A stretch of DNA of 32,993 nucleotides from NCBI GenBank assembly GCA_043766725.1, contig JAYUHT010000254.1:1-32993 (forward strand), written 5' to 3'. Origin of the DNA: Burkholderiales bacterium. Its GTDB lineage: Bacteria; Pseudomonadota; Gammaproteobacteria; Burkholderiales; Burkholderiaceae_C. The number at the start of each line of letters is the position of its first letter. Within the stretch, counting starts at the first letter, position 1. The notes below the pieces were generated by a model, which saw only the letters and a list, made by a program, of their open reading frames with translations, had not been told where the DNA came from and did not search any database. The position numbers and the translations under genes were made by a program. Of the stretch, positions 1 through 32,993 are shown in pieces.

Positions 1-1108
1 GGGCAAGTTCTTCGGCGGCGTGCTCGATTTGCGCGAAGACCGCATGCGCGTGTTTTCACCCGGCGAAGACCGCGCCCATGGCGCTGACGACATCATCGAA
101 GGCCTGGCCAACCCCGCCCTGCACGCGCGCTTCGGCGCACCGTTCGAGCAGGCCACGGGCGAGGTGGAACTGCTGCGCGATGCCTCGCCGGCGTTCGATG
201 AAACCGAATTCCGCGCCGGCCGGCAAACGCCGATGTTCTTCGGCTCGGCGATCAACAACTTCGGCGTCAAGGAAGTGCTGGACGCGCTGGTCGACCTGGC
301 ACCCAGCCCCGGCGCGCGGCCGGCGCTGCAACGCACGGTGCTGCCCGAAGAGCCCAAGTTCAGCGGCGTGGTGTTCAAGATCCAGGCCAACATGGACCCG
401 GCGCACCGCGACCGCATCGCCTTCCTGCGCGTGGCCTCGGGTCACTTCGAGCGCGGCATGAAATTGAAGGTCACGCGCTCGGGCAAGGAACTCAAGCCGA
501 ACACGGTGGTGAGCTTTCTTTCGCAACGGCGTGAACTGCTTGATGAAGCCTTTGCCGGCGACATCATCGGCATTCCCAACCATGGCGTGCTGCAACTCGG
601 CGACACGCTCACCGAGGGCGAGGCCTTGCAGTTCACTGGCCTGCCGTTCTTCGCGCCCGAACTCTTTCGCAGCGTCGAAATCGCCGACCCGCTGAAGACC
701 AAGCAATTGCGCGCCGGCCTGACGCAACTGGGCGAAGAAGGTGCGATCCAGGTCTTTCGCCCGCATGCCGGCTCAACGCTGCTGTTAGGCGCGGTGGGCC
801 AGTTGCAGTTTGATGTGGTGGCGCACCGGCTGGAACATGAATACGGCGTGAAGGCACGCATCCAGCCGGCGCGCTACAACGTGGCGCGCTGGGTCACGTG
901 TGACGCGGCCGACGGCGGCGAGCGCGAGCTTGAGCGCTTCATTGAAGGCAACGCCCACCGCATCGCCTTCGACGCCGTGGACGCCCCCACAGTGCTGCTC
1001 GAATACGCCGGCGAATTGCGCGCCATGCAAGACAACTGGAAGAAGATCAAATTCCACGCCTTGCGCGAGCACGCGGGGCTGGTGTTTCAAAAACAGTTGG
1101 ACGGGTGA
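1..1108 (+). CDS. prfC: Peptide chain release factor 3, 5'-truncated by window edge
   Basis: RF3 motifs FFGSAINNFGV, VFKIQANMDPAHRDRIAF, GDIIG, QLGEEGAIQVF, GAVGQLQFDVV. Frame is open from base 2; stop TGA at 1106-1108. Confidence 0.97.
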   Translation, partial: GKFFGGVLDLREDRMRVFSPGEDRAHGADDIIEGLANPALHARFGAPFEQATGEVELLRDASPAFDETEFRAGRQTPMFFGSAINNFGVKEVLDALVDLAPSPGARPALQRTVLPEEPKFSGVVFKIQANMDPAHRDRIAFLRVASGHFERGMKLKVTRSGKELKPNTVVSFLSQRRELLDEAFAGDIIGIPNHGVLQLGDTLTEGEALQFTGLPFFAPELFRSVEIADPLKTKQLRAGLTQLGEEGAIQVFRPHAGSTLLLGAVGQLQFDVVAHRLEHEYGVKARIQPARYNVARWVTCDAADGGERELERFIEGNAHRIAFDAVDAPTVLLEYAGELRAMQDNWKKIKFHALREHAGLVFQKQLDG

Positions 1109-1489
1109 TCAGGCCGGCGCTTGGCCCAGCCGAATGAGCAGGGCCTCCAATTGCTTGCCAAGCTGCGGCACGCTGCCAGTGATCAGAAGCCAAAGTGTGT
1201 CGGCATCGAGTGTGAGGTAGGCGTGGGCCAACCGGTTGCGCGTGCCGATGACCTGGCGCCATGCGATCTCGGGTGCCTTGCCGCGCAAATCGTCCGGCAC
1301 CCGCGAGGCAGCTTCGCCGATCAACTCCAGGTTGCGCAGGGTGGCGTCGAAGCGCATGCGGTCTTCCAGGAATTGCCCCTTGTCCATGCCCGAGGTGTAC
1401 TCGAATACACGCCCGCAGAATTCCAGCATGTCTCGCAGGTACAGGGTCGAGTCGCGCTCAGGCAATGGCGATGGCGTCTCGTTCGACAT
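1109..1489 (-). CDS. HEPN/DUF86 (HepT-like) ribonuclease toxin
   Basis: 126 aa from ATG 1489; RNLELIGEAA and RNRLAHAY (RX4HXY HEPN motif); overlaps the 3' end of the upstream MNT gene. Confidence 0.9.
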   Translation of the reverse strand: MSNETPSPLPERDSTLYLRDMLEFCGRVFEYTSGMDKGQFLEDRMRFDATLRNLELIGEAASRVPDDLRGKAPEIAWRQVIGTRNRLAHAYLTLDADTLWLLITGSVPQLGKQLEALLIRLGQAPA

Positions 1490-1751
1490 ACGGTCTGAAT
1501 TGGGGGCGCAAGGCCGTTTCCGTGACCAGATCCACCGCGCAGCCCAGCAGATCTTCCAGGTAGAACTGAACACCGAAGTATTGGTCGGGGGTGGGCGCGT
1601 TATCAAAGCCCACCAGCACATCCACGTCGCTGTCGGCGCGCGCCGTGCCGCGCGCAACGCTGCCGAACAAAGACAGCCGGCGCACCCCAAAGCGTTGGGC
1701 GAGCACCGGCTTGTGCTCGCCCAACAGCGCCAGAGTGCGTGTTCGATTCAT
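1458..1751 (-). CDS. Minimal nucleotidyltransferase (MntA-like) antitoxin
   Basis: 97 aa from ATG 1751; LFGSVARGTARADSDVDVLV is the GSX10DXD motif; directly upstream of HEPN. Confidence 0.92.
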   Translation of the reverse strand: MNRTRTLALLGEHKPVLAQRFGVRRLSLFGSVARGTARADSDVDVLVGFDNAPTPDQYFGVQFYLEDLLGCAVDLVTETALRPQFRPYVERDAIAIA

Positions 1752-1785
1752 GCGCGGATGATGCCGCATCGCCCGCTGCGCAGCT

Positions 1786-4700
1786 TCAAAACCCCTCGAG
1801 TCGCGGCAAGCCTGGATCGGGCACGGGCCGCGACGCGCGGGCCCTTTGTCGTCGTTGCGAGGGGCCGAGAGGCGCATCGGTGAACAGGCCTAGCGCCTGC
1901 ATCGCCACAGCGTCCAGCAGCGGCCCGGTGCAGATTCGCTCCAGCAGCTTGGCGGCTGCCGGTTCGAGTTCGATCAGCCAGCCCAGCACATTGAGCAGAT
2001 CAAGCAACTCGGTCGTGTACTCGGCGAGCCAGGCTTCAGGCTGGATATCACCGAGCGGCGAAGGCGCGCGGCGGTCGCCGATGATCGGGCGCTCGCGCGA
2101 CTTGCGGCGGTAGCTGAACCACTGCACGAGCACCTGCTTGCCCGACACCTCGTAGTGCCACACCGCCGCCGGCACCGGCGCGATGTAGCCCGTGCCCACG
2201 TGGAGGCGCTGGGCCGTTGCGTCATAGCTCATGACGTCGGGCATGCCGGCGCTGTCAGTCGGGATCGCACCGCCGGCCGGCACCTTGGGGCGGCGTTCCG
2301 GCGGCAGCCGCGGCGGGCCGGGCGGGCGGCCCGCCGCGGAGTCTGCAAGGCGCTCGCCGAAGCTGTGCAGCCAGACCACGCGGCGGCCGAGGGCTGCGGC
2401 ATCGGCGAAGGTGGCGGCATCGGCGGTGAGCGGGATGCGCAGGCCGGGCGTGGCGAGGTCGTTGCGAAAGCGTTCGATGTAGGCCGGGTGCGCGGCCACG
2501 GCGGCGATGTAGGCGAACAGGTCTTCGGCACTGACGGGCTGGCCATAGGTCGTCGAAAGGTGGGACAGCAACGCGGGGCGCAGGTTGGGCTGCGTGGCTG
2601 CGGCGTCGGCCCAGAGCGGGAACGCACGGCCGCCACGACCGTTGTAGTGGTGGAGGTCCGGTATGAGTGCGGATACCGTCGCGGCGGGTCCGTCGGTCGG
2701 TGGTCGATCATGCGGCGCTGTGAGATAGACCTGTGCTCCGCTACGAACCTGCCACAACTCCGGGTTCGGCCGATTGATCAGTCTCACGTCTGGAACGATC
2801 CATTGACGATCGAACGACCGTACCCCGTAGGCGACCGGCGCCACGGACGCCCCGGTCTCCTGCCCGACGGGCCGCTCACTGACCGGATAACCCGCAAGCG
2901 AAGTCGAGACCACCCGCGCCACATGCCGATCACCGAGGCCCTCCTTCGCAAGGTGCGGGTGAAAGAGTCGCTCCTTGTCCTGCACCGGCGCCGCGACGAG
3001 CCTTGCCCAGCGCCGCGTCAGTGATTCGGCGTCCGGCGCGATCACCCACGTGCGCCCGGGCATCACACCCGAGCCGTTGTAGATGAAGAAATCCTCCAGC
3101 GCCGGATGCGCCGCCCAGTCTGCGGTGGATGCCGGCAGAAAGGGCGCTCGGCCATCGTGCGGGCACAGCACCCAGCCCGGCGCGTCCAGCTTCAGTGCCG
3201 CCAGCGCCTCGAATTTCGCGCTTCGGTGCCCCGCCGGCAACGCGCGCCAGCGCACGACAGCCGGCTGCGTTTTCTGGCTCGCGTTCCACTGCGACGCCAG
3301 CACGATGCACACCGGCTGCTGCACGCCCTGGAATATCCGTGTGGCCACTTCCGGCTGGTGGCCTTCGGGCGAACAGTCGATCACCCAGACCTCGTGGCAG
3401 CGCTGGCGCAAGTACTCGCGCATGCGCTGAAAGCCGGGCCCGCCGAGGAAGCCGGCCACGGTAATGAACGCCACGATGCCGCTGCCCGCGGCGGCACCCA
3501 TGGCCGGTTGGTGGTCGAACACTTTCCAGGTGGCCCAGCGCCAGAAATAGACGTACAGGTTGCGCAGGTGCTTGCTGTGCGCGCTCGCGCCCCAGGCCAG
3601 CGGCGGCATCCAGTCGTCAAGCGGCGCATACATGCCCTTGGCGCGGCCCTCGCCTTCGACCCAGCCGCCGCGGCCCTTGGCCTTTTCTTTATAGGGCGGG
3701 TTGCCGATGACCACCGTGATGGGCTCATCGCGCTTGATGCGGTTGGCGTCTTTGCGCTGCCTGCCGATGGGGGCCAGGAAGCCCGGGAAGCGGCCGCCGT
3801 CGTCGTGCGGGTTGCCCAGCGTGTCGGTCACGAACATGCGTGGCGCCGTCTTGGGCGGTGCGCCCGTCAGCGCCAGGGCCTCGGCGATCACGCGCAATTG
3901 CGCCACTGCAAAAGGCCCGAGCTGCAGCTCGAATGCGAGCAGCCGCTGCATCGCCGATTCGATGGCTGCGGCCACCGCGCCCGGCCCTTCGTCGGCGGCC
4001 ACGGTGGCGGCAACATGCCGCAGCACGCCGAGCACGAAGGTGCCGGTGCCCGTGGCCGGGTCGGCAATGGTCACGCTGCGGTCTGCGATGCCGCGTGGCC
4101 GATCAAAGCCCGGCCGACGCAAGGCTTCATCGACCAGGCCGACCATGCTGCCCACAACTTCCGGCGGCGTGTAGTAAGAGCCTGTGAGCTTGCGCAGATC
4201 GCTGTCATAGACCTCGAGAAAGTCTTCGTAGAAGTACAGCCAGGCATCGGTGCGGCCCTTGCTGATGGTGGGCCAGTCCACGACATCGAGCACCCGTTCC
4301 AGCGTGCGCAGCGAAGTCGACAGGGCCTTGCGCGTCTCGTCGCTGTAGGTCAGCAGCTGTAGTGCGGTGCCGATGAGTGAAGAGGTTTTCTTTAACTCCT
4401 CGGAGACCCCGTGCATGCCCGTGCTGATGCTGATGCCACGCGCCCGCGCCGTGAGCAGACCGAAGGTGACTGCCTGTGCGTAGCCATCTGCGAATTGGCT
4501 GTCGCTGGCTTGCGGGAAGAGCAGTTCACGCCAGTCGGCGGCCAGCGTGGTGAGGGCCTCGCTTTTCTCGGCCAGCGCCTCGGTCACTTCATCGCGCAGC
4601 AGCCGGCACAGCCGCGCGCTGACCTCAGCCAGTTCCTTGGCGGTCCTGGGTGGAATGGGATCCCACCGGAAGAAGAACTCGAACAGCGCTTGCAGGCCTT

Positions 4701-5160
4701 GACCCGGCGCGAGCTTGTCGCCGGAGGCTTCGATGTCGCCGTCCAGCCGCACCAGCGGGCATGCGAGTTCGCCGTTGCGCCAGAGGCTGAACTCGTTGCC
4801 GTCAGCGTAGATGAGATTGGGCAAGGATTGCAGGCGCTGCCATTGCGCCTTGTCGTGCGCCCCTCTCATGCGGCGCGGGTCGGCGCCCTTGCCGGGGGCC
4901 TTGAGTTCAACAAAACCTGCCAACGCGCCGTTCACCGTGATTGCATAGTCTGGCCGCGTGTGAAGGGCTGCTATGGAGGTTTCGCCCACGGTCACGACGG
5001 CGCCTGGGGCAAAGCCGCAAAGCGCGGCCATGTGGCCAACAAGCTGCTCAAAGGGCCCGCGAAGTTGATCTTCGGGTTCGCCCGTCACCGAGGGGTTGTT
5101 GAGCTTGGCCTTTGCGCTTTTGCCGAACTGTGCGACCACTTCAACCAGTGATGGCTTCAT
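1786..5160 (-). CDS. Single-polypeptide restriction-modification enzyme (Type IIG/IIL-like; N6-adenine MTase with Type ISP-like C-terminal specificity region)
   Basis: About 1124 aa from ATG 5160 (track extends to TTG 5205). N-terminal PD-(D/E)xK nuclease (RPDY...FVELK), GSYYTPPEVV, motif I DPATGTGTF, motif IV GNPPY, NLYVYFWRW, C-terminal YEVSGKQVLVQW. No helicase motifs seen. Confidence 0.88.
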   Translation of the reverse strand: MKPSLVEVVAQFGKSAKAKLNNPSVTGEPEDQLRGPFEQLVGHMAALCGFAPGAVVTVGETSIAALHTRPDYAITVNGALAGFVELKAPGKGADPRRMRGAHDKAQWQRLQSLPNLIYADGNEFSLWRNGELACPLVRLDGDIEASGDKLAPGQGLQALFEFFFRWDPIPPRTAKELAEVSARLCRLLRDEVTEALAEKSEALTTLAADWRELLFPQASDSQFADGYAQAVTFGLLTARARGISISTGMHGVSEELKKTSSLIGTALQLLTYSDETRKALSTSLRTLERVLDVVDWPTISKGRTDAWLYFYEDFLEVYDSDLRKLTGSYYTPPEVVGSMVGLVDEALRRPGFDRPRGIADRSVTIADPATGTGTFVLGVLRHVAATVAADEGPGAVAAAIESAMQRLLAFELQLGPFAVAQLRVIAEALALTGAPPKTAPRMFVTDTLGNPHDDGGRFPGFLAPIGRQRKDANRIKRDEPITVVIGNPPYKEKAKGRGGWVEGEGRAKGMYAPLDDWMPPLAWGASAHSKHLRNLYVYFWRWATWKVFDHQPAMGAAAGSGIVAFITVAGFLGGPGFQRMREYLRQRCHEVWVIDCSPEGHQPEVATRIFQGVQQPVCIVLASQWNASQKTQPAVVRWRALPAGHRSAKFEALAALKLDAPGWVLCPHDGRAPFLPASTADWAAHPALEDFFIYNGSGVMPGRTWVIAPDAESLTRRWARLVAAPVQDKERLFHPHLAKEGLGDRHVARVVSTSLAGYPVSERPVGQETGASVAPVAYGVRSFDRQWIVPDVRLINRPNPELWQVRSGAQVYLTAPHDRPPTDGPAATVSALIPDLHHYNGRGGRAFPLWADAAATQPNLRPALLSHLSTTYGQPVSAEDLFAYIAAVAAHPAYIERFRNDLATPGLRIPLTADAATFADAAALGRRVVWLHSFGERLADSAAGRPPGPPRLPPERRPKVPAGGAIPTDSAGMPDVMSYDATAQRLHVGTGYIAPVPAAVWHYEVSGKQVLVQWFSYRRKSRERPIIGDRRAPSPLGDIQPEAWLAEYTTELLDLLNVLGWLIELEPAAAKLLERICTGPLLDAVAMQALGLFTDAPLGPSQRRQRARASRPVPDPGLPRLEGF

Positions 5161-5318
5161 TATCAAATCCACTCCCCGCGTAGTTTGGCAATTGTCGGTG
5201 TTCAAGTCGACTGGCCGGATGCAGCTGGAAGCTTGAGCAGTACTGATCTGCTGTTTCAGCCTCTAAAGCCACAACGGCAAATTTGCTTGGCAGCACGGTT
5301 CAGCGCTGCGCAGGGGTC

Positions 5319-5348
5319 TTGACGGCCTGGCGGGTTGCAGCGTATTAT
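5319..5348 (+). promoter_or_regulatory. Putative sigma70 promoter of vapBC
   Basis: TTGACG (5319-5324) - 18 bp - TATTAT (5343-5348), followed by RBS AAGGA and ATG at 5375. Confidence 0.6.
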
Positions 5349-5374
5349 TGTTGTTAATATCAAGGATCAACACC

Positions 5375-5641
5375 ATGACCATGACCGTCAAGCTCGACCC
5401 CGAACTCGAACAGCGCCTGCGCCAGCGCAGCGTGGCCGAGGGCCGGCCTGCGGGCGAGTTGATCCGCGAGGCCTTGGTGCATTACCTCGATGCCGCAGCA
5501 GCGGCCACGCCCTCGGCACTCACCCTGGGTGCCGATCTGTTTGGCCGTTTCAGCGGGCTGCCCAATCTGGCGCAAACTCGCAAAGCCGCTGTGGCCGATG
5601 CCTGGGCCGGCAAACACGCGGCCCGCGGCGCGCGGCGCTGA
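5375..5641 (+). CDS. Ribbon-helix-helix (CopG-like) antitoxin, VapB-type
   Basis: MTMTVKLDPELEQRLRQRSVAEGRPAGELIREAL fits the RHH pattern; RBS AAGGA; stop abuts the PIN gene start. Confidence 0.85.
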   Translation: MTMTVKLDPELEQRLRQRSVAEGRPAGELIREALVHYLDAAAAATPSALTLGADLFGRFSGLPNLAQTRKAAVADAWAGKHAARGARR

Positions 5642-6112
5642 ATGGCCACGGCCCGCAAGGCGCGCGAGCCCAGCGCGCGCTACCTGGTGCCTGGCCGCGT
5701 GCTGGTGGACAGCGGCCCCTTGATCGCCCTGTTCAATGCCGCGGACCATTGGCATGCGGTCGTGCTGGCCTGGCTCAAGGCCAATGAATCAAGTGCCCTC
5801 ATCACCACCTGGCCCGTGGTCACCGAGGTCTGCGCGCTGCTGGCCCGGCGCATCGGCAACCCTTGTGCGCTTGACTTCCTGCGCTGGGCGCAGCGCGGGG
5901 GCATTGCGGTGGATGCCCACGTGCCGGCTTCGCTGCCCGACATGCTGGCCATTGCCACGCGCTTTGCCAGCTTGCCGTTCGACCTGGCCGATGCGTCCAT
6001 CGTCGAGGCGGCGGCGCGCCTGCGCATCCGCCATGTGCTGAGCATCGACGCCGACTTCGATGTTTACCGTGACAAAGCCGGCAAGCCTTTGGTCAACGCG
6101 CTGCGCGGCTGA
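5642..6112 (+). CDS. vapC: PIN-domain toxin, VapC family
   Basis: VLVDSGPLIAL, VVTEV, DLADASIV and SIDADF carry the acidic PIN catalytic residues. Confidence 0.9.
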   Translation: MATARKAREPSARYLVPGRVLVDSGPLIALFNAADHWHAVVLAWLKANESSALITTWPVVTEVCALLARRIGNPCALDFLRWAQRGGIAVDAHVPASLPDMLAIATRFASLPFDLADASIVEAAARLRIRHVLSIDADFDVYRDKAGKPLVNALRG

Positions 6113-7068
6113 CTACTTGTTCGCGCTGACGTAGTTCGCCGGCAGCCACGTATAGCCGCGGCCATCGTCGCGCAGCTTGCCGATGCCGGGGAACGAAATG
6201 TGGGTCACACCCACGTAATAGCCCTCGGCCGCGGCGGCGGCGTAGGCCTTGGCGCGCTGCGCCGCGGCGGCAGTGGAATCGGAATCGAACTGAATGGTCA
6301 CGCTGGGGTCGTTGAACTGCACCGCCGCCACGTGCATCAGGTCGCCCCAGATCATCATCTTCTGGCCCTTGCTTTCCACCAGGTAAATGGTGTGGCCCGG
6401 CGTGTGGCCGCGCGCGGCCACGGCTTTCACGCCGTTCACCAACTGCGTGTCGCCGTCGAAGGGGCTGAACTTGCCGGCGGCCTGGTACGGGTTGATCGAC
6501 GCCATCGCACCCTTGAACGCACCCTTGCCGGCTTCGGGTGCTTTGTCCAGGTTGGCCTGCTGAGCCAGAAATCGGCGTCGTTTTTGTCGGCACGCACCGT
6601 GGCGTTGGGGAACGCGCGGTTGGCGCCGTTCATCAGGCCGCCCACGTGGTCGCCATGCATGTGGGTGATGTAGACCTCATCCACCTGCTCGGGCTGGTAG
6701 CCACTGGCTTTGAGGTTGTTCAACAACCTGCCCAGCGTGGGGCCGAACAAGGTGGCCGCGCCGGCGTCGATCAGCACCAGCTTTTCGCCCGTGTTCACCA
6801 AATAGCCGTTAACCGACGTTTCCAGTGGCGTGCCCAGGTAGGCACGCGACAGCGCGTCCATCACCTGCGCCGCGGTGGTGTTGGTGAGCAGCTTGTCCAC
6901 CGGCAACGCCACGGTGCCGTCGCTCAACGCGGTGACTTCAAAGTCGCCCAGCATCATGCGGTACCAGCCGGGAGACTGGCCTTTGGCTTGCGGTGCGCCG
7001 GCGTGCGCGCTGGCCACCAGGGCCAAGGTGATGAAGGCGGCGCGAATCGGGTTGAGCAGGCGGTTCAT
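6113..7068 (-). pseudogene. Secreted MBL-fold metallo-hydrolase (methyl parathion hydrolase/OPHC2-like), frameshifted at about 6559-6560
   Basis: ATG 7068, signal peptide, PGWYRMMLGDFEVTALSDGT, THMHGDH in one frame; GHTPGH, WGDLMH and THISFPGIG in another. Restoring one base (AGC AG -> AGC CAG) gives a continuous 318-aa protein. May be a sequencing error rather than a true pseudogene. Confidence 0.85.
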
Positions 7069-7131
7069 GGCTTGGGCTCCGGTTGTTCGGTTGGGCGCCG
7101 CAGAATACCCAGCCCCAAGCCATAGCGCCAG

Positions 7132-8352
7132 ATGATCGAATCCCCTATTTCCAACGCCAGCGCCGCGCCTGCCGCCGATGCCATGGCCGAATTCCTGCAT
7201 GCGGCGCGCACTGCGCTGTCGAACGGCAGCTTCGACCAACTGCTGCTGGCCAACCCCAGCGGCACGCTGGAAGGCGTGCATCGCATCACGGCGCGCGCGG
7301 TGCACATCAAGCACGAGCCGCAATTGAGCTTCACCTTTCGCCACGGCACCAGTGACCACACCCACAACACCACGCACGAACGGGGCCTGCAAGAGATAGC
7401 AGGGTGGGCCGGCACGGCATTTCGCAACCTGCACCTGTTCACGCCGGGCCAGGAACTGCAACTTGCCTTCAACCGCAAGGGCAAGGCGTCGCTGCGCCGA
7501 GGCAAGGCTGAAAGCGCCGAGCCCGGCGCCGTGGCGACGGCCGGTCATAACCGCGAAAAGCACAGGCTGGTGCCGCTGGATCGCCCCTACCTGGCCGCGC
7601 TGGGTGTGGCCGATGCGCATGGCGCGCTGGTGCCGGCCATGGCGCGCAAGTACCGGCAGATCAACCGCTTTGTCGAGGTCTTGGCAGCGGCCCTGCAAAC
7701 CCTGCCGCCGCGCAATGATGAGCCCGTGCGCGTGGCCGACTTTGGCTGCGGCAAGGGTTACCTCACCTTCGCCGTGCATGACCATTTGCGCCAGTTGTTG
7801 CAGCGCCCGCTGCAAGTGACGGGCGTGGAACTGCGCACCGAACTGGTTGATTTTTGCAACGCCGCCGTACAGCAGTTGGGCTTGCAAGGCCTGCACTTCG
7901 AGCACGGCGACTTGGCCAATTTCAAACCCCAGCCGCTGGACGTGGTGATCGCGCTTCACGCCTGCGACACCGCCACCGACCAGGCCATCCACCTCGGCCT
8001 GCAAGCCGGTGCGCAGGTGATCGTTTGTTCGCCGTGCTGCCACAAACAGATTCGCCCGCAACTGCTGGCGCCGCACCCGCTGCGGCCGATCCTGCAGCAC
8101 GGCATTCACCTCGGGCAAGAAGCCGAAATGCTCACCGATGGCCTGCGCGCGCTGCTGCTGCAGGCCCAGGGCTATGCCACGCAGGTGTTCGAGTTCGTGG
8201 CGCTGGAACACACGGCCAAGAACAAGATGATCCTGGCGGTGAAAGGCGGCACGGTGCCGCCGCGCGAGGAAGTGCTGCAACAGATCGACGAGATCAAGCG
8301 CTTTTATGGCATTCGTGAACAGGCGCTCGAAACCCTGCTGCGCGCATCGTGA
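7132..8352 (+). CDS. Class I SAM-dependent methyltransferase
   Basis: KYRQINRF, VADFGCGKGYLTF (motif I), ALHACDTATD, SPCCH, HTAKNKMI. Confidence 0.9.
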   Translation: MIESPISNASAAPAADAMAEFLHAARTALSNGSFDQLLLANPSGTLEGVHRITARAVHIKHEPQLSFTFRHGTSDHTHNTTHERGLQEIAGWAGTAFRNLHLFTPGQELQLAFNRKGKASLRRGKAESAEPGAVATAGHNREKHRLVPLDRPYLAALGVADAHGALVPAMARKYRQINRFVEVLAAALQTLPPRNDEPVRVADFGCGKGYLTFAVHDHLRQLLQRPLQVTGVELRTELVDFCNAAVQQLGLQGLHFEHGDLANFKPQPLDVVIALHACDTATDQAIHLGLQAGAQVIVCSPCCHKQIRPQLLAPHPLRPILQHGIHLGQEAEMLTDGLRALLLQAQGYATQVFEFVALEHTAKNKMILAVKGGTVPPREEVLQQIDEIKRFYGIREQALETLLRAS

Positions 8353-8353
8353 A

Positions 8354-9283
8354 TCAGCCCACGGCAGCGCCGTCGACGATCAACTCCGCCGCTGCCAGGT
8401 CTTCCAGGGCGCTGCCGACTGACTTGAACAAGGTGATCTCTTGCGTTGTGTTTCGCCCATCGCATTCACCGCGGCACAGTTGTTCCAGCGTGCCTTGCAA
8501 GGCTGCCACATCGAAGGCCCCTTCGGCGATGGCCAGGGTGATGTCGCCGGCTTTGGCCAGGGCCTCGGGCGTATCCACATAGACGCGGGCGCGGGCCAGG
8601 CAGGCGCCATCGGCTTCGCGCATGGCGGGGGTGAAGCCACCGATCAGATCAACGTGCGTGCCCGGCCGCAACGCCGCGCCGTGCAGCAGTGGCGTGGCGG
8701 CCAGGGTGGCGCAGCTCACGATGTCGCATGCGGCCAGGCCGGCATTCAAATCGACACACGCCGTGGCGTTGAAACCTTGCTGGCGCAAGCTCGCCACCAG
8801 CACGGCAGCGGCTTCAGGGCGGCGCGCATGCACTTGCACGCTTTCAATCGCACGCACCGCACGGTAGGCCGCGGGCAGCAACCCCGCCACGCGGCCGGCG
8901 CCCACCACAAGCAGGCGGCTTGCTTCTTGGCGCGCCAGGAACGAAGCGGCCAGCGCCGAGGCCGCCGCCGTGCGCCGGGCGGTGAGTTCGCCGCCGTCCA
9001 CCTGCGCCAGCACCTCGCCCGTGCTGGCGCTGAACAGCAGCACCATGGCATGCAGCGCGGGCAGGCCGCGCGCGGCGTTGCCCGGGAACAGGTTCACCAC
9101 CTTCACCGCATAACGCCCGCCTTCACGCCACGCCGGCATGAGCAGGCTCACACCCGCATGGCCGATGGCGTGGCTGTGGCGCAGCGGCACCTGTGCGCCA
9201 AGCTGGAAGGCGCGGCGCAGCGCCGGCACCAGGGCATCGAAGGGCAGGGCCTGCGCGGTGGCGGCAGCATCGAACTGACGCAT
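8354..9283 (-). CDS. Ornithine cyclodeaminase/mu-crystallin family protein (possibly delta1-pyrroline-2-carboxylate reductase)
   Basis: LLMPAW, LTARRTAAASALA, VVGAGRVA, HVDLIGGFTPAMRE, LFKSVGSALEDLAAA. Start is ATG 9283 or TTG 9295. Confidence 0.88.
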   Translation of the reverse strand: MRQFDAAATAQALPFDALVPALRRAFQLGAQVPLRHSHAIGHAGVSLLMPAWREGGRYAVKVVNLFPGNAARGLPALHAMVLLFSASTGEVLAQVDGGELTARRTAAASALAASFLARQEASRLLVVGAGRVAGLLPAAYRAVRAIESVQVHARRPEAAAVLVASLRQQGFNATACVDLNAGLAACDIVSCATLAATPLLHGAALRPGTHVDLIGGFTPAMREADGACLARARVYVDTPEALAKAGDITLAIAEGAFDVAALQGTLEQLCRGECDGRNTTQEITLFKSVGSALEDLAAAELIVDGAAVG

Positions 9284-9291
9284 GCCGGCGT

Positions 9292-11583
9292 TCAAACCTT
9301 CAACGGCAAGCTGCGCAGGCGTTGCCCAGTGAGCGCAAACAGCGCATTGGCCAAGGCCGGCGCCAGCGGCGGCACGCCGGGTTCGCCCACGCCTTCGGGC
9401 GGCTCGCTGCTGGCCATGATGTGCGTCTCAATCGCCGGGCATTCATTCATGCGCAGCACGGGAGCGTCGTGGAAATTGCTTTCCTGCACCTGGCCGTTGA
9501 CGAGGTGGACTTCGCCGTACAGCGCCGCCGACAGGCCGAACACCACGGCACTTTCCATCTGCGCCTGGATGTTCAAGGGGTTCACCGCCAGCCCGCAATC
9601 AATGACGCAAACCACGCGGTGCACGCGGATGCGCTGGCCGGCGCCGGCGGGGGCGAGCGAGGCTTCCACCACCTGCGCCACCACGCTGCCAAAGCTTTGG
9701 TGCAGCGCCAGGCCGCGCGCCTTCTTCGCGCCGTCTTCGGCATCCGCCAGGGGCAGGCCCCAGCCGGCGGCCTGCGCGCAACGGCGCAGCACGGCCAGGT
9801 GGCGGGCGTGGCGCGGTTGCTGCAACAAGCTTTCGCGGAACGTTAGCGGGTCAACGCCGGCCGCCCCCGCCACTTCGTCGACGAAACATTCCTTGAAGAA
9901 AGCCTGGTGCGAATGGCCCACCGAGCGCCAAAACCCCACCGGCACGGGCAAGTCCACCATCACATGGCCCACACGCGCGGCGGGCCATTCATAGGGCTGG
10001 TCGAAGGCGCCTTCGGAGCTGGTCTTGTCGGGGCCAGCCCAGGGCAAACCGAGTGCTCGGCTCATGGCCTGCGGCAACACGGCCTGGCCGGCCGAGGTGT
10101 TGCGCCAGGCCACGAGCTGGCCTTTGCCATCCAGCCCCGCGGTGAAGCGCGACACGCAGGCCGGGCGGAAGAAATCATTCTTCAAGTCCTGCTCGCGCGA
10201 CCACAGTGTTTGCACCGGCGTGCCGGGCAGGGCTTGCGCCACCGCGGCGGCTTGCACGATGAAGTCAGTCTCCAGCCGACGGCCGAAACCACCGCCCAGC
10301 AGCATGACATTCATCAAGACGTTTTCTTCTTTCAGGCCGAGCTGCTTGGCCACACCGCTGCGCGCCAGGTCGGGCACTTGGGTGGGCGCCCACACCGTGG
10401 CGGCGCCTTCCTTCACCCATACCGTGCAGCAGTTGGGTTCCATCTGCTGGTGCGCCACGTAGGGCGCGCGGTACTCGGCGTTCAAGGTGCGCGCGGCGGT
10501 CTTGAGCGCGACGTCCACATCACCGTGCTTGTAGTAACCAAAGCCGTCGTCGGTGTCGATGGCGCGGCCTAAGGTTTCATACACGCCAGCGCTTGCAAAG
10601 GCAGCGGCCGGGCCGGCATCCCATTCCACCTTCAGCGCGGCCAGGGCCTTGATGGCTTGAATGCGCTGCTCGGCCACCACCGCCACCGCGCCGCTGGCGC
10701 CGCGCACCGGGGCCAGCGTCACCACTTTCTTCACGCCGGGCAGCTTCAGCGCGGCGGCCTCGTCCACCTTCGACACGCTGCCGCCGCGCGTGGGGCAGGC
10801 CAGCACGCTGGCATAGAGCATGTTGGGCAGCTTCACATCGAGCGTGTACAGCTCGCTGCCGTTGACCTTGGCCGCGGCCTCGTGGCGCAGCACCGGCGTG
10901 CCGATGAGCTTGAAAGCGCTGGCCGGTTTGAGCGCCGGCGCCTCGGGCACCGGCAGCGCGGCCGCGGCGCCCACCAGTTCGCCGTAGCTGGCCTGTTTAC
11001 CCGAGGCTCCCGAGGCATGCTTCACCACGCCGGCCTGCGCCACGCATTCAGCCACCGGCACCTGCCAGCGCGCCGCGGCCGCGGCCAGCAGCATTTCGCG
11101 CGCGCTGGCCCCGGCCTGGCGCAGCGGCAACCACAGGTCTTTCACGGTCGATGAGCCGCCGGTCATCATCACGCCCACTTCGCGCATGGACTTGGCGGTT
11201 AACCATTGCGCCAGGCGCTTGATCACGCCATCGTCGTCCGGGTGGAAGGGCAAGCCGTCGACCAGCGTGGCGATGTTGGCGTAGATCGGGTCGATGCCGC
11301 TGCCTTGTATCTGCACACGGGCCAGGTCGACTTCCAGCTCTTCGGCCAGCAGCATGGCCAGCGCGGTGTGCACGCCCTGGCCCATTTCGCTCTTGGGGCA
11401 GATCAGCCGCACCGACTCATCAGTGCCGATGCTGACCCAGCCGTTCAACGCCGTTTGCCAGGCCGCCGCGGCCACCGGTCGGCTCGCGCGCACGCGCTGG
11501 CGCGGCGGCAGCACCGACCAGCCCACCACGAGCGCGCCAACGGCGGCGAACGACCCCAACACGAACCGGCGCGTGGCGGCCAT
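9292..11583 (-). CDS. Xanthine dehydrogenase family molybdopterin-binding subunit (isoquinoline 1-oxidoreductase beta, IorB-like)
   Basis: SEMGQGVHT, TGGSSTV, LGGGFGRR, WRSVGHS, DCGLAVNP, GVGEPGVPP; N-terminal TRRFVL Tat-like signal. Confidence 0.92.
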   Translation of the reverse strand: MAATRRFVLGSFAAVGALVVGWSVLPPRQRVRASRPVAAAAWQTALNGWVSIGTDESVRLICPKSEMGQGVHTALAMLLAEELEVDLARVQIQGSGIDPIYANIATLVDGLPFHPDDDGVIKRLAQWLTAKSMREVGVMMTGGSSTVKDLWLPLRQAGASAREMLLAAAAARWQVPVAECVAQAGVVKHASGASGKQASYGELVGAAAALPVPEAPALKPASAFKLIGTPVLRHEAAAKVNGSELYTLDVKLPNMLYASVLACPTRGGSVSKVDEAAALKLPGVKKVVTLAPVRGASGAVAVVAEQRIQAIKALAALKVEWDAGPAAAFASAGVYETLGRAIDTDDGFGYYKHGDVDVALKTAARTLNAEYRAPYVAHQQMEPNCCTVWVKEGAATVWAPTQVPDLARSGVAKQLGLKEENVLMNVMLLGGGFGRRLETDFIVQAAAVAQALPGTPVQTLWSREQDLKNDFFRPACVSRFTAGLDGKGQLVAWRNTSAGQAVLPQAMSRALGLPWAGPDKTSSEGAFDQPYEWPAARVGHVMVDLPVPVGFWRSVGHSHQAFFKECFVDEVAGAAGVDPLTFRESLLQQPRHARHLAVLRRCAQAAGWGLPLADAEDGAKKARGLALHQSFGSVVAQVVEASLAPAGAGQRIRVHRVVCVIDCGLAVNPLNIQAQMESAVVFGLSAALYGEVHLVNGQVQESNFHDAPVLRMNECPAIETHIMASSEPPEGVGEPGVPPLAPALANALFALTGQRLRSLPLKV

Positions 11584-11586
11584 GGC

Positions 11587-12072
11587 TTACTCCTGCGCCG
11601 GCCGGCAGCGGTACATGCCCCAGCCTTGCATGTCCAGCACCACGTCGCCGTGCTGGTTGAGCGTTTGCGTTTGTGACTGCACCAGCCCGACGCCGGGGCG
11701 GCTGGCCATCAGGCGTGCTTGCAGCACCGTGCTGCGCACGCGCAGGGTGTCGCCCGGAAAAACCGGTTTGAGCCAGCGCAGGTTGTCCATGCCCGGCGAG
11801 CCCAGGCTGGCGCAGCGCAGCAACATGCCGCGCACCAGCATGCCCATGGTCATGGCGCAGGTGTGCCAGCCGCTGGCGCTGAGCCGGCCGAACAGCGAGG
11901 CCTGGGCCGCGGTGTCGTCAAGGTGAAAGGGTTGCGGGTCGTACTGGGCGGCGAAGGCCAGCGCCTCTTCGCGCGTGACTTGTTGCTGGCCGAACTCGCG
12001 CACCGTGCCGACGGCAAAGTCTTCCCAGTACAGAAGGGCGCTATCGGGGGCGGTGTCGGGCGGGTTGTTCAT
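11587..12072 (-). CDS. MaoC family dehydratase
   Basis: YWEDF, FAAQYDPQPFHLD, ASGWHT, LRWLKPVFPGDTL, NQHGDVV; ATG 12072 chosen. Confidence 0.9.
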   Translation of the reverse strand: MNNPPDTAPDSALLYWEDFAVGTVREFGQQQVTREEALAFAAQYDPQPFHLDDTAAQASLFGRLSASGWHTCAMTMGMLVRGMLLRCASLGSPGMDNLRWLKPVFPGDTLRVRSTVLQARLMASRPGVGLVQSQTQTLNQHGDVVLDMQGWGMYRCRPAQE

Positions 12073-12082
12073 GGGCTGGATG

Positions 12083-12115
12083 GTGCAGGTTGTGCAGGTT
12101 GTGCAGGTTGTGCAG
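12083..12115. repeat. 9-bp tandem repeat (GTGCAGGTT) x about 3.7
   Basis: Read directly; lies 11 bp upstream of the maoC start, in the divergent intergenic region. Confidence 0.9.
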
Positions 12116-12251
12116 CCCAGGATAGCCCCAGGCGCAGCGCCGGCGCCGGCGGCGCTGCCGAATTCACGCCTGCCCAGGCGGCCGCACCGTGCAGGGCTCA
12201 AGCGCGCCCGGGCCATGCCGACATTGCCTTGCCAATGTCTCACTCCCCATC

Positions 12252-14429
12252 ATGATGCGGCCCACCGACCAAAGCTCCGACGAGCGCCTTGCCGAGCCTT
12301 TGGCCAGCGACGACAGCTTGCGTCCGCTGGCCGCTGCCCTGCTGCGCGAAACCCCGCTGCAAGCCGGGCTGGCCGCTGGGCTGGCCTTGTTGCTGGCGCT
12401 GTGCCTGCACGGTTTTTACCCGGGTGATGCGCCTTGGGCGTGGTGCCTGGCCGTGCTGGCGCTGCAAGGCGTTCGCGCTGCTGCGGCCTGGCTGGCCGAG
12501 CGCCGCGACACCCCGCCTGATGCCAACCTGGTGCTCAAGGCCAGCGCCTTCGGCCTGCTGGCCACGGCGCTGCCCTGGGCGGCCTTGCCGCTGCTGGCGT
12601 TCTCACGCTTCGACCCGCCCGGCCACGGCCTGGCCTTGCTGGCCATGGCCGCGGCCACCCTGGCCGCCACACCCTGGCAGGAACGGCTGCGCCATGCCGC
12701 GTATGCCCACGCCGCGTTGTGCCTGGTGCCAGGCAGCCTGTGGATTCTGTTGAGCGGCCTGGGCGCCGAGCGCCTGGTGGGCGTGGGCGGCCTGGCCTGT
12801 TTGGGCCTGGCCTGCGCCGGCGTGCGCATGAGTGGGCCGCATGGCCGCCAACTGCTGCGCGTGTTGCGCGAGGCCCAGCGCCTGGTGGCCAGTGAAGCGC
12901 GCAGCGCGCGCCAGCTCGAGCGCGTGGTGCTGCAACTCGGTGAGGCGCAAAAGGCACTGCTGACGCACAAGGCCATGCTGGTGAACCCGCAGGCCGATGC
13001 CCACGCGGCGGCGATTGAAAAGCGCTCGCGCGATCTGGAGCAGCGCACGCTGGAGCTGGCCCGCCAAGCCGTGACCGACCCGCTCACCGGGCTGCCCAAC
13101 CGCAAAGGCATCAATGAACACCTGAGTGAACTGCTGGGCGCGCACGACCACATCGCGCCGGTGCTGGCCCATGAGCTGGGGCAGGAACCCACGCTGGCCC
13201 TGCTGTTCCTGGATCTGGATCACTTCAAGGAAGTCAACGACCTGATGGGCCACCTGGCCGGCGACTCGGTGCTCAAGGTGGTGGCCGAACGGTTGCGTGA
13301 AAACATGCCGCGCGGCGCCTTCGCGGCGCGTTGGGGCGGTGATGAATTCGTCGTGCTATTACCCGGCACGCGCCGCGCCGACCAGGCCAAGCGCGTGGCC
13401 GAACACCTGCGCGTGGCGCTGTCGGTGCCGGTGCAACTGGAAGAGCGCGTGGCGCGCATCGGCTGCTGCGTGGGCATTGCGCTGGCGCCGCAACATGGCA
13501 GCACGCCCGAGGCCTTGATCATCGCTGCCGACCACGCCGTGTACGCCGCCAAGGCCGAGGGCAGTGGCAAGGTGCGCCTGTTCGATGCCCGGCTGGCCGA
13601 AGCGGCCGAGCGCCAGCACGAGATTGCGCAGGCCCTGCCCGAGGCGGTGGAACTGGGCCAGCTCTCGGTGGCCTACCAGCCCATCGTCAGCGCCGAAGAC
13701 GGCGAAGCCACGCATGTGGAGGCGCTGAGCCGCTGGCGCCACCCGCATTGGGGCGCGGTGTCGCCGGCCGAATTCATTCCGGTGGCTGAAGCCAGTGGCT
13801 TGATTCACACCATCGGCCGCTGGGTGTTGCGCCAGGCTTGCACCGATGCTGCACGCTGGCCGGGCGCCAATCCGCCGAAAGTGAGCGTTAACGTTTCAGC
13901 CATGCAAGTGACCGGTGGGCGGCTGCTGGCGCAGGTGCGCGAGGCACTGGCCACATCGCACCTGCCGGCCAGCCGGCTGGTGATCGAACTCACAGAGAGC
14001 CTGCCCATGGCCGGGCGCGACGGCGTGGATGCCACGCTGAAGGAACTGCGCAACCTGGGCGTCACATTGGCCATCGACGACTTCGGCACCGGCTACTCGT
14101 CGATGGTGTCGCTGAAAAACCAGCCGCTGTCGCTGATCAAGGTTGACCGCTCGTTCGTGCAAGACGTGCCCGGCGAAGGCGAGCTGCTGATCAAGGCCAC
14201 GGTGGATGTGGCGCGCTGCTTCGGCCTGAAGGTGGTGGCCGAGGGCGTTGAAACCCGCGCCCAGCAACTGCGCTTGCGCGCCCTGGGCGTGGACTACATG
14301 CAAGGCTATTTGTTCGGCCGGCCGATGCCGAACAACGAGTTCGTGGCCTGGCTGGCGCTGCGCGATACCAGCCTGCCTTCGGTGGCGCTGCGCGACACCA
14401 GCAACGTCACGCTGGCGCTGCGCGCTTGA
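12252..14429 (+). CDS. Membrane-anchored diguanylate cyclase/phosphodiesterase (GGDEF-EAL)
   Basis: Several N-terminal hydrophobic helices; DPLTGLPNR, DLDHFKEVND, RWGGDEF; EAL, ELTE, DDFGTGYSS, AEGVE, QGYLFGRP. Confidence 0.93.
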   Translation: MMRPTDQSSDERLAEPLASDDSLRPLAAALLRETPLQAGLAAGLALLLALCLHGFYPGDAPWAWCLAVLALQGVRAAAAWLAERRDTPPDANLVLKASAFGLLATALPWAALPLLAFSRFDPPGHGLALLAMAAATLAATPWQERLRHAAYAHAALCLVPGSLWILLSGLGAERLVGVGGLACLGLACAGVRMSGPHGRQLLRVLREAQRLVASEARSARQLERVVLQLGEAQKALLTHKAMLVNPQADAHAAAIEKRSRDLEQRTLELARQAVTDPLTGLPNRKGINEHLSELLGAHDHIAPVLAHELGQEPTLALLFLDLDHFKEVNDLMGHLAGDSVLKVVAERLRENMPRGAFAARWGGDEFVVLLPGTRRADQAKRVAEHLRVALSVPVQLEERVARIGCCVGIALAPQHGSTPEALIIAADHAVYAAKAEGSGKVRLFDARLAEAAERQHEIAQALPEAVELGQLSVAYQPIVSAEDGEATHVEALSRWRHPHWGAVSPAEFIPVAEASGLIHTIGRWVLRQACTDAARWPGANPPKVSVNVSAMQVTGGRLLAQVREALATSHLPASRLVIELTESLPMAGRDGVDATLKELRNLGVTLAIDDFGTGYSSMVSLKNQPLSLIKVDRSFVQDVPGEGELLIKATVDVARCFGLKVVAEGVETRAQQLRLRALGVDYMQGYLFGRPMPNNEFVAWLALRDTSLPSVALRDTSNVTLALRA

Positions 14430-14430
14430 G

Positions 14431-14467
14431 GCACCTGAGCACCTGAGCACCTGAGCACCGAGCACCC
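14431..14467. repeat. 8-bp tandem repeat (GCACCTGA) x3 plus two degenerate copies
   Basis: Read directly; fills the gap between two convergent stop codons. Confidence 0.9.
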
Positions 14468-14473
14468 GCGCAT

Positions 14474-14713
14474 TCAAACCGCACTGCGCCGTGCGGTGCA
14501 TGCCCAGTCCACCCACCAGCCCAACGGCAGGGCGTTGACGACTTCTTGGGGCCGCTCGAATTCGGTCACCTGCAGTCCGGCTTGCAGCTCGTGGCTGGAA
14601 TCGAACCAGCCGCAGCAGGGCGCGGCACCGTCTTCGCCCTGCAGGGCCGGCAGCACGTCGTCCAGGACTTGGGCCTGGTATTCGGCGCGGGGGGTGCGGG
14701 TGAACAGTCTCAT
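14474..14713 (-). CDS. Small hypothetical protein (79 aa)
   Basis: Strong RBS GAGGAG before ATG; fills the intergenic gap; contains CCGWFDSSHELQAGLQVTE. Confidence 0.7.
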   Translation of the reverse strand: MRLFTRTPRAEYQAQVLDDVLPALQGEDGAAPCCGWFDSSHELQAGLQVTEFERPQEVVNALPLGWWVDWACTARRSAV

Positions 14714-14850
14714 GGCGGTGCTCCTCGGTCAGGTGATCAACAGCGTGCCGGCATGGTGCTGCGCCAGCCTGGTTCGGGCCATCACCCCGGCGGTGGTATC
14801 GCGGGGGCCCCACCTTCGGGGGAGCCCTGGCTTCATGCCAAGATCGCCCC

Positions 14851-15585
14851 ATGTGTGGACGCTACGTGGTCGCCTACGACCCGCAAACCCTGGTCAGCGG
14901 CTTCAGCCTGACGCGCATTGCGCCGTTCCCGCCGCGCTTCAACGTGGCACCGATGTCGGTGGTGCCGGTGGTCTACGAAAGCCGCGACGGCGAACGCGTG
15001 GGCGAACTGATGCGCTGGGGCCTGCTGCCTTCCTGGGCCAAGGCGCCGGCGCTGGCGGCCAAGCTGAACAACGCGCGGGCCGAAAGCGTGGCCGAAAAAC
15101 CGTCATTCCGCCAGGCCTTCCGGCGCCGGCGCTGCCTGTTGCCGGCCAGCGGGTACTACGAGTGGCAGGCAAGACCGAACGGAAAACAGCCCTGGTACAT
15201 CACGCCAAACGTTAACGCAGGCGAGTTGCCGCTGTTCGCCATGGCCGGCCTGTTCGAAGCCTGGCGCGCACCGGGTGCCGCTGAGCACGACCCCTGGCTG
15301 CTCACCACCTGTGTCATCACCACCGCGGCGAATGCCGCATTGGCACCCGTTCACGACCGCATGCCGGTGATGATCGAGCGCGCACACTGGGCGCGCTGGC
15401 TGGCGCGCGAGCAGCAAGACGGCAGCGCGCTGCAAGACCTGCTGCACCCGGCGCCCGATGGCAGCGTGCAGGCCCAGCCCGTTTCACGCGTCGTGAACCA
15501 CGGCAGCGCAGAAGGGCCGGAGCTGATCTTGCCCATCACTTTGCCCATCACTCTACCCATCACGCTGACGGCTTCAAACCCATAA
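14851..15585 (+). CDS. SOS response-associated peptidase (SRAP/YedK/HMCES family abasic-site protein)
   Basis: N-terminal MCGRY (catalytic Cys2), FNVAP, MRWGL, NARAES, RRCLLPASGYYEW, HDRMPV. Confidence 0.95.
   Translation: MCGRYVVAYDPQTLVSGFSLTRIAPFPPRFNVAPMSVVPVVYESRDGERVGELMRWGLLPSWAKAPALAAKLNNARAESVAEKPSFRQAFRRRRCLLPASGYYEWQARPNGKQPWYITPNVNAGELPLFAMAGLFEAWRAPGAAEHDPWLLTTCVITTAANAALAPVHDRMPVMIERAHWARWLAREQQDGSALQDLLHPAPDGSVQAQPVSRVVNHGSAEGPELILPITLPITLPITLTASNP
15529..15564 (+). repeat. In-frame 12-bp tandem repeat encoding LPIT x3
   Basis: TTGCCCATCACT TTGCCCATCACT CTACCCATCACG at the SRAP C-terminus. Confidence 0.85.
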
Positions 15586-15607
15586 CACTCATTTTGAGAG
15601 GACCACC

Positions 15608-16591
15608 ATGTTCAAAGCCCTGTTAATCGAGAAAGACGAGGCCGGCTACCGCGCTGGCGTGAAAGACATTGATGAAGCCCTGTTGAGCGCGGGCGACGTG
15701 ACGGTGCGCGTGGCCTACTCCACGCTGAACTACAAAGACGGCCTGGCCATCACCGGCAAGGCCCCCGTGGTGCGCAAGTTCCCCATGGTGGCTGGCATCG
15801 ACTTGGCGGGCAGCGTGGAAGAAAGTGCCCATGCCGGCTTCAAGCCAGGCGACAAGGTGCTGCTCAACGGCTTTGGCGTGGGCGAAGGGCACAGCGGCGG
15901 CCTGGCGCAGCGCGCGCGGGTGAAGGGCGACTGGCTGCTGGCGCTGCCGGCAGGCTTGAGCGAACGCCAGGCGATGGTGATCGGCACGGCCGGCTACACC
16001 GCCATGCTGTGCGTGATGAAGCTGCAAGGCCACGGCTGCAAGCCGGCCGACGGCGAGGTGCTGGTAACCGGCGCCAACGGCGGCGTGGGCAGCGTGGCCA
16101 TTGCGCTGCTGGCGCGCGCCGGCTTTCGCGTCGTGGCCAGCACCGGCCGCGTCGAGCAGGCTGATGCGCTCAAGGCGCTGGGTGCGGCCGAGGTCTTGCA
16201 CCGAGATGAATTCGCCAAGCCCGGCAAAGCGCTGGCCAAGGAGCGCTTTGCCGGGGTGGTGGATGCCGTGGGCAGCCACACCCTGGCCAATGCCTGTGCA
16301 GCCACCCGTTATGGCGGCGCGGTGGCGGCCTGCGGCCTGGCCCAGGGCTTGGATTTGCCCGCCAGCGTGGCGCCGTTCATCTTGCGCGGCGTCACGCTGT
16401 ATGGCGTCGACAGCGTCATGGCGCCCATGGCCGTGCGCCAGCAGGCCTGGGCGCGCTTGGCCAGCGAGTTCGACTTCGCGCGCTTCGCGCCCATGGTGCA
16501 TGAGATCAGCCTGCTTGAGGCCGTGGCCACGGCCGCCGAGCTGTTGGCCGGGCGGGTGCAGGGGCGCGTGGTGGTGGATGTGAACGCCTGA
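15608..16591 (+). CDS. acuI: Acrylyl-CoA reductase AcuI/YhdH family MDR oxidoreductase
   Basis: MFKALLIEK, YSTLNYKDGLA, IGTAGYTAML, VTGANGGVGS, VAPFILRGV, GRVVVD; RBS GAGGA. Confidence 0.9.
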   Translation: MFKALLIEKDEAGYRAGVKDIDEALLSAGDVTVRVAYSTLNYKDGLAITGKAPVVRKFPMVAGIDLAGSVEESAHAGFKPGDKVLLNGFGVGEGHSGGLAQRARVKGDWLLALPAGLSERQAMVIGTAGYTAMLCVMKLQGHGCKPADGEVLVTGANGGVGSVAIALLARAGFRVVASTGRVEQADALKALGAAEVLHRDEFAKPGKALAKERFAGVVDAVGSHTLANACAATRYGGAVAACGLAQGLDLPASVAPFILRGVTLYGVDSVMAPMAVRQQAWARLASEFDFARFAPMVHEISLLEAVATAAELLAGRVQGRVVVDVNA

Positions 16592-16733
16592 GCGGCTTGA
16601 GTGAACGCCTGATCGGCGCACTTTGCAGTTCATCGCGGCATAGCGGCGGCTCGTCGCAAGGCGCTGGCGGGGGCAAGGGTCGATCTCTAGAGTTCACTTC
16701 ATCGACACCCGCAACCCCCTTCAGGAGCGCCGC

Positions 16734-16895
16734 ATGAACACCCCCTTCACCTCACACGTTGCTGCCAAGTTCACCGCCTTCGGCCTGGCCGCGATGGTGA
16801 CGCTGAGCATCCTGGCCAGCCTGAACGGGCTGGCCGGTGCCGAGCACGCCGCCGCGCAGCAAATGGCCCAGCAGCAGGCCGCACAGCCCGTCTGA
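16734..16895 (+). CDS. Small protein (53 aa) with hydrophobic signal/TM segment and Gln/Ala-rich tail; not in the ORF track
   Basis: RBS AGGAG 16723-16727; MNTPFTSHVAAKFTAFGLAAMVTLSILASLNGLAGAEHAAAQQMAQQQAAQPV; GC3-rich codons; followed by a terminator. Confidence 0.72.
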   Translation: MNTPFTSHVAAKFTAFGLAAMVTLSILASLNGLAGAEHAAAQQMAQQQAAQPV

Positions 16896-16918
16896 CGCCC
16901 TGCCCCTGGCGCCATTTC

Positions 16919-16951
16919 GCGCCCGCCGGCTCACGCCCGTGGGCGCTTTTT
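16919..16951 (+). terminator. Putative rho-independent terminator
   Basis: Stem GCGCCCGCCGGC-TCAC-GCCCGTGGGCGC (one G-U pair, one mismatch) followed by TTTTT. Confidence 0.65.
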
Positions 16952-16984
16952 CGCTAAGCTCCGCGGCGCACACAGGAGCAGCGC

Positions 16985-17263
16985 ATGAAAGCCATCTGGA
17001 ACGGCGTGGTGATCGCCGAGAGCAACGACACCGTGGTGGTGGAAGGCAACCACTACTTCCCGCCCGCCAGCGTGAAGGCCGAGTACCTGGCCTTCAGCAA
17101 CCACCGCAGCGGCTGCCCCTGGAAGGGCCAGGCGCGCTATCACAGCCTGCTGGTCAACGGCGAGCTGAACCCCGACGCCGTTTGGTATTACCCCGAGCCC
17201 ACCGAAGCCGCCGCCAACATCAAGGACCGGCTGGCGTTCTGGAAGGGTGTGAAGGTGGCGTGA
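16985..17263 (+). CDS. DUF427 domain protein
   Basis: MKAIWNGVVIAES, VEGNHYFP, CPWKG, AVWYYPEP, AFWKGV; RBS AGGAG. Confidence 0.93.
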   Translation: MKAIWNGVVIAESNDTVVVEGNHYFPPASVKAEYLAFSNHRSGCPWKGQARYHSLLVNGELNPDAVWYYPEPTEAAANIKDRLAFWKGVKVA

Positions 17264-17282
17264 CGCCCTTCGGGCCGCGGCC

Positions 17283-18146
17283 TCAAGCCAGCCGCCCGGC
17301 CTGGAAGTCTTCCACGGCCTGCATCAGCTCGTCGCGCGTGTTCATCACGAAGGGGCCGTGTTGCGCGATCGGCTCGTTCAGCGGCTGCCCGGCAATCAGG
17401 ATGGCGCGCGCGCCCTCGGGCCCGGCCTGCAGCGCCACGCCGTCGCTGCCCGGCATGTTGGCGAAGATGGCCATGCGCTGGCGCGCCACCTCACGCTCAC
17501 CCACCTTCAGCGCGCCGCGGTAAACGTAGACAAAGGCGTTGTGCGTGGCCGGCAGGGCTTGCTCGAAGTTAACGCCGGGCTCCAGGTGAAGATCGAGGTA
17601 CAGCGGCTGCGTGTCATCGCGCTGCATGGCGCCGGCCACGCCCGCGGCCTGGCCGGCAATGACGCGCACGGTCAGGCCTTCGGCGTGCACTTCGGGGATC
17701 TCTTCAGTGGCGATGTCACGGTACCAGGGCGGCTGCATCTTGTTGCGCCCGGGCAGGTTGAGCCAAAGCTGAAAACCTTCCATGCGGCCTTCTTCTTGCT
17801 CGGGCATTTCGCTGTGGATGACGCCGCGCCCGGCGGTCATCCACTGCACGCTGCCGGGCACCAGCAGGCCCACGTTGCCGGCCGAGTCGCGGTGGCGCAT
17901 GCGGCCGTTGAGCATGTAGGTGACGGTTTCGAAGCCGCGGTGCGGGTGGTCAGGAAAGCCTCCGATGTAGTCGCCCGGGTTGTCGGTGCCGAAGGCATCG
18001 AGCATCAGGAACGGGTCGAGCCGGCGCTGCAGGTCTTGCGTCAGCACGCGGGTGAGCTTGACGCCCGCACCATCGCTGGTGGCCTGGCCGGTGACCAGGC
18101 GTTCAACACTGCGCGGGTTTTTCAGGGGGGTGGCGGTGGTGTTCAT
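17283..18146 (-). CDS. Pirin family protein
   Basis: LDPFLMLD, GFPDHPHRGFETVTY, QWMTAGRGVIHSE, FQLWLNLP, GPFVMNT. Confidence 0.95.
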   Translation of the reverse strand: MNTTATPLKNPRSVERLVTGQATSDGAGVKLTRVLTQDLQRRLDPFLMLDAFGTDNPGDYIGGFPDHPHRGFETVTYMLNGRMRHRDSAGNVGLLVPGSVQWMTAGRGVIHSEMPEQEEGRMEGFQLWLNLPGRNKMQPPWYRDIATEEIPEVHAEGLTVRVIAGQAAGVAGAMQRDDTQPLYLDLHLEPGVNFEQALPATHNAFVYVYRGALKVGEREVARQRMAIFANMPGSDGVALQAGPEGARAILIAGQPLNEPIAQHGPFVMNTRDELMQAVEDFQAGRLA

Positions 18147-18214
18147 GGCCGCAATGGTGGCACCTTGTGCGCACCCTGGTTGGCGCGGGGGTTTGATGGC
18201 TCAGGTTAAAGGGG

Positions 18215-19306
18215 ATGGGCAAGACACGCTATCGGGGCTCCAATGGGCCGGTGCCAAAAAACGCCGCCTTCTTCATCTGTGCTGCGGTGCAGACTCATGT
18301 CGCGCAGCGATGTGATGTCGGGACCAAGCGGCGCTCCTGGCTGCTGGCCAGCGCCAGCACCGCGCTGTTCAGCGGCTTTGCTGCGCAGCCATCGCGTGCC
18401 CAGCCTGGCCAGGTGTTGCAACGCATCGGCTATCTGTCGGCAGGCAGCGCCACCTTGAACCCCGCCGGCTTGCAGGCCTTTCGCGAGGGCTTGCGCGAGC
18501 GCGGCCATGTCGAAGGCCGCGATGTCGTGTTGGACGTGCGTTTTGCAGAGGGGCGCGCGCAGGACCTGCCGCGCCTGGCCACTGAGCTCGCCGCGCTCAA
18601 GCCCGTCGTGATCATCGCGCCGGGCCAGGCCACTGACGCAGCGCTGGCCGCCACGGCCACGCTGGCCACGCCCATCGTGTCACTGGGCGACCTGGTCGCC
18701 TCGGGCTACGCGGTGCAGCTCGGGCGCCCGGGTGGAAGGGTCACGGGGATCAGCTTTCTGCCGTTTCCGCTGAATGCCAAGCGCCTGGAGCTGCTCGCGC
18801 AAACCTTGCCCAAGGGCAGCACGGTGCTCAACCTGGCCGGCCTACAGCCCCGGCCCGAAGCCATGCAAATGGTCGAAGACGCGGGGCGCTCGCTGGGGCT
18901 GGTGACGCATGCGGCTTATGCACACACGGTGGAGGAGATCGACGCGGCGTTCGCAGCCGCACGCCGCTTGCGCGTGGCCGGGGTCAACGTGCTCAATTCA
19001 CCGTTCCTGTACAACCTGCGCGCGCACATCTTCCAACTCGCGGCCAGTGCCAAACTGCCCGCCATCTACCAGTGGCCGGACGCCGCGCGCGAGGGTGGAC
19101 TGATGGCCTACGGGCCGAGCCTGGACGCGATGAATCGCCAGCTCGCCGGTTACGCCTCGCGCATCCTGGGTGGCGCCAAGCCGGCCGACCTGCCCATCGA
19201 ACAACCGACGCGGTTCGAGTTGGTCATCAACCTGAAGACCGCCAAAGCGCTAGGCCTTAACGTTCCAAATGCGCTGCTGCTGCGGGCCGACGAGGTGATT
19301 CAATGA
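18215..19306 (+). CDS. ABC-type substrate-binding protein, COG2984/ABC_sub_bind-like (paralogue 1); start uncertain (ATG 18215 or GTG 18287)
   Basis: KRRSWLL signal-like segment, RIGYL, LGRPGGRVTG, KRLELL, GGLMAYGP, GAKPADLPIEQPTRFELVINLKTAKALG, LLRADEVIQ. Confidence 0.88.
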   Translation: MGKTRYRGSNGPVPKNAAFFICAAVQTHVAQRCDVGTKRRSWLLASASTALFSGFAAQPSRAQPGQVLQRIGYLSAGSATLNPAGLQAFREGLRERGHVEGRDVVLDVRFAEGRAQDLPRLATELAALKPVVIIAPGQATDAALAATATLATPIVSLGDLVASGYAVQLGRPGGRVTGISFLPFPLNAKRLELLAQTLPKGSTVLNLAGLQPRPEAMQMVEDAGRSLGLVTHAAYAHTVEEIDAAFAAARRLRVAGVNVLNSPFLYNLRAHIFQLAASAKLPAIYQWPDAAREGGLMAYGPSLDAMNRQLAGYASRILGGAKPADLPIEQPTRFELVINLKTAKALGLNVPNALLLRADEVIQ

Positions 19307-20310
19307 ACCGCCGCCCGTTCATTGCCGCGCTGGCGGGTGGCGTATTCGGCACGGCAGGTATCGTTGTCGCGCAGCCGGCCAAGGTCTGGCGTATCGGCTA
19401 CATCGTGCCGCGCCCGTCTAGCAGTGATCCCACTCGTGCGGCCGGCGTAGCGGCGTTTCATGACGCCATGCGCGAGCGCGGCTACGTGGCGGGGCGCGAC
19501 TATCGCCTGGAAGAACATTCCGTCGACGGCCGCAACGAGCGTTATGCCGAAATCGCCAATGAGCTGGTCGCGAGCCGGGTCGATCTGCTTCTGGTCGGAG
19601 GCACCTCGGGTGCAAGGGCCGCACAAAAGGCGACGGCGACGATCCCCATCGTTATTTTTTCGGCGTCTGACCCGGTGGGCACCGGCCTGGTGGCCAGCCT
19701 GGCGCGCCCGGGCGGCAACATCACCGGCCGCTCGACGATCACCGCCGAGCTCGACCCCAAGCGGCTCGAGCTGCTGCGTGAAGCGGTGCCCGGCCTGGCC
19801 AACGTGTCCGTGTTGATGGTGGTCTCTCGCGAGTCACCGGGCGTGCCTTCATTGCTGGAGCGGGCGTTTGCGGGCGTCGAAGCGGCCGGCCGCCAGCGTG
19901 GCGTTCGCGTCCGGGCGGTGGGGCTGCAGGGCGCGTCGGCGCTGGACGCGGCACTGGCGCAGATTCACAGCCTGCGCCCAGGTGGTCTGATCGTCTTTGA
20001 CCAGGCCGTCGTCTTGCGCGAGAGCGAGCGCATCCTCGATTTCACGCAGCGCGAGCGCCTGCCGGCGATCTTCCAGTCCAGCGGCTGGGTGAGGGCTGGC
20101 GGGCTGATGTCGTATGGGCCGAACACCACCGATGAGCTGCGTCGGATCACCGCCTACGTGGACAAGATCATCAAGGGTGCCAAGCCCGGCGACCTGCCGG
20201 TCGAGCAGCCCACGCAGATCGAACTGGTCATCAACCTATTGACCGCCAAGGCGCTGGGCTTGACGATCCCGCAAACACTGCTGGTGCGGGCCGATGAGTT
20301 GATTCAGTGA
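19303..20310 (+). CDS. ABC-type substrate-binding protein, COG2984-like (paralogue 2)
   Basis: MNRRPF signal, DPVGTGLVASLARPGGNITG, GGLMSYGP, LPVEQPT, RADELIQ; ATGA overlap with paralogue 1. Confidence 0.92.
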   Translation: MNRRPFIAALAGGVFGTAGIVVAQPAKVWRIGYIVPRPSSSDPTRAAGVAAFHDAMRERGYVAGRDYRLEEHSVDGRNERYAEIANELVASRVDLLLVGGTSGARAAQKATATIPIVIFSASDPVGTGLVASLARPGGNITGRSTITAELDPKRLELLREAVPGLANVSVLMVVSRESPGVPSLLERAFAGVEAAGRQRGVRVRAVGLQGASALDAALAQIHSLRPGGLIVFDQAVVLRESERILDFTQRERLPAIFQSSGWVRAGGLMSYGPNTTDELRRITAYVDKIIKGAKPGDLPVEQPTQIELVINLLTAKALGLTIPQTLLVRADELIQ

Positions 20311-20317
20311 ACAACGC

Positions 20318-20578
20318 TCAGGCCGCCGATTCGAGCGCGATCTCCCAGCTCGGGAACACCAGCACTGCCGGATGGCAGTTGAGCGCCCGGGCCAGAACTT
20401 TGGCCCGCTCGACCCCCAGGTTCACGCGATCATTCTCGATCGCGGAAATGGTCGCCTGCGGGATGCCGGTCAGTGCGCAGAGCTGGTTTTGCGTCAGCTC
20501 CTGCAGTTCCCGCAGGATGCGCACCGACTCGCCAACGCTGACGTCGACGCGCTTGCGGGCTGGACGAAACTCTTTCAT
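20318..20578 (-). CDS. XRE-family HTH antitoxin (HigA-like)
   Basis: RBS GGAGG, ATG 20578; LRELQELTQNQLCALTGIPQATISAIEN is an HTH; lies directly downstream of the RelE-like gene. Confidence 0.88.
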   Translation of the reverse strand: MKEFRPARKRVDVSVGESVRILRELQELTQNQLCALTGIPQATISAIENDRVNLGVERAKVLARALNCHPAVLVFPSWEIALESAA

Positions 20579-20579
20579 T

Positions 20580-20820
20580 TCAACGCCTCCGATAGTCGTG
20601 CGCGGGCACTTCAACGACCTGAATCAACATCACGCCAGTAGCCCGCTGGTAGATCACCCGCCACTGCAAACCCAGGCGCGACGAGCGCTGGCCCTTGCAC
20701 TCACCCGACAAGGCTTCATCATGAAATCCCTTGATGGCACGCAGGCCGGCAGGGCCCGAAAGCATGGCGATGTCTTTCCCCTTCTCGTAGCGTTTCAGGA
20801 CTTCCTGGGGAACCGCAGCA
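20580..20820 (-). pseudogene. RelE/HigB/YoeB-like mRNA interferase toxin, apparently lacking its native N-terminus
   Basis: GFHDEALSG..KGQRSSRLGLQWRVIY...HDY is a RelE-fold pattern; sequence upstream of 20820 is an antisense fragment of a binding-protein gene. Confidence 0.75.
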
Positions 20821-20910
20821 GCCAGCACCGCGCTGTTTGGCGGGCTTGCTGCGCAGGCATCGCGTACCCAGCTTGGCCAAGTGTTGCAACGCATAGGCCA
20901 TCTGTCGGCA
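20821..20910 (+). repeat. 90-bp diverged direct copy of 18353-18442 (5' part of SBP paralogue 1)
   Basis: Ungapped manual alignment gives 80/90 identical bases. Confidence 0.92.
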
Positions 20911-20959
20911 ACAAGCGCCCATGCCGCGCGGCGATGTCAAGGTTTGGCGCATGCTGATA

Positions 20960-22414
20960 TCAATCGTTAAGCCATTGAGCGGCCATCTCGCCCAGCGCCG
21001 CGGTGTAGCAGGACATCGGCACGCGCACGATGCCCGCGCCGATTTGCCCGATGCCCGCTTCACGGTGCGCGATGCCGGTGGTGACGATGGGGCGAATGCC
21101 GCTGTCCACCACCTTGCGCACATCAATGCCGCAGGGTGCACCGGCAAAGTCCAGCGCCGGCAAGCTCAAGGCCGGGTTGCGGGTCACCGTCACTTCAAAC
21201 ATTTCGCGGCTGTAGCGCACGGCGTCACTCACCGTGCCGCCGGCCAGCAAGGTGAGCGCGGGCGAGGCGGCGAACGAGCAGCCGCCAAAGCCCGCGGTTT
21301 CGGTGATCGCGCTGTCGCCAATGTCGGGGCAGGCGTCTGCTTGCTTGAAGCCGGGGAAGAACAGGCCCTGCGGCAGATCAGACTTGGCCGTGAACCACCG
21401 CGGCCCCAGGCCGCTGATGCGCAGCCCGGTTTCGGTGCCGTTGCGCGCCGTGGCCGTGACCACGCTGCTGAAGGCAATGCCATGCGCGGCGTCCATGATG
21501 GCTTTGCACGAGACCATGGAAAAGTTCAGGAAGAACTGCGAGGTCTTGGCCACGAAGTCGAGCGTGTGGTGAATATGCTCAGGCGGCGGGCCCCCCCGTT
21601 GCGCGCCCAGCGCCGCCAGCGGCACGGCCAGGGTCATGAAGAACAGTGCGGTGGACGCGGCATTGCGGCTGTGCACTTCGTCGCCCATCAGTAAGGCCTG
21701 CGATTGAATGGCTTTCAGGTCGATGCCGCCGGCCTTGTCGAACTCATGCCGCACGGCCGCCTTGAGCACCGGAGCCAGCACCGCTTCAAACCATTTCAAA
21801 CGTTGCAGCACATCGGGGCCGTTGGCGCCAAAGCGCAGGCAGCGGCCAATGCCTTCATTCAGATTCGTGTAGGCGCGGTTGCCGTGCGTGGCGCAGCGCA
21901 CCTGAATCAAGGGCATGCTGGCGCTGATCACGCCGGTCATCGGCCCCACGGCGGCGTAGTCGTGGCACTGCGCAAATTCCACTTCACCGCGCGCCAGCAT
22001 GGCGTGCGCCTGCTCGGGCGTGCTGGCCCAGCCCTCGTACAACACGGCGCCAACGAGCGCACCATGCATGGGGCCGCACATGTCGTCAAAGGCCACCGGC
22101 GGGCCGGCGTGCAGCAGCAGCCGCGCGCCCTTCATTTGCGGCCACACCGCATCGGCGCGCAGGGCAATGTCTTCCCACAGGGGGCGGGCGTTGATGATGC
22201 GTTGCGTGGCCTGGGCGTTGGCCGCTTCAATGCGCGCATCGCCCATCAGCCGCGCGAGCTGCCAGGCCAGCAGCGGGTCCGCATTGCCGGGCGGGCGCCA
22301 ATGCACGTTCGCCAGGCTGCCGCCGCTGGCGGTGATGCTGGCGTTGAAGCCTTCCAGGCCGATGTTCAGCACCGCCGGCGCCTGGTTGAGCAGGGTGTTC
22401 GCGTTGAGCGTCAT
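20960..22414 (-). CDS. DUF1116 protein (YahG/YlbE-AllG family; putative catabolic carbamoyltransferase subunit)
   Basis: LLHAGPP, MCGPMHGA, AVGPMTG, LNEGIG..LRFGA, MGDEVHSRN, DIGDSAITE, GIGQIGAG; YahG-like N-terminal extension VLNIGLEGF...WRPPG. Confidence 0.9.
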   Translation of the reverse strand: MTLNANTLLNQAPAVLNIGLEGFNASITASGGSLANVHWRPPGNADPLLAWQLARLMGDARIEAANAQATQRIINARPLWEDIALRADAVWPQMKGARLLLHAGPPVAFDDMCGPMHGALVGAVLYEGWASTPEQAHAMLARGEVEFAQCHDYAAVGPMTGVISASMPLIQVRCATHGNRAYTNLNEGIGRCLRFGANGPDVLQRLKWFEAVLAPVLKAAVRHEFDKAGGIDLKAIQSQALLMGDEVHSRNAASTALFFMTLAVPLAALGAQRGGPPPEHIHHTLDFVAKTSQFFLNFSMVSCKAIMDAAHGIAFSSVVTATARNGTETGLRISGLGPRWFTAKSDLPQGLFFPGFKQADACPDIGDSAITETAGFGGCSFAASPALTLLAGGTVSDAVRYSREMFEVTVTRNPALSLPALDFAGAPCGIDVRKVVDSGIRPIVTTGIAHREAGIGQIGAGIVRVPMSCYTAALGEMAAQWLND

Positions 22415-23121
22415 GTTTGTTCGATGGGTAAGGCGGTCAGGGCCAGCAGCAGGCCGGCCAGCATGTCGGCGCCCGAGCTGGCGCCCAGGCCGAGCAGGGT
22501 TTGAGTGTGATGGCCGATGGCCGCGTGCTCGTTGTCTTGCAGCGCGGCCAGCAGCTCGTGCAAGGCGCGGTAGCTGGCGCCGTTCAGCAGATCAGCCAGC
22601 AGGTGGGCGCTGATCTCATTGGTGGCCGCGCGCGCCGCCGCCAGCAAACGCATCCGCACATCCACCAGTGGCTCATGCCAATCGTTAGGTGCGGCGTGCG
22701 CCAAAGCGAAGAACACGCCGCCGGTGAAATCATCGCCGCTGGGCGTGAGGCCCGGGCCCAGGCCCAGCACGCGCAAGCAGGCGGCTTCCAGGGCGGGCAG
22801 GTCGTGCGCGTGCAAAGCACGGCGCACGGCGTCAAAACGCGGCGTGGCCAGCCTGAACGGGAAGGGCAGTTCCTGCGCTTGCAACCACCGCAGCAGCCCT
22901 TTTGCGGGCAGCCCGTGCAGCAAGTTCAGGCAAGTGTTCGCGCCCGCGCGCAAGTCACGGGCGTGAACGCGCAGCGCGGGCGGCTGCCATGGGTGCAGGG
23001 CGTGGCGTGGGTGATCGGTTTGGGCGCGCTTGCCGGCCCATACGAGCACGCCGTTGCGCCAGGCGTAAGCGGTGGCCTCGAAGCCGGCCACGGGTTGCAG
23101 CGCCGCCGTGCCGGCGTTCAC
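22411..23121 (-). CDS. DUF2877 protein (YahE/YlbF-AllH family)
   Basis: LGLGPGLTPSGDDFTGG, TNEIS, LGASSGADMLAG; GTG start overlapping the carbamate kinase stop. Confidence 0.85.
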   Translation of the reverse strand: MNAGTAALQPVAGFEATAYAWRNGVLVWAGKRAQTDHPRHALHPWQPPALRVHARDLRAGANTCLNLLHGLPAKGLLRWLQAQELPFPFRLATPRFDAVRRALHAHDLPALEAACLRVLGLGPGLTPSGDDFTGGVFFALAHAAPNDWHEPLVDVRMRLLAAARAATNEISAHLLADLLNGASYRALHELLAALQDNEHAAIGHHTQTLLGLGASSGADMLAGLLLALTALPIEQT

Positions 23122-24122
23122 GGCCGCCCACCCAAGGTGATGTGGGTGCCCGCGCGCCCCAGCAGGGCTTCATGCGCTTTTTCAAGCGAAGTGATGATCA
23201 CTTCACCCGCCGCATTGGCCTGTGGCGCTTCTTGCAGGAAGCTGATGGCGGCCTCGATCTTCGGCCCCATGCTGCCGGGCGGAAACTGGTCTTGGGCCGC
23301 GTACTCGCGCGCCTGCGCCAAGCTGAGGTGGTCCAGCCAGCGCTGGCCGGGTTGGTTGTAGTCGAGCGCCACGCGCTCCACGCCGGTGAGCATGATCAGC
23401 GCATCCGCATGCAGGTGCGCGGCCAGCATGGCGCTGGTCAGGTCCTTGTCGATCACCGCGGCCACGCCCTGCCAATGGCCCTGCGCGGTGTGCAGCACCG
23501 GCACGCCGCCGCCGCCGCAGGCGATTGGGATCACGCCCGCATCGAGCAGGGCGTCGATCGTTTTCAGATCGAGAATCTTGCGCGGCTTGGGGCTGGCCAC
23601 CATGCGGCGCCAGCCGCGGCCCGAATCTTCGGCAAAGTACCAGCCGGTACTGGCGGCCATCTGCTTGGCTTCAAGCTCGCTGAAGAACCTGCCCACGGGC
23701 TTGGTGGGGTTGTGAAACGCCGGGTCGTCGGCGTCCACTTCCACTTCCGTGATGATGCAAGACACCACCACGTCCAGCCCTTTGTCGACCAGCACATTGG
23801 CCAGGCTTTGCTGCAGCATGTAGCCCATGCCGCCTTGCGAATGCGCCACGCACACATCCATGGGCATGGGCGGCAGTTCGTTGGCGGTGCGCGCCATGCG
23901 ATAGAGGATGTTGCCCACCACCGGGCCGTTGCCATGGGTGAGCACGAGCTGCCAGCCGGCATGGATGATTTCTACCAAGTGGCCGCAAACCTGGCGCATC
24001 AAGGCCAGTTGCTCCTCGGCCGTGCCCTTGATGGTGGGCGGATACGCCGCATTGCCGCCCAGGGCCACCACCACGCGCTTGCGTGGTGTTAACGCTTGGC
24101 GAAACTTCTTCACAGCAGCCAT
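23118..24122 (-). CDS. arcC: Carbamate kinase
   Basis: VVALGGNA, THGNGPVVG, SQGGMGY, PTKPVG, GWRRMVASP, GGGGVPV, AVIDKD, GSMGPKIEAA. Confidence 0.95.
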   Translation of the reverse strand: MAAVKKFRQALTPRKRVVVALGGNAAYPPTIKGTAEEQLALMRQVCGHLVEIIHAGWQLVLTHGNGPVVGNILYRMARTANELPPMPMDVCVAHSQGGMGYMLQQSLANVLVDKGLDVVVSCIITEVEVDADDPAFHNPTKPVGRFFSELEAKQMAASTGWYFAEDSGRGWRRMVASPKPRKILDLKTIDALLDAGVIPIACGGGGVPVLHTAQGHWQGVAAVIDKDLTSAMLAAHLHADALIMLTGVERVALDYNQPGQRWLDHLSLAQAREYAAQDQFPPGSMGPKIEAAISFLQEAPQANAAGEVIITSLEKAHEALLGRAGTHITLGGRP

Positions 24123-25654
24123 TGCCCCGCCAGCCAGGCCGCGTTGGCGCTGTTGCCCGCCAGCACCATGCCGGCCGCACGCAGCGTGGCCTCTTGGCGC
24201 GACAGCACTTGCGGGTCTAGCTCGGTGCCGCAGACAAAACCCAGCACGGCCAGCTCGCGCCCGCCCTGGCGCGCCTGGCGCCTGGCCTGCTGGATAGCGC
24301 TGGCCAGCTCGGCCGCGGGGTCGGCATGCGCGCCCCAGCCAATGACCACATCGAGCACGATGACGCGCACCTGCGGATCGTTAGCTTCCTTGAGCAAGCG
24401 CTCGATGCGCGCCGCCTGGTCAATCATCGGGTGCGGGCGACCCACGGTGAACTCATCGTCACCCAAATCGAGCACGCTGTGGCCCAGGCTGGCCTGGCGT
24501 GGGTTGGGCAACGCATGTTGCGAATCAAGTGGAACGTTAGACCACACGGCCAATCCAGATCGGGCCCACAGCACCTGCGCCTCGTAAGCGTAGGTGCCAC
24601 CTGAATACAGGGCGCGCAAATACTTCTGCTGTGCCTTGAAGCGCGGCTTGGGCGGCAATGCATAGGCCTGCATGGCCGAGCGCTTGCGGCCGGCCAGCTT
24701 CACCGCCGCGGCGGCGCAATCCACCAAGGTGTTCACCACACGAATACCGGGGGCGCGCACTGTGCTGCCCAGGAACAGCAGCACGGCCGGCTTGCCTGCG
24801 GCCTGCAAGGCGGCCACCACCTTGGCGGCCACTTCAGGCGCGGGGGGCTTGGACAACACCGCGATCACTTGGGTGGCCGGGTCTTGCGCCAGCAGCGCGA
24901 TGCCGCGCAGCAAGCTGGTGCCGCCGACCGCCGCGCTGCCGTCGCGCCCGCCGGTGCCGATGGCGTGGCTCACGCCGCCGCCCATGCGGTGGATTTGCGT
25001 GCTCACCTCTTGCAAGCCCGTGCCCGACGCGCCCACCAGCCCGATGCTGCCGGCGCGCACGTTGTTGGCAAACCCGAGCGGCACCCCGGCGACGATGGCG
25101 GTGCCGCAGTCGGGGCCCATCACCAGCAGGCCGCGCTTGGCGGCTTCTTGCTTCATGGCCACCTCCTGCGCCAGTGGCACGTTGTCGCTGAACATGAACA
25201 CGTTCAAGCCGCGTTGCAAGGCCTTCAACCCTTCGGCCCCGGCATATGCACCGGGCACTGATATTTGCGCGATGTTGGGCGGCGCCGCAGTGCCCGGGCG
25301 GGCCAGGGCCATGGCACTGCTGCGTGGCGGAACGACTTCTTGCGCGCTGGTGCTGGCACCCTGCTCGTGCTGGCCCACCAGGTGCGCCTGCGCCGCCGTG
25401 CGCGCGGCCTCGCCAGCGCCGGGCGTGCGAGCCTGCACCACCACCATCACGTCAGCCGGCCCGGCCTCTTGGATCGCGCCATGCAGCAACCCGGCTTCTT
25501 GCAGAATGGCCTTGTTCGCGGCCGTGCCCATTTGCAGGCTGGCGTTCACCACGTCGGGCAGGGCCAGCAAGCGCTGCGCCACTCGCATCAGGGCCACGGA
25601 GTCCTGGTACAGGTTGGGCTGGATGAAGGCAAGGGTGTGCAGGGGCGGGGTCAT
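24110..25654 (-). CDS. fdrA: FdrA/YahF family protein (acyl-CoA synthetase-like fold; AllF-like)
   Basis: YQDSVALM, MGTAANK, ISVPGAYA, MFSDNV, MGPDCGT, VGASGTGLQE, HAIGTGGRD, YSGGT, DLGDDEFTVGRPHPMID. Confidence 0.93.
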   Translation of the reverse strand: MTPPLHTLAFIQPNLYQDSVALMRVAQRLLALPDVVNASLQMGTAANKAILQEAGLLHGAIQEAGPADVMVVVQARTPGAGEAARTAAQAHLVGQHEQGASTSAQEVVPPRSSAMALARPGTAAPPNIAQISVPGAYAGAEGLKALQRGLNVFMFSDNVPLAQEVAMKQEAAKRGLLVMGPDCGTAIVAGVPLGFANNVRAGSIGLVGASGTGLQEVSTQIHRMGGGVSHAIGTGGRDGSAAVGGTSLLRGIALLAQDPATQVIAVLSKPPAPEVAAKVVAALQAAGKPAVLLFLGSTVRAPGIRVVNTLVDCAAAAVKLAGRKRSAMQAYALPPKPRFKAQQKYLRALYSGGTYAYEAQVLWARSGLAVWSNVPLDSQHALPNPRQASLGHSVLDLGDDEFTVGRPHPMIDQAARIERLLKEANDPQVRVIVLDVVIGWGAHADPAAELASAIQQARRQARQGGRELAVLGFVCGTELDPQVLSRQEATLRAAGMVLAGNSANAAWLAGQWLL

Positions 25655-25762
25655 CAAGTCGCTCGATGGTTCATGAAAGCGCTGAGCGTGCAGCGCAGGC
25701 AGTCTGTGAAGGTCGCTTTGCTACGATGAACCGATCAGGCTTTCAACCGGCACCGCCCTCGC

Positions 25763-27025
25763 ATGACCCTGCCCAAATTGTCACCTCTGGCCGAACCCGC
25801 CTCGGCATTGAACGAACTCAACCCCGCACCGCGTTTGTTGATGGGCCCCGGCCCCATCAACGCCGACCCGCGCGTGCTGCGCGCCATGTCTGCCCCGCTG
25901 CTGGGCCAGTTCGACCCGCAGTTTCGCGGCTACATGCGCGAGACCATGGCGCTGTACCGCGCCTTCTTTGAAACGAAGAACGACTGGACCCTGGTGCTCG
26001 ACGGCACCGCGCGCGCCGCCATTGAAATGGTGATGCTTTCGGCCACGGCGCCCGGCGACAAGGTGCTGGTGTGCAGCTTCGGCCGCTTTGGCCAGTTGCT
26101 CGATGAAATCGCGCAGCGCTGCGGCGCTAACGTTCGGGTTGAGAAGGTGCCCTGGGGCACGGTATTCAGCCTGGAACAGATCGAAGCCGCGCTGAAGGCC
26201 CATTCACCCAAGCTGGTGGCGATCTGCCAGGGCGACACCTCCACCACCATGTTGCAGCCTCTGGCCGGGCTGGGTGAGCTGTGCCACCGCTACGGCGCGC
26301 TGCTGCAGGTGGATGCCACGGCCTCGTGCGGTGGCACGCCGCTGCCGGTGGACGGCTGGGCTGTGGATGCCGTGACGGCCGGCCTGCAAAAGTGCCTGGC
26401 CGGGCCGTCGGGCGCGGCGCCGATCACGCTGTCGCCAGCCATGGCTGAATTGATCTACAGCCGCCGCCACATCGAACAAGGCCTGCAAACCGCGGGCTAC
26501 GTGCCAGGCAGCGGGCCGCGCATTGCCTCGAACTACATGGACCTGGCCATGGTGATGGACTACTGGAGCGACGCTGGCCTGAACCACCACACCGAAGCCA
26601 CCACCATGCTTTATGGCGCCCGCGAATGCGCCCGCATCTTCGTGCAAGAGGGCTTGCCACAGGCCTACGCGCGCCACGCCGCCGCCTCGCGCGCGGTGGT
26701 GGCCGGCGTGCAGGCCATGAACCTGAAGCTATATGGCGACTTGGCCAACAAGATGCCCAACGTGACCGGCATCTACATCCCCGAAGGCCTGAACGGCGAG
26801 CGCGTGCGCGCCGCGCTGCTGAAGCACTTCAACATCGAGATCGGCACCAGCTTCGGACCGCTGCACGGCAAGGTCTGGCGCATCGGCGCCATGGGCTACA
26901 ACGCCCGGCCTGATTGCGTGCTGAACACCCTGGGCGCGCTGGAAGCGGTGCTCGCCGCCGAGGGCCACCGCTTCACACGCGGGGCGGGGGTGGACGCCGC
27001 CTACCAAAGCTACCAAGGCGCTTGA
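25763..27025 (+). CDS. pucG: Class V PLP aminotransferase, (S)-ureidoglycine-glyoxylate aminotransferase-like (PucG/HpxJ)
   Basis: RLLMGPGPINADPRVLRAMS, GQFDP, DATAS, GLQKCL (PLP Lys), SNYMDL, LNHHTEATT, IEIGTSFGPLHGKVWRIG. Subfamily call rests on recalled PucG sequence features. Confidence 0.82.
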   Translation: MTLPKLSPLAEPASALNELNPAPRLLMGPGPINADPRVLRAMSAPLLGQFDPQFRGYMRETMALYRAFFETKNDWTLVLDGTARAAIEMVMLSATAPGDKVLVCSFGRFGQLLDEIAQRCGANVRVEKVPWGTVFSLEQIEAALKAHSPKLVAICQGDTSTTMLQPLAGLGELCHRYGALLQVDATASCGGTPLPVDGWAVDAVTAGLQKCLAGPSGAAPITLSPAMAELIYSRRHIEQGLQTAGYVPGSGPRIASNYMDLAMVMDYWSDAGLNHHTEATTMLYGARECARIFVQEGLPQAYARHAAASRAVVAGVQAMNLKLYGDLANKMPNVTGIYIPEGLNGERVRAALLKHFNIEIGTSFGPLHGKVWRIGAMGYNARPDCVLNTLGALEAVLAAEGHRFTRGAGVDAAYQSYQGA

Positions 27026-27143
27026 GCGCATCGCTGCCGGCGATGCGATGGCACGTCGAGCTGGTGATGAGATGCGCGCGGTCCGCGGCCTCGTGACCCC
27101 GCTGCGCGAAGGTCAGCCAGGCGCCTGGGCGCTGTCAATAGCT

Positions 27144-27178
27144 TGTACAATTTGAATTTCCAATCTTCAATTTGTACA
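27144..27178. promoter_or_regulatory. AT-rich inverted repeat (putative operator) overlapping a TACAAT -10-like hexamer
   Basis: TGTACAATTTGAA-N9-TTCAATTTGTACA, 12/13 complementary, ending 1 bp before ATG 27180. Confidence 0.65.
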
Positions 27179-27179
27179 G

Positions 27180-28349
27180 ATGCTAGACCGCCAGGCTCAT
27201 GCGCTGCTGCACCAGATGGCGCGCGGCTTTTCCGTGATCGCCCTCACCGGCCCGCGCCAATCAGGCAAGACCACGCTGGCCCGCCTGGCCTTTGCAGACA
27301 AGCCGTATCTGTCGCTCGAAGACCTGGAAGTGCGCCAGCGCGTGCTGGCAGATCCGCGGCAGTTCTTGGCACAACTGCCCAACGGCGCGGTGCTCGACGA
27401 AGCGCAGCGCTGCCCCGAGCTGTTTTCCTATCTGCAAGGGGTGGTGGACGAGCGCGCGCGCATGGGCGAATTCGTGCTCACAGGTTCACAGCAATTCGGC
27501 CTCACCGCAGCCATCACCCAGTCTCTGGCCGGGCGGGTGGGGCTGGTACACCTGCTGCCGCTGTCGTGGCCTGAACAACAGCACGCCGGCGTGGCCGCCA
27601 AGACGCTTGAACAAGCCGTGTGGGCGGGCGGCTACCCGGCGCTGTTTGATGCGCGCCGCCGCATCGAGCAGCCCGAGCAATGGTTCAGCGCCTACACGGC
27701 CAGCTACATCGAGCGCGATGTGCGCCAGGTGCTTGGCGTGGCCAACTTGTCGCTGTTCCGCCGCTTTGTGCTGATGTGCGCGGCGCGCACTGGGCAGCTG
27801 CTGAACTTGTCTGCGCTGGCCAGCGATTGCGGCATCAGCCACACCACCGCGCGCAGCTGGCTCACCGTGCTGGAAGCCAGCTACGTGGTGTACCTGCTGC
27901 CGCCGTTTCACCAGAACTTCGGCAAGCGCCTGGTGAAGATGCCCAAGCTGTACTTTCTGGACACCGGCCTGCTGTGCCACCTGCTGCGCATCGACAGCCC
28001 TTTGACGCTGGCCACCCACGCCCTGCGCGGCGCCATTTTCGAGTCGTGGGTGGTGGCTGAAACGCTCAAGCACCGGTTCAACCAGGGCATGAATGCCGAT
28101 CTCTATTTTTGGCGCGACAACCACGGCACCGAGGTCGACTTGATCTTCGAACACGCCGGCTTGCTGCACGCGGTGGAAGTGAAGTCTGGCGCCACGTTTG
28201 CGCCCGATTGGCTGCAAGCCTGCCAGCGCTGGCAGCGCTACGCCGGCGCTGCCGCGGCGGCGCCGGTGCTGGTGTACGGCGGGCGTGACAGCTACGGGGT
28301 GAGCGGCGTGCGGGTGATGGCTTGGCACCAGCTGGGCTGCGCGCCGTGA
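27180..28349 (+). CDS. AAA_14 ATPase with DUF4143 domain (COG1373)
   Basis: Walker A GPRQSGKTT, Walker B VLDEAQ, LTGS, SLAGR, GGYP, YIERDV, KMPKLYFLDTGL, C-terminal EVDL...VEVKS nuclease-like motif. Confidence 0.93.
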   Translation: MLDRQAHALLHQMARGFSVIALTGPRQSGKTTLARLAFADKPYLSLEDLEVRQRVLADPRQFLAQLPNGAVLDEAQRCPELFSYLQGVVDERARMGEFVLTGSQQFGLTAAITQSLAGRVGLVHLLPLSWPEQQHAGVAAKTLEQAVWAGGYPALFDARRRIEQPEQWFSAYTASYIERDVRQVLGVANLSLFRRFVLMCAARTGQLLNLSALASDCGISHTTARSWLTVLEASYVVYLLPPFHQNFGKRLVKMPKLYFLDTGLLCHLLRIDSPLTLATHALRGAIFESWVVAETLKHRFNQGMNADLYFWRDNHGTEVDLIFEHAGLLHAVEVKSGATFAPDWLQACQRWQRYAGAAAAAPVLVYGGRDSYGVSGVRVMAWHQLGCAP

Positions 28350-28477
28350 AGCGATACAAGCTGGAAAGGGCTGGCGTAAAACGGGCTGGCGCAAGAGCAT
28401 GGCCAAGCGCATCATGGCCTGCAATGCGGCCTGTGGCGTGATTCAGCGAAGCCCGGTAGCCGCCGCTGGGAGGTTCC

Positions 28478-29464
28478 ATGATTCGTCGTCGCATGCTTGG
28501 CGCGGCAATTGGCGCAGTGCCGCTAACCTGGCATTACACAGGGCACACCCAATCGACCGTGGCCTTTCGCCGCGTGGGCCTGATCACGGGTGGCTCGCAA
28601 GCCGGCGCCAGCGCGTATGTGGCGGCATTCAAGCAAGGCATGGCTGACCTGGGCTGGATTGAGGGCCGCAACGTGCAGTACCACTTCGCCTATGCCAATG
28701 GCGACATGGGCCGCTTTGATGCCCTGGCGCAAGAGCTGCTGGCGCAAGGCGTTGAGCTGGTTGTGAGCGGCCCGAACGAAGGTACCCGCGCGGTGCACGC
28801 CGCGGCCCCTGCGCTGCCCATCGTGATGGCCTACAACGCCAACGTGCTCAAGCATGGCTTTGTGGCCAGCCTGGCCCGCCCCGGTGGCGTGATCACCGGG
28901 TTGAACATGCAGGCAGAAGACTTGTTCGGCAAGCTGCCGCAGATGCTGCATGAGATGTTGCCGCAGGTGCGGCGCGTGGCCGTGCTGAGCGGTGGCACGT
29001 CTGACTTCACCAACGACTCCTGGGTCGGTACGCAGCGTGCCTGCATGGCGCTGGGGCTGGTGGCGCAGCGCTTCACAGCCACCAATGCGGCACAGTTGGA
29101 CGACGTCATCAAGCAAATCCAGCAGCAGCGCCTGGATGCCGTGGTGGTACCCGCCAACACCTTGCTCATCGCCGAGCGCGTGCGCCTGCACAGCCTGCTG
29201 CAAGCCGCCGCTTTGCCGGCGGCCTATGCCCTGCGTGAGCATGCCTTGGCCGGTGGCTTGTTCAGCTACGGCGCCAACGTCAATGCCCACTTTCGCACCG
29301 CCGCCAGGTACGTTGACAAGATCCTCAAGGGCGCCAAGCCGGCCGACCTGCCGGTTGAACAGCCCATGACCTTCGAGCTGGTCATCAACCTGGCCACCGC
29401 CAAGGCCTTGGGCATTAACGTTCCAAAAGCGCTGCTGCTGCGCGCCGATGAGGTGATTCAATGA
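28478..29464 (+). CDS. ABC-type substrate-binding protein, COG2984-like (paralogue 3)
   Basis: RBS GGAGG, MIRRRML signal, VASLARPGGVITG, GGLFSYG, GAKPADLPVEQP, LLRADEVIQ. Confidence 0.92.
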   Translation: MIRRRMLGAAIGAVPLTWHYTGHTQSTVAFRRVGLITGGSQAGASAYVAAFKQGMADLGWIEGRNVQYHFAYANGDMGRFDALAQELLAQGVELVVSGPNEGTRAVHAAAPALPIVMAYNANVLKHGFVASLARPGGVITGLNMQAEDLFGKLPQMLHEMLPQVRRVAVLSGGTSDFTNDSWVGTQRACMALGLVAQRFTATNAAQLDDVIKQIQQQRLDAVVVPANTLLIAERVRLHSLLQAAALPAAYALREHALAGGLFSYGANVNAHFRTAARYVDKILKGAKPADLPVEQPMTFELVINLATAKALGINVPKALLLRADEVIQ

Positions 29465-30432
29465 GTCTGCACCGCCGTGCCCTGGCCGCGCTGCCCCTGG
29501 CCGTGTTGCTGCCCACGCCATGGGCCCAGGCCTTGCCGCGCATTGCGTGGGTGTGGCCCGGCAGCGCCAGCGGCGACGCCGTGCGCCTGGCTGCCTTCAA
29601 GGAAGGCATGCGCGACGCCGGCATGCTGGAAGGGCAGCACTACCTGCTTGACATGCGCTACGCCGATGGCCAGTACGAGCGCTTCACGCCGCTGATTGCC
29701 GAGTTGCTGGCGGCCCGGCCGGCTGTTCTGATGGTCAACACCATTGCCTCGGTGCGCGCGGCGCAGCAGGCCACCACCAGCGTGCCCATCATCTTCGTGG
29801 CCACCAACGACCCCGTGGGCAGCGGCCTGGTCGCCAGCTTGGCGCGGCCCGGCGGCAACACCACGGGGCTGTCATCACAGAACGAGGACACGGCGATCAA
29901 GAACCTGCAGCTCTTGCGCGAGATGCTGCCGCGCGCGTCGCGGCTGGCCGCGCTGGTCAACCCGGGCAACCCTTCGGCGGCAAAAATTTTTGAGCCCGTG
30001 CGCGCGGCGGCGCAGCGCCTGGGCATCGACGCCTTTGCGGTGGAACTGGCCTCGCCCCAGGGCCTGGACGCCGCCTTCGGCCTCGTCATGGCGCGCCGCC
30101 CCGACGCCTTGCTGGCCATCCCGGACGCCCTGTTCAACAGCGAGCGCGAACACATCGCCGCCCTGGCCCTCAAGCACCGCTTGCCCTACTTCACCACCAA
30201 CCGTGAAAGCACGGCGGCCGGTGGCCTGCTTTCGTACGGCCAGCCGCAAATGGTGATGTTTCGCCGCTCGGCCCTGTATGTGAAGAGCATCCTGGCCGGT
30301 GCCCGGCCGGCCGAGTTGCCGGTTGAGCAACCCACGCGGTTCGAGTTGGTCGTCAACCTGAAGACGGCACGGGCGCTGGGTATTAACGTTCCAAATGCGC
30401 TGCTGCTGCGCGCCGATGAGGTGATTGAATGA
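29461..30432 (+). CDS. ABC-type substrate-binding protein, COG2984-like (paralogue 4)
   Basis: MSLHRR signal, DPVGSGLVASLARPGGNTTG, GGLLSYG, LPVEQPTRFELVVN, LLRADEVIE; ATGA overlap. Confidence 0.92.
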   Translation: MSLHRRALAALPLAVLLPTPWAQALPRIAWVWPGSASGDAVRLAAFKEGMRDAGMLEGQHYLLDMRYADGQYERFTPLIAELLAARPAVLMVNTIASVRAAQQATTSVPIIFVATNDPVGSGLVASLARPGGNTTGLSSQNEDTAIKNLQLLREMLPRASRLAALVNPGNPSAAKIFEPVRAAAQRLGIDAFAVELASPQGLDAAFGLVMARRPDALLAIPDALFNSEREHIAALALKHRLPYFTTNRESTAAGGLLSYGQPQMVMFRRSALYVKSILAGARPAELPVEQPTRFELVVNLKTARALGINVPNALLLRADEVIE

Positions 30433-31427
30433 ACCCACCGCGACGCTGGCTGTTGCAATGGCTGGCCGGCGCAGCCGCCCTGCACGGGCGGGCCGCGCTG
30501 GCCCAGGCCAAGGTGGTGCGCGTGGGCTTTCTGGTGTTCCAGGCGCCACCGAACCCGGCCGACCCCAACTCGCGCTCCGTCGAGCAGGGCTTGCTCGACG
30601 CCGGCTACGTCGAAGGCCGCAACCTGGTGATCGAGCGCCGCTATGCCCAGGGCAACGCCCAACTTCTTCCGGCGTTGGCCGCAGAGCTGGTGCAGGCGCA
30701 GGTCGATGTCATCATGATCTTCGGCCCGGCGCCGCTGGAGGCCGCGCGCAGGGCGACCCGAACCATTCCCTTGGTGATGCTGGCCAGCAGCAGCGACCCG
30801 GTGGCCGATGGCCTGGCGGTGAGCCTGGCACGGCCGGGCGGCAACATCACCGGGTTGACGTACGCGGTGTCGTCGGGGCGCTTTGGCAAGCAGCTCGAAT
30901 TGCTCCAGCTTGCGGCGCCTCGGCTCGGGCGGGTGGCCGTGCTGTGGGATCTCGACCTGGAGATTTATCGCCGTTCCTGGGCCGCGCCGATGGCCGATGC
31001 CGCGCGCACCCTGGGCCTGGAGGTGCTGGCACCCACCATCGTGCAGGCGGCGCGCGACCTGCCCGAAGCCTTTGCACAAATGAAGCGGCAACGGGCCGAC
31101 GCGATCCTTGTCGCCACAGGCGGCCCGCTGAATGCGGCACGCGCGCAAGTCGGCGCGCTGGCGATTCAGCACCAGCTACCCACCATCGCGGCGTTCAAGG
31201 CATTTGTACAGGCCGGTCTGCTGATGAGTTACGGCCCCGACCTGCCGGACATCAATCGCCGCGGCGCCAGTTATGTCGATCGCATCGTCAAGGGCGCGAG
31301 GCCCGGCGAGCTGCCGATCGAATTGCCGATCAAGTACGAGCTGGTGATCAACCGCACGACCGCCAGAGCCCTGGGCATCACGATCCCGCAAGAGCTGCTG
31401 CTGCGCGCGGATGAGGTGATTCAATGA
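30429..31427 (+). CDS. ABC-type substrate-binding protein, COG2984-like (paralogue 5)
   Basis: MNPPRRWLL signal, SLARPGGNITG, GLLMSYGP, LLRADEVIQ; ATGA overlap. Confidence 0.92.
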   Translation: MNPPRRWLLQWLAGAAALHGRAALAQAKVVRVGFLVFQAPPNPADPNSRSVEQGLLDAGYVEGRNLVIERRYAQGNAQLLPALAAELVQAQVDVIMIFGPAPLEAARRATRTIPLVMLASSSDPVADGLAVSLARPGGNITGLTYAVSSGRFGKQLELLQLAAPRLGRVAVLWDLDLEIYRRSWAAPMADAARTLGLEVLAPTIVQAARDLPEAFAQMKRQRADAILVATGGPLNAARAQVGALAIQHQLPTIAAFKAFVQAGLLMSYGPDLPDINRRGASYVDRIVKGARPGELPIELPIKYELVINRTTARALGITIPQELLLRADEVIQ

Positions 31428-31497
31428 ACACACGACGGCGGCTCAAATGGCCATGGCGCTGCGCGCAGACAAGGGCGATCAAATGAACGGTGATCAA

Positions 31498-32094
31498 ATG
31501 AACAGACGCCGATTTCTCGCGGCTGCCGCGCTGGGCGCGGCGGTGCCCATTTCAGCCCGCGCGGCCCGCCCGGGCGCGCGCACCGGCCCAGGCCTGCTCA
31601 CCGTGGCCGGCGCGATTGCGCGCAGCAACCGAGGCCCGCTGGACCCGGCGCTGGATCAACTGATGGTCAAGCACGGCGCCAAGTTCGAGCGCGCGTTTGA
31701 GTTCGACGCCGCCATGTTGGCCCGCCTGCCGGCCATGACCATCGCGCCCACGCTGGAGTACGACGCCAAAACACATCGCTTGAGCGGCCCGCTGCTCAGC
31801 ACGGTGCTCGAAGCCGCGGGCGTGGCCGCTGTTGGGGCCATGAGCGCGCCGGTGATGCTGGGTTTGCGCGCACTCGACGGCTACACCGCGGCAGTGAGCC
31901 TGGCCGACGCGAAGGCCTACCGCATGATCGTGGCCACCACGCTCGACGGTGCGCCGCTGAGCATCGGTGGCCTGGGCCCACTGTGGGCGGTTTATGACGC
32001 GGATCGCCTGAGCGCGTTCAAAGACAAGCCGCTGAAGGAACGCTTTGGCCTGTGCCCGTGGGGGCTTTACTTCATCGACGTGAAAGCGGCGTGA
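31498..32094 (+). CDS. Tat-exported molybdopterin-dependent oxidoreductase-like domain protein
   Basis: MNRRRFLAAAALG Tat signal; LLTVAG, SGPLLSTVL, LRALDGY, DGAPLSIGGLGPLW resemble the Oxidored_molyb fold. Confidence 0.72.
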   Translation: MNRRRFLAAAALGAAVPISARAARPGARTGPGLLTVAGAIARSNRGPLDPALDQLMVKHGAKFERAFEFDAAMLARLPAMTIAPTLEYDAKTHRLSGPLLSTVLEAAGVAAVGAMSAPVMLGLRALDGYTAAVSLADAKAYRMIVATTLDGAPLSIGGLGPLWAVYDADRLSAFKDKPLKERFGLCPWGLYFIDVKAA

Positions 32095-32120
32095 GCGCAT
32101 CGGCGCCGCTCAAACCTTGG

Positions 32121-32993
32121 CTATGGCTTTGCCTCGCGCGCGGCCTCGGGGGCGGCAGGCGCCGGCCCGATCAAGCCCAGGCCGAGCGCCGTGCCCAACA
32201 ACACCACGGCGCCGCCCAACACCATTTGCAGCGTGATGGCCTCGCCCAAGTAGAACGAGCCCGACACCATGGCCACCACCGGATTGAGAAGCGTCACTGA
32301 TATGGCGCGCACCGGGCCGATGCTGCGCAGCAGGCGAAAATAGATGATGAAGCCCAGGCCAGAACTGCCCACGCCCAAAAATACCAGTTCGGCCCAGGCG
32401 CGCGGGCTGGGCGGCAACGCCGGCCAATAGGCCAGGGCGAAGGGCGCGAGCACCAGGCTGGCGGTGGCCAGGCTGCCCACGGTGAGGACCAGCGGGTCGA
32501 CCGCAGCGAAATGTTTGCGTGTGTACTGGGCGCCCAGGCTCCACGTCATGGAGGTGAGCAAGACCGCGGCCACGGCCAGCAAGCCCGCGTTCGACTTGAA
32601 CGACACCGTGCCCCACATCAGCATGGCCACGCCGGTAAACCCTGTCACCAGGCCCGCCGCACGCCACACCCCCATGCGTTGCTTGAGCCAGTAGTGCGCC
32701 AGCAGTGCGCCGAACAAGGGCGCCGTGGCGTTGAGCACCGCCATCAGACCGGCCGTGATGTGCTGCGACGCGAAGCCCAGCAGCATGAACGGCGCGGCGG
32801 TGAAGGGAATGCCCAATATCAACATCTTCCCAGGGTGGGCGCGCAGCTCGGGCCAGCCGCCGCGCCACAACATCAAGGGCAGCAGCAGCGCGGCTGCCAG
32901 GCCCATGCGCAGGGCCACCAGCGGCGCCGGGCCGAACGCCGGCACGGCCGCGCGCATGAACAGGTAGGCCGCGCCCCACAGCACGGCGAGCAA
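32121..32993 (-). CDS. DMT/EamA family transporter, 5'-truncated by window edge
   Basis: LWGAAYLF, multiple TM helices, ITAGLMAVLNATAPLF, IGPVRAISVTLLNPVVA, LGEAIT. Confidence 0.92.
   Translation of the reverse strand: MLAVLWGAAYLFMRAAVPAFGPAPLVALRMGLAAALLLPLMLWRGGWPELRAHPGKMLILGIPFTAAPFMLLGFASQHITAGLMAVLNATAPLFGALLAHYWLKQRMGVWRAAGLVTGFTGVAMLMWGTVSFKSNAGLLAVAAVLLTSMTWSLGAQYTRKHFAAVDPLVLTVGSLATASLVLAPFALAYWPALPPSPRAWAELVFLGVGSSGLGFIIYFRLLRSIGPVRAISVTLLNPVVAMVSGSFYLGEAITLQMVLGGAVVLLGTALGLGLIGPAPAAPEAAREAKP

What the first reader, a model, noticed from the sequence alone, without database searches (positions are those of the whole stretch)
18215..31427. Two arrays of five orphan COG2984-type binding proteins with no transporter: candidate variable receptor repertoire
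Seen: paralogues at 18215-20310 (two) and 28478-31427 (three), all on the + strand, with twin-Arg-like N-termini. They share scaffold motifs (SLARPGG.TG, G.L.SYG, LP.EQP, RADEVI) but differ widely in between. Each is chained to the next by an RBS-containing GAGGTGATT(C/G)AATGA stop/start overlap. No permease or ABC ATPase lies in the window; neighbours are a TA pair and a COG1373 ATPase. Inference: a cassette-like, expanding family of periplasmic ligand sensors or scavengers, sharing a distant transporter or having a non-transport role.
Basis: partly seen in the sequence, partly recalled or inferred. Interest (0 to 1): 0.75.

Follow-up and report, generated by a model that had tools for sequence, protein, structure and literature searches.

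The report
Shuffled binding-protein pool for one kinase
These five genes belong to a pool of about ten very different small-molecule-binding proteins for which no matching importer was found, whose content and order differ between close relatives, and which likely act as interchangeable sensing parts for one shared membrane sensor kinase, giving the cell a variable chemical-sensing repertoire.

Summary
Observation confirmed: five PF04392 genes, 36-41% identical, chained by stop/start overlaps; no ABC permease or ATPase in the window. The 71%-complete genome has ten such genes and no COG4120-type permease match. Among 151 genus genomes, all 29 with two or more copies have this kinase (usually one); 6 of 29 have the permease. 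56 of 80 kinase loci across several phyla have such a gene within 8 kb. Copies are old types under purifying selection (dN/dS 0.14-0.26), with type-specific pockets, reshuffled between sites; the S1-S2 block is missing at this site in the closest relative. Conserved 3' tails look exchanged, and toxin-antitoxin pairs sit inside arrays. Best reading (0.68): many binding proteins, one receptor. Physical docking is untested; the complex predictor was unavailable. Not found in nine literature searches; this scan noted the same system twice before in other genomes.

The parts
18215..19306 (+). S1, orphan PF04392 binding protein; true start uncertain (RR signal region from about 18326; in-frame GTG at 18287)
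   Evidence: orthologs 85-90% in G069 and G116 at other sites
19303..20310 (+). S2, orphan PF04392 binding protein; start overlaps the S1 stop
   Evidence: orthologs 85-87% in G069, G139, G154 with other neighbours
20318..20614 (-). HTH_3 antitoxin of a RelE/HigB-type pair, opposite strand
20580..20820 (-). RelE/HigB-type toxin lacking its native first ~20 residues; likely inactive
   Evidence: 72% to a full-length copy in G125
20821..20919 (+). 99-nt remnant of the S1 5' region (87% to 18353-18451); marks the right edge of the inserted block
   Evidence: (D5)
18196..20917 (.). Whole S1-S2-TA block, missing between pirin and allG in G069 and replaced by other genes in G116
27180..28349 (+). 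COG1373-type AAA_14 + DUF4143 ATPase (PADLOC candidate PDC-S01); recurs inside such arrays
28478..29464 (+). S3, orphan PF04392 binding protein
29461..30432 (+). S4, orphan PF04392 binding protein; model pLDDT 95.5, TM 0.85 to 3LKV
30429..31427 (+). S5, orphan PF04392 binding protein; 3' part 99.7% identical in G069
31424..31501 (+). Mini-remnant: a paralog-like start joined to a paralog-like end, then a second GTGATCAAATGA tail word
   Evidence: sequence
31498..32094 (+). Twin-arginine protein with a weak molybdopterin-oxidoreductase match, started from a tail remnant; a passenger also found between paralogs elsewhere
19292..19306 (+). Conserved tail word (ribosome-binding-like GAGG plus ATGA overlap); also 20296-20310, 29450-29464, 30418-30432, 31413-31427

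Best explanation
The five genes are members of a variable, reshuffled pool of PF04392 binding proteins, likely exported, that likely dock in turn on one conserved dCache sensor domain and so would feed many different ligands into a single kinase-to-cyclase signalling pathway. Shown: ten such genes and one dCache-HAMP-GAF-GAF-HisKA-HATPase kinase with a lone receiver and a receiver-class III cyclase in this genome (C66); the kinase start overlaps a remnant tail of a binding-protein gene and an intact copy follows the cyclase; the link holds across genomes and phyla; pockets differ between types and are kept within types. Inferred: twin-arginine export; ligand binding closes the two lobes; the conserved surface contacts the dCache domain and shifts kinase activity; phosphotransfer to the receiver-cyclase changes a cyclic nucleotide level (base not determined). 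Inferred with less confidence (about 0.55): genes move by homologous recombination between the conserved 3' tails, each of which supplies a ribosome-binding site and start codon to whatever follows, and the embedded toxin-antitoxin pairs slow loss of these deletion-prone arrays.
For: Co-occurrence in 151 genus genomes: 29 of 29 with two or more copies have the kinase, 6 of 29 the COG4120-type permease; 18 of 18 with eight or more copies have the kinase, 2 of 18 the permease; 3 of 109 without a copy have a (weak, 137-146 bit) kinase match; the kinase is single in 34 of 36. Linkage: 56 of 80 best kinase loci have a paralog within 8 kb, 26 of 69 with room upstream have one ending under 400 nt before it, 40 of 80 have the cyclase; record titles include Betaproteobacteria, Rokubacteria/Methylomirabilota and others; 0 of these loci matched the permease. 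Phylum sample of 300: the dCache family in 6, all 6 with a strong paralog; 7 of 8 fetched dCache loci have a paralog next to them, and in 5 the dCache is fused straight to a cyclase, so the partner follows the sensor domain whatever the output. Five further genomes: 2-45 PF04392 matches, 1-3 dCache, 0 permease. dN/dS 0.14-0.26 in 12 ortholog pairs; cleft loops 12% identical between distant paralogs (38% elsewhere) but 79% in close pairs (78% elsewhere). The two specificity positions named in PMC6816091 (passages) give 75 different pairs in 148 sequences and differ in all 8 own copies aligned. RR in 100 of 130 N-termini, lipobox-like Cys in 2 of 148. Tails: S1/S3/S4 are 85-88% identical in the last 60 nt against about 50% in the body, while S1 and its G116 ortholog are 73% there against about 85%. 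21 of 43 ORFs between paralogs are TA-type, all on the opposite strand.
Against: No physical evidence of binding. Neighbouring SBP and kinase genes are not always functionally linked (PMC11113362, abstract). The kinase gene itself sits behind a tail, so part of the linkage could be hitch-hiking. Exceptions: 9 genus genomes have one match and no kinase (two of them have the permease and may be canonical); G367 has a strong paralog and no dCache; 16 phylum genomes with weaker matches (206-279 bits, not classified) have no dCache; 24 of 80 kinase loci have no paralog in the DNA held; one fetched dCache-cyclase locus has none in 10 kb. No natural SBP-dCache fusion among 25 longer hits (weak test). 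The genome is 71% complete and has 48 PF02653 permease matches. dCache conservation (59% against 68% for the catalytic core, 61 kinases) is inflated because loci were picked by that domain. The cleft-loop columns were chosen by me after seeing the entropy table, so only the within-type figure is independent. Codon conservation in the tail (89 of 115 against 435 of 824) could reflect selection on the overlap and not recombination.
Confidence: 0.68

Rival explanations
1. The proteins deliver solutes to a shared ABC importer encoded elsewhere (a missing TrpYZ-type set or one of the many LivHM-type permeases).
For: All three solved PF04392 proteins bind aromatic amino acids (PMC10443332 passages; PMC6816091 passages); the genome is 71% complete and has 48 PF02653 matches; 6 of 29 multi-copy genomes have the cognate-type permease.
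Against: 23 of 29 multi-copy genomes, many over 90% complete, give no match to that permease; best hit in this genome E 6e-4 over 72 aa; TrpX equivalog scores 59-114 against a cut-off of 390; none of the 80 kinase loci has the permease.
Confidence: 0.12
2. They are free periplasmic scavengers or buffers, or serve other receptors; the kinase operon is linked only because it sits in the same recombining arrays.
For: The kinase start overlaps a tail remnant like any other passenger; unrelated passengers occur in arrays; the window arrays lie away from the kinase; PF04392 also occurs fused to Ser/Thr kinases and other domains; adjacency can mislead.
Against: Other passengers are sporadic whereas the dCache is in 29 of 29 multi-copy genomes; in another class the pair occurs also in convergent and divergent layouts that need no tail, and with a different output domain.
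Confidence: 0.13
3. A mostly neutral or selfish cassette that spreads through its recombinogenic tail.
For: Many fragments (63 3'-only, 32 5'-only, 28 middle against 241 full hits), patchy distribution, company of TA pairs.
Against: dN/dS 0.14-0.26 and type-specific conserved pockets; old types shared between species; no recombinase gene among 43 passengers (one IS-like HTH fragment).
Confidence: 0.04

Closest known systems
SBP-stimulated sensor kinases with dCache-like domains (LuxP/LuxQ, HptA/HptS, ChvE/VirA, CBP/ChiS) and NspS/MbaA
   Same: An extracytoplasmic binding protein without its own transporter, genetically tied to a membrane receptor with a dCache domain (PMC8050422 passages; dCache match).
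   Different: The systems in the table passages I saw pair one SBP with one receptor; here about 10 to 45 divergent SBPs go with 1-3 receptors, the set varies between close relatives, and PF04392/ABC_sub_bind has 0 occurrences in that review's main text. Output is a receiver-cyclase, not a DNA-binding regulator.
TrpXYZ / CD0873 / VC_1101 / SP_1069 aromatic amino acid ABC importers (PF04392, COG2984)
   Same: Same fold and Pfam family (TM 0.85 to 3LKV).
   Different: No linked permease or ATPase, far below the TrpX cut-off, specificity positions not conserved, twin-arginine leaders without lipobox, an added conserved C-terminal tail.
Integron cassette arrays with embedded TA modules (recalled)
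   Same: Head-to-tail genes in one orientation, variable content, TA pairs on the opposite strand.
   Different: No tyrosine recombinase on these contigs or among passengers; 116 of 178 junctions leave 60 nt or less; the shared element is the coding 3' end of the gene itself.

Membership tests
PF04392 / COG2984 binding-protein family | Pfam PF04392 above cut-off | tested here: met
   94-137 bits, cut-off 25.9
PF04392 / COG2984 binding-protein family | Class I two-lobed fold like 3LKV/3LFT/6HNI | tested here: met
   S4 model, TM 0.79-0.85
TrpXYZ-type aromatic amino acid importer | TrpX equivalog score | tested here: not met
   59-114 bits, cut-off 390
TrpXYZ-type aromatic amino acid importer | Linked COG4120-type permease and ATPase | tested here: not met
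   None in window; not found with this query in the 71%-complete genome
TrpXYZ-type aromatic amino acid importer | Specificity pair A/Y, E/Y or A/Q (PMC6816091) | tested here: not met
   0 of 8 own copies, 2 of 148 in the alignment
SBP-stimulated dCache receptor system | Membrane kinase or cyclase with a dCache domain in the same genome | tested here: met
   C66 kinase, dCache_1 54.5 bits, cut-off 45; fold matches
SBP-stimulated dCache receptor system | Conserved genetic linkage and co-occurrence of SBP and receptor | tested here: met
SBP-stimulated dCache receptor system | SBP is exported | tested here: inconclusive
   RR leaders in 100 of 130; pattern count only, no signal-peptide predictor
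SBP-stimulated dCache receptor system | Physical SBP-dCache contact | not tested
SBP-stimulated dCache receptor system | Ligand-dependent change of kinase or cyclase output | not testable with these tools
   needs experiment
Integron cassette array | Integron integrase next to the array | tested here: not met
   5 PF00589 matches in the genome, none on a contig with a paralog (not examined for IntI type); none among 43 passengers
Integron cassette array | attC sites between cassettes | tested here: inconclusive
   No attC model was run; window genes overlap and 116 of 178 junctions are 60 nt or less, leaving little room

The most novel reading that the evidence does not exclude
A many-to-one bacterial chemosensory system: tens of interchangeable PF04392 receptor subunits with hypervariable pockets and one docking face plug into a single dCache kinase/cyclase, and the repertoire is traded and reordered as integrase-free cassettes whose recombination site, ribosome-binding site and next start codon are all written into the protein's own conserved last codons, with TA pairs guarding the arrays.
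Probability: 0.45. Interest if true: 0.85.

Novelty: new variant of a known kind. Interest (0 to 1): 0.7.

Why it matters
These genes are annotated as ABC transporter parts (source names) and reach 31-45 matches in some soil and sediment genomes, so metabolic models may read them wrongly as uptake capacity. If they feed one receptor, bacteria have a way to widen what they sense without building new receptors, by swapping soluble subunits. It is testable: cultured Variovorax strains carry the module with one or two copies nearby. A fixed kinase with exchangeable input proteins would also be a natural biosensor platform.

Tried and rejected
Complex prediction of S4 with the dCache domain: tool not available, no result. 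Natural SBP-dCache fusion: none among 25 longer hits from 7988 scored candidates; 16 look like two paralogs read as one, 3 are Ser/Thr kinase fusions. Recent tandem duplication: rejected (one row was out of frame, so the root is meaningless, and it was not used). Integron or dedicated recombinase: not found. Expression: no RNA holder listed. Joints in metagenome contigs are mostly short-sided or from other organisms and were not used as evidence of excision. Cyclase base specificity: metal-binding Asp residues and the N/R pair align with CyaB, but the base-selecting Lys is Arg and the second site Ala (role of these sites recalled), so cAMP is not claimed. Literature: nine searches (PF04392; COG2984; K01989; ABC_sub_bind with histidine kinase; CD0873; Rokubacteria with expansion terms; orphan SBP terms; Bradyrhizobium with Cache and cyclase; Rokubacteria with dCache) listed no description of this system; the library lacks most subscription papers, and no supplements were read, where family lists may bear on the novelty claim. 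Look-ups of earlier notes by sequence and by genome were empty.
Full report
Observation. The five ORFs S1 (18215-19306), S2 (19303-20310), S3 (28478-29464), S4 (29461-30432) and S5 (30429-31427) exist, all match PF04392 above cut-off and are 36-41% identical. The three internal junctions are ATGA overlaps inside the word GAGGTGATT(C/G)AATGA. No ABC permease or ATPase was found in the window. An S4 model (pLDDT 95.5) matches 3LKV, 3LFT and 6HNI with TM 0.79-0.85.

Genome. The assembly is 71% complete with 645 contigs and has 12 PF04392 matches. Two are halves of one gene (97-nt contig overlap) and one (C396) is divergent and groups with canonical proteins, leaving ten of the orphan type. A COG4120-type permease taken from a canonical locus finds nothing convincing (best E 6e-4 over 72 aa), although 48 broad PF02653 matches exist. 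The closest named kinase relatives come from records titled Rubrivivax sp..

The partner. On contig C66 a paralog follows three genes: a dCache-HAMP-GAF-GAF-HisKA-HATPase kinase, a lone receiver, and a receiver-class III cyclase. The kinase's GTG start overlaps a remnant tail of a vanished paralog. The same module lies within or at the end of long arrays in G007, G014 and G016, and arrays of up to about 17 hits occur in G156 and G160. In an even draw of 150 genus genomes plus this one, the kinase domain was found in 36, the paralogs (E up to 1e-40, at most 14 candidates scored) in 42 and the permease in 10. All 29 genomes with two or more paralogs have the kinase, 6 have the permease; 33 of 36 kinase genomes have a paralog, and the three exceptions are the weakest kinase matches; 9 genomes have a single match without the kinase. 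In 300 phylum genomes the dCache family rang in 6; all 6 have a paralog over 300 bits, a seventh genome has such a paralog without dCache, and 16 have weaker, unclassified matches without dCache. Of 8 dCache loci fetched from that class, 7 have a neighbouring paralog, in tandem, convergent or divergent layout, and in 5 of the 7 the dCache is fused directly to a cyclase. Five more genomes picked through their kinase loci have 6, 31, 10, 2 and 45 PF04392 matches, 1-3 dCache matches and no permease match.

Repertoire. Across 148 aligned copies the scaffold is conserved and the loops after the core strands are hypervariable. The two specificity positions of the solved relatives (PMC6816091, passages), mapped through to S4 247 and 263, give 75 different pairs, and the eight own copies aligned all differ. 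Cleft loops are 12% identical in distant pairs and 79% in close pairs, and 12 ortholog pairs have dN/dS 0.14-0.26. Only 7 of 119 copies have their best hit in the same genome, and the five window genes fall in five separate groups shared with other species. So these are old, selected types with their own pockets.

Shuffling. In G069 (kinase domain 98% identical) the pirin-allG site is empty; in G116 it holds a PIN-type TA gene and another gene; the S1 and S2 orthologs have other neighbours in each genome. The window block ends in a 99-nt remnant of S1 that has replaced the toxin's first residues. A start-plus-end mini-remnant follows S5. All 10 occurrences of the tail word pattern in the genome are at paralog ends or remnants. 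S1, S3 and S4 share 85-88% in the last 60 nt but about 50% in the body, more than S1 shares there with its G116 ortholog (73%). Fetched loci hold 241 full hits and 123 internal fragments (some loci are held twice, and frameshifted halves count as fragments), and 21 of 43 ORFs lying between paralogs are TA-type (a few weak), all on the opposite strand; two are COG1373 ATPases. No tyrosine recombinase is on these contigs. Homologous recombination between tails is my inference; selection on the overlap could explain part of the codon conservation.

Mechanism. Shown: anatomy, linkage, co-occurrence, pocket diversity, selection, reshuffling. Inferred: export, docking on dCache, signal flow to the cyclase, tail recombination, TA stabilisation. 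The docking step has no direct support because the complex predictor was unavailable, and neighbouring SBP and kinase genes can be unlinked in function (PMC11113362, abstract). I put the signalling reading at 0.68.

Comparison. It works like LuxP/LuxQ or HptA/HptS (PMC8050422, passages) but membership is unproven until contact is shown; it is not a TrpXYZ importer and not an integron. PMC10443332 and PMC9602780 (passages) list PF04392 only as a small family binding Trp, Tyr and Phe or as a search profile. Nine searches found no description in print. Two earlier notes of this scan reached the same reading in other genomes; I looked them up after forming it, and they are not independent support. 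Verdict: new variant of a known kind, interest 0.7.

Noticed in passing
window 1109-6112: Island after the release factor 3 gene: MNT-HepT pair, a 1139-aa type ISP/IIG restriction-modification enzyme, and an RHH-PIN pair.
   Followed up: no
window 6113-about 7000 (-): A secreted metallo-beta-lactamase-fold hydrolase appears split over two frames near 6500; frameshift or assembly error not checked.
   Followed up: no
window 20960-27025: allG, allH, carbamate kinase, FdrA-like CoA-ligase and a class V aminotransferase: an oxamate/purine nitrogen catabolism cluster lying between the two arrays and conserved in G069 and G116.
   Followed up: partly
L001:4578-5705 (G000 C66): The cyclase has Arg and Ala where CyaB has Lys and Thr at the base-selecting sites; product unknown.
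   Followed up: partly
L008, L011, L012, L001 kinases: The number of GAF domains in the kinase varies from 2 to 4 between genomes while the dCache stays conserved; open frames range up to about 2000 aa.
   Followed up: no
L006:775-1869 (G000 C396): A divergent PF04392 gene directly after an MFS transporter gene, grouping with canonical proteins.
   Followed up: partly
P0023-P0025: Ser/Thr kinase and PF04392 in one protein of about 730 aa: a second signalling use of the family.
   Followed up: no
window 28523-29521 (-) and other paralogs: Long antisense open frames over the paralogs have no Pfam match; likely shadow ORFs.
   Followed up: partly
L092 and L153: GYD-domain genes recur between paralogs in unrelated genomes.
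   Followed up: no

Follow-up and report, generated by a model that had tools for sequence, protein, structure and literature searches.

The window, i.e. the whole stretch of 32,993 nucleotides analysed here (contig JAYUHT010000254.1 of the Burkholderiales assembly GCA_043766725.1), encoded five proteins of the family PF04392, termed S1 to S5 (Table 1). All five scored above the Pfam cut-off for ABC_sub_bind (94-137 bits vs 25.9) and are orphan PF04392 binding proteins. The start codon of S1 looked decayed, with a start region of the family's RR type near position 18326, and S1 bodies in relatives were 87-92% identical.

Table 1. Genes, tail copies and other features of the window.
Feature	Position	Strand	Remarks
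S1, PF04392 binding-protein gene	18215..19306	+	longest ORF
Tail copy 1, TTAACGTTCC version	19257..19306	+	likely acquired
S2, PF04392 gene, TIP-type tail	19303..20310	+	ATGA overlap with S1
HTH antitoxin-like gene, antisense to array	20318..20578	-	HTH_3
5'-truncated partner gene	20583..20820	-	RelE/HigB-like candidate by reading alone
Remnant, 5' end of S1-type gene	20821..20919	+	87% to 18353-18451
AAA_14/DUF4143 gene	27180..28349	+	inside or edging arrays in genomes G120 and G164 too
S3, PF04392 gene	28478..29464	+	clade where 5/5 sampled genes bear the TTAACGTTCC tail
Tail copy 2	29415..29464	+	
S4, PF04392 gene	29461..30432	+	three nearest tree relatives bear other tails
Tail copy 3	30383..30432	+	likely acquired
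S5, PF04392 gene, TIP-type tail	30429..31427	+	
20-codon start stub, then 198-codon RR-signal gene	31424..32094	+	

Several further genes accompanied the binding-protein genes. The HTH antitoxin-like gene matched TIGR03070 weakly, below the cut-off of that model, while family searches of its truncated partner gave no match; the partner showed a 78% DNA match to another locus (L053). The adjoining remnant is probably a deletion scar of a decayed array. It was spanned by error-free contigs of X1 and X2, two sequencing runs that perhaps represent the source sample itself, and the junction 20242-21371 was confirmed by contigs from four DNA runs of one study, possibly the source sample as well. Joints in run contigs at 90% likeness had depths far above those of this strain and were excluded. 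The assembled contigs of public runs showed neither excised circles nor alternative junctions of this strain. The AAA_14/DUF4143 gene is likely array cargo. For the 198-codon gene profile searches found no family match, and its homologue in G120, which lies within an array, begins immediately at a tail.

The three 50-base tails of S1, S3 and S4 lay where the original prediction had placed them and had the sequence it gave. Copy 1 agreed with copies 2 and 3 at 47 of 50 positions each, and copies 2 and 3 agreed at 48 of 50, whereas the tails of S2 and S5 matched these copies at merely 35-41 of 50. The protein bodies of the tail-sharing trio were 30-34% identical. As had been proposed as a check, we searched the genome and its relatives: TTAACGTTCCAAA occurred at three places only in the whole assembly (4.13 Mb, 71% complete), and among 185,579 other genomes this tail version was exactly matched eight times, in three assemblies, and in none of the viral contigs searched. 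Five further loci from the exact-match search were not used.

Codons for shared residues were alike within the tail in 12/14, 12/14 and 14/14 cases for the three pairs, compared with 23/37, 21/33 and 21/37 just upstream. The likeness of the three tails thus exceeds what protein conservation yields, and the claim of homogenisation at the DNA level was supported, yet the last approximately 30 bases are conserved throughout the PF04392 family (S5 and S3 agreed there at 29/30). The distinctive part is therefore the first approximately 17 bases. GTT made up 5.5% of Val codons and CCA 6.4% of Pro codons in these binding-protein genes. The palindrome AACGTT, which had been pointed out in the original prediction, turned out to be a common 6-mer (1604 occurrences, both strands counted), and the idea of a distinctive palindrome or of an integrase core site was rejected, also for the lack of fit to GTTRRRY.

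Could the tails be alike without any DNA exchange, through protein constraint, codon bias and a ribosome-binding signal in arrays of old duplications? This would account for the last approximately 30 bases, where GAGGT was present in 113 of 140 tails preceding a binding-protein gene and in 60 of 101 other tails; the match to a ribosome-binding site refers to the canonical 16S 3' end, which we take to apply, as the assembly lacks its own. Unrelated tails also agreed at a mean of 34.5/50, and 78 of 35,720 such pairs reached at least 47/50. The explanation fails, however, on the rare combination GTT-CCA with AAC, found in 11/11 tails of this version, while the other 58 Val-Pro tails included one GTT-CCG and three GTT-CCC. 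It is further contradicted by an incongruent tree and by near-identical bodies with unlike tails (below), and we consider it very improbable.

The 11 intact carriers of the TTAACGTTCC version required at least five changes on the body tree and six on the best tree, and a single clade of carriers was rejected (p-AU 8e-5; 27 rows, comprising the carriers and the three nearest non-carriers of each). Only 3 of 10 genes of the S1 body type carried this tail, and the S3 clade is its likely donor lineage. Tail copy 3 agreed with the tail of an unrelated gene in G120 at 49/50, and, as examples of swaps, bodies 94% and 89% identical had tails agreeing at 37/50 and 35/50. Tails of at least 46/50 on unrelated bodies made up 1.7% of pairs within genomes vs 0.5% between genomes, a difference reached in 0 of 500 label shuffles.

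We examined 117 near-identical pairs in 45 clusters for divergence and change points. Fifty-eight broken genes were excluded from all body comparisons and one misaligned ORF was dropped; a duplicate locus of two genes was kept in the counts of downstream-gene identity, LLR>5, toxin-antitoxin (TA) modules and tail carriers, and removed from the change-point, codon/neighbour, tree and divergence analyses. Relative to unrelated pairs, divergence was 0.20 in the body and 0.24 in its most conserved motif, and rose over the final four bins of 30 bases each (0.26, 0.34, 0.44 and 0.49). The tail is the family's most conserved DNA, yet of all parts it shares the descent of its gene body least often. 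The 5' 60 bases were as decoupled as the 3' end (0.44), which may reflect signal-peptide drift or a second exchange zone. Identity broke within the last approximately 140 bases in 63 of the 117 pairs (22/45 clusters), vs 2-9 in five control windows; these pair counts overstate the number of events because pairs share ancestors. Change points at the 3' end had an interquartile range of -86 to -52 and a 5-95% range of -123 to -20, whereas four simulated single sites gave interquartile ranges of at most 5 bases. In place of the defined 50-bp site that had been predicted, breakpoints were therefore spread over approximately 100 bases. The estimates clustered near -88/-81, -73/-67 and -52/-46, and two or three preferred sites could also fit.

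In relatives, PF04392 genes formed head-to-tail arrays of up to 15 genes per retrieved stretch, with 10-61 family matches per genome in 15 chosen genomes. The order of genes was shuffled between genomes, and 22 of 36 near-identical cross-genome pairs differed in the downstream gene. Together with the breaks described above, this supports the original idea of gene shuffling with breakpoints in the tail region. At positions -48 to -31, identity was 0.71-0.77 between genes of the same body with different downstream genes (36 pairs) and 0.85-0.86 where the downstream gene was the same (13 pairs), over a background of approximately 0.6. The tail itself was weakly linked to the downstream gene (0.77 vs a background of 0.70 at -30 to -22, 31 pairs). 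Such a weak link is in keeping with short-tract gene conversion as the only process homogenising the tails, with order changing through insertion sequences, deletion and horizontal gain, and so is the sharp beginning of the shared version at -50, upstream of which each gene has its own sequence. However, breaks at LLR>5 were tied to a change of neighbour (17/29 pairs with different vs 2/13 with the same downstream gene), and tail stubs were found at the head of TA-linked units and of the kinase described below. Conversion alone is therefore quite improbable.

In 161 of 170 adjacent binding-protein genes the start codon overlapped the upstream stop, which agrees with the proposal that the tail supplies the ribosome-binding site and ATG of the next gene. 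By contrast, the tail was not limited to non-terminal genes, as a gene ending an array in G120 bears AACGTT, and no position rule was seen, with a binding-protein gene following 6 of 9 AACGTT tails and 39 of 62 TIP-type tails. Nor were S2 and S5 simply last members: a TA pair follows S2 and an overlapping start follows S5. Within arrays we found 35 TA-like modules, 27 of them antisense. A non-coding tail stub stood before the next gene in 11 of the 27 antisense pairs (8 at E<0.01), often retaining just the last approximately 26-35 bases, and stubs also stood ahead of other units than binding-protein genes, namely TA-linked units and the kinase. Two near-identical TA pairs differed in the first 55-70 bases past the upstream stop, and not every boundary therefore falls within the tail.

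As in integrons, units of genes form variable arrays that include TA cassettes, and to that extent the integron-like logic suggested originally holds; an integron-type, site-specific mechanism was not supported. A rival reading has a recombinase with its gene elsewhere, whether site-specific or strand-annealing, that is dedicated to the tail and moves the genes as true cassettes. It would agree with the antisense TA pairs, the short stubs, the start of the shared version at base -50 in all carriers and the integron integrases present in 165 of 222 genomes of the genus, including this one. Against it, the breakpoints are scattered, and the three copies folded no better than shuffles on either strand (z -0.59 to +0.77), without an attC hairpin. 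The full set of ten 100-base folds (five tails, both strands), these included, gave no attC-type palindrome (z -1.74 to +1.11). Of the 185 ORFs called no more than 3.5 kb from an array, 144 were covered by the suggested search for a co-occurring recombinase. It found neither a recombinase nor a reverse transcriptase, a DDE_3 fragment being the sole match of this kind, and no integrase that would mark an intI/attI array head; where contig ends cut an array, flanking ORFs were checked on the other side. Crossover was not at one fixed GTTRRRY position, given change points from -123 to -20 and a GTTCCAA unlike that motif. The integrase lay on another contig, C270, in this genome and approximately 100 kb from the array in G016, and was also present in genomes without an S4 match, e.g. 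G032-G039. An attC pattern scan of its 5.1-kb contig, at the end of which the integrase gene lies, found nothing. We therefore regard a dedicated recombinase as unlikely, and rejected the integron integrase as a partner, being genus-wide and located elsewhere than the arrays. Two further candidates were set aside: a dif-like 28-bp site, which is improbable since the tail appears to lack the central inverted arms of the dif consensus, and a diversity-generating retroelement, since no reverse transcriptase was among the flanking ORFs, the assembly holds no fourth copy as a non-coding template, and copies differ at G/C and C/T sites, where such an element would vary adenines.

We conclude, with a probability of roughly three in four, that the orphan periplasmic binding-protein genes (PF04392) of these shuffled head-to-tail arrays have a conserved 3' end of which the 50-mer is one version, and that this version has moved between unrelated gene bodies, likeliest by ordinary homologous recombination over the last approximately 90 bases and not at a fixed site. 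Three divergent genes would share their ending because it moves between gene copies, and homologous recombination is likeliest because there is neither an attC hairpin nor a recombinase beside the arrays; breakpoints spread in the most similar DNA and tail/body incongruence are as expected of it. The breakpoint spread suggests that it may depend on RecA; the repeats are short and often approximately 70% alike (mean 34.5/50), which is low for RecA-type exchange. A C-terminal protein motif and the GAGGTGAT-ATGA ribosome-binding/overlap signal may hold tails alike, so that direct repeats would flank every gene. Crossovers between them, by unequal exchange, excision and re-entry or uptake from related species, would add, delete and reorder genes, and what remains would in each case be a gene in frame, with a ribosome-binding site and a start codon. 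One tail version could then spread by duplication-deletion cycles or conversion, and the S3 lineage may have been the source of the TTAACGTTCC tail now found on S1, S4 and two more body types. Antisense TA pairs would be passengers with a putative role in limiting deletion. Whole genes and TA pairs would in this way be reshuffled without an integron-type site.

A possible function is indicated by nine arrays that run into a dCache-GAF kinase by a 4-base overlap. The genes next to the kinase in these nine comprised a broken one and intact ones of eight different body types. In this genome the kinase copy lies on another contig (C66) behind an orphan tail stub, and no kinase adjoins the arrays of the window itself. 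A complex of S4 and the dCache domain was predicted, with weak support, at a score of 0.60 vs 0.00 for the best of three controls, with runs agreeing in at least 95% of contacts and a partner pLDDT of at least 90. Of 157 solved pairs, 116 attained the mark set for such predictions, as did 2 of 215 mismatched pairs; at scores up to 0.60, however, only 18 of the 157 did so, along with both mismatches. S4 might bind the kinase's dCache domain. The arrays would probably act in sensing and not in transport, as a changeable set of ligand receptors for a dCache-HAMP-GAF histidine kinase. A TrpX-type ABC importer was rejected: S4 scored 112.9 bits against the TrpX equivalog (cut-off 390), and none of the 48 PF02653 permease matches falls on this contig. 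Input to a single sensor kinase would give these orphan binding proteins, a large family so far without explanation, a use that is open to testing. A more far-reaching and less probable reading is that of a selected, integrase-free cassette system. In it, bacteria would exchange whole receptor genes, inside a species as well as across species, by means of a coding 3' handle; TA pairs would protect the arrays as in superintegrons, and all receptors would feed one dCache-GAF kinase/cyclase pathway. If true, the handle would at the same time form the end of the protein, provide the ribosome-binding site and start codon and act as substrate for recombination, and tens of interchangeable receptors would form a plug-in chemosensory repertoire.

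In concerted evolution, unequal exchange and ectopic gene conversion spread one version among tandem paralogues. The exchange in PF04392 arrays is, in contrast, confined to a short terminal handle on bodies approximately 30% identical in protein, and the genes therefore stay distinct and act as modules. A literature search of main texts, few of them from subscription journals, found no published account of PF04392 arrays or their mechanism.

By fold, these proteins matched PDB entries 3LKV, 3LFT and 6HNI (E 6e-30 to 8e-17), and TrpX-type PF04392 proteins are described as binding Trp, Tyr and Phe (PMC10443332). The TTT/TctC (Bug) proteins offer a parallel, with many orphan genes, tandem arrays and a proposed sensing role; lineage-specific expansions are reported for Rhodoplanes sp. 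Z2-YC6860 and Bordetella, and arrays of up to nine genes whose members are mostly less than 50% identical (PMC5994714). The word 'recombination' is absent from the main text of that paper by word search. PF04392 arrays belong to another family, are longer and ATGA-coupled, contain antisense TA pairs and show exchange localised to the tail. Chromosomal integrons or superintegrons, as outlined in PMC8876359, are likewise long variable arrays of genes plus lineage-typical repeats, with TA cassettes carrying their own promoters. PF04392 arrays differ in lacking a palindromic attC, a fixed G^TTRRRY crossover and an integrase next to them; their repeat is itself coding, and almost every unit is a paralogue from a single family. 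A superintegron-like architecture might accordingly arise from a short conserved coding tail, without attC or adjacent integrase. A further parallel is the rearrangement of orphan Rhs modules in Salmonella: after duplication, modules are described as being exchanged through homologous recombination in a stretch of conserved coding sequence, with no dedicated recombinase proposed in the sections on these modules (PMC3967940). There, 522 bp at 95% identity serve to join another C-terminal toxin domain to a body that stays fixed (PMC3967940), whereas in PF04392 arrays approximately 90 bp at the extreme 3' end swap whole genes.

All five binding-protein genes of the window (S1 to S5) encoded PF04392 proteins and were linked via ATGA overlaps. 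The 50-base tails originally noted as shared by S1, S3 and S4 were indeed present, with pairwise matches of 47, 47 and 48 of 50 bases, on gene bodies of 30-34% identity; S2 and S5 tails agreed with them in 35-41 of 50 bases. Synonymous codon agreement was 12/14, 12/14 and 14/14 in the three tail pairs vs approximately 60% upstream. Family-wide conservation covered the last ~30 bases of the tail, including GAGGTGAT, which fits the canonical 16S end (the host's own 16S end being absent from the assembly), while the portion peculiar to the shared version was TTAACGTTCCAAA(T/A)GCG. The claim that only non-terminal array genes carry the tail did not hold when tails were compared by position, and AACGTT, originally pointed out as a palindrome, was common.

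PF04392 matches numbered 12 in the host genome. S4 was matched (E<=1e-25) in 52 of the genus's 222 genomes, and 15 chosen among these had 10-61 family matches each. Tail-pattern matches were labelled Rubrivivax sp. or Burkholderiales MAG. The 89 sequences analysed yielded 331 tails and 273 intact genes; after removal of one duplicate locus, 329 tails and 271 intact genes from 26 genomes remained, which are not a random sample because loci were picked as array-rich. Stretches carried up to 15 tails. Nearly all adjacent pairs (161/170) had a start codon lying on the upstream stop, and RR, KR or RK appeared among the first ten residues for 137 of the 144 in-frame starts.

Tails and bodies were incongruent. 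The TTAACGTTCC tail version had eight exact matches in three assemblies (185,579 genomes searched) and none in the viral contigs searched. On the body tree its 11 intact carriers required at least five changes, and monophyly of the carriers was rejected (p-AU 8e-5). Because all sampled members of the S3 clade carried it (5/5) and other types did so partly (3/10 S1-type, 1/4 of another type), the S3 lineage might have been the tail donor. Conversely, tails alike in 35-38 of 50 bases occurred on bodies 89-94% identical. Among 117 near-identical gene pairs in 45 clusters, divergence scaled to unrelated genes was 0.20 in the body and 0.24 in its most conserved motif, and climbed through 0.26, 0.34 and 0.44 to 0.49 up to the stop; the 0.44 also seen in the first 60 bases was inseparable from signal-peptide drift. 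A change point was placed at the 3' end in 63 of the 117 pairs (2-9 in five control windows), and breaks tracked neighbour change (17/29 pairs with a changed vs 2/13 with the same neighbour). Tail sharing on PF04392 genes is a real phenomenon, and it is highly improbable that constraint alone explains the likeness. We consider it probable (about 75%) that homologous recombination between tail direct repeats reshuffles the arrays. Successive tails would form the repeats, duplication-deletion or conversion would spread one version, and there would be exchange between species.

Gene order was shuffled as well. Past the aminotransferase gene, four genomes each had an array of their own at this locus. 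Where the host has the S1-S2-TA (toxin-antitoxin) block, genome G120 encoded a 536-codon gene besides a PIN-type pair; ~40 bases from the start of that gene were left in the host. The leader of this block matched sequence heading the main array in another assembly, and the block looks like a displaced, decayed fragment of the main array. Conversion alone is a very unlikely account of the tails and arrays.

Features in the window and in related stretches
Feature	Position	Remarks
Shared tail of S1	19257-19306	
Shared tail of S3	29415-29464	
Shared tail of S4	30383-30432	
S1-S2-TA block	18200-20960	
Spanned junction region	20242-21371	error-free contigs of two sequencing runs, which may be the source sample
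Type ISP restriction-modification-like gene	1786-5205	N6_Mtase, Type_ISP_C; downstream of release factor 3 gene
AAA_14/DUF4143 gene	27180-28349	
198-codon RR-signal gene	31498-32094	no Pfam or NCBIfam match
G120 homologue of 198-codon gene	L038:9381-9974	in-array unit, begins on tail
dCache-HAMP-GAF-GAF-HisKA kinase, receiver and receiver-cyclase genes	L088:1265-5702 (host contig C66)	headed by orphan 34-base tail stub, then PF04392 gene
Host integron integrase	L089:4102-5094 (C270)	341.8 bits (cut-off 265); contig end; neighbour is a DNA polymerase III alpha-type gene

Type II TA pairs made up the bulk of non-binding-protein genes within arrays (PIN with AbrB, Phd or RHH; BrnTA; MNT-HEPN; DUF433-DUF5615; TacA-GNAT). 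Tail stubs stood before cargo, and among 35 TA modules listed by hand, some with one partner unannotated, a non-coding stub followed 11 of the 27 antisense modules (E<0.01 for 8 of the 11) and no sense module (0 of 8). By hand count in four genomes, 14 of 110 PIN matches lay inside arrays, which comprised an estimated ~1% of bases. Near-identical TA pairs were found behind different genes; two such sets were unlike in the first 55-70 bases past the upstream stop, and exchange therefore extends outside the tail. Chromosomal integrons feature TA cassettes that carry promoters of their own and reportedly make the integron more stable (PMC8876359); TA pairs might likewise stabilise PF04392 arrays. 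AAA_14/DUF4143 genes recurred in or next to arrays (also L038, L062, L064 and L079). Units of 86-340 bases in L029 (G059), L004 (G016), L032 and L060 (G214), where a start stub joins a tail directly, are genes minus their entire body; broken or cut genes accounted for 58 of 329 tails.

Breakpoints were spread: change-point estimates spanned -151 to -7 from the 3' end (interquartile -86 to -52), vs interquartile ranges of at most 5 bases for simulated single sites at -90, -72, -54 or -33. The spread is unlike that of a single fixed crossover site, though two or three preferred sites may exist. Tail folding was no better than in shuffles. A co-occurring recombinase, originally suggested as something to look for, was not found among the 144 ORFs scanned (185 had been called in the 3.5 kb around arrays having at least four tails); these 144 contained one DDE_3 fragment and no reverse transcriptase. 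Most genomes of the genus (165/222) encoded integron integrases, which lay away from arrays and occurred also in array-less genomes. That a dedicated recombinase acts on the tail is unlikely.

No permease genes were found on the window's contig. S4 scored far under the TrpX cut-off; related solved structures were 3LKV, 3LFT and 6HNI, and the ligands known for PF04392 proteins are Trp, Tyr and Phe (PMC10443332). A dCache-HAMP-GAF-HisKA kinase, with 18 N-termini in the loci, was entered via a 4-base overlap from nine arrays, behind eight different intact gene types and one broken gene. An S4-like gene (65%) overlapped the orthologue of the C66 kinase in G111; the stub-kinase start of C66 was seen again in L064. 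The predicted S4-dCache complex scored 0.60 (best control 0.00), which lends weak support, the mark being reached by 116/157 solved pairs and 2/215 mismatched ones, but at <=0.60 by only 18 solved and both mismatched pairs; runs agreed in at least 95% of contacts, with partner pLDDT of at least 90. Array proteins might sense through the kinase. Amidase and/or cNMP-binding genes lay beside arrays in several genomes (flanks of L001, L004, L034, L039 and L058) and a kinase-receiver-cyclase unit closed many arrays; these recurrent flanks and ends suggest a conserved home locus tied to cyclic-nucleotide signalling.

Our literature search found no paper on PF04392 arrays. The proposed integron-like logic stood as a likeness of architecture to chromosomal integrons and went no further. 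Closest in kind are the expanded TctC family, which likewise has tandem arrays (PMC5994714), and the Rhs modules exchanged via homologous recombination (PMC3967940).

Follow-up and report, generated by a model that had tools for sequence, protein, structure and literature searches.

To our knowledge, the AllFGH complex was identified only in 2024 and has been characterised only in Escherichia coli, as an anaerobic, AllD-fed step. There it is the oxamic transcarbamylase, for which all three subunits are required, and Klebsiella pneumoniae is without allFGHK (PMC11326118). PucG/HpxJ enzymes convert ureidoglycine and glyoxylate to oxalurate and glycine, as quoted in PMC11384730, and PDB entry 5HFT is the oxamate amidohydrolase HpxW (PMC12360370). 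In the literature searched, we found no description of PucG/HpxJ combined with the ATP-yielding AllFGHK. Here we analyse a locus in which these families adjoin, within a 32,993-nucleotide stretch of DNA from a Burkholderiales bacterium (GenBank assembly GCA_043766725.1, contig JAYUHT010000254.1, positions 1 to 32,993 of the forward strand), hereafter the window.

Gene content of the pucG-allFKHG locus

An initial annotation, made from the letters alone, had described allF, allK, allH and allG as overlapping in one operon, 108 bp from a divergent pucG-like gene. Reading frames and family profiles bore this out (Table 1): the three subunits FdrA, DUF1116 and DUF2877 share one operon with a carbamate kinase, in the order F-K-H-G with overlaps of 13, 4 and 4 nt. 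The five genes were thus as described; what had been overlooked is a sixth, hpxW, of which a remnant follows allG. Within the divergent intergenic region a TTTGCTAnnAT-like stretch was conserved, which we infer to be an extended -10-like element facing pucG, and a sigma-70 consensus scan of the same 108 bp returned no site.

Table 1. Coordinates of the features of the locus in the window
Feature	Position	Strand	Description
allF/fdrA	24110..25654 (alternative start 25657)	-	514 aa, YahF-type length; FdrA NF004760, 492 bits vs cut-off 433
allK, carbamate kinase	23118..24122	-	334 aa; TIGR00746, 358.6 bits vs cut-off 358.25
allH (DUF2877)	22411..23121	-	236 aa; PF11392, E 7e-20
allG (DUF1116)	20960..22414	-	484 aa; PF06545, E 2e-78; PDB 3CLQ, E 2e-100
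pucG/hpxJ-type (S)-ureidoglycine-glyoxylate aminotransferase (predicted), class V	25763..27025	+	420 aa
Divergent intergenic region pucG/allF	25655..25762	.	108 bp if allF starts at the ATG at 25654
hpxW (oxamate amidohydrolase) remnant	20919..20952	-	first 34 nt only, directly after allG

Over the aligned parts, AllF was 42% identical to both AllF and YahF of E. coli, AllG 51% (core) to AllG and 42% to YahG, AllH 32% to AllH, and AllK 44% to YahI and 38% to AllK. Residues 14-56 at the N-terminus of the window AllG matched residues 512-554 of E. coli AllF, the piece that ends AllF in that organism, and FdrA and DUF1116 of the window are divided as in YahF/YahG. Alignment showed His408 of AllF, within GRPHPMID, and the GLTPSGDD motif of AllH to be invariant, and family profiles showed that the CoA-ligase domains of AllF are retained. 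The predicted model of AllH was confident (pLDDT 93); Foldseek returned nothing at E 0.001, the weak rows being DraG glycohydrolases at E 0.26, and the best Z in a wide search was 5.1.

The product of the divergent gene matched the solved structures 3NNK (539 bits, E 5.5e-161) and 3ISL (411 bits, E 3.5e-122), as against 273 bits (E 2.8e-80) for the best alanine-glyoxylate aminotransferase (AGT). It is 59.5% identical to K. pneumoniae HpxJ and carries the insert of 3NNK and 3ISL together with the GQFDP, NHHTEAT and TSFGP motifs, all absent from AGT; the lysine of QKCL, which we take to be the PLP lysine, is conserved. In a tree the enzyme grouped with HpxJ-cluster proteins, apart from the two paralogs of its genome. 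Judged by these sequence and structure matches, it is of the PucG/HpxJ type first suggested for it and not of the alanine/serine-glyoxylate type.

We propose that this conserved accessory module would complete purine (urate/allantoin) breakdown. The aminotransferase would form oxalurate and glycine from ureidoglycine and glyoxylate, AllF-AllG-AllH would phosphorolyse oxalurate to oxamate and carbamoyl phosphate, and AllK would make ATP from the carbamoyl phosphate, which could also enter arginine or pyrimidine synthesis. Most relatives have an HpxW-like amidohydrolase that would then free the remaining nitrogen of oxamate. In this scheme the allFKHG genes would substitute for HpxXYZ, which acts hydrolytically in Klebsiella, and neither AllE nor AllD would be needed.

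Conservation of the linkage and of hpxW

The linkage is not unique to one genome. Among 33 close loci, collected from the allG side at 74% identity or more, pucG was divergent from allF, 63-212 bp apart, in all 22 with that flank visible. From the pucG side, an ortholog was found in 4 of 300 family genomes, from two genera only, and all four adjoin allG and have hpxW. Metagenomic pucG loci at 80% identity or more with over 290 bp upstream had allF there in 14 of 14 cases, all of these being counts that overstate independence, as the carriers are mostly incomplete MAGs and kin (one genome is represented twice, as G115 and G068). The layout of the five genes is kept in dozens of related aquatic bacteria. 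When 80 metagenomic pucG loci were sorted by neighbourhood, 25 had allFGHK, 15 had hpxX/Y/Z, none had both and 40 had neither; we do not rely on the Fisher test (p 0.004) because these loci are related to one another and many of them short.

Further out, pucG was present in one of nine sister-group loci (59-69% identity) with a visible flank and hpxW in none of 12, and allFGHK lay near pucG relatives at 69-79% identity in 2 of 25 loci, G039 also being without it. The upstream UraD fusion occurs in 21 of 24 genus relatives and the module in only one of 24, so the module is dispensable. A plasmid search, in which 60 of 172 AllG records were listed, gave AllG matches mostly of the cysteine-hydrolase-linked E. 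coli type, and no plasmid was common to both listed match sets.

An hpxW-like gene follows allG in 26 of 31 close loci. The best structure for its product was 5HFT, with 321 + 264 bits to the two chains, while no other entry exceeded 228; chain B aligned from query T355, the threonine that opens the small chain. The protein scored below the gamma-glutamyltranspeptidase (GGT) cut-off and is 52-62% identical to Klebsiella HpxW. The window remnant is identical in 34 of 34 nt to the intact hpxW starts of loci L025 and L027, after which the match ends, and the junction was bridged without differences by contigs in four of four runs of one study. The conserved unit thus has a sixth gene, hpxW, that is lost from the window copy. 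A copy on contig C114 might have been a second chromosomal source of hpxW; we set this aside, its depths running opposite to the window's across the four runs, a weak hint that it comes from a co-binned relative.

With hpxW cut, the window strain would, like E. coli, end the pathway at oxamate if no other enzyme consumes it. The truncation, taken with the CoA-ligase domains of AllF, could also mean that the window copy is decaying, or that AllF is an oxamate:CoA ligase, an older CanOE proposal made in PMC3364942; in either case the window strain would not follow the proposed route. However, the five window reading frames are intact and 81-94% identical to those of L025, five of the 31 close loci also lack hpxW, and the E. 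coli transcarbamylase requires all three subunits, so we regard such an outcome as very improbable.

Proposed supply and fate of oxalurate

The window genome (G000; 71% complete) has genes leading from urate to ureidoglycine, namely PuuD, HIU hydrolase, allantoinase PuuE and a UraD-allantoate amidohydrolase fusion, and thereby the allantoinase and allantoate amidohydrolase that the initial annotation had proposed to look for. In each of 40 other genomes a hydantoinase/carbamoylase-family amidase passed its cut-off. The noted absence of allD held in the window, and the best match in its 71% complete genome reached 34% identity and 177 bits, short of the cut-off of 496; above that cut-off there was no AllD in 41 genomes, which include four carriers that are 93-99% complete. 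AllE was above cut-off in none of 27 carrier genomes and AllA was found in none of five, so the AllE and AllD supply of the anaerobic allantoin pathway (ALL) of E. coli was not recovered. Allantoicase gave no match in any control genome, so that search is uninformative.

Competing exits were similarly sparse. HpxZ was found in one of 27 carrier genomes, AtzE/HpxY in none of the four near-complete carriers, and neither HpxX/Z nor an HpxY ortholog, nor the single operon of hpxXYZ and hpxW typical of the Klebsiella HPX pathway, at loci L011-L069 or in G000. AtzE/HpxY-family genes do occur in some carriers, above cut-off in G059 and as partial high-scoring matches in G053 and G060, and one amidase, in L188, resembles HpxY at 35%.

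In AllG trees of 27 and 24 rows, built without L022-L024 and L067 (an earlier 68-row tree was made in quick mode and had long branches), a branch with 96/86 support placed the window AllG, in a clade of its own, with YahG and cysteine-hydrolase-linked copies and outside the E. coli AllG clade; its grouping with allD-linked AllG was not rejected (AU p 0.154). A second clade, sister to the allD-linked one, occurs with pucG in a full urate cluster (type-2 loci). Oxalurate is the likely substrate of the window AllFGH by gene context, not by established orthology. The tree, the Yah-type split and the equal identity of AllF to AllF and YahF would also suit an FdrA-type complex whose substrate is a different ureido compound, such as a biuret-like molecule or some other N-carbamoyl amide, and which stands beside pucG only through shared nitrogen scavenging, as would the allFGHK genes beside biuH/trtA in nitrifiers (PMC12625717) and the sister-group loci without purine neighbours. 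We think this unlikely, as the module lies between the predicted oxalurate-making and oxamate-removing enzymes, the four near-complete carriers offer no hpxY alternative, none of the 80 loci combines allFGHK with hpxX/Y/Z, and L106 of the sister clade likewise has hpxW after allG, with the two also near each other in L147.

Oxalurate could instead be phosphorolysed mainly to scavenge external oxalurate or parabanate that arises when urate is chemically oxidised, or for biosynthetic carbamoyl phosphate, with PucG flux and ATP gain minor. In window-type genomes the module and the puuE/uraD cluster are not linked, most relatives with this cluster lack the module, carbamoyl phosphate can be reused in biosynthesis (PMC11326118), and PMC3364942 cites a parabanate-induced transcarbamylase. 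With pucG as the most constant neighbour, a carbamate kinase inside the operon, no conserved transporter recurring in window-type loci, and the whole urate pathway kept in one cluster at type-2 loci, we consider this explanation improbable.

Transamination to oxalurate, AllFGH phosphorolysis and ATP formation by AllK in place of HpxY is, in our judgement, the probable route, each reaction being predicted; all the computable checks favoured this hybrid, in which the initial annotation had transamination feed the phosphorolytic branch. ATP would probably be gained as a side effect of recovering nitrogen. With less assurance, we lean towards a wider reading, a third purine-nitrogen route assembled more than once, in which AllFGHK of at least two AllG lineages would have displaced HpxXYZ in oxygen-using, urate-degrading aquatic bacteria; all four purine nitrogens would be recovered without urease, along with one substrate-level ATP, and an AllFG clade of Yah architecture, distant from E. 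coli, would have oxalurate assigned as its substrate.

Relation to known systems

The components are all known enzymes, and it is the wiring that is new, not the chemistry. The cluster offers a divergent, context-defined case of AllFGH, bracketed by a substrate producer and a product consumer, that would extend carbamoyl-phosphate energy capture to an HPX-type route, fill the oxalurate step in genomes with pucG and without hpxY, and change pathway maps for freshwater and sediment Burkholderiales. The cell would likely recover nitrogen and one ATP from the breakdown products of uric acid.

E. coli allFGHK comprises the same four families in one operon, whereas the window has the order F-K-H-G, the YahF/G-type split, a separate AllG clade and no allE or allD; its oxalurate would come from transamination, and hpxW is next in relatives. 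The Klebsiella hpx cluster (hpxJK, hpxWXYZ) shares the HpxJ-type enzyme, and its hpxJ and hpxW are divergently transcribed, as in the relatives, but in the window hpxX, hpxY, hpxZ and hpxU are missing and allFKHG is in their place. Bacillus subtilis PucFG includes the PucG of the 3ISL match; unlike it, the window has adjacent oxalurate-consuming genes, and the allantoate amidohydrolase is the UraD fusion, encoded at another site of the genome. E. coli yahEFGI and the biuH/cysteine-hydrolase-linked allFGHK, for whose substrates we found no characterisation in the literature searched, have the same F/G domain split and a carbamate kinase partner but other neighbours, and form separate clades. 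The ureidoglycine carbamoyltransferase of Rubrobacter with its adjoining carbamate kinase (PMC4016543) likewise phosphorolyses a purine-derived ureide to carbamoyl phosphate, but that enzyme has the ATCase fold and acts one step earlier, on allantoate, and the proteins are unrelated.

Gene content and layout of the locus

All five open reading frames described in the initial annotation were confirmed in the window (contig C254 of genome G000, an assembly of 645 contigs that is 71% complete). Overlaps of 13, 4 and 4 nt join the four minus-strand genes, the divergent spacer measures 108 bp from the allF ATG, and the GC content of the module is similar to that of the remainder of the window. A TTTGCTAnnAT-like stretch in the spacer is conserved across 11 aligned loci; among the neighbors of the module loci, no recurring regulator gene was found. 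The locus is flanked by PF04392 substrate-binding-like genes, five in tandem, unaccompanied by genes for a permease or ATPase, and the window also carries two genes typical of mobile cargo, one for Type ISP-like restriction-modification and one for an AAA+/DUF4143 ATPase.

Features of the window in and around the module
Feature	Coordinates	Strand	Identified by
Type ISP-like restriction-modification gene	1786-5205	minus	
PF04392 substrate-binding-like genes	18215-20310 and 28478-31427		
Stretch resembling start of small ORF/HTH_3 element	18349-18426		
Small ORF, then HTH_3 gene	20318-20894	minus	
AllG/DUF1116	20960-22414	minus	Pfam + NCBIfam
AllH/DUF2877	22411-23121	minus	Pfam + NCBIfam
Carbamate kinase (allK)	23118-24122	minus	Pfam + NCBIfam
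FdrA (allF)	24110-25654	minus	Pfam + NCBIfam
TTTGCTAnnAT-like stretch	about 25717-25728		
Class V aminotransferase (pucG/hpxJ-type)	25763-27025	plus	Pfam + NCBIfam
AAA+/DUF4143 ATPase gene	27180-28349	plus	

The solved structures closest to the aminotransferase are ureidoglycine-glyoxylate aminotransferase (3NNK, 539 bits) and PucG (3ISL, 411 bits), versus 273 bits for the best alanine-glyoxylate aminotransferase, which lacks an insert and motifs common to the other three proteins. The protein is 59.5% identical to Klebsiella pneumoniae HpxJ, and in a tree it clusters with hpx-cluster proteins, far from both of its G000 paralogs. These similarities support its initial annotation as a probable PucG-type enzyme. 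According to passages in three papers, PucG converts ureidoglycine and glyoxylate to oxalurate and glycine (PMC11384730, PMC6522883, PMC11880463).

His408 of AllF is invariant in all four aligned FdrA proteins; by analogy with succinyl-CoA synthetase, it may carry a phosphoryl group. AllH has an invariant TPSGDD motif, and its fold is predicted with high confidence, yet without a clear structural match.

Conservation of the pucG-allFKHG linkage

The linkage is real and conserved. A scan of species genomes returned 45 loci, with titles mostly from Burkholderiales, Rhodoferax, Polaromonas, Rubrivivax and Comamonadaceae MAGs. Among the 33 loci with AllG at 74% identity or more, pucG lies 63-212 bp away in all 22 with a visible upstream flank; among the 12 more distant loci, it is beside allG in only one of nine with a visible flank. 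In 300 genomes drawn evenly from the family, a pucG ortholog was present in four and allG in eight, and all four pucG genes, from two genera, adjoin allG. The neighborhood survey suggested by the initial annotation thus found an arrangement that is not unique to this genome. Within the genus, a single relative of 24 (G019) has both orthologs, likewise divergent, whereas a UraD-amidohydrolase fusion predicted to act upstream occurs in 21 of the 24, making the module an optional add-on.

Across 400 phylum genomes, pucG was found in 18, allG in 13, both in seven, and both within 20 kb in two. The latter belong to one family (f25) whose clusters also contain allE, allD and a fused allFG, so in other lineages pucG and AllD do occur together. 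In three loci from small genomes (L092, L095 and L096, in G502, G617 and G510), allF and allG are fused and accompanied by two permease genes and two allantoinase-like genes, and allE, allD, allC and pucG lie within the cluster or close to it, so that both oxalurate-producing routes occur together.

Searching from the pucG side confirmed 91 metagenomic loci, of which 80 were kept. At 80% or more, all 14 loci with over 290 bp upstream had allF in that position; allFGHK genes were nearby in only 2 of 25 loci at 69-79% and in 9 of 36 below 69%. The 80 loci carry allF/G/H/K genes in 25 cases, hpxX/Y/Z in 15, both in none and neither in 40, and none contains allD or allE. The distant allFG-bearing loci represent a second arrangement. 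One 13-kb example (L188) encodes urate oxidase, HIU hydrolase, OHCU decarboxylase, an M20 amidohydrolase, PuuE, PucG, carbamate kinase, AllH, AllF and AllG, and is adjoined by an amidase gene whose product is 35% like HpxY. The AllG of this arrangement forms a clade sister to allD-linked AllG, apart from the window type. Two AllG lineages accompany pucG without hpxYZ, and the simplest reading of the unrooted tree is that the two pairings were assembled independently.

hpxW and its loss from the window

Of the 31 close loci whose downstream flank is visible, 26 have a gene for a 541-residue GGT-fold protein directly after allG, and all four family-draw carriers also possess this gene (78-83%). 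Its best structure match is 5HFT, named oxamate amidohydrolase HpxW in part of PMC12360370; passages elsewhere state that HpxW converts oxamate to oxalate and ammonium (PMC5270733) and that context distinguishes hpxW from ggt (PMC3560190). The window keeps only the first 34 nt of hpxW, identical to L025 and L027, and this junction is spanned without differences by contigs in four of four runs from one study, possibly the source of the window. At the expected hpxW position are a small ORF without a Pfam match, which we take to be HigB-like, and an HTH_3 gene, probably together a toxin-antitoxin pair. The first 79 nt of this element resemble a stretch elsewhere in the window, which suggests a repeat-mediated rearrangement.

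A further allH-allG-hpxW copy lies on G000 contig C114 (L011). It shares 87% DNA identity with the window and 94% with L026, its AllG is 92% identical to that of the window at the amino-acid level, and a co-binned relative is a possible origin. The identities of this operon (85-87%) are out of step with those of its flanking genes (prfC, 98% to G060), pointing to possible exchange among close relatives or bin mixing.

A proposed route from ureidoglycine to carbamoyl phosphate

In the most likely reading, the module needs no AllD and takes the place of HpxY, leading from ureidoglycine through oxalurate and carbamoyl phosphate to ATP, with the reactions inferred. Allantoate would yield ureidoglycine and NH3; PucG would transfer the second nitrogen onto glyoxylate, forming glycine and leaving oxalurate; AllFGH would convert oxalurate to oxamate and carbamoyl phosphate; AllK would use the latter to form ATP and carbamate (NH3 + CO2); and HpxW would release NH3 from oxamate, leaving oxalate. 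All four nitrogens would be recovered with no need for urease. To a respiring cell a single ATP per purine would mean little, so the main gain is more likely the recovered nitrogen.

Genes for a PuuD-type urate oxidase, HIU hydrolase, the PuuE allantoinase that the initial annotation called for and the UraD-amidohydrolase fusion are present in G000, the last split across the ends of contigs C286 and C611. The second domain of the fusion matches the allantoate amidohydrolase family, with the specific models below cut-off, and on this basis would yield ureidoglycine. A hydantoinase/carbamoylase-family amidase was above cut-off in all 40 other genomes searched. Directly after the fusion (C611, L012:440-1669) is a conserved ArgE/DapE-family M20 peptidase gene, clustered in 7 of 12 loci; in relatives without pucG, its product may be the normal outlet for ureidoglycine.

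The predicted absence of AllD held, with none above cut-off in 41 genomes (G000 being 71% complete). AllE was above cut-off in none of the 27 carriers and HpxZ in one; AtzE/HpxY exceeded cut-off in 5 of 41 genomes, including G059, which has a window-type operon, and gave partial strong matches in G053 and G060. In the four carriers that are 93-99% complete, AllD, AllE, AllA and HpxY all lacked matches above cut-off, urease was complete in one and fragmented in another, and oxalyl-CoA decarboxylase was present in all four, a count without a background control.

In AllG trees, copies group by their gene neighbors: the allD-linked, the cysteine-hydrolase-linked and the window-type copies are each set off by a well-supported branch. 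Window-type AllG falls on the Yah/cysteine-hydrolase side of a branch with support 96/86, and constraining it with the allD-linked group was not rejected (p-AU 0.154); sequence alone therefore gives no AllFGH substrate here. The separate clade that always adjoins a cysteine hydrolase (L099-L103, L107, L108, L021, L113) is present on many E. coli IncF plasmids, and its substrate may be biuret-like instead of oxalurate.

In full-text searches that covered few subscription papers, we found no description of pucG/hpxJ clustered with allFGHK or hpxW, and passages of PMC13751858 do not mention oxalurate. Passages elsewhere raise the possibility that a ureidoglycine aminotransferase supplies oxalurate to oxamate transcarbamylase (PMC5270733), map ureidoglycine to oxalurate and on to oxamate or carbamoyl phosphate in a turtle-ant preprint (10.1101/2021.09.08.459499), describe allFGHK with biuH and without pucG in nitrifiers (PMC12625717), demonstrate a different phosphorolytic step (PMC4016543) and predict the allantoin-pathway (all) genes (PMC3364942). 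The enzyme families are all already known; what is new is how they are wired, that this wiring recurs, and that hpxW is a partner. In E. coli, as described in PMC11326118, AllFGH forms oxalurate from oxamate and carbamoyl phosphate, all three genes being required, and allFGH and allK lie downstream of allECD. Relative to E. coli AllF/G/H/K, identities of the window proteins are 42% (F), 51% (G core), 32% (H, C-terminal part) and 38% (K); relative to YahF/G/E/I they are 42, 42, 27 and 44%. The final 45 or so residues of E. coli AllF correspond to the N-terminal start of window AllG, a Yah-type split.
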